Positions 1 to 64,000 of a stretch of DNA of 64,000 nt are shown here, piece after piece. Where the stretch lies: NCBI GenBank assembly GCA_965645245.1, contig OZ287086.1:434001-498000 (forward strand), given 5' to 3'. Each line of letters starts with the position of its first letter. The first letter of the stretch is position 1. This stretch comes from Massalongia carnosa (lineage: Eukaryota). The position numbers were made by a program, and so were the translations under genes. A model generated the notes under the pieces. That model did not search any database. It was not told where the DNA came from and worked only from the letters and a program-made list of their open reading frames with translations.

Positions 1-2310
1 TAATCAACGACGAAGTTGACGAAATGACAGAACCCCTCGCTGATCATGCAGCACTGTGGTTTCCTGAATACCTTCAACAAGTAGACCTCTCTTCGGCTGA
101 TCCGACCACCAAGACTGCCATTGGAAAGCAACTATTACCATTGTTCACTAGCAACCCACGTATGGAACGATGGTGGAAAGAGGGTTATTTTATTTTGCGT
201 TACCTGCGGCTACGTTTTGAGTTGGCTCAAGGATTCAGCAGTTATTAAAGAACTTACTACCGAGGAGAAAGAATGGATCAAAAGTCTGACTTCCAACACT
301 GATCTCGACGTCGATCTTCTGATGCCTCTTACAAAGTTCCTCGCAAGCAAGTGGCTGCAAAGTACGGATTGGGGCATATACTCCTCCTTTGTATGCGTTC
401 ATACTCATATCATCAAGGTCCGTATCTCAGTCTCCTCTGGCAGATAATCGCTTAGAACTTATGAACAGATTAAAAGTCGTAAGAATCCAGACCTTGTTCA
501 TCGACTTGACAGTGATCCAAACACAATTGATATCAAGCCATCGGACATTTACGAGGCAGCGGAGTGGGCTGCTAAACAGCTAGAAGAAGTAAATCAGCCA
601 AATTATCAGTGGTTGTGCTCTCTAGGCAAAACGTTTGCTGCGTGTGAGTATTGGGAAGATGCGATTCGTCAATACAAGGCTGCTTCAGCTATGACCTCTG
701 AATCTATGAAAGCGGACCTTGGTCTAGCTAAAGCATATATGGGTCAGGAAAAGTGGCAGCTCGCCATTCAAACTCTGATAACGCTAAGTGAAGCATTGCA
801 AGTCGATGCAAGACGAGACGATAATGAATCTCTACTTCCAGATGTCTTCCGCTACCTTGCCAGTTGCTACGAGAAGCTGGGAGAGTACACCAAAGCCATG
901 GAGATCCATCAAAAAAAAAGTTCAGGATCGACCGGATGATTATAAGACCGCCGTCGACATTCCGAGGCTTCAAAACAGGCAGGGCATGTTCACGGAAACA
1001 ATCGAGTTCCTGCAGATGATGAAGACGCATAAAGGCATAGAAATCGGACTCGATAGACTAACTCATTTCTATGTTTGCACCCGACGACACTTATCATGAT
1101 ATCGTTCTCGAGGCTGCGGAAAAGGTCAAATGCCTCGATTTTATCAAGAAAAGCTATGAGATAGCTATCGAGGCCGCAAAAGCGAAGCAGGTATCTGTTA
1201 GTATACCACAAAGACAAGAGATGATAGATGTTCACAACTCGCTTTCGTATTTCTTCGCAGATCTACTATTACATCATCATGTTGACGAAAGCGAAAGGAT
1301 GCGCGCAATCTATATCTGGGAACAAATTGGGAAACCAAGTGATTTTTCAGAATATACGATTTCATATTATCATCTGTTAAATGCCCAAAAACTCTTTGTG
1401 GTGTATTATGAAAGATGAAGGAAGCTGCTCCAGACTCCGAAATCGTTGTCGAAAACATCAACAAGCTAATTCAGCTCTCGATTAATGAAAATTTCAAGAT
1501 GATCTCGTACGATCACCTACTAACGGATTCCAAGATGCTGCTTGGTCGTTATTATCAATCGATCAACCGTAAAGACGAGGCGAAACGTTACTTAAGAGGA
1601 GCTGTTAAAACGGCTCTCGACCTCTTATCAGATGACGATGTCGCCAACGACTGGCAAGGATACAAGATACGGGGACGAACGTTGATATACTTTGGCGACG
1701 ATAGCAATGCACTCGCTGCTCGGTCTTTAATCCTTCCGACCACCGCTAATTCTGAGACCATCGAGTATGGTGTGGAAAACGCAGTTGATGCGGTTTCAGG
1801 CTACGCTTTACAGGGGCCAAGTAGCGAAACGGTCACACGTTCTCAGGCCGACCCTCTTGCGATCAAGCAAGAGTCAATCGCAGCAGATGAGGCCCGTTCA
1901 ACTGGTATTCTCTGTGCATGCGAATTGGAGAATCCCTCCAATGTGGCTGATTTAGGTACTCTCACATCTCCCCCCAAACTGAAGGGACCGATCGGGCTGT
2001 TTTGCAATGGCAGATGTGGCACTGAGTGGACGTGCGCCGACGATATTTATTTTTGCAAAGACTGCCTGGATACCGAATTTGACTTCAACTGCTTGAGGTT
2101 ATTCCAGGACGCTCAACTCTCCAAGAAAAGAGTGCAACCCCAAGCACGAGTTTCTCCATGTGCCCAAATTCGACATGGAGGAAGCCAGAAGAGTGGGCAA
2201 AGAGAGGGTCAGTAGATGGGGAGATTGTGTTGATTACGGAATAGTTGAGGGGGATTAGGAAGGACTGGGGGCTTTTAGTGGAAACGGATAATACGAAAAT
2301 CAGTAATTAG
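1..2310 (+). pseudogene. C-terminal part of a fungal NACHT-TPR NLR-like gene with a C-terminal Cys-rich (ZZ-like) zinc finger; disrupted
   Basis: Consecutive + ORF fragments (24, 121, 613, 788, 1071, 1415) join into TPR-like helices (LGKTFAACEYWEDAIRQYKAA; YLASCYEKLGEYTKAMEIH), ALDLLSDDDVANDWQGY and CNGRC..FCKDCLD..C..CNPKHEFLHVP. Several frameshifts (one at the A-run 911-919) and a W->stop near 2242. The NACHT domain itself would lie upstream of the window. Confidence 0.75.
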
Positions 2311-3221
2311 GACGATAGCGATGACAACAAGAGAAATCAGGAAGTATGGTTTGATTTAGGAACGCATCAGCTTGCTAGGGGCTAATGGTGTCGTCATCGT
2401 GACGGTCAACACTCGATGTGTGCTTGCAAAGAAGTCAAGAAGTCGAAAACTCTCTGTTCTTTTCGCTTCGGTTTTTCTATCTTTCTTACTTATCAACACT
2501 TAGCAACATTGTGTTTCGATGATTCTTTCTTTCAAATAATATTTTTTAACATAATCTACCGTTTAGATGAATGAAATAAGTCTTGATACCCGACTTTGTC
2601 ACGGAATCGCTTCGCACCCTCCCGCTTGTCCTGATCGGGTTAGTATTTAACAGGCCCATTGCTGCGAAATCTCACCCATCGTGCTCAGGCGTTCTTCTGC
2701 CGCCCTCAGCGCACTATCAATCTCCTACAATCCGTATCCAATCTCCACGTCTCCACTATCCAGGCTTATGACTGAGAGTGCTTCAGCACAGATAAAGGCG
2801 GGATAGGTCAAAGCAATCATGTTAAGGAAATTAGTGTAGGAACAGAGATGGGGCAAGTCGAGAATAGGAGAGTTGAAAGCCATGGCTATAAAGTCTATGT
2901 GGTTTCCCAGATGTTTAGAGCTCTTCATCGGACGTCTTGTGTATTATTCTCAACTTCTAGTTTTAGCATATCTAGATATCCGTTCTGCAAGATAGAGTCT
3001 TGTATCTCTCCAGCCCTCCCCTGACAGACTTCACATTTACAACGTTTATGAATCTCGCAATTTATTCGATTCGTTATCGTATTCATGCGCGAACGAACGA
3101 ACGAACAAACGAACGAAGCGATGTCATGTCACATTTTATTATCAGGACTTAGCTCAATCGTTAGAATAACAATATACTCGAGGTGTCTGAGTTTCACCGG
3201 ATAGCGTCTGATTGCGCCGAA

Positions 3222-3260
<39 letters not shown>

Positions 3261-3342
3261 GTGATCGGAAACGTCAAGCGAACATCCGCAAGACTTATTC
3301 GATATAATCAGACAATCAAGAGACACAAGACCTCACTTGGTA

Positions 3343-4635
3343 TTACTGAGCATTCCTTAACCTGTCCTTGTCCTTTTTTCTCTCGTCGTAGTTTTTGGCT
3401 TCGTTGTAACCCGCGCCTACCGCGACTACCGGTGCCGCCAGCCCACCTGTCAACACGATCGCAGCGCCACCGGCGACTCCCCAAGCCAGGCGTTTGAGGT
3501 TGCGAGCCTTGGAATTCTTTTTGCCTTGGGTATGAGCGGCTTGGTACTCACGAAGTCCGTCGTCCCAGACTTTGCGTTCGTCGTTGTATTTCTGCTCGAG
3601 GACGGCTTGGCTTTCTTGCAGAATCTTCATTTGTTCGGTCAGTGCTGCTTTTTCCTCGGCCAGAATAGCTTGCATCTCGGGGTTGTTCTCAGCCATGGCT
3701 ACTTCGGCTTCGTGCTTGGCAATCTCAAGCTCCTCTTGCTTCTCTTGGAGTTTCTGGAGTCACGTGTAAGCCGAGGGAAGGGGGGCGAAGGGGGGGGGGT
3801 GGGGGGTGTGCAACAGAAAGGGAACGAGTTCGAGAGATAGATCATTTACCTCGTTCAGGTCCACCTCGACGATGCGTCCAGCAGCTGTGTCCTTGAGCTT
3901 CTTGTGCCCGTTACAGATCTCGTCGGTAAGCTGTGGCGTGCAACCTTTCAGCCCGGCAATGGTCCCTATGATTTCCCAGGCACTGGCCCTGGTGTCTTGG
4001 AACCTCTCCGTCTTGGACCCATTGGCCACCATATATTTCCAGAATTGAGGCTTGGAAAGCAATTCACGCTCGCGAGCTTCGCCGACTTCGTACGGTACGA
4101 GGCCCCACTTCGATGTTATCAGCACGCAATTCTTGAGGCATTGACCACCGACCAGCTGTTGGAACATCTTGAGGTTTTTCAACGCGGAGCCTTTCATTTT
4201 ATTGTCCGTTATTTGATGCATGTAGAGAATTCCGGACAGGGGGGGAGCATTGGTCTGCCTGTAGACGGTGGCTAGAAAATGGGCGATGCCAGACAAGATC
4301 TCGGCATCGTTTTTACTGCTATCATCGAAGCCGGGTGTATCAACTAGATGGACGAGATAGGGCGGCATGGCTACCTGGTATGTGGCTACTTCGGAAGTAC
4401 CTTATTCGATGACTCTCAGAAACGATAAGCTAGAAGATGCATGTCGACGTACAAGACTCCAGTCCATCCCCAGTTTCAACCTTCTGACCTGTCGCCTTTT
4501 CGATGAAATAAGATTTGCCAACTCCTAAGACGCAATCTCGGTCAGCTTGAACCGCTTGGAAACATTGATTGAGAGCATACCTGTCACGCCCATAACAGCG
4601 ATGACGATAGGCTGAAGTTGATTCTTGTTTGCCAT
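3343..4635 (-). CDS. AIG1/GIMAP-like P-loop GTPase with C-terminal coiled coil and hydrophobic segment; 4 exons
   Basis: ATG at 4635 (MANKNQLQPIVIAVMGVT). Introns ~4525-4580, ~4401-4452 and ~3755-3849 give G1 GVTGVGKS, G2 SCT, G3 LVDTPGFDD, GILYMHQI and ITSKW. Then a coiled coil and LAWGVAGGAAIVLTGGLAAPVVAVGAG. Confidence 0.85.
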
Positions 4636-5544
4636 TTTGCGTCCTGTTGCTATGATTTCTCTTGACTTTTATCACTGGTAACACAAATGGTTTTTGGAGG
4701 CAGAGCCAAGTGCTCGTATATGTACAATCTCGTCAGCCTTAGAACATGGTGCAAGGCTATCTGTGGCTGGGAGCGAGCAGGTGGTATCAAGTCGGATTCC
4801 GTTAGTTAGAGGATACATGCAGGCGGACGTGGGCCAAACCAAAAAGGTACAAGGTGTCAAGCCTTCGATTTTGTGTCCCGGCATACGATTCGATCGATTC
4901 TCAATTCTCTGGTTCTAGTGCTCTCATGTTTTGCTGTGGCTTCTCTCTTTTCTGTATCATTCGTCAAATCGATCAGCCTTTCGTGTTTCTTCAGCTTTAA
5001 GCATTTTCCTTCGCTTATGTGTACGGTGCCACGGTGCCTTGCAGGCTCAGCCGAGCCTGTTCGCCCAGACAGCAGAGTTTTGCGCCCTGCTTGCTGTGCT
5101 GATTAAGCCGCTAATCTTGTAGTCAAGTGCAATGTGACGGGCGATCGATAATTCAAATACTATTTCAATTATATATGAGCTGAGCTGTGTCCTACAAAGA
5201 CTTGATAACAAAAACTAACTAGATGTCGCAGAAAAGAAGAACATGACGTTTTCTCAAATGATTGCGCAGCCTTGTTGGCAATAAATCCTCGTACAGAATC
5301 CGAAGCCGAGATACGTACGAGTGTCCCTTTCGCTGTCGAAATAACAGTTAACGGAAATCAAGATTAAGTTCTTATTATCGATATCATGTACATTGCTTAG
5401 TAATTGCTTTCATTAGTCTAGAAAGATAAAATAACAAGTAAATTCTTCAAGTATTTTACAAGCGTTCAAATGATCAAGTAAACTCAACAATAAAACACCT
5501 CACCTTACCAACTTCCGCAGAGCTTCAGCAGGTAGGAGCCTCGA

Positions 5545-6771
5545 TTACACATTTTCCGCTGATTCCCTCAAGACATCCAAGAAGTTGTCCATCCCGGGCC
5601 CCTGATAGTCAGCGCTCACCACCCGCCTCTTTCCATATAACCATTGATAAGTCAACTGGACCGGCCGTTCCAAGGAATTCACTCGGCGGCTGTCCGATCG
5701 CAGACGGCCGTCACCGGGTCTTCGCTCCTCAGAGCCAGGCAGGGCCGGATATTCGGCCAACTTGGAGAACACCACGCGCGACCACCCGTCGGCTTGGTGC
5801 TCCTGGAGCGCGAATACCAATAGGCTCGCCAGGCATGGAAGATTGCCCTTCATCAGTTTCAGGACTGTGGCCCACGTGCCACCACCCTTAATCGCTACGC
5901 ACCGCAGGAAAAGCGCACGAAGAGTGTTGTGGCTTTGGAGGAGGAATTCAACGATTGTTTCCGCGGTCACGACCGCAGATTCTAGACTGAACGCTTGAAG
6001 CCATCGGAAGTGATGCGCGGAATTCAGGCGTTCCGTGAAGCCACTGGTGCGGTTGGGATATTCGGAATAGAATCTCAACGACAACTCTCGAAGTCTGGGA
6101 GCGTTCGAGATGAGATCCAGTACCCAGTCGTATTGGTCGCATGTTATTCTATTATTGAGAATGAGCGCTTCGAGATGTGCCCAGGAGGCGATGAATTGGG
6201 GCTGGCGACATGATGCCGTCAGTAGCCGCTTCGTGTCTAATCTGCCTGTGCTACCCATCATGCTTTCTATCTTGAATGATCGTATAGCGAGGCTAGTATC
6301 TGCGATGAGAGAGAAGATGATCCCCACCGCATCGCCGGGTGTCAGGAAATCCATCTCCTCACGCTGTCGGACTTCGTCGTACCCGTCAATGCAAAACGAA
6401 CTGCACTGGACCAGCTTGTTGACAAGTATATCTCGCAGCAAGTCAGCGCCAATCAGTGGATGTGCCAAGTGGCCCAAAGGGTGCCGAGGCCATTGGAACC
6501 CATGCCCAAGAGCGCCATCAAAGTGCGTTATGCGTAGATCTTTGACATATTGTGCGAGGTTCTCTGATTCTGAAATATCATGTAGCCTCTGCAGACTCTT
6601 CGGAGTTAGGTCCGTCCGAACGATGGCAAAGTATGTGCGAACAAAGTCGTGCAGAGTTTTCCTGCTTAGCTCTCGACAAACAAGACGTAGCGCGAATAGG
6701 TTGGTGGGCTCCAAATTGTTCATAAGGAGCCGAAGAATCTCGACCGGTAGGGAGGGGAGTCTGGAAGACAT
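5545..6771 (-). CDS. F-box domain protein (N-terminal F-box, LRR-like C-terminus)
   Basis: Intact 408-aa ORF beginning LPSLPVEILRLLMNNLEPTNLFALRLVCREL; later LRELSLRF / LRALFLRCV repeats. Confidence 0.8.
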   Translation of the reverse strand: MSSRLPSLPVEILRLLMNNLEPTNLFALRLVCRELSRKTLHDFVRTYFAIVRTDLTPKSLQRLHDISESENLAQYVKDLRITHFDGALGHGFQWPRHPLGHLAHPLIGADLLRDILVNKLVQCSSFCIDGYDEVRQREEMDFLTPGDAVGIIFSLIADTSLAIRSFKIESMMGSTGRLDTKRLLTASCRQPQFIASWAHLEALILNNRITCDQYDWVLDLISNAPRLRELSLRFYSEYPNRTSGFTERLNSAHHFRWLQAFSLESAVVTAETIVEFLLQSHNTLRALFLRCVAIKGGGTWATVLKLMKGNLPCLASLLVFALQEHQADGWSRVVFSKLAEYPALPGSEERRPGDGRLRSDSRRVNSLERPVQLTYQWLYGKRRVVSADYQGPGMDNFLDVLRESAENV

Positions 6772-9448
6772 GTCTCTAGTGCTGGAATCTGACGATTGTG
6801 CAGGTTTAATGTCTCTTGCTGAATGGATGTGTAAAGGGTAGGTTAGGAAGATTTATGTCATAAAATCCTCATTACTTTGGCGAGGTCTCAAGACGACTTT
6901 CGAAGTGTAAACAAATCAAAATTTTGCAAGCGAAGCAACGCGGTCTCAGGCGATTCAGGCAGATTAGTCAATATTAGAAGAACTGTCGCCGACGTGTTGT
7001 GAATGTGAATTCGAGACCTACATCGTTCGGATATCAAAAAGACTTGACAGTAAATACGAAATTGATGTTGCGCTAAGTGCAAGTTGTAATCGAACAGTGG
7101 ATAAGCCTCGCATCGAATATTCTATTGCGCCGGACCTTCTCTTCTCCGTTATTATGCAATTTGATATTGTTGAGAACTTCATTGTAATTAAGCATAAATG
7201 ATTGAGATTCGACGTATTGTACATCATTAATAATTCTCGTCTTGATATGTGTGCAAATGATGACGTATCATACACGCTGAAAATTATGTTTAGACCTTTC
7301 TCGATACAGCCACGCGGGCCGTTTACCCCACCAAATTTTGCATGCATTCCCTTGAATCAATCGCAATTGATTTTTTCTCAAAATCGATTAATTACAATTG
7401 ATTATTTATTTATTTTATTTATTTATTTTATAAACGGTTTAGCGTGGCTCTATCGGGGATCGCGCCCGAGCGTGGTGCGCTTGCCGCTTGAGTCCAACAT
7501 CACCTCTTGAATATTTAAGTAGGCTCCCTCCCCTCGCTGTTTTTTCAACTTCGTTCAACCTCTCTCTCATCTGTTCTGCTCGGACCGCTTCTGCTTGACT
7601 GCTGCCTGATCCTCTCCTTCCTCTACGGCGTGTCTCAGCCGTTCTATTCGGGCCTTTCGCTAGCTTGCGTGATAGTCGAGTGTCTTCTCCCACGATCCTT
7701 GATCCAGCTAGCCAAGCAAGTTCATTCATGCAATTACGGACCAATCATATATCAACAATGTCTGGTCTGATGCGCTTCAATAATGTCTGAATCCGCCGAC
7801 GAGACCGGGCTGTTGTTAACGCCTGTCTAATGCACTTCGTCTTCTTCACTTGTCTCAACTCATCGCATTTCGTGGGATCTAGGCCTCGCCGGCGATTAGC
7901 CTTGGGCTCGAATTCAAGCCTCCTTTTTTGTCGATCCTCGGACAGGTCATAGCATTGGTTGATGCGAGATGCACTTAGTTACCTCTTTGTTTCAGCTCCA
8001 TCTGGGGCTCACCGACAATATTGTCAATTCATCGCGACGATTGGACAGCTAATCGGCGATCCCTAGATCAATGAGAGCGGGTAATGCAATCGATGACGCG
8101 GCCGTTCTCGTATTCAGCAGTGTACATTCGACAAGGACGGAAATTGCCAATGCGCGCAGGTGCCGCATGAGCAATCGGATGAAAGTAGAGATTTTTGAAT
8201 CAGCTGCAGCAGCATCATTCAACTAATGAACCGGCGAGGGGGACAATTGTATCGTTTCGATCATGATAGCTTGACGCCGGCGAATTGGATGCCCTGTGTT
8301 CTCGCTTCAACTGCTCCTCTGGTTGATACGGAAACCAGTTTACAAGGTATCACGAAAGAGACCCGCCACAACGAGGCAAGGCAGTTTTCGTTAATCCAGT
8401 GCATTAGGAGATTAAGGTGGCAACAGTGCGGCATGGCGATTAGGAGGAACCCTACGTACTGCCTGGATTTGGACACAGCTGCAGTCGTGGGAAAGATTAT
8501 AATATCCAAGACAATGGGGCAGGCTATATATGATCATCCCCTGTGGCCGGAAATGCAATATGCAGGCTCTAGGCTCAAGCACAAGGCGGATTTTCTCTAT
8601 CGCAGTGAGAATACGCGCCTTGAAGGAGGTTCTGAAATGTGCCTTGCCAAGAGCGATTTGATGGCATACCATAATTCACAATAAACTCCGCCATAGAACT
8701 GACGATCGCCTTGTTAATATCAATACGAGTATCGTGAGGCCTAATGCCAATCTTGGGCATTGTTTTCTCCAACCTTTCCGGGTTTCGAATCGATGAATCA
8801 TGGCGAAGTGTTGGAGTTGCCTTTTCTTCTTGAAAAAAGGCGTAGTGCGGTGTCAGTTAATGATGGCCGTATGGGTAATTCTAGCGGAAGTAGCGGAGCT
8901 AATTTTCTAGACTTCAAGGTCACTCATATCAATCCTGCGATCGGACCGATTGGCGACATGACAACGGCATGATTTCAGCCATGAATGCGCGGCTAGTGTC
9001 ACGCTAGTCTCTCGTAACTCTTGCTTCTCAGCTTTCGCCAATTTCAGCAGATAGTTGACTTTTCGGAGTCATTCAAGGCGGGAAGGAAGATTACGGCGAG
9101 CCAGGGAGATCAGCAGGCCGCCAGCTACTATCTATATAAACATCCAGCTTTATCGAAATCCCCCCTTCAAAATCGTTAAAGCATTGTCATTATTCCAGCA
9201 GTTAATTATTTCGAATTGTCGGGCGTATCCATCTTGACTTCCGTTTCATCATGGATTCCATCATCTTTTATCAACCTACTTCCACGATAGCCGCAACCTC
9301 CATCGACGAATCCACTCGCTCATCCTATGCTCCTACCATGACCGATTGTTTTAACAATAAGTGATACTCGGCGACAGTACAATGCAACGAGTTCAACATA
9401 CTCCTGAACGATATTTTGGATAAACGCGAATTGCTAGAAGTTCTAGAC

Positions 9449-10908
9449 ATGACAACTCTGAACGAGGAAGATCCATCCCCCCTTCAGTATCAGACGTCTG
9501 AAGACAATAACGTCGAGGCTCAAGGTATGTTCACATATCAACGACTCTATTTCAGTATCTGACGAGTATAGAGGATTCAGTTGTGACTGAGAACAGTCAT
9601 GGAAATAATGTCGACAATGATAGCGACACCGATTTTCCTTCTGTTGAGAAGGTTTTTTCCTTCATGAAGCAAAAAGCGATTTCAACGGAAACTTATTCAA
9701 GTTCCGATCGTACCTTTGGAATCGTTGACACACAAACTCTAGGCGATAGTCTTACTGAATCCAGTGAGTCAAGACTAGGCAATATTGGGGTGAGTATATC
9801 TATTCCTATGATCGCCTACAGATTTCTTACTCACAGTGCTTAGAGCAACCCATCGAGCTGAACGATCTTCATGACGCTGGGTGCGGGGTTGGGTGCGGTC
9901 ATTCTCATGCCGACGATACAGGCGTGAAGATGAGCGGAGCTGCTTCTCCTCAAATCTCAGAAGTTGAAACAAAGGATGGCACCAGCTTTGACTTAAGACT
10001 TTTTGGACCCCCTTTCTATTCGTGAAGCATCCGGAGATGATGATGGCAGCAGAGATAGCGAGAATAATGAGTGCCTATCGTCCCCCGAACTAGGAAGTCT
10101 CATCTCTTGCCGCTGCAACTCCATTCCACACTCTTTTAGCCAACTACCGGAAGACGAGATCGACAAATGGATTTGTAAGCATTCTGACTGTAATGATCCG
10201 GGCAAGCAAGCCTGTGATACTATTCTTGACGTTTTGAATGAGGATAGTGGGAATGATGGGAATGGCAAGGACAAGAAAGAGAAGGATGAAGAGGGCGAGA
10301 AAGGTGACAACTATAATAGAGACCACAAGGACGATGACGATGATGGTCCACAACCTGCGAAGCGTCGAAATTTATCTACAACTCTACATCATAGGTCAGA
10401 CTGGGGCAGCATTACACCACCTGAGGCCCAGCCAGAGCGGACTTTATCTTGGAAGTACGGCCACCGCGTCAAACCAATCTCTTCTGCCGGATCCTTCTCC
10501 GATAGCAATGAAGCGACGTTAACCGTGACATCGAGTAGCGTTGCTCCCTTTGAAAGCTTAAAGAAGCATTCTGCACGCGAAATTGGCCTAGACCGAAAAA
10601 CTATAACTGATATTATCACCACCATCCCCTAGCAGCCTCAGAATCAAGGTCATTCCGCACAGCTTGAGGGGCAGGAATGGGAAATCAAGCGGATTGTTGA
10701 CGAACATACAGTAAAGGAGACAGGCACTGGATTGGTGGCAAGATATAGAGTACGCTGGGTCGACTCATGGCTGGCAACAGATGAGCTGGTTAACGCACCG
10801 GAACTGTTACGAAAGTACAAGGCAAGAGGCGGAGCACAACACAGACCCAGGCGAGGCAGACTGACCTGGAGAAAGAATATATATTCGTACGGAATGCATT
10901 GTGTATAG
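9449..10908 (+). pseudogene. Acidic low-complexity protein with C-terminal chromodomain; in-frame TAG at 10630-10632
   Basis: ATG at 9449 and intron donors at ~9525 (gtatgt) and ~9790 (gtgagt). D/E-rich ORF 10003-10632 with an NLS-like PAKRR. Reading through the TAG in frame gives EWEIKRIVDEHTVKETGTGLVARYRVRWVDSWLATDELVNAPELLRKY, a chromodomain-like motif, ending at TAG 10906-10908. Confidence 0.65.
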
Positions 10909-11699
10909 TTAAACTACCTCATAGGGGGGAATCGGTTATATATCAACACTTGATCCGTAGACGCAACAAGGATTTCGCCTTCGTAGGAACGGATAGGCGA
11001 GATCATGACGGCGGAACCTCGGAGCAGGTACATGCGCTGATATTGGTCACTACGATAAGAGTGGTCATCATTGCGATAATGATCACCGCTATGATCAGCT
11101 TTATGGTGGACGCTCGAATCCTGTATATAATAAGGGCTACTTCTGTGAACGAATTCGTCGATCATGATTTTCATTATTGAATCCATGGGATTTGTTCTAG
11201 TTATGGATTTAAGTGAAATACCAGCCTATTGAAATTTCTTCAAGTGACATGATGCTCACTTGTAGCTTAGTCCTTCTGTCATCTTGAAAATCTCCCGTCT
11301 ACCGGCTTAACCTCATTCCATGACGAGAGCCTTGTAAACCAACCCTCATTATGAACACGCAAGAAACGCTCAGATTCTAAACAGGCATTCATAAAGTCTA
11401 AAAGTCGGATCGCCCGAACCCATGTACAAGCCTATAACCAGATAAGATTTCAAAGAAGCTCTTCATTTCTTTTCATTATGTGATCCTTGCCCGTTATTAG
11501 CTCCGCCGGTCGAAGATCTACCGTTGTAGTTGCCGCCGCTACTTGTGCCGCTTTGCCGACCGCCGGACGACACGTTATTTCGATCGCCGGCAGACTGTGC
11601 CCGTGCTGCGAAAGCACCCGAAGACATGTCACCACCGCCTTTGGCCTATCCACGAGATTGTCAACAAATTATGCAAAAAAACAGAAAAGAACTATAGCC

Positions 11700-12330
11700 C
11701 TTATCTGAGACGACTGTACTCGAGACGAATCAGACTTGCTCATTTGATTGGACGGCATGATTTAATATAAAGCTTGTTGAAGAGATATGTGCAGACAGAT
11801 GATGCAAAACAGATGAGAAAGAATTAGCATCTTATCTATTGTGCACTGGGTAGTAAGGGCCTCACCAACAATATTCACATTACATTTACCCCGCACTTGA
11901 ATACTATCAGAGCGAAATACGGGATGCGTTCATCATTTGCTTGAAGGATTATGGCGCAAGAGTTTCGCCCCTCATGTACACAAGCCTGGCCGTCAACGAG
12001 GCGGCGAATCACTCCTCAAACAGCAACTTTGGATGAATCATGTCCCTGCGAGCGCATTATGCAATGAACCCTGATGCCTTTCGGATGCGGGTTACCTTTC
12101 CCCATTCAGCCACCAATCCTCAGAAGAAAAATTAAGGAACTGCTCCCGCTAAACTGGCGGTTTGCTGTGCTGGCATGTTGTCAAGTTGTACTATGTAGAC
12201 TTTTATACCACACACTTTTGGCGTCCACTAGCCAGACATGCCATACCCCGGACTTTGAAGCCAATGTTTACCCCACCCCTTTCAGCGCCGACGCTCGACG
12301 AATGTTTGTCGTTCTTTCCCACTTCCCACT
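11700..12330 (+). pseudogene. Decayed fungal hypothetical gene
   Basis: One frame reads HHLLEGLWRKSF..LWMNHVPASALCNEP*CLSDAGYLSPF..LLCWHVVKLYYVDFYTTHFW with internal stops; function not recognised. Confidence 0.35.
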
Positions 12331-12914
12331 CGATTTTATACTTGTCTGTAATGATAAGTCATGCTATTTTCATGCGCGTATGCCTGCGCTATGATGAGAG
12401 TTGCGAAAATCGACATCAAGTCGAAGACAAGCGATCGATGGTGCCTGTGGGGAGGGGGTCAAGACTTGCTTGTTCAGAGGGGCGGATACGGACCCGGCAA
12501 TGGCTGTTTAGGGAGTTGCCTGGGGGCGGGGTAAGGAATGCAAAGGAGGGGGTGGCATGGCTGACTAGTAGACGCTAAAAGTGTGGCATAAAAGCCTTTG
12601 CCTCCATGTCGTACAAGGCCACCCATTATCACAGCTCGAACCTTTGCTCACGAATCAAGCGCTGTGCGGCGACGACCGAGTACGTGATGGCTTGAATGGA
12701 GTTTGTCCTGTGGTCCAGTGGGAAGTGTTGTGTTGTTAAGGCAAAAATGACTACAAATTATTCCATAGAGATGTGGAGGCTCTTTTATGATTTGAAGGTC
12801 CTCGTTAGCTAGCGGTACGTGACAGCTCTTTTTATGCATCACTATCTCTGCCCCTATTCTCACCAAAAGAGCACACGTTTACTTTTGAGAAAGCACGGCT
12901 GAATATGCATCAGC

Positions 12915-14636
12915 ATGCCTTCCAACCCGCAAACAACGATTGCCCCTTCCACTGTCCCCACAGGGGTCACCAATAGGGTCTCACCAAATACACAGAAACC
13001 ATCTTCACCTACTGATCAGGTCCTTGCCTCGGGATCCTTTCGCAGACTCGTCAGTGCGGTTAAAGAGTGTGTAAAATATGAAGCAATCTACAATGATGTT
13101 GAAGGCACGCAGGACCGTCTCTCACACATGGAACTTGAAATATCAGCCAAGAATGCCGACACAGAGAAGCAGAAATGTGATTACGAACGCCTAATGGACA
13201 CTCACGAGACACGCTTGATAATGTGGACACGGCAGAAGGAGGCTCTGAATGCAGCGGAGGAAGAGTTGCAAGAAAAGTTGAAAGAGGAGAGGAAGAAAAC
13301 AAAGGAGACTAATGAGGAGGAAAAAAAGCTGAAGAGACTGTTGAGGCAGAAAGAAACAGAGTTGATCGATCTGGGGAGAGAACTGAAGAATGAGAAAAAG
13401 AAATCGTCAAATTTGAAGGAGGAACTGGAAACAACGCAAAGTGCATCGATCACGCTTAACGTAAAACTAACGAAATACGAGAAATCACTGCAGAAGTGGG
13501 AAACTTATGATGAACTGCTTCAGGAGGTGAACGTTGATGATTTGTGAGTTAGAGCTGCTGTGTTATATCGGGACAGGACTTTGACGAATGATATTATGAC
13601 GAGCTAGTTCTAGCGATATGCATAAACTTTGGGCACGGTTTCAAGACTTGGCTGAGAGAAACTTCTTCATGGACGTATCTTCCGGTCTTTTGACAGTACG
13701 TTCTTCCTTCACATCTTCCGGCGAAGCAACCGCCACAAACGCCTACTTAGACATCGCCATTTCTAGGATAACGCTAGATGGGACAATCTCACTCAGGCTC
13801 TCAAAGTATCCTCGGGTACCCTTCCTTTACCTCCCCGTAACTCCGTCGCAGCAAAACAGATACGTATGGCCGCTGCTTTAGCGGTCCTTGCCGATCGCAT
13901 TATTGCTTACATCTTCGCGCCTGTTTACATCCCAGCCGCGAATGAGGATATCAGACAGCTGCTCATGCTGCATGCTGATGAGGACAGTAGAAAAGAGGCG
14001 GTATGCCGCGCGCTCCTGCTCTCAGCGAGTACAGAGGATGAAAACCGGCAGGCGGCCGAGAAATTGGTACTGGACGTCGCCAACGATGTGAACAGGATTC
14101 TCAGCCCTTTGCTCGGCCCTAGTATGATCGAGCCTTTTGGCGCCGAACTGCACGCGCTGGTTCATGATGCGATGATACTTTGGTGGCGTGCACAGCGCAG
14201 TTCGATCAAGATCGAAGCCAGCATCGAGGACGTTGAGGGGTGGAAGTGGGATGATCTGAGTATATTTAAAAATACAGGCGAAAATACTGCGTTTGATAGC
14301 TTAGCTAGTGCAACAACGATAAGAAATTCTAGGATGATACCGCTGTTCCCGCGCGTCATGGTTGTGCACGAGGATGAACTCAGGCTGGTGTTCCCCGGAG
14401 TTGCGGTTTGGGACTGGCAGACCCTAGCAGCTGAGCAGGAGCTGAGGGAGTGTGTAGCGACAAGGCGGTCGAGGGCACTGCGAGGGTCAGGATCAAATGG
14501 GGGGGGTCTAAGGAGGGATAGAAGAATGTCGATTGCTGATGGTTATGGCAGTGCAGCAGTCCGCAGTCCAACGAACTCGATGATACCATCTTTTTTAGAC
14601 CAAGGCAAGTTAGGAGGGGGTCGTGGAGATGGATAA
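12915..14636 (+). CDS. Fungal coiled-coil protein (family often auto-annotated 'MEI5-like'); 3 exons
   Basis: Exon 1 encodes a long coiled coil. Introns start at 13544 (gtgagt) and 13696 (gtacgt..ttctag 13766). Exon 3 has LPLPPRNSVAAKQIRMAAALAVLA..YIFAPVY..EAVCRALLL..LWWRAQRS..LFPRV..VFPG. Confidence 0.7.
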
Positions 14637-14709
14637 AAGGATTATTGAGGAATCGGAAGTCTAGTGGTGAGATAATTGTTCGAGAGGTATGGTAGTGAGT
14701 GAGGAATAA
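14574..14709 (+). repeat. Left arm of an imperfect ~135-bp inverted repeat (pairs with 17231-17366)
   Basis: aactcgatgataccatcttttttagaccaaggcaagttaggagggggtcgtggagatg... matches the reverse complement of 17231-17366. Confidence 0.8.
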
Positions 14710-14885
14710 CACAATAGGACATTAAAGGTAGCAGACATGCGGTGGAATGAGTCATGCGGCTTTTAATCGTCGACCTACTTGAATCATGCTGTTGCCAAGA
14801 CCTTAACGTCATCATGCATTCTTTCGCTAGCATCCATAGAGTACTGTTTCAGCAACATCTTTTATCCATCTCTATTTCAATCGAC

Positions 14886-16955
14886 ATGGCCACTGGTCAA
14901 CGAAAACCGGACGCCCAGAAATCAGGGCAGCAAACTTTGAACCGTGAGATATTCCGTTATAGTTCGTCCATTTCGCTCTTACTCACCTCTGAACAGGAAA
15001 GCGCCCTCAAGGTATCACAAAGCATCGACCTCAAACCCTCATTCGCAAGAACGCACATCTAGAAGCAATACAGCATCTAGAGAAGCGAGCGGACTTCCAA
15101 GGCCAAACCATTCAGCAGCATCCGTTTCCCTCTCTGTCAACAAGCAATACTCATAGTTCGGTACATCCTTTATTCGTTTTAATGTTACCATTGAAAACTA
15201 ATCGTAAAAAATGTGTTCACAGGACTTACCGACTTGCGAGAAGTCAGGCCTAGCTCAAAGACTCTGTCAAAAGTGAAAGCGATCACAAGGAATTGAAGAT
15301 CTAGTCTCTCAAACTAAGGACCAGCCCATTGATCTAGAGAGAAAGACTTTCACAAGGAAGAACGAAGAACATCATCAGCTACCATCACCATCAACAAGCA
15401 ACCCACACCGGCAATCATCTGAAAGGAAAAGGAGAAGAACTGTTTCCTCAGAATCGCGCTCGGAGGAAATGAATAATCGCTATTCAAAAAGGCGCAAGGC
15501 CTTACGGCAAACATCACAACAATCAGATACGAATACATACACATACAGTCCCATTTTTGAGAAGCCTGATGAAGGGCCCGAAGCCTCAGAAAGCGAAGAG
15601 GAAGAGAAAGACGACTCTATCAGCTATTGGATCGCGAACCATACCTGGCCCGACAACTTTGCATAGGCCCGTGCAATGTCTTCTTCAAATAACATCAACA
15701 AACGACAGCGAACGTCGGATCGTTCTCAAAGCGGCAAGCATGGAAAATCCCGGAGCTATTCTCAGAGCCGTAAAGATGGAGATGCCCCGGAGCAATATAC
15801 CAAATCATACGAAAATTAAATTCTTACACAGGGTCTGGACATGGATTATTCCAAAGGCGAGAAACTTGTTTCTTCAGACAGCAAAGTGACTTGCAACAAT
15901 CTTCAAAAATTGACATGCATGGCCATCTCTCCTACTGTTTATTCCAAGGTCGAAACACTCGAGGTGGTCAAACTCTGTCGAAACCGAATGAAGCAATGGT
16001 AAACCGAGATGTTACGCCGTTGATTGTGCCGCCAATCAAATCACTCTATCTCAAGGACGGAGTAAATCAGTTCGAGCATTTTACCGATGAGGTTAACACG
16101 CAGTGGCATGAGAGTTGGGTTCTCGCAGGACCCCGGCCTAAACCTGACCTGGCCGTTGGCTTTCTCTCTTCTGCTTTGACGATAGCAGAAAATGAAAAAT
16201 TGACCAACTATACATCCTTTGAAAACTTAACGCGACCAACCGACGAGTTGTGTTTCCCGTTCTTGATGTGCGAGGTCAAGTGCGGCAACGAAGGGCTCGA
16301 CTGGGCTGACCGGCAGAATGTGCACAGCTGTAGTGTGGCGGTTAAGGCTCTTCTCAAGCTCGAGCAAAAAGCAGATCAGTACCGAGAAGACAAGCAATTC
16401 GAGAGCTTAGTTGGCAATATCCTTGTCTATTCCATCTCACACGATCAAAAAGATGCCCGCCTTTACGGGCATTATGCCTTGGTTGAAGGAGAAAAATGGA
16501 CATATTATCGCCACTGCATTGAGAAGCTCGATATTGGACGCAAGGAGAGGGATCTACTAGCCCTCCACAACTTTGCTCGTAATGTCCTAACGGTATACGC
16601 TCCAAAACTGTTGAAACGGCTTCAGAAAGCAATCGCAGCTCTCTCAGTCTCATCTACGCTATCATTCTCTGCAGGTACGATGAACTTGGAGGACGATTCG
16701 CAGCAAGGCTCTCAAAAATCCTCGCAGGGTCGAGATGCCGAAGGTTTCGCGACTCCCGTTCTTCCTGCTAGCATCCAAAAATTGTTCGACGAGCAAAAGG
16801 AGCAGATTGACAAGCTCCTTCAGCAAATAGAACGGCAAAGGGAGGAGAACAAGGAGAAGGAGATAGAGCAGCAGAGGAAGGAGAACAAGGAGAAGGATGA
16901 GCTGAGGGAGCAAATCAAGGGACTCATGGACATACTCAAAAAAATGAAGAGCTAG
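14886..16955 (+). pseudogene. Fungal PD-(D/E)XK-like nuclease-fold protein with C-terminal coiled coil (copy 1); disrupted
   Basis: PKPDLAVGF..CFPFLMCEVKCG..ADRQNVHS..VYSISHD..RLYGHYALVEGEKWTYYRH. In-frame stops at ~15664 and ~15817 and a frameshift at ~15982. Confidence 0.7.
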
Positions 16956-17230
16956 CTTTAGAATACTGCGTGCTCACCCGGCCCGGCAGAAAGTTATGTG
17001 GATAGTTGCGGGTAGCATTGAAATCGCCCTAAACCCACATTCCGGAGTAGGGGCGTTTGGCCGAAGAAGTGGAAACAACACTGAGGAAAAATGATTGATG
17101 GAGGTACTACTAAAATAATCATTGGGACGAAAGAGTTGTTTGACATCGTTTGCGTTGTTGATTTAAACATCCTCGCGTTCCACGTCCGCGGTCTGAACGC
17201 CGGGCTCATCGTTCGGAGACCTCCAGATCA

Positions 17231-17366
17231 ATATTCTTCACTAGCTATCAATCCTCCTAAACGATTATCCCACCGCTAGACTCCTGATTTCTAAATAATC
17301 CTTTTTTTCATCTCCACGAACCTCTCCTAAATTGCCTTGGTCTAAAAAAGATGGTATCGCCGAGTT
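17231..17366 (-). repeat. Right arm of the imperfect inverted repeat (pairs with 14574-14709)
   Basis: Minus strand reads aactcggcgataccatcttttttagaccaaggcaatttaggagaggttcgtggagatg... Confidence 0.8.
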
Positions 17367-17998
17367 GCACTGCCTGGTAGATAGAGATCTAAATAAATAG
17401 CTGGACATACCACCTGCTCCCGGCCTGCCCGCTCGCTTGCCCTATCTCTGCGTGTTAGCCATCTCACATGAAAAACTTTTCGAAGCCTCAAACTTTGACC
17501 ATCGTCTATTATCAAACGGCTCTTTCATCCTTCTAGCCACAGGCCATTAGCCGAGGTTGAGACGAACTGCGCCTAATCGGTTCGATGCCGGAGGGAGTGC
17601 TTCCATGTGGTTAGCTTTTCAGGTGAAGAGGATTGTAGGCACTACCTATCTATAGAACACAGGCTCAAGCTTTGACGCGACGAGGAAAGCGGCATATGGC
17701 ACAGGAAAACATTAAAACAAAAAATCCAGCAAGATTGGCCCCCTTAATGCAGAAAATTTAGACTTCGAAATTGAAGCTTCAATTTGAAACATTGTGAAAC
17801 ACTATCAAACATAATCGAAACGTTTTCTCGTGTATACTCTGCCATTTTTCTGCCTCCGGAACACGATCCGCTATTCTAACATTTTGTTTGACCCTAGTGC
17901 ATTGTGTAGAGACGGAGTCACGATTGACTTACATAACCTGTACAGCGCTAAGCCTCTTTGGACGCCATCCTTTTTAGGGAGCTCCTGATCCAATGATT

Positions 17999-18176
17999 CT
18001 GCAGTTCATAAAGAACGTAACAGACATTCCCGTCCCAAGAGTCCTCGAAGCCTATGAAGAAGATGGATCCTTCCCACTTATGGACCGAGTTAATTCACGG
18101 AGTACCAATGGCGGAGCTTCTGACATCTAATCAAGCTGTTGTGCTTGAAAGGCATCTTAAAACGTTGCATGATCTA
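17999..18176 (+). pseudogene. Fragment of an APH/choline-kinase-like phosphotransferase (N-lobe)
   Basis: LQFIKNVTDIPVPRVLEAYEEDGSF-(frameshift)-LWTELIHGVPMAEL. Confidence 0.6.
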
Positions 18177-20644
18177 GTAGAGCAGGAAATTTCCACTAGT
18201 CAGGGTTAAATCACTGACGCCTCACAGCTTCTTTGTTGATAGCATTTCCCCCTTGTATCGTCGTCTCCTCGACTCTGGACAAGTCGTTCTCACCTCCATT
18301 GAAGGCCTACTAGTGTCTTTAGTTTACTTCAGTGTATGGGTCCAGGCTATTTCGCGGCGTCTGCAGTCGGAAACGGTTCATGAGCGACGTGTATTGTTCT
18401 CACACGAGGATTGGGGCCGGCTTCGATAGCTGCCGGGCTTCTATCACGTCTATCTATAATTTTAGCTATTCTGGCGTGCCTTGAAAAGTGTTTGTGAATA
18501 TCACTCATAACAGTATGATTGAGGCGGTCCACTTTCGTGCGGAGCCTACTAGCAGCAGAATAGCTTCAGGTTACTGTTTCTAGTCTGTTAAATTTCTGCG
18601 AGGTGTGGAGTGGGGTCACTCTTGTGCCAATATTTCCTGCTTTAGTCTCTCCTATTGGCATTACTCTTGTGCGTCAGTCCAGTAAGTTTCTCTTATTCTT
18701 TCTCTCGTTCTAGAACACCTAACACTCACAAAGAACATTGCTAACATCATAGTCATGATTCTGATTCTGGGCAAGTGAACCAACTACCCACTTACTATTT
18801 ATTTTTGACAACGAAATTTACTTCGTAAGCTGATCTTAATCGTTTAGCTTGCTTGCTATGGCTGTGATCTCTCACAAAAAGTAGGGTGCGTACGCCATGC
18901 GATGAGAGTGCGCGCTTAATAAGGTGAGAGTTGACGCAGTGAGGTGAGAGTTCGCCCTTCATCTGCTGAATGAATGAGGACGTTTTCTGTGAAGTGTCCG
19001 GCGCAAGCGAGATCACAACGACTGTTTCCGAGTATAAATATGCGTGTTTACTCCCTCCGCCTTCCCTTTCATAAGCAATACCATCCCCATTTCTTGTATG
19101 ATTTTCTCACTCTTATATCCCTTTCCAAGTTCTTTTGGCTTCTTACTCTGTCCATTTATCTATAATTCAATCTTCTCGCACTCTATCTATGACTATGCCT
19201 TTTCCCGGGGGTTGCACACATCTTTCCAAAAGCTGCGGCCAGACTCCTCTTTTGTGAAAGTATCATGTCTACGTTATAGCGACTCAATAATTTGCAAGTA
19301 ATAGTACCCGCGGCCTCTTATTATTTCATTTTCTTATTTCTCATCTTGTATTTTATATATACTTGAAAAACAAATTTAAGCTAGTGCCTCGTATGGGGAT
19401 ATGATATCTCATGGAAAAAAGTCAGAAAAATATACAGCTTTTATATTATAACTCTCGCGATGATTTTTGAACGGAAGCATTTGTCAATCTAGCACTTACA
19501 TCGCCTCCACACATTGAAAGCTCCTTCTATCGTGAGCCTGCGATAAGGCAAATCGATAGAGAAGTCATTGAAGTGACCTTTTATTCTTAATAGATATCAC
19601 AGAATTTTTGGGTTAGGTTGAGCTACGACTTGCAAATCTAGTCTGAATTTGTTCAAAACCTCCCGACGTTACCAGATAATGCAGATCCTTTCGAGATTGA
19701 GAGAAGGATTTGAAACAGTAAGTGGAACAACTTCCATCACAACCTCAGCTTTAGTGGATGCTACTAACAGAAGAGAAAACATCAGTCAACTCCTTTGAAA
19801 TTAGTAACGGCTCGTCAGTGGTATTTTCAAGCGGGAGCAAGTGTCAATCTAGCAACTACCTCGCCAGGGCGGATTGAGACGAAGACTTAGCAGTTCCACG
19901 CGAAAGGGATTATATCATACGGATCGTGTTAGGCATGTTGATGTATATTCGGAGAACAAACGGACCCGATTCGATACAAAGGTTTGGCAACTTCGCGAAT
20001 CTCACTCCCCGTGACGAGTTTAGAGAAGGCAGTCGTGTACACATCCTTTTACAATGAGCGGAGTGCGGCATGCCGATGCAGACAGCTAGGTGTCCATAGT
20101 GTGGGGCTACTATAGGTGGGATGAATCAGCAGGCTGTGGCGGGGGGTGACGCGGGCAATAGAAGGATTTGCATTGCCTAGGCTCTGGATCTAGTTTTGCC
20201 TCTCAGAGAGCCAGCTCTGGCCCCCTTCCATCTTGTTGGGGTTCGTCGTCTAAAGTCGAGTCGGCAGGATGCACTAAGAGTGACGAGTATAGGCACTTCA
20301 GAGAGCAGGAGGGTGTAGTGCCTGAGTAGTAGGAGAGCAAAGATGAGTGAAGATGAGTCGGGTGAAGGGAGGGTGCGCAGTGCCGAGTGAGCGGGTGACA
20401 ATATTCTCGTGGGCCACTCTAACGGATCAAATTCTCTATTTCCATTATCGGCGAAGTGATTCAAATTCCTCCTCCCCCTTCCCTCGCTTCTCCGCTTCCC
20501 GCTCTCCCCGTTAAGGATAACGCGGAGTTAATGCCTGCCTTTGCGCCTGTGCATAGGCTTTCTCTCAGAGAGGACACTGTCACGGTAAAAACTCTTTCGG
20601 CCTTTTAAAAAACTCTAAATATGGAATAGGTTGAGCGAAATCTC

Positions 20645-20775
20645 TTGTATCATTACGTTTCCGAGTTTGAAACGCATTGGACAAAAAGTGAAGGCGACAC
20701 AAATCACGATGCGACGATCAAGCATCTCAATCTGTTAGTAGTGTACATTCATTCAGCCTACGCATCGGCTACCTC
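20645..20775 (+). pseudogene. Fragment resembling the N-terminal region of a fungal AAA+ ATPase
   Basis: LYHYVSEFE..TIKHLNLLVVYIHSAYASATS; no Walker motifs remain. Confidence 0.4.
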
Positions 20776-21395
20776 CGTACCCCTACCTTCTCCACCAAAA
20801 CAGCCCCTGCCAAAGCACTCCCAGATGCACCCCCAGCTCTGGTTAAGACAGAAAAGTAACAATCATGCTTAGCACTTGCCCAGCGGAATCAGAATTTTAG
20901 TTCCGATGGACTGAGATGGAAAAGGCAAGAATCTCCCGGCTCAACTCTTTCTCGCGCTTCACAAGATTGTTGTATTGCTTTTAAACGTAGGCTTTTGCCA
21001 ACGGCTTGTCGTTTCTTGATGCTTTGAGGCTTCCCTAAAGACTGTCAGCGCAAACACTCAATGAAATCGGAGTATTAACCTTGATCCTTTACTATTGGAA
21101 ATTGCCTACTATTATTCTTGCTGATTGATTGTTGACCACGGGACACGTCGATAGGAACGAGAGGGCAGGTCCTTATGTAGCCGCTGGTGTGAAACAACAA
21201 AAGATAAGAAGTTGTTGTAGCCAACGGCGCAAAAAGTCTTGGCAAGATGCACTGCTTTGAATAGCGTCACAGCTAAATGAGCCATAACTCACTCTTTAGC
21301 CGAAGATGAAACAAGAACGAGTACGTTAACGCCGCTTTTGCCAAGCCACAAAATGTGGGGTAAACCTCTACATTTGATCGTGACAATGCGAGGAC

Positions 21396-21734
21396 TTGAT
21401 CAAAGCAAACTATATCCCCATCAGAATGTGGGGTGGTAGTGTTACTAGAGAACATTTGCTACAGAAGATCAGTCTTCTCGCCATGCTGGAGTCCGTCCGG
21501 GATGGTCCCAAGCAGCATATTTTAGTCTCGCCATCAGGTTGGAGATCTAGCCTGACCATCGAGCAAGAGCGAGAGATCATTAGCAACTTGGCATTCCTCT
21601 CCTCTCGCTCTAAGAACTCTAAGAGGGTGATCGCAATAGGCATCGAAGAGGGTCACGATGGTCAAGGAATGGTCATTCGCATGGCTGTTAACGGCGGTGA
21701 TAAGGATATATCGCACATCAAGGATATTGAATAA
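21396..21734 (+). pseudogene. N-terminal fragment of a fungal OTT_1508-like deaminase family gene
   Basis: LTIEQEREIISNLAFLSSRSKNSKRVIAIGIEEGHDGQGMVIRMAVNGG resembles the conserved N-terminal block. Truncated before any HAE/CxxC motif; a G-run follows at ~21739-21750. Confidence 0.55.
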
Positions 21735-21889
21735 TTGAGGGGGGGGGGGGATTCCGCACCGACTATCCCAGCTATTCTATCTTTTTGGGCAAGCATTGCA
21801 CGCTGTGCCGCCACCAACTCGGTAAGCATTATCTAGTCATGCTCTTTTTCGGAGGAAGGGGGAAAGAATATTGCAAAAGCCTAAAAATA

Positions 21890-22140
21890 CCTTATGTCTG
21901 AAAGTGATTGCAGGCTACTTAATTTTACGAATGCCTCTCGGATGCCTCTTTCATAAGACTCATAGCTTCTAGCCAGTAAAGGAAGTACTTTTATATAAAA
22001 GCGTGAACTAGATCTCCGTCACGGATACAGCCTCTACTCTGCTCTAAGTGGTGTATCCAATAACGGCAAGTATATCGGACTTCTAGCGATAAAGCGTTGC
22101 CTATTATCTGATTATTGATCTCGCTTCTTAGAACTTGTAC
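21890..22140 (-). pseudogene. Remnant of a HET-E-like NACHT-WD40 NLR (post-NACHT helical region)
   Basis: Not in the ORF track. Minus strand reads LSLEVRYTCRYWIHHLEQSRGCIRDGDLVHAFI*KYFLYWLEAMSLM. Confidence 0.7.
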
Positions 22141-22806
22141 TCAAGTGAACGAGTTTAAATAACTTTCACTTCTGCAGAATTTGTGATCCTGCATATTAGC
22201 GCCAACCAAGACTCTGCCTTTAGATTCAGTATTAGGCAACAGCTTTACGGTGCATTTGACAAGGATATACAGTTATAAAGTAACTGGATTCTCACAATCT
22301 CTTGTTGATTTCACTTCACTTCATCCAGCAATTCCTTCAATGATAACTGCTTCTCTCAGCATTATTGTTTACAAAGGAAGTCCCCATCGATGCCTCTAAA
22401 TAGAGACACATTGCTCTTTTCCTCGAATTCCCCGATACCACCACACTGCTGTTGCATGGCACCGGGGCAAGCGGCTTCTTCCAAGCTGAAGTCAAGTCAG
22501 ACGAAGACCCATCGAAGAGCAAAAAACTCGTTCAGAAGATAACTGGTAGGAGAAATCCAAAAACAAGAAAAGGTAGCCATTGAATCGACAATCAAATCAA
22601 CCCCAGTCAGTAACTCAGCCCGCTACTGGAATTGCCAAAATTGGATTGGTGATGCACATTCCAAAGCAATCGATGCTATGGCCGAAGTTATCGTCGATGC
22701 GCCGGACGACTCGTAATGATTTTATACGGAGTACGTATTCAATTCTAAGACACCTGACTCTTGTTGATAAGGAAATAGACCTTCAGGCATCTCATCACTA
22801 GCTTCT

Positions 22807-23107
22807 TTAAAAAACGAACAGAGCATAAAATTGATCGTTGATCAACTGATCGTGATAAGTGATTGGGAAAATGGTTGGGCCAAAGTTATGCCATTCTGGT
22901 TCGTGGCATGAAGCAGCACAGAATTTGACATATTCCCAATATTCCGGGTACCATCCAGCATATTCCCAGTCCAGAAGAGCCACAATGATCCCATTTTTCA
23001 CAATAATGTTGTGCAAGCTTAAATCCCCATGACTGAAAACAAGTTCATGATCTCTCTTCATTTTTTGCTGTATCGCCGTAAGATATAATGACGGAGTGGA
23101 GGAGATC
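22807..23107 (-). pseudogene. C-lobe of an APH-like phosphotransferase, 5' part removed at the LINE tail
   Basis: VFSHGDLSLHNIIVKNGIIVALLDWEYAGWYPEYWEY. The first residues of ORF 22807-23166 derive from the LINE 3' tail. Confidence 0.75.
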
Positions 23108-26100
23108 ATGATGATGATGATGATGTATTCATACTCCGATATGACACCGGCCGTAGGCCGGCCCATGCGGGCAAAGCTATCTAAGTTATGTTACATGGAA
23201 AACCTTTCACAGGTGTAAAAACCATGTCCCATGATACCCATCCGATGTGACTACGGGTCCACGTCGGGCGGGAGACGCAGTGCAAAAGACGTGTGGGAAC
23301 TGTAATGCCTTGTGAAAAGAGAAGAAAGAAAGAAAGGTTCAACTATTGTTGATTTTACAATAATGTTGATGCTAGTGAGAATTGATTCAATAAGCCTGTT
23401 TTCATTAGCCAAGCAGTTAGTATCTTCAGAGTTTTTGATGATTCGGTCAGCTGCTGATAGTCGCTCGTGCCGGCGGCGCGAAACATCTGTTCTCTATTGT
23501 CAATAAGTCTGCAGAACATGATTACATGTTCTGGAGTTTGTCTGTGCCAGCCACATGAGCAGGCCGGTGAGGTGACGGAGGGCACCCGTCGCTTGTAGAG
23601 GAAGTCAGCTAACCCGATCTTGCCAGTGCGGATTTATGTTGTTAGAGCGCTTTCTGCCTTTTTTAGCTGCGTGTGTATTTTCAGCCGTTTTTTGCTCAGT
23701 GGGACTGATTGTGCTATAGAGGGTTCGATGACGCGATTTGATATGCGCACCACGAGTCGTTCCAGACCTTCATTTGTCGTGCTTTGATTATTTGCATCTG
23801 CTTGTGTCGGGCCGTTGCAGCAACGGTAGCTTCGCGGTGCCACGCCGGGTAGACTTGGAACCATGGTGGGTGTGCCTTTGGTGGTTGAACTATTTTTGAG
23901 TCGATCAGTAGGCTTTTGGCCTAGATGTGTTTCAGCTCTCCCGGGGTGGGCTTTTGAAGTCGTTTGCGACCTGCCTTGCCTCGAAGTTTTTCAGCTATTT
24001 TGTTGCATGCGGAGGAGATGATCTTCAATTGGCCTCCGGCTCGGAGCCGGTGCCTTGCCTTTGCTTGTAGCATGTCGAGATGCGTGTCTATGGGCGCTAT
24101 GAATGTCTCTGCTTCTAGTACTGAGATGGGAGTGGCTTTAAAGGCACCGGCTATGGTGCGAAGGCAATTGTTTTGCATGACGGAGAGCTTGCTCGTTGAC
24201 GTTTTTGACTTTTTGACTTCTTTGGGCATGTGCCATACGGTTGACCCATATGTCATGGCCGGACGCACCACGGCACTGTAAACCTGCCTTGCCTTGGCGA
24301 AGGTGGCACCCCAGGTTGATGTGGAAACTTTTGTCAATGCCATGGATTGTTTGACCATTTTCTCTTGCGTTTTGCGAACGTGCGGTCCCCATTTCAATTT
24401 GGTGTCGATTTGTAGGCCCAATACTCTGATGTCCGTTTTAGGTTCAATTTCGGTGCTAGCAATATTGATGGATGCAGTCATGTTGAATCTTTTGGGATTT
24501 CTGGACAAGTGTATGAGTTCGTACTTCGTCGGAGCAAATACGGATCCGTGCCGTGAAGCCTACGTCTCACATTGTCTGTGTATTGCCTCTAGAGTTTTGC
24601 AGTTTTCCTCGGTGCTTTTTCCATATGCCAAAGTGTTTGCATCGTCTACGAATCCTATAGCACTTGTGTTTTTGCCTAGTCGATCACATATTTCCAATAG
24701 ATCTGCATTGTAAAATAGGTAAAGAATGGATGACAGGGGAGAGCCCTGCGGGATACCCGTTCTTACCGCAAACCGCCCGGTGGCTTTTCGATTTATTGCT
24801 AAAGTGGTGCTTCGATCGCTCAGAAAGCTGTTTAACCAGTCGGTGATCCATTTTGGAACTTTTCTTTTCCGTAGGTTGTGCGTTAGTCGATAATGTGATA
24901 CCGTATCGAACGCGCCGGCGACGTCCATGCTTAGCAGTGTGGCTACTTTGTCTTTTCCCTGTCCCCAAATCATGTGAACCTGTTCAGTTAGCAGTTCCAG
25001 TGCTGACTCTGTGGATCTGCCCTTCCTTGCTCCCATCTGTGTGTCGGGTAGGAGCCGGTGTGTTTCCGCTAGATAGGTTATTTTCGATCCAATGATGGAT
25101 TCCATAACTTTACTGAGCGTGTTGAGCAGTGCAATTGGTCGGTAGGCTTTCGGCGTGGTATAGTCTCCTTTGCCTATTTTTTTCAGCGCTATTGTGTTTG
25201 CCATTTTGAAAGCCCGCGGGTGGTACGAGTGTGTGACGCACGCCTGAAACAGAGGTGTTAGTAGTTCGACAAGTTTTTCGCTGCATGCTTTGAGTATTCT
25301 GTTAGATATGCCGTCTGGGCCCGGTGCCTTATCGGACTTGAGCCGACTCAGGGCCGTCGATACTTCTGACTTGGTGATAATTATTGGGCAGTGCGGCGAT
25401 GTAGGATAGAAGGATCCTTCTATGTCGCTTAGGTCTGCCGGTGGTGGTGCGGGAAAGAAGACACCTTTCAGCATTTCGGCTTTTTGGTCAAACGTGTCTG
25501 CTACTTGGTCATTGAATTTTAGCATCGGCATTTTGGATACTTCTCTAGATAGATGACTTTTGTCTTTGGCCCATTCCGCTAGCCGCCATAGTCCCTGAGG
25601 CGTTTCGGTGGCCTTACTGATTTCTTGACGAAAGTTTCTTCTCTTTGCCTTTTGAATGATTTTCTGTTTTTTATCATTGGATTTCATATAGTTAGACCAA
25701 TCCGTTAGTTCTAACGTGCTGGACCATATGCGGCGTAATTTCCTTGTGGCTTTTATTATAATCTACCTAGAAACAAGTCATAGGGACACTAGAAACGAAT
25801 ACAATAAAGATGAGGAAGGAAAAAGACAATTGACAACCCGAACCTTCCCCTATATATCCACTATTGCGCTAATACCCATGTGGTATAGTCGCGATGGAAT
25901 CTTCTCGTGACTGCTGGAACAAAATCGAAGGTGCGGGAACGAAATCGAAAGTTCCTGCGCGTTCCATCTACGGTTTGCCCTAGGCGGTGCCGAATTCATC
26001 CGAGTGCCGAGGTCGTGCGGAGTAGAATCGTGACAGCTTTGGTGGCAATGCTGCATTCTTCTGTCCAGAATGGCTTAGCATATTCGCTAGATTTTGCCCA

Positions 26101-27821
26101 TGGAACTGCTTCGTTGATGACATTTTGTAGAAATTTTTGAATCGATTCCGTGTACGCATCAATCTCGGCAGTGGTGCGGGGAGACTCTGGTATAGGGGCG
26201 TGTCGTTCGGCCTCCCTTAATTTTTCCAGGTTTAGAAGTTTCCATGCTCTGCGTTTGATTTTCGGTTGCGGCTCGCTTCCGAGTAGGATGCGGGTTGATA
26301 TCGGTACGTGATCGGACGATTGATTCAATTCTGGTCTGGACATGCAGTGTTCGAGTCTTTCGATTAGATATTCTGACATGAAAACCAAATCTATCGTGCT
26401 AGACGTGTTTCTTGCTTCCCATGTTACGGTGCCTTTCGGCAGTGTCAACGAAAGATTATGATCATCGATTATTTCTAGTAATTGATCAACAGCAGCGTGT
26501 TGTGTGGGTCTTGAGGGACCATTCCAAAAGGGATGATGCAGGTTGAAATCTCCAAGTAGTATGTGATGCGCATCGGCGGTAAGCATGCTCCGAGCCGCCG
26601 GTAAGGTCGTGGGACTGTCAGTGGATGAATAGGAGGCGGGAGAGGGGTTATACACATTATGGACGTGAATTGTTTCCATAACGCCTTCGGTGTAGGTCTT
26701 TATTTTCAAAGTGCACATGTCGGCCGAGGTGAATTCCACCTCCCAGCTGTCAGTGTCTATTAGGTCGTTGACATAAAAGCACACTCTGGTGTCACCTCCT
26801 GGGCGGTATAGGAGGTGAAAGCCGCTTTGATGAGAACTAAGCGATGTGGGGGCGGATGGATTGCGCCACGGTTCCTGTATTGCAATAATATCATAGTCCT
26901 GGGTGTTTGTGTCTGCTAAGAGGGGTATCATAGTACTCACTCTGTCATTTCTGACATTATACTGCAATATAGAGAGGGATTTTGTGTCCCTCATAGGATT
27001 TCCATCGTTTCGGCCGCTGTGTTCGATGTGAACTGAGTTCCTGCCGTTAATGCTACGGAATCTGCACGAGGCCTACCCAGCACTGGTTTTGCTAAGGCCT
27101 TTACCATATTTTCAGGATTCATGATGCCTATATTAGCCCAGGTAGGTGCGTCGTCTCCCCGATGAGGGCCCGGGGGTGTGCCGGATGAGGGCGTAGCGTT
27201 GTGTATTTTTCTTCTCTTGCCGTTTACTATCTTCCACGTTGACGGAATTTCGTCCGTTTGTGTGACTGTGGGTGTCGACTCTCGTTGAAGTTGAAATTGA
27301 AATGAGGGCGGTTGTAATTCGATTGCATAGAGGGGGGCGCGGTTTTGCATTGCTATTTCAGTTTTTCGCTTTTCAGCTTTTCAGACTTTGCATGCTGTAG
27401 ACCATGCTTCGTGTCCCTTCTCTCCGCATACGACGCAACAGCGGTATTGCCCCGTTGTCTCCAGATTGCATTCTTTGCTTTGATGTCCACCGGCGCAGTG
27501 ACCACAGGCGGCGGGATTGCGGCATGATCTACCGATGTGTCCGTATTTTTGGCAGTTGAAGCATTGAGTCATGGTGCAACCACGTGTAAAGCGCTCGCAG
27601 TCCTTTATTTCGTAGCTTTCCATTAGGCCCTCGGTGATGAGCCGGTTAGCCATCTCGGCGGTGGCGACCTCTATATGAAGCGTCGAGTACGCTTTTTTCT
27701 CTCTGATGGCCTTGATTGACCAGGCTACTTTAACGATCTTCAAGTTAGGGTGCAGGCGTGCGTTAGCGGCCTGAAGGTAGGTGATGGCTGTTGATTGATT
27801 GGCCACTTTGATGTTTTCCAC
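23108..27821 (-). mobile_element. Tad1-like non-LTR retrotransposon (LINE), 5'-truncated within ORF1, inactivated
   Basis: ORF1 with CCHC knuckles (CFNCQKYGHIGRSC; CGHCAGGH). ORF2 has an APE endonuclease (IAIQEP, LGDFNLHH, SSDH), RT (KAPGPDG, YRPIALL, GIPQGSPLS, GFVDD) and a C-terminal CxC..H..C finger. The 3' end is ..gaatac(ATC)n at ~23108-23125. Stops at 27381, 24560, 23921 and 23634. Confidence 0.92.
25754..26035. mobile_element. Solo LTR (282 bp) inserted in LINE ORF2
   Basis: 5-bp TSD GCTTT at 25749-25753 and 26036-26040; termini TAT(T)..GTGACA. The second LINE copy has the empty site (single AAAGC at 43477-43481). Confidence 0.85.
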
Positions 27822-28680
27822 AGTCTAGTATTGAATATAATTCATAAAAACAATTTTTTCATCAGCCACTGTCTTCCGTATCACCCTCCTCGTCCTCATC
27901 ACCCTCCTGATTGTCCTCAATATAGTCCTCCTCCCTCTCCTCCTCATCCTCGTCTAGGTCCTCCTCCTTCTCCTCCCCCTCCTCCTCGTCATTCAAAGCC
28001 TTTTGTGTAGTCCTAGGAGTTAGCGGACGAACATTGAAGCTTGGCCGGAAATTCTTTGACAGAGATTGACCGGAGGAACGTGATTCTGATGGAGGAGGAA
28101 TAATTATAGGTTCAGAATCGTGCTCGGATGATTGCTGCTTCAATTGTCTAGCAAATTTGCTGACATCGCGAGCCAAACGTATGCCTATCTATCTTTTCCG
28201 CTTCAAATATTATCTTTGTCACTAGAGTAAACAAATCAGGCTCGGGCTCAGGTTTAGGCTCAGGTTCAGGAGCACTAGATAGCTTAGAAAGACAAGGAGA
28301 AGGCGCACTATTGCGAGTCGGAAGAACATTCCTTGGCTCGGGGAGGAGGGGACGAGGAGGAGGTAAAGGCGAAGCCGAAGGAGAAGCTGGTGAAGGTGGA
28401 TGGAAGATCAGGAATACGGGCAGGAGAGGAAGGCTCTATAGTCGGGTTCAAAGTATTTAAACTGGTGATGATGATCTAGGAGGATTGATTCTAAGCCTTT
28501 GTTTGGATGGAGGTGCTGAGTTCCTAGGCAATTTAGTAAGGCGATGCGAAGGGAAGGAGGGCCATTAGCTACTGCACTAAATTCTGATGTGTGGTCCAAT
28601 TCTGTCGCTTATTTTTTTTTTTTACCGCGCAGTTTCGGGGTTCAAAGTTCGGCACACCATTTTGCAAACGGGTGTACATG
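27822..28680 (-). other. Unassigned degenerate element/gene fragment encoding Pro-rich and acidic tracts, abutting the truncated LINE
   Basis: PEPEPKPEPEP and EEEGEEKEEDLDEDEEE tracts with stops. A possible DNA-transposon-like terminus (tacacccgtttgcaaaatgg) lies near 28660-28677. Confidence 0.3.
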
Positions 28681-29057
28681 GAGGAATACTGAAAGCGAAG
28701 ATGAAAAAAACAACTGATTATCAGAAGTACTAGGTGTCGAACTCGTTTATTCATGAAAATCTATACATGATTCCTTATCCTTCATAAAGTTTTTTGTGCT
28801 GCATTCGTCGACTTTGTAACCTTTGCCACAGACCTTCACTGCCGCGTTTTATAATGTCTGTCACGTGCTACGATGAACCGCTCCCTTGACCTGCCTCTAC
28901 AGGCGGAGCGAGCGTCTACTTGTGCATCTTCCAAATACGGAAACGACGTGTTTACGCGTCGTCCAGGATAGTGCAAACCTCTAGATCTTTTCCGTGGGTG
29001 ACAACCTTCACATGATTCCGTCTTATTACCTTGGCGAGAAGCTGTACAAGCTTTCCG

Positions 29058-30963
29058 CTAGTTACTCTTTCGGACATCCGTCAGCATGAACATAAAGGAT
29101 ACCAATGAAACCGGCACCGACACAGCAATCCATGCCCATATGTGGGTCGATGAGCTGGTGCCAAGCTCAGTCACGTTCATGCCGAAGATCGCGGCCGTGA
29201 AGGATAAAGGAACGAAAAAGAACGCAAGTTTGGTTAGCTTCGCGACCTTTTCCGCCTGATGCAAAGCGTTCTGCGCTTCCTGCGCCATGGCCTTTTTCAT
29301 GATGATTTCCATGCCGGTGTCGCATTCGGCGGCGTGCGCTCGGGCTCGTGCCAGAAGGTCCTCGAAATCTTTGACAATCCGACGAATGGCCATCTCCGCA
29401 GTGCCTTCGTGGTCCTGATAGCGTGGCCAATCGCAGTCCGCCCGGCCCTGAATGAACGTGATAATATCTTGAATGTATTCCACATGTCGCTCAAGAATCT
29501 GCTTGTTGTAAATCACATTCGACAGGGCTTGGCTATCCTGATGCAGTTCGGCCCGTAGTGTGTGCTTAATCAAATTGAAAAACTGTAGGTTGTTGAAAGC
29601 CACGAATCGGAAAAGATCATGCAACGCATAGAACGGATCGCAGGCCATGATCTCAGGTTTAAGTTCTCGACCATAGTTCAAGTGCAGGCGCGAAGCACTT
29701 TGTGGGATATCATCGTGTGATCGTGGTAATCCTGTAGTGCTGGCTAAAGGCTGGCGAGTGCGATGGCTCTTCAACGCAATATTCGCCTCATGTTGAATGG
29801 TAGGAAAATAGTCAACGTACCCAGATTCCGAGCTCCAATGCCTGGACCTCCAAGGCCCGGAAGGGCTTAGACTCAAATCATCACCGGAGTCGAGCCAGAC
29901 GATTGCTTTCGGAAGCGTCAGCATACGGGGCCCCCCTTGTTTGCGCTTAGGATGTATACCTATCCAACCCCTTTGCGCCTCCGCGATATATACTGAAACG
30001 TTTTGTTCAATTGTAAAATACTCCGAGTCATGAGCCGAAAAGTCCCGCACGACGGATTTGCCGAGGTGTGCTTCGGAGTTCCGCTCTCTGGAGAGCCCTT
30101 CAAAATAATCACTCAACAAAGCTCGCGCTTCCTTCCTCAACGCATCTAGCTCTTTCTGCGACACCGGACAGTTTCCTCCGCGTGTCTTTCGCGCACCGAT
30201 TGTAGTTACGCGTAGGCGAAGCATGTTTCGGTTCGTTGAAGGTAGCGAGGGCAGCGAAAAATAATCTGGCCTTCCTGTAGTTGCCGCAAAGTCGCGGTGC
30301 CGGTAGAAGAACTCCGGATCGACGCGGTATTTGGCCCCAATATGATTGAGCCATTTCGGCGACGCATTTCCGCGAAGAAACAGCAGCTTTCCAGCGGTGC
30401 TGGTATCGTCGATTGATCTCTCTTGCTCGTCACGGCCAGTGCGCTTCGCCGAGCCCTCGCACCCGGAAGATGCGCCGTCATTCTCCATGTTGTACAGAGC
30501 TTCGGGTTTCTTCACGTATCGAAACCTCTCCGTCCCCTTCTTTCCCAGTCGGTAAAAGGCCGCGAATTCATCGTTCTGACCGCGGGGATCGGCGGTTGTG
30601 CCCCGAGCGGAGAGCAGCGAAGCATAAGATTGATAGGGTTCCAACAGATACGAAGCAAGGCTGGCAAAATTGTGACCGGGATAGAGCGAATCCCCTATGG
30701 ACTGCTCAGAATGTGCTTGCACTGCGTTGGCGTATCCGCGCGGAGTTACTGCAGGCTTGCACAACACGGTTGTATGTTAGCGTTATCTTTCTAAGCCTAT
30801 GTCATCACAGTTAGTCTGACGAACATTGTTTGCTTCGACCCGGTTTGGAGTGGAAAGGAATGAGGGTAGGCGACTGTCGTCGCCGTGAGTGGGTTTGGGT
30901 TGAATTTGGGTCGGAACTCGACCGCGCTTGCCTACCCGCTGGGGCTACACCGATTGAGGTCAT
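29058..30963 (-). CDS. Fungal CorA-like membrane protein (two C-terminal TM helices with GMN motif)
   Basis: 569-aa open frame with IGAKYRVDPEFF..H, DPFYALHDLF and VAKLTKLAFFFVPLSFTAAIFGMNVTEL..IWAWIAVSVPV. Probable in-frame intron ~29907-29960; the 5' exon (ATG ~30963) is uncertain. Confidence 0.85.
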
Positions 30964-31987
30964 CACGCTCCAGCTATTATTTATGCAGCGCACCGAGGCA
31001 ATCTGAGAATTATGTTAGGTCAACCTTTGTGCAGTTTAGGTGCAAGACCATAGTCCCGGTTTATCAGGAGCTCACCCTGACGACTATACCACTTCAACGA
31101 AGACGAGCGATGGTGATTCAAGGTTCCACTCCCGGTACAATGCAGCACAAGTCCGGGGGTTTAAATAAATGAGATATGTTTTTCATTCTCGTGGTCGCGC
31201 GGACGCAGCTGTCGTGATTTGAGGTGTCACGACTGGCGTTGGCGGTTCTGATTCGTCCAAGCTCCCGATGGAGAATGGTCAGAACCCGACAGCCTGGCTG
31301 ACCGCAGGAGAAAGTACAGTAGAAAATGTGCGTAATAGATCTTACTTCAACGTCTCACAAGCTATATTCTGTCCCTTTCCGCCGCTGAGTTGCCGTGGAG
31401 TGGATATCAATCTTCCCCTTCTATGGGACCCCTATTGCCAAATGCCCCACCTCTCTCCCTCGCGGTTAGATGAACACGATCCTGCCGTGCTAGGCTTAGG
31501 TGCCCGAGCCTGAGTAACTTCCTCATTCCGACCAGTGCAAAAAGAAGCCAGGCAGCTCGAAAGAATGGTGTAAGGTGGTGAGGCAGATAAGGTAAGGATC
31601 TCTCATTGGATCTTATTGATGAATTCTGTTCATGCCAGCGCATTGATATCCTTGAAATAAAGCGCCCAGTTGATTTAGTGTACGCCATACTCGGGTAATT
31701 AATTAATCATGATATTTACATAAGACCTGATAGCACCCAAGACCCAACGGCCTTCGGGCGACCAATAGACTCACCAAGCCTAGAGTCTTGTCCGCCAGAG
31801 CCAGATAACTGAGGGTACGATAGATGAGCTGCGGTTGGGCTCTTTACTGTATACTGAAATTTCATGCATGTGAGTGCGATTTCTGTTAGATTATTATCCA
31901 TCATATCAGCCGAGAAACGAGAGAAACGCGTTCTTCCTGCTCAGAAACAACGCCACTTTAATTGACCAATCAACCTCTCCGATAGCA

Positions 31988-33985
31988 ATGAAGCGCCCAA
32001 CCGTGCATCTCACGTCGGTGCACTGCGAATGGCATTCGGAATCTGACGACTATCGGATCTTCAAGGTTGGCGAGGACGACTATTTGGCACGTCTGTCTTT
32101 CCAGGTGAGTAGACACCCATCGGCAATGCAGAGAAGCTAAGGCTCTTCGCGCCAGCTCCCCGAAATCTCCCATGGACACTCAGAATGCCCTGTAACGGTT
32201 ACAGTACTTCCGGTTAATCCCCACATATCAATCACAAAAGAATGGCTCGACCGCAATCTACGCATATGTCAAAGTGACGAAATCTTCGATCCGATTTTTC
32301 TTTCCAGCCTTGTCTTCGTCGGTGCCGCCAAGGAGGACATGACAAAAACACCTGAAGCCCGGGAGCTGATCGCACGTCTTGACGCTAAATGGATTAAATT
32401 TGTTCCAAAAGAGCGATGCCCTCAACAGCTGACGCTTGGGCCTCACATACTTTACCACTGCCGGCTCTGGCAGGCTTATAGGCTATGCGATGATGTGTTT
32501 GGAGCCTTCATGATTGGCTTGTACCCACAGAGCCCCCGTAAGTCAAGGCACGTGATGGGATATGAATGCAAAGTCTTACGTTAACGGCACCTAGATCTAA
32601 AAATACCATGGTACAAGGAGCTTTTCGTCGCAGGGAAGAGCTATCAAACCATCAGCATTGCGATACCATCTCGGGCCGACTCCTTGAACTTTTCCAAGTC
32701 ACGCCCTTTAGCAGGCAGACGTATCGTGGTGAAGGACCTGTTCCGTCTGATGGGACTCAAGACCTCATTGTGCAATCGAGCCTATCTCGACGTCAGCGAG
32801 CGGGCTAACCAGACTGCATCTGCCGTGACAGCTTTGACGGACGCAGGGGCTCAAGTGCTCGGGATGACCAAGCTTAGTTCTCTCATCTCCCGAGAGGAGC
32901 CGACAGAAGCCGTTGACTATCCGATGGCTTTTAACCCCCGAGGTGATGGCTATCAGTCCCCTGCTGGAAGTAGTAATGGCAGCGCCGTTGCTGTCGCAGC
33001 CTACACTTGGGTGGATTTTGCAATCGGGACCGATACATCGGGCAGCGGCAGACGACCTGCGCTTGTAAATGGTATCTTCCAGCTACGGCCAACCCATGAT
33101 GCTATACATCTCGAGGGTATGGTGCCCACGTTCGAGGGTTGGGACACACCCTGCTTGTTTGGGAGAGATATCACAAGGTTCGAGGAGATCGCCCGTGTTT
33201 GGTATGCTTCAAAAATGTTGTCTAAGCGCCCCAAGCGTCTCAAGAAACCTGCCATCATCTATCCGTTGGATTTCTTCCCGGTTCAAAACATCATGCAGAT
33301 GGACATTGTCGATCTCTTCATATCCGACTTGGAGAGATATCTAGGAGTCGTGATCATTAAAGTATCCATCACTTCAATGTGGGATCAAGATCCGCCTCTG
33401 GAAGGCAAAGGTCAGTCGGTAGAAGACTACTTGAAAGACACGGTGATCAATAGCTATTACCGTGATTTTTATAACAGCACTGACAAATTTCGGGCAACGT
33501 ATCGGGACAAACATCACAAGGAACCGTTTGTCACTCCGTTTAATCATTGGCGCTGGGAGATAGGCGAGCAGGTCTCTGAGGCGCATTATAAGGATAGCAT
33601 GCATCGCCTTTCGGTCTACAAGCAATGGTTTTTGAAAGCTGTGATGCAAGATGACGAGCTAGAAAGCCTCCTCGTGCTTCCGATCGCCAACGTAGAGCCC
33701 AACTACCGCGACACCCCGCCGCCTGAACCCACTCCACCAACGGGGTTTGATTCTTTGTTCATTCCTCCGATCCTGGGTTCACCGGACTTGGTCGTTCCTC
33801 TCGGTGAAATTCCATACCACTCGCGCATCAGCAACAAGCAAGAGTTTCTGCCCGTGGCAGTTGATATCGTAGGGCTTCCCGGCGCTGATCTTGTGTTGAT
33901 CAAGACAATACAAGAATGCTTAATTGCAAGCGGAAGAAAACAAAAAGTCCACACCGGCTCTAGGATGTTTTTAGAGAATATCTAA
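31988..33985 (+). CDS. Amidase signature (AS) family enzyme with N-terminal extension; 3 exons
   Basis: ATG at 31988; intron donors at ~32105 (gtgagt) and ~32538 (gtaagt). IAIPSR..PLAGRRIVVKD (Lys), FNPRGDGYQSPAGSSNGS (cis-Ser) and GTDTSGSGRRPA (nucleophile Ser); the triad is intact. Confidence 0.9.
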
Positions 33986-34157
33986 AGCTGTTTATCGGGC
34001 TTTCCTTGGACCAAGGGGTTCGCTCGGCCCCGCTGCTTCCATTTAGTATTTCCGTCCGGAATGTGCCGTTCCATTGTACGTATCACTAGAAGCTAACAGT
34101 TTTCATCAATCATCTTTTGACATAATCCTAATACTGACATCCACCAAGCAAAATACT

Positions 34158-37100
34158 TCACTTTGACCAAAACGTAACGAGTGCGTCGAAATCCTGCTCT
34201 GTAAGGTCTTTGTATCCTTTAGTCTCCTGCGGTGAGAGGCTCTTCAGCATCGCCGCGGCCTGCTTGAACATGACCATAGCTCCCTGCTCGTCACCAAGTT
34301 CATACATCACCTTCGCCTTTAGAAACGATGTTCTACCGATTTCCGGCTTGTAGGCCGTTTTGTCAGTGTTCCACACTGAAAGTGCTTGATCCACAAAGAG
34401 TAGAGCCTTTCTGTGATCCCTATGCCGCAGGCAATGCTGCGCAACCTTATGGCAAACATCCGCCGTTCGATGGTGATTATTCCCTAAAACCACTTGATAG
34501 GAAGCAAGTGCTCTTTGATGATAGGACTCGCTCTCCTCAACGAAGCCTTGGTCGGCGCGGACGTTTCCGAGTGCATGTAGCAGTCGTCCTGTCCTACAGC
34601 GCGGTTAACTGCCCATTTGTATCAAGTCCTGCCGCTCACGCTTACCGGAACGATTCGTGATCGTCCTTGCCGAACATACTTTCCCTGTCAAACAACCCTT
34701 GTTTCAACACCTCATATGCCTTTTCGAGACGATCCTGCAGCCAGTACGCGAGTCCTAGATTCGCTAACGGGATTGAGAGCATATACTTGTTAAAATTTGA
34801 TAATTCCTTGTACGTGTCTATGGCTCTCTGGAAACTTGTCGCTGCTTGAACAATGTTGTTGGTCATCATCAACGCGGTGCCCATTTGATTGTAAGCTATC
34901 CCAAGCCGCAGATCGTTTTTCCCGTTTTTCTCAGTTATCGTTTCCCGGATTTTCAACAAGGCAGCGTTGTGGTAAAAACACGACTTGGCGTCATTAGTCT
35001 CGTTGGCTACAGCTCCTAGACTGTAATGAATATCGGAGAGCAGGTCTTCAATATCTCTATGCGAGTTCTGTTCGCAAATCTCGTAAGCTAAGCGAAGAAG
35101 ATCCCTATTGCTATCAGAGCTTTGGGAGTTGCCCTTTTCTGTCTGCCACCTGCTCCCAAGGTCAGTAATTAAGCAGATAGAGACCTGTAGCTGTAAGAAC
35201 AGCAGCAAGGACAAATGGGGAAGACACCCACCAGCCGGCCTCGTTTAACAGCATCGCGAACTTCACATCTAGATCCGAATCTCCTTTTAGTTCATGCTCG
35301 ATGTACAAGGTCCGCAAACAGAGGATATGCGGATAGATCCTTTGACACAAGGCCCACCTTTCGATATTATGCCGCTTATCTAATGACGCTTTCGGCCAGA
35401 CAAGATGAACCAGGTTAACAGCAATGGTGAACCACCACAGTCTTTCTTGGACATCCATCGTGCATCGTACAATATCTTGCAGCAAGCGATGAGTCCAGAG
35501 CTCACCTTTCTCTTCGTTACGACGAACAAGCGACCCACCCAGGAGCTCTGCCCGTGCAAAATTGTACTCGAACTTAGTTTTAGGGAATTCTGAAGGCACC
35601 TCTAGGCTCGTGGGGTGAGACCTAAGAAGCTGTTCAGGAATGAAATCGGGGATACTATCCGGATCTAGAAACGCGAGAAGTTTCAGCAAACTTCTTGAAC
35701 TCGGCTTAAGCATTTCAATGGCCCAAACTGTTGCAACACTGCCCCGAGCTGCTAGTTGGCGTGGTTGTAGCTCTAACCTGTACAACGCTAGTCTCTCCGT
35801 CTGGTCATCATACGTGCTTAGAAAATCCGAGTAAGTAAGCATCAGACGATGAATGATGCCAGCCATTTGAGATATTGCAAGGGGAAGGCCACCTAATTTC
35901 TTTCCAATCTGAAGTGCGTCGTCTGGCTGGCGCGTCTTACCTACTATTTTGTATAGTAGATCTCTGGCATCTTCATCGTTGAGTGGTTTGAGATCGATGG
36001 CCAACGAATTGGATGAGAAAGTGTCTTTGGCAAGTGGATGTCGGCTAGTGACCAGGACAGATCCGCTGATAAAAAAGTGAGTATAATGCGCAAGAACGTC
36101 TGGATTATCTGCGTTGTCGAATACGAGCAGCCAGTTTGCTTCCGCTGTTCCAATAGAGTCGTTTTCGTGGTCGAGGAACTTTTTCGGATTCGAGAGCCAG
36201 CCCTTGGCTAACTCACGAGAGATAACCTGGCGCTCTGTAGTATCACCGGTTTCTTCAAGGCCAAGATATGATGCAATCTTCGCGACGTCGGTATCCAGCT
36301 TATCCTGATTGTCAGCACGCAACCAAAAAATAGCGTCAAACTTGTCCTTTCTCGAGAACACAAACTCTAAAGCAATCTCAGTCTTCCCTAACCCTCCCAT
36401 GCCGCAAATAGCTGCGTATCTTCGCTGCTGTGACTCGGAAGAGACGAGAAGTTCCTTTGTTGGCAGTAGAGCAGCGTCTAGTAGCTCCAGCACATCTCCA
36501 CGCCCGACGAAGTTACTGTTCTGCTGAAATGTCTCTACCATAAAGCACGGAAGCTTCGCCTTCCTTCGGACGGGGGAGAATTTGTCTATGATTGGAACCA
36601 TGATGGTGTCGAAAGCCGTCGAGCCATGGCTAGCTTGTCCAGTGTCGTCTTTTTGAGCGTCGCTCGTTGTCTCTGAGTTGGCTCTTTTACTCAACGCTTG
36701 AGACACAGCCTCAGCCTAAACCATATTGTAGGAAGAGATAGGGCCCACCATTTCGCATTGCGCTGAGTGACGAAGTGCTGCTTGCTGTTGAGCTCGGCGC
36801 ATTCCGAAGATGAACTTTTCGTGTCAGCGAACCTGCTCCAGTTCTCGGGGACAAACCAATCTGAAAGCGAGAAGCTTGACCGACATGTTTTCATGCGCTC
36901 TGCGATGTTTTGCACAGACCTGTTAACAACATCCATAAGCCACCGCAGGACTTGGTTCTGGGCATCTTCAGAACCATCTACTAGCTTGTGAAGACCGAGG
37001 TGGTTCAGCTGAAGACCGAGAAACTGTTCATAAGGCGACTGCGTGGTGCAGAATGCTTTGTCCACGAGCTACAAAGTTAGCCAGTAGCTCTATAATCTAA

Positions 37101-37964
37101 TATGAGGTTGAAGAAGCTCACTATTTGCTTTGAAGACTTGGCAAAAAAGCTAGACTTCTCGATTTTGGTTACTCGCTTCTCGTAGATGGACATGATATCG
37201 ACATGAATGTTCATGTCTTGAAATCGGTTCGCTACATCTTTGAGCGTCCAAAAGTCTTCGATTAGATCAGACATTTGTTGTTTGCTAAAGACTCCGCCAT
37301 TCGAGCAGCATTTGAGAAGGAGGAATATTCTATCCCGAAACTCTTCTTGATTTGGCTGATTATGCGGTGTTCCTAGAAACATGATTCCAGAAATCAAATT
37401 TAGGACATGAGCATATCTGTGGTGCTTTTGATTAGCCATAGAGAGAGCCTACACCAATTGTCAGATGTAGAAGAAGCGCCTTTATCACGGTCATACCTGT
37501 TTGACAATGGTGCCTCCCAAGCTGTGGCAGATGAACATAATTGGGCGTTGAGACTGCGTGCAATTAGTAATCCTTGGTAGAACAATCCCATGGCACCAAT
37601 GAAAAGCCACCTTTGTCTCGGCGTAAAGAGCGTATATAGCATTTAAAAGATCCTCCCCAGCTGTCAACAAGCCACGCCAAGAAAAGTCTTCGTCGACTGT
37701 CAAATCATGATCAAAGGCAATAATTCTGGATTGTGCGTTGCATCCTGACAAGCCGTCCAAAAATCTTGGAGACAATATAGCCCACTCTTCCACGCCTGGG
37801 CATCCAGGCCTCGGCCCGGGCACCAAGATGAGGCTCACAAGCCAGTCAGTAGGTAAACGAGGTAATGATATCTGGAGATGTCCTTACTCGAGATCTGTAG
37901 CTTTGTTCGGCGAAATGCGGAGCTCGCGCAGGGCCCCTGGCAGCCGTTCTCTATCAGCGTACAT
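34158..37964 (-). CDS. Fungal NLR: N-terminal SesB-like alpha/beta-hydrolase, NB-ARC, TPR repeats; multi-exon
   Basis: DLILVPG..RIIAFDH..RPIMFICHSLGG..GIMFLGTPH..SIYE..LNH. NB-ARC FVGR, GMGGLGKT, WLLVFDNAD, VLVTSR, LGGLPLAISQMAG. TPRs AYNQMGTALMM, LANLGLAYW, LGNNHHRTADVCHKVA. ORF breaks coincide with GT..AG introns; the start is approximate. Confidence 0.88.
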
Positions 37965-38745
37965 AATACCAGCGACGCCCGAAACCTGTAGTTATGAAGA
38001 GAAGTTTCCAGGAATGACACTGATGTGGTACCCAGCTCTTGAGGCACAATTTCTGCGACGTGAAAATTCGAGCAATATAAGGTCAATTACCGACTTAATG
38101 GCGATTAAATTCAGTGTGTTGTTATTCATGCAAGTTGGTCGAGAAGAGATATATTGCTCATCCCCGCATTAGTTGCTTCTAATCTTCATGCCAAACGCCT
38201 TATCCATCAAACAAGGCAACCTAACCATATGATTGCATCATCTGTAGCACCTACCTGGCTTCCCACTTGGACGAAACCACGTCAGTACTGATATGCACGT
38301 GCAGCAAAGCAATGGTCGAAGCAAGTCCGAGGTCTGCATCTTCTCGTGCAGGTGAGTTGTTTTTTATTTTATTAACTCATTAAGCGTATGCATCCTAAGG
38401 CTATGACGCTGTGACTGCTATTTATGGCAGGTGACTTAGACGTGAGGCTGAAATGCTTCGCTTCAGCCCCACTACCTCCCTCCTCTTCAATACACCGTTG
38501 CTTCAATTCAGTCCTCACTCATCAACCTGTTTATCGGCAAGATGAAGCCATTTAGCTCAATAAACGTCAATTCAATAGCCTCGCAACAAAGGTCATGAAT
38601 CGGGACTGCCGCATCATCCCAAGATCGCTGAATAACAAAGGTGTATAACCTTCTGCACATCAGCAAAGCGAAGCCTTTGAATTCAACAAATCATAAGTCA
38701 AGACTCACAAGGTAAACTCCGAAACCTGGGCTGCGGCATCCTCAC

Positions 38746-39033
38746 ATGTCGGCTGAAAACCACAGTAGCATACCCTCCTCCTTCCTCACGATGCCTGAAG
38801 CCAATGCCGTCAAAGCTCAACCTTGGAAAGTGGGCTGGCCTCCTGGGCCCCCAAACAGTGAAGAAGCTACGCAGAAGTCCGGTACGCAACACGGATTCAA
38901 GAAGAATGAAATGGTGGTTATGGATGGCAATATCGCGCCTAATGATGGCAATGCCACGCCTAAGGATGGCAATGTCGCGCCTAATGATGGCAATGCCACA
39001 TCTAATGACTCTGATCCTCCCAAGCTGAAGTGA
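38746..39033 (+). CDS. Small hypothetical protein with four 7-aa DGN-x-x-P/S-N/K repeats
   Basis: 95-aa ORF containing DGNIAPN-DGNATPK-DGNVAPN-DGNATSN; true start and expression unproven. Confidence 0.4.
   Translation: MSAENHSSIPSSFLTMPEANAVKAQPWKVGWPPGPPNSEEATQKSGTQHGFKKNEMVVMDGNIAPNDGNATPKDGNVAPNDGNATSNDSDPPKLK
38923..39006 (+). repeat. 4 x 21-bp tandem repeat (2 x 42-bp higher-order unit)
   Basis: gatggcaatatcgcgcctaat / gatggcaatgccacgcctaag / gatggcaatgtcgcgcctaat / gatggcaatgccacatctaat. Confidence 0.95.
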
Positions 39034-39324
39034 CCGAAATTGTCGACCAATGTTGACGGTGTGGCTGAGTGAGGATGAATGTCAGTCGTTCATCGAGGGC
39101 ACGCTTCCTGGGAGTTTGTTGTTTCCGATATCAGCTAAAGGGCGTTTTTACACATAAACTTATTTTCCGAGAGCCATTCAATTTATCACCACACATGAAG
39201 TGCACGTCTAAATTCACTCATAACTGTCCCCAAAGTATTCAAATCATATCCGATGAATGTTCGAGCAAACCTCCTTTCTGACAAGCCGAGGCTCTATGAA
39301 ATGTGCCTGGCCGCCTACCGTCCT

Positions 39325-40453
39325 TCAGCGAGTCCCATAAATATTACTCAGTTCAGGAGGTAAACAATCTGTGTTGGTGTAAAACAAATACGCTCTGCAC
39401 TCGATACTTTCACGCGGGGGTTCAGAAGGGTCGGCCATGGGGTTGAAGAACCCGGTATGTGGACAGACTGAACGCGTCGAAATATTAGTAAGACTCATCG
39501 AATGAGGGTTCCTAGAGAGCGAGTGCATACCTGCATTCCTTAAGTTCTCGGACGTCGCGCTTTTGAAAATCAAGACTTCGGATGGAAGTTGCCGCGGGAG
39601 GTGAAACCATTTCTGGGATGGGTTGTGGTGGATTTGCAAGTTCTCGGTCTTACAATCGCGATAAACGATGTCACCGGACATCGTGTCTGCTGCAAAATCG
39701 ACGCTGGAGGCATCACACAGGGCAAGCGGCCAGTCTTGTAATGGTCCGCGGAGAGGTCTCCATGCGCTAAAGCTTGTCAGCGGCAGAAAAAGACGTTAAG
39801 GTTTAGGAGGCCTCCATTACTTGACAATCTGCCAGGGGCTTTGCAACAGCTTGTCTGCCTCAGGCCCGTACACGTTCCGGAGCATGAGCTGCGCTTCTTG
39901 TCTGGTGAAGTCTGACCAAATCTTTAGAAGCATGCCAGAGTCGTGTTGACTTTCACTTAGCTATGTACTCACCAACATGAGCCATGGCGGTAGGCTGGGG
40001 ATGTTGGTAGTCCTCGCCGGTAGAAAGGGGAAACATATGATGACGGCGACGCACCTAAAATCGTCAACAAGCACGTCACCTGTATATGGCACTATCTTCA
40101 CGAACAACATGGTCTGAGATATAGACGTGGGAAGCGCCCAGGTCCTTCTTCAGTGCTTGCTTGAGTTCTTCCAGATACACGGTGTGGATCTTGGACTGAT
40201 CCTTGAAATCTTCATAAGACATCTGTGACTCCAATGACATTAAGCCAAAACCACATTCATTAAAGTCAAGATCCTCCAAATGTGGGCGCATGTTATGAAT
40301 CGATATTGTATGGCGCTCGTGCAGAATATTCGATTGATCTATGGAAATGTGAGGCGGATAACGCATACTGTACGGCTTTTCATGATTGTACCGCGGATTT
40401 CTTGCTAGGAAGTATAAATCTGCCTCTAATCCATCATGAGGGGTAGAATTCAT
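39325..40453 (-). CDS. AsaB/CmcJ (GA4-desaturase-like) family oxygenase; multi-exon
   Basis: LYFLARNPRYNHEKPY..FNECGF..DHVVR | HPQPTAMAHV-DFT | WRPLRGPLQDWPLALCDASSVD..HNPSQKWF..EVLIFK..CPHTGF..RESIECR; several short introns. Confidence 0.8.
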
Positions 40454-41080
40454 GTTTATTTTCATATAGGAGGATGGCAACAGGGGATCCAACCTGCCTT
40501 GGCCTCGGTAGTAGGTAGCTTCGAGAGGGAGAGGATATGAAAGGGTTGAAGTAAAGCCACCTATCAATGTCGACGCCAGCACACATGATTACGAAGAAGT
40601 TCATGACTCTTCGAAAGCCTGCTACTGCCAATGAGCGGCTAGCTCTTAAACCCGTAAATTAGTGAATGACACCTGTGCAGTATTAGACACAGTTTGCCGT
40701 CAGCCCTTAAGTGACGGATCGTGAATAATAACAAGCAGGAGTTCAATTATCGGTCACAAACATTGCGAACAGCATGCAGAGCAGTCATCAAAGAATTTGA
40801 CGATAACCTTTATCATACACGGAATATGAATAAATAAAGAAATGTAACGTTGTCTTACCTAAGTATCGAAATCAACTTTGTTCTTTTCGAGTCTTTCAAA
40901 GAAAAATAATAGACTAAAAGCAATATTGTTACGTAAATACTCATAGTTCATAAGATTTCAAAAACCTATCACGGTTCGATTATAATCATCTAACTATCTG
41001 ACTTTTTAAACACCTGATTATTCTGATTGTCAAGTATAAATTATTTAAATCTTCAAAGAATCGTTGCGATTCTGTAAAAC

Positions 41081-43618
41081 ATGGATGGGAAATAAAAGAG
41101 AGATGAATTCATTCAATCGGCAAAGCGCGCTCCTAAGTGAGCACTACGAAAAGAAGGCAAACCTCCGTGAGAGGATTAAGGAGTACCTTAATCGAGTGGG
41201 CATCGTTGGTGACCCGGTGGCACTATAGTTGCTGAAAAACTCAGCGGAGCTTTTGCAAGCACAAAAGCAAATTGACGACGAAGTCGCAAAGACGCCCAAC
41301 ATCTTAAACGACACTCTACTATCATACAACAAAAACTGACACGTATTGAACGCAAGGAGACGACTCCTCAAAATTACGCCGTTGCCGCTACGGGTCGAAG
41401 TCGCGATGGACCCGCGCCCTCAGCGAACAAAAACACCAAGCCTCAACAGTCCCCTAAGGACAAAACACCCACACCGAAGGAAGTGCGACGCGCTCGGGAA
41501 ATCACCGTTCACATAATGGAGAATACGGACCAGGAAAAAATAAAGCTGATGCCAACCAAAGAGCTAGTGGAAAAATTGCAAAATGGAATGAAAGGAATAC
41601 GAGGAGTGTCGCGTTTGTTAAACGGCGACATAAGGATTCGTGCTGAATCATTGGAGGCAAAGAAAATCCTGCAGGAAAAGACGGACTGGAGCCGGATGAT
41701 GGCCCGCCTCCACGGCGGTTCACACTCTTACCTTTACCGTAAGGACGAATGGGATCAAGGTGGAAAACATCAAAGGAGCTAATCAATCAACGGCTATTGT
41801 GTACCTGCTGGCTGCTAGTTAACGCACGCCTGCAGCCTGACCTCAAAATCATCAAAGTAGCTTGGTCAGTCAAGGCCATCAGGGAGAAAAAAGCATACTC
41901 AACGCTACAAATGGAGATCGCTACCGCCAAAATGGCCAACCGGCTCATCACCGAGGGCCTGATAGAGGACTAGGAAATAAAGAACTGTGAGCGTTTCACA
42001 CTTGGTTGCACCATGACCCAATGCTTTAATTGTCAAAATACGGTCATATAGGTAGATCATGTCGCGATCTCGCCGCTTGCGGTCACTGCGCCGATGGATA
42101 CCAAAGCAAATAATGTAATATGGAGAAAACTGGCAATACCGCCGATGTTCCGTATGCGGAGAGAAGGGAAATGAAGCGTGGTCCACAGCATGCAAATTCT
42201 GAAAAGATGAAAAGCGAAAAAATGAAGTCGCTATGCTAAATCGTGCTCCTCTTTACACAATCGAGTCATAACTGCCGTCATTTCAATTTAATGAAGCATC
42301 GACACTCGCAAACACACAAACGGACGAACTTCCGTCAACGTGGAAGACTGTCAATGGCAAGAAAGAAAAATACATAACGCTGCACTTCTACCAGGTTATA
42401 GGCATAATGAATCTTGAAAATATGGTTAAATCCTTAGCCAAACCAGCGTGGGACAGACCCCGCACAGAATCCGTATCAGCGACGGAGTTACCTCAGTCAT
42501 GCCGGCCACAGTGGTCGAAACAATAGACATTCTATGAGGGATACAAAATCCCTCTCGATATTGTAGGAATGATAGAGTGAGTACCATGATACCCCTCTTA
42601 GCAGACATAAATACCTAGGATTATGATATCATCGCAATACAGGAACCGTGGCGCAATCCTTCCGCCCCAACATCGCTCAGCTCATATTAAAGTGGCTTTC
42701 ATATTCTTTATCGTCTAGGTGGCGACACTAGAGTCTGGTTTTATATCAACGATTCTATAGACACGGAAAGCTGGGAGATAGAATTCCCTTCGGCCGATAT
42801 GTGCACGCTAAAAATAGAAACATGCACCGAAGGAGTAGCGGAGGTGATTCATATACATAACGTATACAATCCCTCCCCTGCATACTATTCGTCTACTGAC
42901 AGTACTTCCTCCTTATCGACCGCTCGGAGCATGCTAACTGCAGGCGTACATCATATTTTGCTTGGTGACTTCAACTTGCATCATCCCTTTTGGAACGGTC
43001 CTTTAAGACCAACACAACATGCTGCAGCTAATCAATTATTAGAAATCATTGATGACTCCAATCTCTCGCTAAAATTACCGAAAGGCACCGTAACATGAGA
43101 AGCAAGAACAATTTTAGCACGATCAACTTAGTCTTCGTGTCAAAATATCTAGTTGAAAGACTTGAACACTACATTTCTCGACCAGAATTAAATCAATCGT
43201 CCAATCACTTGCCGATATCAACCCGCATCCTACTCGATGGCGAGCTGCAACCAAAAATAAAACGCAGGGCATTGGAAACTACTCAATTTGGAAAAATTAA
43301 GGGAAGCCTAGTACCATGCACCTTCACCGGCGTCTCCCCGTACACCTGCCGAGATTGATGCGTACATAGAATCGATAAAAAAATTCCTACAAAACGTCAT
43401 CAATATAGCCGTTCCATGGGCGAAACCTAGCGAATATGCTAAGCCATTCTGGACTGAAGAATGCAATATTGCCACGAAAGCTACACGAAAATTATGCCGC
43501 ACATGGTCTGACACACGAGACCTAGTGGATTGGTCCAACTATATGAAATCCAATGACAAGAAACAGAAAATTATCTAAAAAGCAAAGAGGACAAATTTTC
43601 GTCAGAAGATCAGTAAGG
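41081..43618 (+). mobile_element. Second, more decayed copy of the Tad1-like LINE (ORF1 plus endonuclease), 3'-truncated
   Basis: Colinear with 25600-27821 on the opposite strand (KVAWSVKAIREKKAYSTL; LGDFNLHHPFWNG; KPFWTEEC); many stops and frameshifts; ends at ..cagtaagg ~43618. Confidence 0.88.
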
Positions 43619-43873
43619 AAATGACGATTCTCGTCTAGTGAATCGGGGGGGCGTCGTTGGGCACGACAAAAGAGCTCCACATGGTTGCCACAGTGCAGCC
43701 ACAACAGAAGGGACGATATAACTTTTGGCCAAGATAGCTACAGAGTCGGGGAGCAATTCTGCTTGATCACAATGACTATTGAGGGCTTGTATGTGTAACG
43801 AATGTAATTTCTAGTGCTGGCTAAAAAGTGCGAAAGTTTTTCTTTTCGAATCTAAGAAGGTGAATAAATTATG

Positions 43874-44321
43874 TGTTATGAAATCGAACCAACCCGATCC
43901 AGAATCAATCCCGCAGGTGAATCTGACTAAGCTCCCGTTCCTCTATTCAGCTTAGTCAGAATCTCATTAACTAAATCGAGTTTAGACCCCTCTCAACGGC
44001 TTCAGGTCAAAGCTGTACCATCACCATCAAAGCGTAGCAACGACAGGAGAACCTCATCTCCACCTTTTATCGTCAAACACCTCGTCAAACCTTCGTGCCG
44101 TACGTCTCCTAATAGGGGGAGATGAATACTGATCGAATCTTCATGCAAAGGGGTTCGAGACAAATATAAAATGAAGGACAAGTTAATTAGATAGTTGACT
44201 CCTTGTCCGACGTCTTGTATAGCAATCCATCTCCTAGCTATAGCCTTATTAATAAAGACATCTTGATCACCCAATCCAATTCCTAGGAACATTAGTTCAA
44301 TCCCCTGCCCAGTCCTTGACA
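43874..44321 (+). mobile_element. Solo LTR (448 bp), family shared with 55770-56210
   Basis: TGTTATGAAAT..CCTTGACA flanked by the 5-bp TSD TTATG (43869-43873, 44322-44326). Confidence 0.85.
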
Positions 44322-44871
44322 TTATGTTTTCAGAATTTCTTAGTTCCGTTGAACGGTTTGTTCCGTTGTCTAACCGTGCCACCGAGGTAAATCCGATGGA
44401 CCACACCCGGAGCTACGCTCCAGGTGCGGCTTACCTCCATGACGCTATCATCTCCATGACGCATTTCTCAAACTATTTACATTATATCCATTGATTAACC
44501 CTTTCAAAATAAAGCTATTCAAAATCAAATGCTGACGTTCATCTATCCAGCTTTCGGCCTTTTTACCCACCAAGCCAAACTGTTTAGCTATTGCTTTTCC
44601 ATAGAGAAATATTTTCCTTTGTCTAGCCGTCTAAGCACGCTTTTGACGACCCTCCACCCTTTCCACCTCTTCTTGGGTACGATGTGGGTGACTGTGCCTG
44701 TGAGGGATAAAACGAGTTCAATTTCAATAGCCTAGTTCTACACCAAAATCTTCAGACGAAGTCTAAAAGCTTTACTCGGGCGGAGTTCTATATAACCCCT
44801 GAAAAGTCGGTTCCTCGGCACATTACCTAGTCGATGCTAGTCTGATGTCAGGTGACCTCAGGACCCTGACA

Positions 44872-47800
44872 CTACCCCTCCTCTGAGACGGCGGCTCCGG
44901 ACGTCGATGGTTGACTGTTATTCATGAATAGGACATCCTTTGGGGCGTTGGGTTTTCCTTTATTGTCTGTATGAAATTTTCTGATTTCTTCTTTGGCGCG
45001 AATGAAATCAGTCCATGGCTGCCAAGGTGGGTTTGCGTTCCAGTCATCCCATGAGCCGATATAGGTTGCTTTATACTGAGTGCCGTATTTCTTAGTTTCA
45101 CGGCAGTCGACGATTTCGAGGACTTCATATTCTTCATGAGGACTGGATTCGGCGTCTTCTTGCATCAGTATCGGGGGACCCGGTTCAATAAGTTGACCGG
45201 GGAATGGGTTCGTAGGAGCCAGATGAAGTTTCCATGGATGAAATATGGGTGTGAGCCCCACTCTTTTCAAGTGTTCGGAATTTCCAATTCATAGGCCTTG
45301 TTATCTATGTTTCTGATGATTTTCCATGGCCCCGCGTTTTTGGAACTCAGGGAGCGACTCTGCTTGTCGACGGAGAAATCTTTGGTGTTGACATATACCA
45401 TGTCTCCTATCTTGTAGTCTGGATGTGGGGCCCGCGACTCATTGGCATATCTCATCTGATCTGCCTGTGCCCAGGTTAGGTGCTCGATAAGCCATTTGGT
45501 CATGGCTTCTTGTCGGGCGGTTATTTTGTCTGCCGACATCAGTTCCGCGCGTCCGGTGACATTTGAGTCAAAAGGCTGAGGCGGCTCCGAGCCACTACGA
45601 GGGTGATAACCGTGATCAGCGAAGAAGGGGGACATTCCGGTTGAAGCGTTCGTATGATTATTGACTGCAAATTCGGCATCTGGTAAGTAGTCCACCCAGT
45701 CGTCTTGAGCATGTCTGACGTATGCTCTCAGGTAGTTCTTCATAACCTTATTCGCATTTTCGGTTTGACCATCTGTTTCTGGATGATGCGCGGAGGACGG
45801 TTTCGATTTGACTCCTAATCGCTGACAAATTCGCTTCCACAGATGGGCTGTCAATTGCGTCCCGCGATCGTGGACGATGGAGTTTGGCAAGCCGTATGTT
45901 GAAAAGACCCGACGTTTGAGGACTTCTAGTACGTCCTTCGTGCCTATATCCACCATAGGTTCGTACAACCTACGTTTGGTCAATCTGTCCACGATAACCA
46001 AGATATTTTCGTACGTCCGGCCCCGTCTGTGACATTTGGGCAGTTTGACTACAAAGTCCAGAGATAAGTCTGTCCATTTTCTTTGAGGTATGGGTAGTGG
46101 GGCTAATAGTCCCTGTTTCTGATCGTTGTACGCCTTGGACCTTCGGCATGTAGAGCAGTTAGTAGCGTATCTTCGACAATCATCCTTCATGGACATCCAG
46201 AAATAGTTCTCCAGCATTTTGGCATACATGCCTCGATACCCGGGGTGTCCTTGCATCGGGGGATTATGATGATCCGATAAAAGACGCAGCTTCAGCTTGT
46301 CGAAATTCGGAATGAAGAGGCGTGTTTTGTAGTATAGTCTTTCGTGACGGACTTCCAAGTCACCCATCGCCAGTCTCAGCCCGTTGCTTAGAATTTTATC
46401 GGGCAATTTCTTCAGATTTTCCAACTTAGCCTTCATGACTTCCTGAATCATTGCGTCTTCTTGATATGCCTCCGCTAAAAGATTTTCTAATAATTCATCA
46501 GGCTTTTCTGCATCCGAATCATCATTCGAATTGATTGTGAACTCCTCTACCGTCAAGTCCTCTACTTCCTCATCCCTGATTTGATCGGATGAGTCAGTAG
46601 TAATGTTGTCTTCAACCCGTTCTCGATTGGCCATGGATCTGGTTGTCACGTACAGCTTCAGGTCCTGTTTCACTTCATCGTCCAGCTGATTTTCTTTTAG
46701 CAGCACCTGATATTGATATCTGGTGCGATCATCCTCCGCGTCCATCGGCAGATCTTGCTCTCTTCTGGTGAGGGCGTCCGGTTTGCCCCCTTGCTTGCCT
46801 GGTCTATACATAATGCGAAAATTATATTCCGCCAGCATCTCAGCCCAACGCACTTGACGGCGATTTAGTTGTTTCAAAGTCATGAAGGTCTCCAGATTCT
46901 TATGATCTGAGTAGACCTTTGTTGATTGCTCCACTCCCGCTAGCTCCGGTCTCCAGATGACGAAACTTTCTACGATGGCTAGGAGTTCTTTATCGTAGAT
47001 CTCATAATTGCATTCGGCGGGGCTCATCTTCTTCGAGAAATAAGCCACGGGTTTCAGAACGCCTTCATGCATCTGAGAGAGTATCCCCGATACTACGAAG
47101 TCAGATGCGTCTGTCTCCACCCAGGTCTCTAGCCTTGGGTCGTAATGAGCAAGAATCGGCGCAGAGGTAAAAGAAATCTTCATGTCTTCGAAAGCTTGCT
47201 GACATTCAGTGGTCCACACGAAGTCTTGATACTTGGTGCGTCTCTTTCCGCCTTTCGTGACATATTGCTCTCCGCGGGTTAGCTCGGTCAGACACTTCAC
47301 CTTTTCGGAGAATCGCTCAATGAAGCGACGATAGAAGTTAGCGAATCCAAGAAAGGACTGCACCTCTTTTACTGACGCGGGCGTCTTCCATTCTAGTATG
47401 GCCGTCACCTTTTCTGGGTCTATTCTAACGCCATTCACCCCCACGAACATTCCGAGGTACTTGACTTCGGAGACAGAGAATTCACACTTGTCTATGTCCA
47501 GTTGAAGTCCTCTTTCTTTCAGACGACGAAGTACCTTCAGTACCTGCTCGATGTGCTCCGTTTCTGTTTCACTGAACACCAGTACGTCGTCCAGATAGGC
47601 GGTGACGAAATAATCTAAGTATTCTCGCAGGGAGTTATTGATATAGCTCTGAAATGTTGATGGAGCGTTGCATAGTCCGAAGGGCATCACAAGATATTCA
47701 AATTGACCGTATCGAGTATTGAACGCCGTGAGCCACTCTTGTCCCTCTTTAATCCTCATCCTATTGAATGCATGAATGACGTCCAATTTAGTAAACCACT

Positions 47801-48941
47801 TTGCTTTGGCGAGTTTCGCCAATGTCTCGCTGATCAATGGAATGGGGTATCGACTTTTCTCCGTGATATTATTCAGATCTCGATAATCTACGCAAAAGCG
47901 AAGACCCCCGCCTGGTTTCCTGACCAATAGTAGCGGCGCGGCCGCCTTTGACGAGCTCGGACGAATAAACCCTTTTGCTAAGTGCTCATCTAGATATTTT
48001 CTTACCGCGGTCAATTCCTGTTCGGACATGGGCCGATAATTCTTGATGAACGGGGGCTCGATCCCGGGCATCAAATTGATTTCGTGATCCTCTTTTCGAT
48101 GAGGTGCCAACTCGTCTGCCTTAGCCCTCATGAAGACTTCAATCTCGCCATGATAGGCCTCGGGTACTCGTTTTTTCAATTCTTCCAGAGTATATTCGAC
48201 TTTGTCTTTCATGAACTTCTCATGATCGTCGCTGGTGACTGCGTTGATACTTGAAGAAGTCAGAAGCTTCTTCTCGTACCTATCTAACTTCTTGTTGAGC
48301 TTTTCCCTCGGATAGAAACAGTAAGTCTGATGACCCGATCTTCGAAGAAGTTTCATAAATCGCTTCGGGGTGATGGACTGAATATCGAAATTTTCAAAGG
48401 CCTCGTTCTTTGCTGAGGCAGTCGTTTCCTTCTCCAAGATTGTGGATTCAAATTTTGAGACTGAATGAGATCGAGGTGCGCATCCCTTACTGACGCACCG
48501 ATTGGAGAACGTCATGGTGCGTTCAACCCAATCAATGTGAGGGTTATGCTCCTGCAGCCATCCATCACCGATGATCAAGGTATGATTACCTATGTCGGCC
48601 AGATAGCAGAATAACTTTTCCTCATGATCTCCGATTCTGACGGGAACGATAACGGCCTTATCAATGATTTGATGGACTTTTCCATCCCCAAGTTCCAGTC
48701 TGACCCTGTCTCTTTTTTTTAGTCTAATGGTCTCTAGTTTTCTTTTGCGCGCAAAGGATTCATGAAGAAATTGAACTTCACTTCCGTTATCGATCATCAA
48801 CTGATTTTCATTAGAGGCTATACTACATCTAAATAAAAGATGCTTGCCCGGAACGAGATGATCGACAGAAAGAACAGATGCTCTAACAACCCTTAATGAA
48901 ACTTCTCGACATTCCTGATGGCGACTATCATCAGGAATCAT
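44872..48941 (-). CDS. pol: Gypsy Pol: protease, RT, RNase H, integrase, chromodomain (1-nt frameshift near 45280)
   Basis: LMIDNGS; LRFCVDYR, YLVMPFGL, YLDDVLV; ETDASD..YDKELLAIV; H..H..C..C, LSLDF, IVHDRG, DGQTE; EYEVLEIVDCR..WQPW. Confidence 0.92.
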
Positions 48942-50530
48942 TCTTTTTCCGAGTCCTCGGACTCGGATGAGTCTTCTCGAATGGCGACTCTACTGAGATT
49001 CACTGCTTGCCTAATGCAACAGGGGTCTCGGCCCCTATGCCCTGATCCTCTGCACGACCAACATCGGCCCTGTCGTGACAGAGTCTCTCGTTCCCCGTCC
49101 TCCAACTTGGGCGGGTGAAGCGTCCCCTCGTACCAAGCTCCTACCCATCCTTCCGGTTTGGTCGAGACCTGTCCGAATTTCGAGTTCGGGTTGGCGGAGA
49201 TGGCGGAGTTGGTCGTAGTCGCTTTTGGTTTGACTGTGATCGAGGTACTGGAGGTGGCGGTCGTGGTTTTGTTTAAACCACGACCGACGGAAGAAGAAGG
49301 AGAAGTCGTCGTTTTCGCGGGCTTCTGAGATTCCGACTTCGCGTACTTCTGATTCATCTCCTTTCTTCCCTGTTCGATTTTCCTGGCTTCATGCAAGAGG
49401 GTTTCTAGACTGATGAAGTCCCGTCCCAATAGAGACAGCGCGATGTTCGGCCGCAGGGTGTCCTTGAACGTCTCAATTCTCTCATCCGCGGGGGTTTTTG
49501 CACGTTGCCAGAGTTTGAACATTCGATGATAGTATTCAGTCACAGTTTCATCTTTGTTCATGCTTATTTCTTTCAATTCCTTCTTCGCGTCCTTTGTCAA
49601 ATATGCTATCCCGAGATAGCTCTCAATTTCCTTGAAGAACGTATTCAAAGAGAGAGTGGGACCGGCATCCACTACCCAGGTGTGTATGGCGTCGAAAATG
49701 GGATCCTTCATCTGCGATAAGGCGTAGTCGATTTTCAACTCCTCACTAGTGTACATTGGGGAGTCGGTTCTGATTTTTCTTTCCACCGTAAACGCCCATG
49801 CACTATAGGCGTCTGAGTTGGAACCGTCGAGGGCCTCCTTCGGGTTGGTGCCTTTGGGTCGATAATTGCTTAAGGGGGCAGCGACGGCGGATTGATCTTC
49901 AGTTTGACCAGTCGATGAGGTCGACGTCTGAGTAGCTTCGCGAGCTAGACGTTTCATCTCTGATATTTCACGAATGAGGTCCGAGTTTTCCGCTTTGACC
50001 TTCTGAGTCTCCAATTTTTCAGCCGCGATATCCTCCTCAAATACTAGTCTCTCGTGATCCCAGCTCTTTATCATTCGGGTTCATTCTGCCTGTAGACCTT
50101 TTAGATCTTTGTTTCTTTTTTTCAAGTCCTGATATTTCTCGATCAAGACCTCATGTTGTAGGAGCGTGCCGGCTAGAACAGTGTACCATATGTCGCCGTC
50201 TCCCTTTAGGACGAGGGCCCTTCTCAACTCTTCTCGATTGGCCACCTTGATGATCATAGCTGATTTCGACGGATTGCTTTCCGTCAGACTTCGATAAATG
50301 GCATAATTGCTTATGTCGATTTTCGGTTCTGAGGTCGGGGCCTCGATCTTCGGTTCCCTGCCTTTGTCTTTGTTTGTCGGCAAAACAGTGTCATTTCCCA
50401 CCTCTTCGTCGGCGGGTTCATATTCGCCTGGTATGCTCTGTGTCGATTGTCGCGACATGGAGCGAGCTCTAGTGTTGAAGGCCGGCCCCGAGGGAGCGAC
50501 ATCTCTGCTGGATGATTCTAATGAGTTCAT
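48938..50530 (-). CDS. gag: Gypsy Gag with zinc knuckle; interrupted by TGA at 50081-50083
   Basis: ORFs 50081-50530 and 48938-50074 are in frame; ETVTEYYHRM and CWSCRGSGHRGRDPCC. Confidence 0.85.
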
Positions 50531-50563
50531 GTTTTCTGATTAGCCTAATGATTCTGATTGTAG

Positions 50564-50574
50564 GTCTGAAGATT
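50564..50574 (-). promoter_or_regulatory. Self-priming primer-binding site of the Gypsy element
   Basis: Element-sense AATCTTCAGAC just after the 5' LTR is exactly complementary to GTCTGAAGATT inside the LTR (50624-50634), ~32 nt downstream of a TATA box (50666-50672). Confidence 0.8.
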
Positions 50575-50753
50575 GTGTGAGGGATAAAACGAGTTCAATT
50601 TCAATAGCCTAGTTCTACACCAAAATCTTCAGACGAAGTCTAAAAGCTTTACTCGGGCGGAGTTCTATATAACCCCTGAAAAGTCGGTTCCTCGGCACAT
50701 TACCTAATCGATACTAGTCTGATGTCAGGTGACCTCAGGACCCTGACAGTGCC

Positions 50754-51128
50754 TCACATTGAAGAAGGGTAGTCGTGCGTGCTAATGGAAGGTGGTGGTA
50801 CGTGATGATAGATGGCGAACTGAGCAGTGAATACACACACACACAAACGTCTGAATAGACCTACGACTGCATAGACATGAAAAGAACTCGACGACTGAAC
50901 GACTGAACGACTAGTTGATGCACGAAATGAACGTGTGTCGATGACTACGTGACGCGACGATGATGATGACAGCGTAGGTGATAGAAGATGATGTCCGGAG
51001 ATGGCGTAGGTGATAGAAGATGATGTCCGGAGATGATGAAGAAAACGCCAGCAAAAAACCCGTTTTATCCCCACACAGGCCTGCCATGTCACCTGACCAT
51101 AGATGACACATGTCGCCCCACCACAACA
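50754..51128 (-). mobile_element. LTR-like element (TGTTG..ACA) split by the Gypsy insertion; its remainder is at 44683-44698
   Basis: Interrupts the Fot1 transposase after VTVR. Contains a ~32-bp tandem duplication (~50972-51034). No TSD found. Confidence 0.55.
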
Positions 51129-51880
51129 TCTCGAACGGTAACGATTCCTTCCTTCCGAACAACGGTGCCAGCAAGCTTTATTTGGGCCCTTTTAGCTATT
51201 GCAGCTATATGTGTAGCTTGCAAGTCGCGTTGTGTCAATTCTAGTAAATTAGCGTTTGCAACCGACCCTTTGATAAAACGTCGCATTCTTTCTGGAGTAA
51301 TTTCTTCATTATCATTCATTCGCTGAATAATGTTTTCCCCTTCCTTAGCAACGTCTTTGGGCTTTTTGGGGGTATGAGGTAGGATTATTGTCTTCGAAGA
51401 TGATATTGGTAGTGTAGGTATTGCTGGATTTAAAGCACGAATTTTAGTCAAGACTACCTCCGGATTGTAAGGTATCAACCCAGTTATTTCCTAGGCTGAT
51501 TTGATAGTAAATGATTTGAATGCCTTTGTACGAAATTGATTGAATACGGCCAGAAAATCCAGACGATTGAAGTCAACGTCACCCAACCGAATAACGTTGT
51601 TAACCGCTTCAGCATGATAATATTTCATTGCTGATAAACACCAACGTCTAATGGCTGCGTCAAATTGGTCGAATGGGGGGGTAATCTGAATAAATAGATC
51701 TTATTTTCTATCGAATATTCCCAAAATTCATACGTTAGATAAGATTTATATCTATCCAACAAAAGAAGCCTAAACGCTCCTTTTTGAACATTTTTTTTGA
51801 ATGAGCATTAAAATGCTTTAACCACTCTAATGCTAGACAATCATTCGAATAGCCGCTATCGCTTGTAGACAACACGATAT

Positions 51881-52051
51881 TGTAACGGTTCGACCAAGCG
51901 TGGTGCGGACGGCAGGACCTACAGCGAACATAGCAGGAGTCCCAGTTATAGTAGAATAGAGCTTGGTCTGCGGACTAAGTATTGTGCCTTTTGGTCGGGA
52001 AGGACAGGTGGCACAATGAATGAAATCTATTCACTATCTCGCTTCGTCACA
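51881..52051. mobile_element. Solo LTR (171 bp) in the Fot1 transposase; same family as 53838-54008
   Basis: TGTAACGG..CGTCACA with TSD GATAT. Confidence 0.9.
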
Positions 52052-52225
52052 GATATCATCTTTCAAATCAATCTCTAAGGCCCATTTGTGAAGTATGTTG
52101 ACCCCTTTCAAAATTAAAAAGCATAGAATGCTTCCGTCAACTCTATTGATGCATTCGACCGAAGTTATATAGTCTCGATTGTCTAGATCAGCGATCATAA
52201 TTCGTTTATGTAATGATAGTGTCAC

Positions 52226-52524
52226 TGTCAGGACAGCTTCCTACAAGACATGAAGCGGTCGCACCCTTCTGCAGGGGGTACGCGGGAAGACACCCATGCG
52301 ATAGTCTCAACCGGTCCAATCATGTAATAGTAATTAGTTTGACGAACGTGGCCTGATCAAGGTGGGGCTATAGGATAAAGAGCCCTTCGCCCACCTCTTT
52401 CGGAGGGCCACTGATCAATCTATTGATTACACTCCACCTACTGCTATTCCATAGCGACTCCTATTCTATTGTCCTACCACTACTGTAGAGCCATATAGTC
52501 ACACTGTTCGTACTTCGCCTCATA
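52226..52524. mobile_element. Solo LTR (299 bp) in the Fot1 transposase
   Basis: TGTCAGGA..CCTCATA with TSD GTCAC; removing it restores YLVVTLSLHKRIMIAD. Confidence 0.85.
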
Positions 52525-53399
52525 GTCACCACCAAATAGGTTACCCCACAGCCAACTCGAAAGCCTGTCTCATCCACATTCCATTTATCATCTGGAGTTA
52601 TACCAAGAAGGGCGACAGTCGATTGAAATGAAGAGAAATAAGTTTGAATATCCGTAAAATTGTGAGCGTTTTTCCTTTCGGCTGCTAACGGCTTGCCTTT
52701 TTGCTTGAAAAATTGGGGATTTCTTTTCAAGAATCGTCCGGTCCAGCATTTTCCTACGCAGGTGAGAGAAGATGAAGACGAGGAAGGATGTTGCAAATTG
52801 CAACAAATAATTAGCTGCACCGCGAATCAATGGCAATCTCATTGATAATTCAATATCATCAAGAAATTTAATATACTCCTTCAGGGCTAGTTCTTGTGCA
52901 GCAGACAGCCTCATATTGACTGCTTTTCGCTTGCTATATCCATGTAGTCTTCTTTGAAATAGACGAGGTAAAATGTCGAATTCTTTGGCACAGGCTGCGG
53001 CTGATTTATATATGTTCTTCGCATATGCATCTAAGGCCTTTGCAATGTTAGCCTCTCGTTTCTTGCACGAATCAGATATGATATAGTTGAATAATAAATG
53101 GTTGATGATAGATGATAGAAATTTTTAAAAATGCGTCATGGAGATGATAGCGTCATGGAGGTAAGCCGCACCTGGAGCGTAGCTCCGGGTGCGGTCCATC
53201 GGATTTACCTCGGTCGCACGGTTAGTGAGTTACATTATTAGGCTTAGTATAGTTAGAGATTAGATAAGATTGGCTATGATAATCTTATCACCTTGCTTAG
53301 CGGAGGGTGACCAGTTATGGGACAAAGACTGCTGAACAGCACTCTTCATCCTTAACATCATGGTCATACATACCATTTTTATCATAGCCATATAGCCAT

Positions 53400-54022
53400 A
53401 GTCATATACCTATTTCAACAAAAGATGAATCAAATCCGGCATGATCGTGAGAGACAATGCTTTATATCTGCATCTTCAACGATCCCGTTACTACTATTGT
53501 AAGATCAGGATCAATATTTGCATACCCCACAGAATTCTAACCCGCCATGTTTATTATCTAAATTGCCGTTAAACAATTATCACTCAAACATAGTCCATAT
53601 TACAGAATTACCTCTTTTCATTATCCCTCGTCTTATCAGTGGTCCTCAGCGAGCCTCAGCAAGCCTCTGATCTGATTATGGATCAACTACGAGCTTTGAA
53701 TAGAAATCAGCAACGCAGCTTCGTCTTCCTCTGCAACAGCTTTAAAGAGCTCTTCTCGATTTTCAAGATCAACGTCATGCCACTAGGTAGTAAAGCGAGC
53801 AGCGGTGGGATATTCCCGAATTTTTCTCGGCTCAATATGTAACGGTTCGACCAAGCGTGGTGCGGACGGCAGGACCTACAGCGAACATAGCAGGAGTCCC
53901 AGTCATAGTAGAATAGAGCTTGGTCTGCGGACTAAGTATTGTGCCTTTTGGTCGGGAAGGACAGGTGGCGCAATGGTAGAAATCTATTCACTATCTCGCT
54001 TCGTCACACAATATAGCTGTTG
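53400..54022 (+). pseudogene. SET-domain gene remnant interrupted by a solo LTR
   Basis: IFKINVMPLGSKASSGGIFPNFSRLN[LTR]..SC corresponds to the SET-domain RxNHSC motif. Confidence 0.55.
53838..54008. mobile_element. Solo LTR (171 bp)
   Basis: Near-identical to 51881-52051; TSD CAATA. Confidence 0.9.
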
Positions 54023-54189
54023 CTCTACTTTTGATGCAATAAGCTTGAACTTGAACAAGGTTTCGCCGTAAAATAGAAGATGATATCATTATTAGGGGTT
54101 TTCACGGCTGAGTTTTTTTGGCCAGGTTTTCAGGTTTCAGGGTTTCAGGTTTTTTATGTAAGCACATTAAACCTATTTAGGTATAAATT

Positions 54190-54295
54190 CTCAGCCCTAC
54201 TTTTCGAAAATTAAAACCTGAAAACCTGAAATTCCGGACTCATGAGAAGGGAATTTCAGGTTTTCAGGTTTTAATTTTCGAAAAGTAGGGCTGAG
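54190..54295. repeat. Perfect 46-bp inverted repeat with a 14-nt loop
   Basis: Arms 54190-54235 and 54250-54295: ctcagccctacttttcgaaaattaaaacctgaaaacctgaaattcc. Confidence 0.95.
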
Positions 54296-54376
54296 TCACG
54301 TTATTTAGGTTATCTTAGCTGGTTTATTTTAACTCAATAATCATCATCTCATCTTGATCATTCCTTATCATTAAAC

Positions 54377-55423
54377 ATGACGTCCATAACTCTTCCAACT
54401 CGATCTCGAGGTCCCAATATCCGTTGGAAAGATGAAGACACTCAACTAGTCATTCAATGGCTTTGTATCAGAGACGATCAGGGTATTTCCGTCAATCTCA
54501 ATCTCTATCAAAAAGGAAACAAGGTAGAAGCTTGTAGAAGAATGCTGTTGGAGTCTGGACTGAGTGCTCAACGACCCGATGTATCCAAGGAAAAAGCCAG
54601 AGATAAAGTCGCACAAATGATTAAATCTTTCAAAGAAACCAGGGCCCTCGCGGATCAGACGGGATGGGGGGTAGATCCAACAAAACATGAGGTAGTGGCG
54701 GAAAACACGCGGGAATAACCATCAAGGAGGTCTTGATTAAAAAATGCCCTTTCTACTAGAATACGAGTTGGAAGAGATTATGGGAGATCTTCCCACTATC
54801 ACTCCACCCTACATAATGGAGTCCGAAAGACCTGGTACCGCTGAAGGAAAAGAAGATGCGGAAGATACGGAAGTTGAAAACATCGATGAGGAGGACTATG
54901 AAAAACGGGCTCGAGACGATGATAGCGACATGAATAGGCAGTTATCTGATGCTGGTCATTGGCTAGAAGATGATATCTCAAAATCAAAGACTGATTTGGT
55001 TAAACGTGCCAAAGAAAAGTATGCACTCAGGAATAAAAAAGTCACACCTGACTCTGGTACTGAATAAATTACACCTATACCTGGTCGTGGTTATCGTAAA
55101 CGACCTTTGGAGATAGATTCGGACAGTGATGACACGCGATCAAAAGTCATTACCAAACGAGGATTCAGACGGAAAAATTCCGGTCCGTGGCAGACGCCTT
55201 GGTTGAGGTGCAGATCATAAAGTCCAATGACTTCAGTAAACACTTAGAATTCGAACAAATTCAACTTTAAAAGCGGTTTGATGCTGAAACCAGTCAAAGA
55301 GATCAACATCATGAAGAGATTTGTCTCAAACAGGAAGAAATGATTGCCATAAGTAGAATGCAACACGAGGAAAAGATGATGAGGCTACAAATTGAGTTGG
55401 AGAAGACTCAAAAGAAGTGGTAA
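54377..55423 (+). pseudogene. Harbinger Myb/SANT-like DNA-binding accessory gene
   Basis: RWKDEDTQLVIQWL..ARDKVAQMIKSFKE..QTGWGV..KCPFY..LEEIMGD; stops and frameshifts. Confidence 0.7.
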
Positions 55424-55769
55424 GTTGATTTAAACTTCGATTTTGAACTAGCTAACCTTTTTTTAAAGATGCCTACTTCTTAATCAGGAAGGAAGATAAA
55501 GAATGATAAGAAAGGGGAGAGGAGGTAAATGGAAAAGGATGACGGAGGGGGTAAATAAGAAAGGGTGGGATAATAAGAAATGAATTACTATCAACACCCC
55601 CCTTTTAATACCAGTACCCCCCTCTTTATACCAGTAAACCTCCCTCTTGATACCAGTATTCCTCTCTTTATATCAGAACCCCCATTTTCTCAAACAAGCT
55701 ACATGCCCCCTTTCAAAGGATTTAGCGGTGTCAGGGCCCAACCTGAGAAATGAAGCTAATGAGGTAAGT

Positions 55770-56210
55770 TGTCATGAAATAAAGTTTGAGTTAAAACCTA
55801 ATTGATTACCCCGAACCGCCAAGCGGCGATCGAGGTAAAAGCCAGCTGAAAGCCTATTCAGATTCATCCTCGGTATGAGTCTGAATAAACCCCTTACTCT
55901 ACTCCACTAATCTCCTCACTCCACTATACCCTCTTATCGCTAGAACGATTACATCCACTGGCCCACTTATCGCTCCACCTTATCGCCGCCACCATCACCA
56001 AAATCTCTCATCTAGGGTAAAGGTAAAACATGAGAAATAAGGGGCCGGCTCAGGTATAAAAAGAGGACATATCCAGTAGATAGTTGACTCCTCGTCCGAC
56101 GTCTTTTATAGCAAACCACCTCCTAGCTATAGCCTCATTAATAAAGACATCTTGATCATCCAATCCAATTCCTAGGAATATTAGTTCAATTCCCAACCCA
56201 GTCCTTGACA
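55770..56210 (+). mobile_element. Solo LTR (441 bp) inside the Harbinger element
   Basis: TGTCATGAAAT..CCTTGACA with TSD TAAGT; the 3' ~130 bp closely match 44189-44321. Confidence 0.85.
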
Positions 56211-56564
56211 TAAGTTCAATGAACCTCAGGTAAGTTCAAGGACAGGACAGAATCAGGATTCAACTTTAAAATGGGCAACTACGGATAGGACTGAGACTCC
56301 TAAAGCTAATAGGGCTAGAACTCGGTCACGGGGAAAGGGGATAAATAGCCTCCCACCCACGAAGCTTCGAAACTTCGTCTAGAAATTTTGTAGGAAAACC
56401 TAGTCAATAGAAATTCTCAGAACCAGCCCCAACAGGAGAGGAGGGGGGGAGCGACCAATTAAGACTAGGAAAGCAGACGACATCAAATCAAATGAATGCT
56501 AGTCTTTCAAATGGAAGAAATGACATGACAACTAGGGTTGTATGAGATCAATCACTAGTCATCT

Positions 56565-57839
56565 TAACTGCCGATGACCAATCGTTTAACCTGATCTCTT
56601 GTGATCAGACCTTCAGTCATTTGACTGATGATTAACTGTTTCAATTCTTCGTCATGTGTCTCTTCTTCTTCTGTCTACCATCCTTATTCTTCATTCTATT
56701 CATCTCGAATCTCTTGAAGAATGTTATGAAGCACCACACATGCAGTTATCCATTTGATGACGTAGGTATAGCTTTTCTTGTTCCTGACTCGAATTCTCAG
56801 CCCGGTCAGACTTTTCCATCTTCCTTTCAGAATTCCAAATGCATGTTCTATGTCTATACGAATTCGCGACAGTCTTTTGTTGAATCGACGAATATCCGGA
56901 TCTCTAGTATGCGGTGCCTCGTATGGAGCCACCAGATACGTGGAATTCGTATAGGCACTGTCACCCAAAAGATATTGACCGGGAGAGAAATAAAAGGCGG
57001 GATTCCAGCACAAATCACCTGCGGCGAATATACGCTGATCATGCTGAGAGTTTGGCCATCCACTGAGAAAGTAAATAAACCTTTTATTCGAGTCACATAC
57101 GGCACACAAATCCATCGCGTATCTCTTTTTTCTGTTGAAGAATAGCTCGCCTTCGTATTTACCACCTGGTTTTGTATGTAGAACAACGTCGGTACCATCC
57201 ACCTTGCCAACGACCCCGATAAATCCATCTTGTCTCTGATTATTGGTCAAACTTTCTCTTATCCTAGCTCTTTCACTGGGCCATTGAACGAAGTCATTCT
57301 TTAGCCGACACAGTGCTTCTATCACCCGTTTGGTGCAGTTAAAAACATGCCCTTCTGATATCCCCCACATGGTAGCTGTAGGAAGGAATCCACTGGCACT
57401 ACCGTCATTTCCCATTCTAAAAAGAGCGTAATTTAGCTGATGTTCCACGGAGGCTTGAGGGACACGAGATTTATTGAAAAAGACGGGATCATTTCGAATT
57501 AAGCCGAGAACATGATCAAAAGTAAAGCGATTCATGCGTAGCAGACTTCGGAATCGATCATCCGAAAGGTTGGGAAGGACAGCTGACGCCCAATTGGATT
57601 TGGGAACGAATAATCGGGGAGTTAAATAACGCTCTTCTTGAATTCCTTCTGCTAGAAGTAGGAAATTGAATGCTCATCCGATTCATCCGATGATAATGCA
57701 GTAGCATCATGTAGAAAGTAAAGACAATGCAAATCTCTTTCCAGCTGCACTTTGCAGCTGACACGAGGCATAACTATTTAAAATGACAAGAATGTCCCCT
57801 CGATCGAAGATGAGAAGTTAGAAAATAGGTTGGTAACAT
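56565..57839 (-). pseudogene. Harbinger (DDE_Tnp_4/HARBI1-like) transposase
   Basis: GKVDGT, GWPNSQHD, YLLGDSAY, IEHAFGILKGRW, ACVVLHN; W->stop codons near 56696 and a decayed 5' end. Confidence 0.88.
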
Positions 57840-58095
57840 CTGATTGAATGACTAAGCATTAGAATTAAAATTTTCTAATAATTTCGGGGCATTCATGCCT
57901 AAACGCCAAACCCTGATAACCTGAAAAATAAAACCCTGAAAACCTGAAATTTGAAAATCAACCGTGAAAACCCCTATTGTTATTGAAATTGCTAATTTAA
58001 GTCATTATCGATCTCGCAATGATTCAATTTCTTCGTGGACTTTCACTTTTATCTTGACTTTTCACTTCGCTTCTTCGTAATCCTTCAAGACCTTC

Positions 58096-59260
58096 TCAAG
58101 CCTGAGACCGTAAGTTATCAACATCATCCCGCCGCCTTAGTTTTGATTGAGTAGTAAGGCTTTGACATTCCGAGCGTACTGATCGATGAAATGATTTCTT
58201 GTTTGCACCCCAGTCCATGACTGATCGAGATTCGGATGTGCTCAGCTTCGTCTTGCATGTATTTCGAGCTATGCGCTTGCTCCGACGGAGAGGAGCTTCG
58301 GCATCCGCAACAGACACCGTGACTGCTTCAATAATTTGCTCTCGACCGCTCCCACCACAGGTGGCATTTGACTGCTGATGGAGTCGATGAGAGCTGCCAG
58401 GCCGAGGGACCGTGATTTGTTGCGGGCAGAGAATCTCGACATGCATCGCACCTTGAATCTTGCGCTCTTGACTACCTTTCAACCTGGCTGCACCCCTTCA
58501 ACCTTTGTTGAATGACCAAGTAACAACGATTTCTCGCTCTGAGAATAGGCGGTAAACTCCGGATGAATTATCCGAAGCTGTTGATTTATCCATTCTAACT
58601 GGAATTCTTCGGCATGAAGCTGCTTTCGCACTCGTTCGGGATTGTCTTGCGTACTCTTGACATCAGACTCACAGATCTCTTTGTACCTCTTGGACTCGAG
58701 ATAGGTATTATCATTATCTATTTCAAGTTCCTTCCGAGCCTTATATAATCGTTTCAGTAGAAATCGTATCTCTTCGTTATATGTCTTAAACTGAAGGTAG
58801 GCCATTCCGCCATTCATTTCCTTCAATTTTCCTCGTGACAGTCCCAGTTCTAGTTCTCTCTGACAGTGATCAACTGACAGTTTTTCCCTGTTGATCTTCT
58901 CTTGTTGAAAGACCTCCAGCGTTTTCTCTGAATCTTGCTGTCCCCATGCCAACTCGCACTCCTACGTGTCTACTCGATCCTTAGCCATGCTGACTCACCA
59001 ACGCTGATAGGCCTGGAATTCTTTCCAATCACTAAGCCTTGATGAGCTTCCTGGGCATCTTATTGCTCCCGTGTTGTGTCCTACATGCTGTTCCCTTGCC
59101 GGCTTTCACAACGCTTCCGCTGCCAGTGTTGAAACCTTTCCCATGCATCTAGCTCTCGCTCGAATTGAAGATATACGTCGTCTCAATGATGCAACATTAG
59201 ACAAAGCCCATCGGTGAGTTCGGGATTAAAGGCGCTAGGAACGGCACCATTAAGAACTTC
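58096..59260 (-). pseudogene. Decayed fungal hypothetical coiled-coil gene
   Basis: YLQFKTY..LKRLYKARKELE..LEWINQQLRII..PLRRSKRIAR; frameshifts and stops. Confidence 0.45.
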
Positions 59261-59280
59261 TGATATCTATAATATCCCTT

Positions 59281-59338
59281 GGGCGCGGTTAGGGCTGTAG
59301 CCTTCTCGTCGAACGGCTAGTTGATAGCGTCTGCTCTA
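59281..59338 (+). pseudogene. Single HET-E-type WD40 repeat remnant
   Basis: GAVRAVAFSSNG*LIASAL. Confidence 0.5.
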
Positions 59339-59404
59339 AGCCTGAATAAGCTTTTATGATAACTGCATGAGACTAGACTGAGGATTGAAAAAGCTACAGA
59401 CATT

Positions 59405-59712
59405 TTTATTTACACTACGGCCTTCCTTCGGGCTTAAACTTGGGCGATAGACCATCCTGCAATTGCGGAGCGCCACGGATTGGAACATAGATAACGCTAG
59501 ACGATCGCGCCCTGACGGCAGACCACAAATGTGAGCAAAGAAGATTCGGTGGTGATCCTCCAAGCAAGTCTCGTAAGCGGTCTGAGAGATGAATTTTCTT
59601 GGCTGAGTCTTCCGGCACTGTTTGATCTCGTCAAAGGTGAATTGACGTCACCGTTTATACAAGTCTCGTTGACGGGCTTGTCGAAAGAGATAAAGAGTCT
59701 CATCCCCACGAA
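59405..59712 (-). pseudogene. Probable internal fragment of a DUF3435 tyrosine-recombinase (Starship captain) gene
   Basis: RQARQRDLYKR*RQFTFDEIKQCRKTQPRK..HHRIFFAHICGLPSGRDRLALSMFQSVALR..NCRMVYRPSLSPKEGR resembles the 'MPERDRLA..LF..LRS..V.YRP.L.P' block after DUF3435. Confidence 0.55.
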
Positions 59713-60179
59713 ATAGGTGTGGCGAATAGGTGATCAAATCCGTCAAAAATAGGGTGAGTGGTTAATTACCCTATTCTAATAATCTGAATGGGGAATGCTC
59801 TGTGCTTGGTCCAAATAGGGGATGAGATCCCTCAGGGGAATGATCTGGACGGGAGAGCGCTCAGCACTTGGCTAGGGTAAGTGATCATGCCCCCTATCCT
59901 AATAATCTAGATAGGGATACTTGGCGCTTAGCTCAGATAGGAGAACAATTTAGATGAGCTAGGATTAGATTAGGGGCAACGTCCTTCAGGGGGATGGGGA
60001 GTGCTCAGCGTTTGAATGAAACAAGATATGTCATCCCTGATAGAGCAGCAAGGCTATGAGCAATCCATACTTCATTAGGATATTTAAGGAGAAAACTGTC
60101 TGCGGTAATAGCTCTCACGCAAGTTAAAAATGCAAGTTGCCAAATGTATCGCAAGGATTCCAACGAGAGAAAGCCTAGG

Positions 60180-61964
60180 TCAACCTTTACTCAACATGTC
60201 TATGAACTTCATGTTTTGCTCCTTCTGCTCCTTCAGCAAATCCATGAGCTCCGCATGTCGTTCCTTGCTCTCCACTCTCACTCTCTCTAGCTCCTGCTTG
60301 CTCTCCACTCTCTCTCTCTCTTCTCCTAGGTGAGCTCCTGTTGTAGCATGGCAAGCTCAGTATCCTTGTTCTGTCGCTTCTTCTTTGGAGGCAGTGTAGG
60401 CCTTATGAAGCTCTCGTTATTCTGTGACGCAGGAACACTTGTCGCCATTTCCTGCGAAGCGGTAAATTCTGATTCCCCTTCAGCAGTGTTGGTGGATATG
60501 AATGATTCGGAATTTTGCTCAGGCAAATAGGGGATAGCATCTCGGATTCTTTTCAAATGAATTGGGGCGAAATGGTCGTACAGCTTGCGGACGAAGTTAT
60601 AAGCCGTCCATCTATTTCCACCGTCGCGTGCGGTAAGATCGAAACTTTCGATGAGATGGCGATGGAAATATGTCCTGTCCTCCATGATCAAAGGGTAATG
60701 GCCAAAGATCTTGACTAAAGTGTGATCATGGGAAATGGAGAAGAAAAGGATTTCCGGATGCAGTTGATCTATTCCAGATGCGGCTCCAGATTCCCGGCGG
60801 GTCTTCTCTCCCTGTTGGTAGAGCTGAAGAATCGCATTAATTGCCGTAGCGGCACTTCGAGCATTCTGGCGATCGGATTCATTGAGCCCGTTGGCGTCGC
60901 ATTTCGCCTCGCAAGTGAAAGTGGGAAAAACAAGTTTCCGGTAAACCTCGACGGTGTATCGGATGTATTATGGCGACTGTGAAGCTTGTGGATCTCCGAT
61001 TTAGTGAATGCAGACGGGAGGAGACCCACTGTAAAATCTGGACATGGTATGGGACCCGCAAGAGAGACGACGTTATTCCATGGTATCTTAACCGTCTCTG
61101 TTAGATAGTTGACTTTTGATAAACCACGGAAAGAGAGAATTTCAGCTGATGGAACGACATTTGGTTGAAGGTCTCGTACGACTCTTCCTTCACCTTCATC
61201 GCGTACACTATTGATGACCTTCCAGAAAAGATTGCCCTCGAAAAGCGAGTTTTTAGGAATTTCGTAAGTGGCTTTCAGTAGGGTCTGGCATAGTTCTCGG
61301 GCGTCATGTCCAATTGCTGCCTCACCTATTTGTTGGTCTAAAATGATTCCCGCCGGCTCGAGAATCTCTTTTTCGTATGTTGAAATATGGGCGGTTGGGT
61401 AGATGCCTTCTCGGACGCCTTGGCTGTAGCTCATTGCAGAAGATGACCTTTTTTTGGTCAGTTGTTGGCTCATATTGGGATCCGGTTGAAAAGGTTTCTC
61501 AGGCCAGCGTCCTGTCTTTGTCCAATGCTCGATTGGAAGATCTTTTTCGCTGTCAATGTCGTTGATTTTCTCTTTACTTTCAGCAGCACAGTTTGGTGAC
61601 GAGATTCGTGCCCGTTTTTCAATAGGCTCGTCTTGAACGTCTTCGGTGTTGTGCGATCGCTTTCGTATTAGATCAGGTTTTCGGGTCGATTCGTGCCTGT
61701 TTTGAGAGCGGGGCTATTTGCTCTTTTCAGGTCGGGGATTTGGACTGGACTTTTGCGTCCACTCTGGAGAATTGACAATTTTGGGAGGGACAGGCGAGCT
61801 TTGTGGGACCTTCACTTGAGTTAGCTTCACAAAGCATTAAAGATGACAGACCTGCCTCTTTGCTGGGAGTATTGCTTGCTGATGGAGATAGGAGTGTGGG
61901 CTTTGGTTTTGTGGTTTGGCTTTTGGATCCGGTTTGCTGTTGTATTTTGTCCAAACGTGCGCTC
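60180..61964 (-). pseudogene. Fungal PD-(D/E)XK-like nuclease-fold protein (copy 2); disrupted and 5'-truncated
   Basis: PCPDFTVGL..LFFP(fs)FLTCEAKC..DRQNARS..FFSISHD..KIFGHYPLIMEDRTYFHRH..FVRKLYDHFAPIHLKRI; frameshift ~60910 and stop at 60326. Confidence 0.72.
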
Positions 61965-63996
61965 CATGCAATGCCCCCACGCCTCGCAGTGGCCACAGGC
62001 AATGAAAGAAGAAATAGATTCTCTACACGAAAACAAGACCTGGGTTCTCATACCAAAGAACGAGATGGAGTCAGGTCATCGACCTCTGGGGGGGAAGTGG
62101 GTGTACAAGGTCAAGCGTGATGTCGAAGGCAAGGTATCTGGATTCAAAGCCAGATGGGTTATCAAAGGGTACCTACAACAGTTTGGTGTTGATTTCGATC
62201 AAACCTACGCATCCGTGGTGAAGCCAATGGCCTTCAGAACCCTGTTCGCCCTTGCCGCCTTCTTCGACCTGGACATCGACCAGATGGACGTAAAAACGGC
62301 TTTTCTCTATGGCCTCATTGATCAACTGATATATATGGAGATTCCAAAGGGAACTGAGACAGAAGCCACAAAGAATATGGTTTGCAAACTGTTGAAAGCT
62401 ATCTACGGCCTCTAAAAATCTCCCCGCCTCTGGTACGAACGCTTTTCAGCCTTCCTCCTCGAGAAACTAGGCTTGAAACGCATCCACGCAGACCACAGTA
62501 TATTCGTATCGGGTGTAGGGCTGAAAGGTCCCGTACTCAGCGTCTTCGTAGATGACATCAAAATTATGGCGCCAAAGGACAGTGGGATAATCAAGCGAGT
62601 CAAAGTTGAACTCACAGCTTCATTCTCTATGTCAGATATGGGCCCCATCAGCTTTTACCTAGGACTGAGAATAGATCGGGATCGAAAGCAACGAACCATC
62701 AAACTGTCTCAACCGGTCTACATCGAAAAAGTGTTGGAGAGATTCTATCTCGACAAAGCCAACCCCGTCAACACCCCGATGAAAGAATCTGTGCCACTCT
62801 CCCAACGCGAGGAAGGAGAAGCCTCACCACCAGAGAAGGAGAGATACCAAGGAATGACGGGGTCAATAATGTTCTCCATGGTAGAGACCAGACCAGATAT
62901 TGCCTTCGCCACGTCCCTCGTAAGTCGCTTTGCCAAGAACGCGAGCCATCAGCACACCGAAGCAGTCAAAACCATCCTCAAATACTTCAAGGGCTCGAAA
63001 CATCGAGGCATAACCTATGGGGGGGATGAAGAACTGAAAATCGAAGGCTATTCGGACTCGGATTAGGCAGGTGACAAGGACAGCCGGAAGTCAACATCCG
63101 GTTTCATCTTTATGCTGAACGGGGGACCGATAAGCTGGTGCTCTAAAAGGCAATTAACAGTTGCTCTCTCTTCTACAGAAGCGGAATACATCGCACTCAC
63201 GCTGGCCGCTAAAGAAGCAACCTGGCTTCGTCTACTCCTCACAGAGCTTGGGGTGTTGGAAGCGGACCAACAGCATGCTGAGATCAAGGTCTCCAACAAG
63301 AACTCGTGCGTACAAGCGATCAACAGAGACCTCAACAGCCTCAAGCCCAGCGACGGAGACCCCACTGTTTCACTCAAAGGTGACAACCAAGGATCTCTTG
63401 CTCTGGCACACAACCCAGTATTCCATGCCAGGACCAAACACATCGATATCCAGCACCATTACATCCGAGACGAGGTGGAGGCAAAGAGAATCGAGTTGAC
63501 CTACGTGCCCACTGGGGAGATGATCGCCGACGGCCTGATGAAAGCCCTAACGCACGCAAAGTTCCACACCTTTGTCGAACAGATGCAGATGACCTAGAGC
63601 CAAATCAGCACAGCCACACTACCTGGAGCCACAACCTACCAATGAACCGATGCAACCAACAGCTGCTGATTCTTCCAAAAACGAGATAAAAATCGGTTCG
63701 TTAGCGTGGGCGATTCTTACGTAACTAGCGCATATCTTGTGGGGGGGGTTGGATACCAACCTATGGCGCTAGACATTATTATGGTCACGTATAACAGTAG
63801 ACCTATTCCGGTATGCGGCACGCATCCTGGACTTGGATGATTTTAGACCTTAAAAGTAGAGAGTCATAGAATCATGAATATAACAAAATGAATAACAACC
63901 TCATACTCCTACAAAAATCGCCCAGTTACGTGAAATGGCCGTAGAATTACTGCGAGCAAGGGGGGATCATACTGTGCTGGGAGTCAATTGGCAACA
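61965..63996 (+). mobile_element. 5'-truncated Ty1/Copia retrotransposon (RT, RNase H, PPT, probable 3' LTR ~63748-63996)
   Basis: [62 protein letters not shown]. Stops at 62413 and 63064; G-run PPT at 63741-63748; the LTR ends ..CAACA. Confidence 0.88.
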
Positions 63997-64000
63997 GTAT

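Follow-up and report, generated by a model that had tools for sequence, protein, structure and literature searches.

Gene clusters in which an NLR is encoded beside an effector are known in fungi, namely nwd2/het-S, het-eN/sesA/sesB and pnt1/hellp, and the available parts of the reports on them describe signalling through an amyloid motif common to the NLR's N-terminus and the effector's C-terminus (PMC3321046, PMC12881547). The locus studied here lies in Massalongia carnosa (contig OZ287086.1), in a stretch of 64,000 nucleotides that was analysed as a whole (the window). As far as the same parts of these sources go, it resembles the described clusters by its STAND/NLR gene, its candidate membrane effector, its variable order and orientation and its SesB-like domain. 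However, it departs from them by the NLR's own N-terminal domain, by the CorA-like membrane protein and by the addition of an amidase, an oxygenase and a microprotein. When the microprotein profile was compared with the NLR, amidase and CorA homologues, a copy was found only in the run-together model P0157. Fungal NLRs with the same SesB-like/NB-ARC/TPR domain order, among which N-terminal swapping occurs, have also been described (PMC4986451, available part); the subfamily of the window NLR differs from them by a conserved TPR region and C-terminus, by having no near-identical repeats and by its co-divergence with four neighbours. In the accessible material, gene models of NLRs that carry a CorA domain are confined to rows of supplementary tables (PMC12258605, files 5 and 12; PMC4986451, file 6).

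Type III CRISPR pairs a CorA effector with the signal-degrading enzyme NrN, according to the available part of PMC10600005. By analogy, our cluster shares with it a CorA-family protein that is divergent and enlarged in its N-terminal part and, next to it, the gene of a hydrolytic enzyme. In our cluster, however, an amidase takes the place of the partner hydrolase and an NLR that of the upstream switch, and there is no SAM-AMP synthase; neither Cas10 nor an NrN/DEDD phosphodiesterase was found in Pfam scans of the five-gene island, the long ORFs of the window and the related loci. Dikaritin RiPP clusters likewise place a short repeat-unit gene beside that of an oxidative enzyme and, in some cases, that of a transporter (rule in PMC11109268, available part), whereas the present cluster has no UstY/DUF3328 Pfam match and no KR-delimited repeats in its peptide, and just 7/141 short members of the peptide family have a hydrophobic stretch at the N-terminus. 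By their model descriptions, the bacterial FxSxx-COOH (FxsT, NF040586) and HaaT (NF041717) proteins are also NB-ARC-TPR proteins tied to peptide-modification loci, but the window cluster has no radical-SAM enzyme. The KK-1 cluster was rejected as a match since its NB-ARC/TPR and amidase genes surround an NRPS and the available main text mentions no CorA (PMC10512319). No description of the five-gene cluster was found in the literature searched, which covered few subscription journals.

The island (29058-40453) holds five genes that are free of stops once GT-AG introns are removed, all splice sites being predictions from the DNA. They encode a CorA-like membrane protein (29058..30826, minus strand), an amidase-signature enzyme of 629 aa with two introns (31988..33985, plus), an NLR/STAND protein of 1112 aa with eight introns (34158..37964, minus), a microprotein (38746..39033, plus; 80 aa from the ATG at 38791 or 95 aa from 38746) and a CmcJ/NvfI-family Fe(II)/2-oxoglutarate oxygenase of 299 aa with four introns (39325..40453, minus). 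The NLR model aligns end-to-end with its Cirrosporium homologue P0138 (49% over 1115 columns, 18 gap positions), the amidase and CorA-like models match the full-length homologues P0027 (49%) and P0002 (46%) with few gaps, and the oxygenase model matches the N-terminus of P0157 (54%). Acceptors other than YAG (GAG or AAG) are used three times in the NLR and at the first intron of the CorA-like gene, whose second predicted intron (54 nt, 29959-29906) is in-frame and gives 567 aa if retained and 549 aa otherwise. The sequence-only reading had described this island as intact, with CorA-like and amidase genes head-to-head and amidase and NLR genes tail-to-tail; indeed, all five yield stop-free proteins with few-gap alignments to homologues, their coordinates and orientations are confirmed, and the stop codons at 33985 and 34158 are 172 bp apart.

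Its statement that almost everything around is decayed was overstated. The flanking LINEs are broken, yet long uninterrupted reading frames also occur in the window, among them a Ty3 pol of 1240 aa, an ORF of 435 aa at 5545-6852, a DUF7924 ORF of 393 aa and a DDE transposase of 325 aa. On the left and outside the cluster lies a LINE retrotransposon whose endonuclease and reverse-transcriptase pieces are split by stops (23921..28400, right edge approximate, minus strand); on the right, a broken LINE of the same family stands in inverted orientation (41150..43620, edges approximate, plus strand; inverted repeat pairs I1-I11). A composite transposon built from both was ruled out because the copies are only 75-85% alike, which makes them two old insertions and not the ends of one element. 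The composite RIP index was positive in no 2-kb bin of the window, and an Rfam scan of 28000-42000 gave no match. The upstream motif ACCCCGC, shared by 9/16 regions when shuffled sequences gave 6-7 at most, was discounted as resembling what we take to be a common fungal GC-box.

The NLR is composed, in this order, of an alpha/beta hydrolase (CHSLGG, His251), an NB-ARC domain, a DUF7779 winged-helix region, TPRs and a conserved FWSK end. NB-ARC and DUF7779 are recognised by Pfam, TPR_12 and TPR_10 score above its cut-off, and the Walker A (GMGGLGKT) and Walker B (LLVFDNAD) motifs are both intact, GxGK being invariant in 77/77 aligned NLRs. The hydrolase exons gave no match in a Pfam search, and "SesB-like" here denotes a nucleophile-elbow motif together with Abhydrolase/PGAP1-type Pfam accessions on homologues, with no SesB profile behind the label. 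While the window copy retains Ser111, Glu209 and His251, the nucleophile position is Ser in 58/77 and Gly in 12/77 aligned NLRs, the latter including P0155, which is linked to an amidase, and the cluster models P0156 and P0157 from Fusarium, and an unrelated N-terminal region takes the place of the hydrolase at loci L013 and L025. Such swapped or serine-less N-termini agree with the exchange of N-terminal domains that the available part of PMC4986451 describes for fungal NLRs, and the hydrolase would be an exchangeable accessory domain. With its serine lost or the whole domain replaced, it cannot be a general signal maker, and the lipid/amide signal step that the sequence-only reading had built into a possible conserved, undescribed immunity/cell-death module is weakened, although the conserved cluster itself is confirmed.

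In 512/562 NLR pairs, which are close and non-independent, conservation is higher in the TPR region than in the hydrolase, and no direct-repeat family falls in the gene, so near-identical internal repeats are absent. In contrast, allorecognition NLRs carry internal repeats more than 85% identical within a gene (criterion in the available part of PMC4986451). A conserved, repeat-poor TPR region thus sets this NLR apart from fast-evolving allorecognition NLRs and, as judged from sequence, would fit a fixed ligand; ligand-triggered oligomerisation and cell death are putative activities. An FxSxx-COOH TPR identity was rejected: the homologues P0138 and P0144 score 237 and 245 bits against NF040586, both below the 300-bit cut-off and equalled or beaten by unrelated NB-ARC-TPR controls (156-353 bits). 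When residues 345-1100 of the Cirrosporium NLR were modelled together with the peptide of that cluster, without alignments, both runs scored 0.00, which speaks neither for nor against binding.

The CorA-like protein is recognised by Pfam CorA (E 3.5e-8), and its AlphaFold model (pTM 0.70) matches Thermotoga maritima CorA in Foldseek with a probability of 1.00. It displays a divergent cytosolic funnel, a long stalk helix and, towards the C-terminus, two helices bearing FGMN, the G-M-N being at least 90% conserved in 17 aligned sequences, and the model places large insertions in its N-terminal domain. On this structural basis it is a plausible membrane effector, with pentameric divalent-cation conduction as its candidate activity. 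The amidase (Pfam Amidase, E 1e-25) keeps its Lys/Ser/Ser triad (VKD 212, GSSNGS 291, GTDTSGS 311); its nearest solved structures, GatA, allophanate hydrolase and peptide amidase, are all distant.

The main new point of this work is that the window peptide, previously noted as a repeat peptide, belongs to a large unannotated microprotein family without Pfam or PDB match (QPWKxxWP...GFxKGE...DG). The family is defined by K-x-QPWKxxWP followed by GFxKGE-x-h-x-h-DG, with a variable linker of 11-27 aa between the two motifs; a search recovered 178 library proteins at E<=0.001, and 141 of the best 150 are at most 230 aa long. The motif cassette occurs two or three times in 21/141 short members, and 12/93 two-motif members terminate one residue past the second motif. 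Four tandem 21-nt (7-aa) units beginning DGN (38919..39002, plus strand; repeat family D1, alignment A2) are unique to the window copy among six microproteins translated. A dN/dS of 0.04 between two family members indicates purifying selection, so that the microprotein represents a genuine protein-coding gene; the pair L016/L028 gave 1.7 on seven changes, the L028 copy being without ATG and in a broken cluster. No Pfam family matched more than one of 104 members at E<=0.1, the PDB search gave just two matches (both E>4), the Atlas search gave no usable match, and the microprotein modelled alone has a pTM of 0.25, no strands and no predicted fold. The SH3-like fold to which we had presumptively likened it was dropped on these grounds. 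Among prokaryotes, a weak search with a single short pattern gave 127 matches, none confirmed as relatives. As for the oxygenase, its C-terminal piece alone scores 114.9 bits against NCBIfam NF041278 (cut-off 80), HxD, distal His and Arg are retained, and a homologue matches the NvfI structure 7de2. The P-loop, the amidase triad, the oxygenase metal ligands and the CorA GMN are all retained in the cluster.

Homologues are adjacent in Cirrosporium, Fusarium, Xylariales, Microsporum and Penicillium, so that the predicted co-occurrence was borne out in many other genomes, annotated and metagenomic. In Cirrosporium, CorA, peptide, NLR and amidase bear locus tags 3261, 3264, 3265 and 3266, a Fusarium decemcellulare model fuses oxygenase, NLR, CorA and the second motif of the peptide next to an amidase gene, and 5/5 homologue pairs checked sit 1-6 accession numbers apart. 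Metagenome loci were collected by the amidase alone; of the 16 locus groups flanked by 7 kb or more, the NLR of this type or the CorA-like gene was present in 8/16, both in 6/16, all five genes in 3/16 and no partner in 8/16. Peptide and oxygenase were not found in L034, L036/L037 and L005 (an entire 16.4-kb contig on which CorA, amidase and NLR leave flanks of roughly 3 kb and 5 kb free), and therefore are not obligatory neighbours, while at L013 (NLR, amidase, peptide, oxygenase) no CorA gene lies 10 kb or less from the amidase. These partnerless amidase groups, trio loci and the CorA-less L013 were counted against the reading that we favour, as was the MFS efflux-type transporter encoded among the cluster genes of L016/L017 and L028, a feature met more typically in biosynthetic clusters; a P450 and an O-methyltransferase lie beside L028. 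Peptide-oxygenase linkage nevertheless persists in three deep branches (L013, L016, L042), Cirrosporium, Loxospora, Peltula and Fusarium, and the two genes are convergent in 5/5 DNA loci having both (window, L013, L016/L017, L028, L042), a conserved pair that the earlier mechanism had omitted. Gene order and orientation vary among loci with membership kept, as do the flanking genes, housekeeping ones among them. Amidase, NLR and CorA trees agree, with identity-matrix rho values of 0.79 for amidase/NLR (n=16), 0.74 for CorA/NLR (n=10) and 0.52 for amidase/CorA (n=8), on pairs chosen for linkage and with vertical descent alone also predicting congruence. All five genes are intact, they stay linked in different fungal classes and they have diverged together, and they point to an undescribed signalling or defence module whose working we infer.

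The reading we tentatively prefer, as quite possible, is that an NLR of fixed specificity recognises the peptide in its modified form and in response opens the CorA-like channel, while the amidase would process the signal or remove it. In such a Pezizomycotina five-gene NLR module, the NB-ARC-TPR receptor, amidase and CorA-like channel would form the core, and the microprotein and Fe/2-oxoglutarate oxygenase the input. The oxygenase would modify the peptide at a conserved motif, and the slowly evolving TPR would bind it or sense its modification or loss in the style of a guard receptor. The NB-ARC may then swap its nucleotide and oligomerise, the oligomer opening the channel so that cations flow and growth stops or the cell dies, while the amidase would mature or destroy an amide/peptide signal, by analogy with NrN beside CorA in type III CRISPR. 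Each of these mechanistic steps is proposed by inference.

As the main rival, the same genes might instead form a new class of fungal RiPP cluster, which we consider somewhat unlikely: the microprotein would be the precursor, cross-linked or hydroxylated by the oxygenase, perhaps at the conserved Trp-x3-Trp, and trimmed by amidase and hydrolase, with the NB-ARC-TPR protein as scaffold or regulator and CorA-like and MFS proteins for export or protection. A short, cytosolic-looking precursor with fixed motifs around a variable linker, multiple cassettes, no predicted fold alone and an oxygenase always facing it would suit this role, as would the in-cluster MFS, the P450 and O-methyltransferase near L028 and a scan of flanking ORFs of at least 150 aa (125 of the 216 listed, plus two) in which no NRPS, PKS or terpene-cyclase family turned up. 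However, members that stop one residue past the second motif leave no downstream core, the NLR-amidase-CorA trio is found without peptide, DUF3328/UstY was absent from the flanking-ORF Pfam scan and the window, and the NLR match to the FxSxx-COOH TPR model is non-specific; we also know of no CorA-type channel acting as a peptide exporter. That this trio is the most widespread part of the cluster speaks for a cell-death module driven by a lipid/amide second messenger binding the cytosolic domain of CorA, with peptide and oxygenase as a separate accessory pair, and so do the catalytic residues of the window hydrolase, the modelled CorA insertions that could form a ligand site and the analogy to CorA plus NrN (PMC10600005, available part). 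Yet we judge it unlikely, as the nucleophile is lost or the domain replaced even in cluster-linked NLRs and the lasting peptide-oxygenase linkage is left unexplained. Linkage without functional coupling, as an old accessory-gene block kept by vertical descent or carried as mobile cargo, would agree with the transposon-rich window, an apparent second, diverged copy in the same sequencing runs, broken or partial copies (L021-L024, L025, L028) and missing partners in half of the well-flanked amidase groups. Fungal gene neighbourhoods are usually lost well before proteins diverge to 30-50% identity, as they have here, and membership outlasts changes in order, orientation and flanking genes, which makes an uncoupled block very improbable.

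Under the preferred reading of an NLR sensing a modified peptide, a eukaryotic NLR pathway would use a co-encoded, enzymatically modified ribosomal peptide as ligand and a dedicated CorA-type ion channel as output, a generalisation that is possible and rather doubtful. By analogy, fungi would thereby possess an equivalent of both peptide-plus-TPR signalling and the CRISPR CorA effector, built on a microprotein family of clearly more than 100 divergent members. The activators and effectors of most fungal NLRs are still open according to the available part of a 2025 review (PMC12881547). Within 11 kb, this cluster brings together a receptor and candidates for its ligand, for the enzymes that modify and clear this ligand and for the effector, and thus makes the question of NLR activation directly testable. 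If the RiPP explanation were true, it would reveal a fungal ribosomal-peptide class missed by the repeat-plus-UstY mining rule. Either way, the microprotein family, without entry in the Pfam copy searched, is a marker for further clusters.

The five genes of the island lie at the positions proposed by the sequence-only reading and are all stop-free after intron removal. They encode a CorA-like channel (29058-30826, minus strand; 567 aa, or 549 aa if an additional in-frame 54-nt intron is removed), an amidase (31988-33985, plus; 629 aa), an NLR (34158-37964, minus; 1112 aa), a microprotein (38746-39033, plus; 95 aa) and an oxygenase (39325-40453, minus; 299 aa). Pfam matches CorA, Amidase, NB-ARC, DUF7779 and TPR on the island, and NCBIfam assigns the oxygenase, whose metal ligands are kept, to CmcJ/NvfI. 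All splice sites were deduced from sequence, with eight introns in the NLR; the end-to-end alignment of this model with the Cirrosporium NLR P0138 (49% identity, 18 gap positions) makes a forced model unlikely. Two broken LINE copies, mutually inverted and 75-85% alike, bracket the island. The surroundings, described earlier as decayed, are indeed transposon-rich, but decay of the wider window is not uniform, and a RIP signature is absent from the window. An apparently young Ty3/gypsy-type element (45267-50539) carries an open pol frame of 1240 aa as well as gag-like frames, and two DUF7924 genes lie at 15774-16955 and 60326-61713, the second split over two frames. Other accessory-type genes lie at 448-2215, 3343-4401, 5545-6852 and 12903-14636; by their motifs, two of these ORFs are presumably P-loop GTPase-like with a coiled-coil tail and F-box-like, both without a Pfam match, the remaining items being a coiled-coil gene and TPR pieces.

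The block is very probably a functional, co-inherited unit, and the expected neighbourhood is recovered in other genomes, with homologues adjacent in Cirrosporium, Microsporum, Fusarium, Penicillium, Xylaria and others. Homologue searches yielded 17 CorA-like proteins, one of them the window's own, 259 amidases, of which 120 were listed (119 without the window's), and 158 long NLRs, again with 120 listed; linkage counts in annotated genomes, for which contigs were matched by their listed length, are lower bounds covering cluster representatives among the matches listed. At least nine of the best 25 listed NLRs have a listed amidase or CorA on their contig; none of the other 95 does, two of these (P0209 and P0243) being amidase-NLR fusion gene models. 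Of the 16 CorA homologues, at least five sit on the same contig as a listed partner (four of 11 on contigs of at least 10 kb). For all five linked pairs looked up (Penicillium, Annulohypoxylon, Xylaria, Durotheca and Fusarium austroafricanum), the two accession numbers are 1 to 6 apart. Locus tags place CorA, peptide, NLR and amidase at 3261, 3264, 3265 and 3266 in Cirrosporium, NLR and CorA at 4116 and 4117 in Microsporum, and peptide and amidase at 4207 and 4209 in Loxospora and at 2937 and 2939 in Peltula. In Fusarium decemcellulare, one gene model (P0157) comprises oxygenase, NLR, CorA and the second peptide motif, and the amidase has the next locus tag. The hosts include Xylobotryomycetes, Lecanoromycetes, Dothideomycetes and Lichinomycetes, together with Eurotiomycetes and Sordariomycetes. 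Penicillium NLRs and a Penicillium amidase (P0161, P0163, P0135) nest among Sordariomycete sequences in the trees, which may reflect horizontal transfer of the cluster.

Metagenome DNA fetched by the amidase alone gave 55 loci, merged at 95% DNA identity into 33 groups (one combining two loci, L021-L024 and L034-L035), 16 with at least 7 kb of flank and 17 with short flanks. Among the 16, the NLR family was found in seven (a different NB-ARC-TPR gene in L004/L020 being left out), CorA-like in seven, either in eight and both in six; four contained peptide and oxygenase, and eight no partner gene. All five genes occur in three of these groups (L016/L017, L028 and L042), of which L016 and L028 are closely related and L028 is broken. 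A partner gene was also present in five of the 17 short-flank groups. Gene order and orientation vary between loci, outer neighbours differ too, housekeeping genes included, and, in the amidase tree, partner-bearing sequences occur on most of the deep branches. The congruence looked for between gene trees is reflected in correlated pairwise identities of linked genes (amidase/NLR, rho 0.79, n=16, p=0.0002; CorA/NLR, rho 0.74, n=10, p=0.0002; amidase/CorA, rho 0.52, n=8, p=0.02), the units having been picked for being linked and plain vertical descent being expected to yield part of the signal. An MFS transporter lies within the cluster in L016/L017 and L028. A DUF7580 gene separates peptide and NLR at L013:1899-3861, DUF7580 is fused to the peptide in Diplodia gene models (P0270, P0416), and a subtilase with FG-GAP repeats stands behind the amidase in L014.

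An alignment of 77 NLRs of 1000-1200 aa (fused and short models excluded) shows conserved Walker A, Walker B and HRxxQ motifs. Mean identities for hydrolase, NB-ARC, winged-helix region and TPR are 0.73, 0.83, 0.75 and 0.80 over 562 close, non-independent pairs, and 0.36, 0.52, 0.40 and 0.48 within the window's clade (19 proteins). Near-identical repeats occur in roughly one in five TPR regions of fungal NLRs, according to PMC4986451, whereas none were found within the window's NLR gene. At the hydrolase nucleophile position, 58 of the 77 have Ser, 12 have Gly and two have another residue, and in five it is missing; the Gly form includes the amidase-linked P0155 and the Fusarium models, and in L013 and L025 the N-terminal region is unrelated to the hydrolase. 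These replacements speak against the hydrolase as the signal maker that had been proposed. The window's clade includes every one of the nine contig-linked NLRs. For its large sister clade ending in FWAR (P0164-P0204 of the NLR tree; Aspergillus, Penicillium, Colletotrichum, Metarhizium, Pseudogymnoascus and others), no partner genes were seen among the matches listed, and its very short branches may reflect either strong constraint or horizontal spread. A related Mycothermus NB-ARC-TPR model (P0239), run together with a lysine/ornithine monooxygenase, hints that other branches of the family may adjoin other oxidative enzymes. The structure predicted for the CorA-like protein (17 sequences; mean pLDDT 69, pTM 0.70) matches T. 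maritima CorA over its whole length, and GMN is nearly invariant. The amidase keeps its catalytic triad; the substrates of amidase and oxygenase are not readable from sequence.

The microprotein bears two motifs, QPWKxxWP and GFxKGE...DG. A profile built from five copies and searched against 1.84 billion representatives matched 178 proteins at E<=0.001; among the best 150, 141 are no longer than 230 aa (median 76), eight are long proteins treated as chance matches and the remaining one is a fused DUF7580 model. An alignment of 104 members keeps the first motif's Pro and Trp throughout, and conservation reaches at least 90% for Gln, the second Trp and three Gly. The cassette is present two or three times in 21 of the 141 short members, a hydrophobic N-terminal stretch in seven of the 141, and just one residue follows the second motif in 12 of the 93 members having both motifs. 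The "repeat peptide" of the sequence-only reading does contain four DGN units, but these are a local expansion of the second motif's end. One pair differs over 72 codons by 29.5 synonymous versus 8.5 non-synonymous changes (a dN/dS of 0.04, with dS close to saturation); for L016 versus L028, where the L028 copy no longer has its ATG, the ratio is 1.7 from 7 changes. No Pfam family, solved relative or predicted fold was found for the microprotein. Among 20 members looked up, the first ten chosen partly for similarity to the window's copy, an organism was named for eight clusters, all fungi; in three of these, a listed amidase lies no more than two locus tags away. Wherever a DNA locus or group holds both peptide and oxygenase (window, L013, L016/L017, L028, L042; five in all), the two genes are adjacent and convergent; in P0157 they lie at opposite ends. 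A multi-cassette subfamily (P0315, from a lichen fungus, P0327, P0338, P0375, P0377, P0405, P0400), with an ELACxRK-like tail after the motifs in all except P0400, looks most like multi-core RiPP precursors.

How these genes might work together can be proposed only tentatively, each step being inferred. On the reading we favour, the oxygenase would modify the microprotein, an NLR of fixed specificity would read the modified peptide and open the CorA-like channel, and the amidase would mature or clear the signal. Loci L005, L034 and L036/L037 lack peptide and oxygenase, which speaks against an NLR that reads the peptide. The same absence weighs on the view that the locus is a new RiPP-type biosynthetic cluster, which we find rather doubtful; it also departs from the dikaritin rule as set out in the available part of PMC11109268. 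The small-molecule messenger first suggested, to which the peptide would be an accessory, is unlikely, the hydrolase being dispensable, and linkage without functional coupling appears quite improbable.

In three sequencing runs from two samples (X1-X3), contigs sharing ~81-91% identity with the CorA-like gene and NLR (29063-38093) have a depth similar to that of the exact copy, which suggests a second, diverged cluster copy, either in this organism or in a relative occurring with it. Six of ten changed codons in its last TPR exon are synonymous, and the proteins P0003 (70%) and P0019 (88%) may be examples of such a copy. Bins 38148-38631 and 28468-28951 reach at least 30-fold summed depth in three runs and represent short high-copy repeats, one sitting in the NLR-peptide intergenic region; neither a second copy within the window nor an Rfam match was found.

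In the accessible parts of PMC3321046 and PMC12881547, known fungal NLR clusters are coupled via amyloid motifs or proteases, and the word "amidase" is absent from the main texts, as far as available, of PMC12258605, PMC9815663, PMC4986451, PMC13449251 and PMC12881547. Supplement tables hold four NLR models with a CorA domain, one of them NB-ARC/TPR/CorA (PMC12258605), and two rows of such models (PMC4986451). The bacterial CorA-NrN pair, as excerpted from PMC10600005, may serve as an analogy for CorA-like plus amidase; the excerpts of PMC10512319 and bioRxiv 10.1101/2024.08.16.608140 have no bearing on the cluster. Among the results listed by a literature search by topic, no description of the five-gene cluster or the peptide motif was found. 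The five-gene NLR cluster is real and widespread, and apparently undescribed; it belongs with the fungal NLR-plus-effector systems, and there is a reasonable chance that its pathway is of a new kind.
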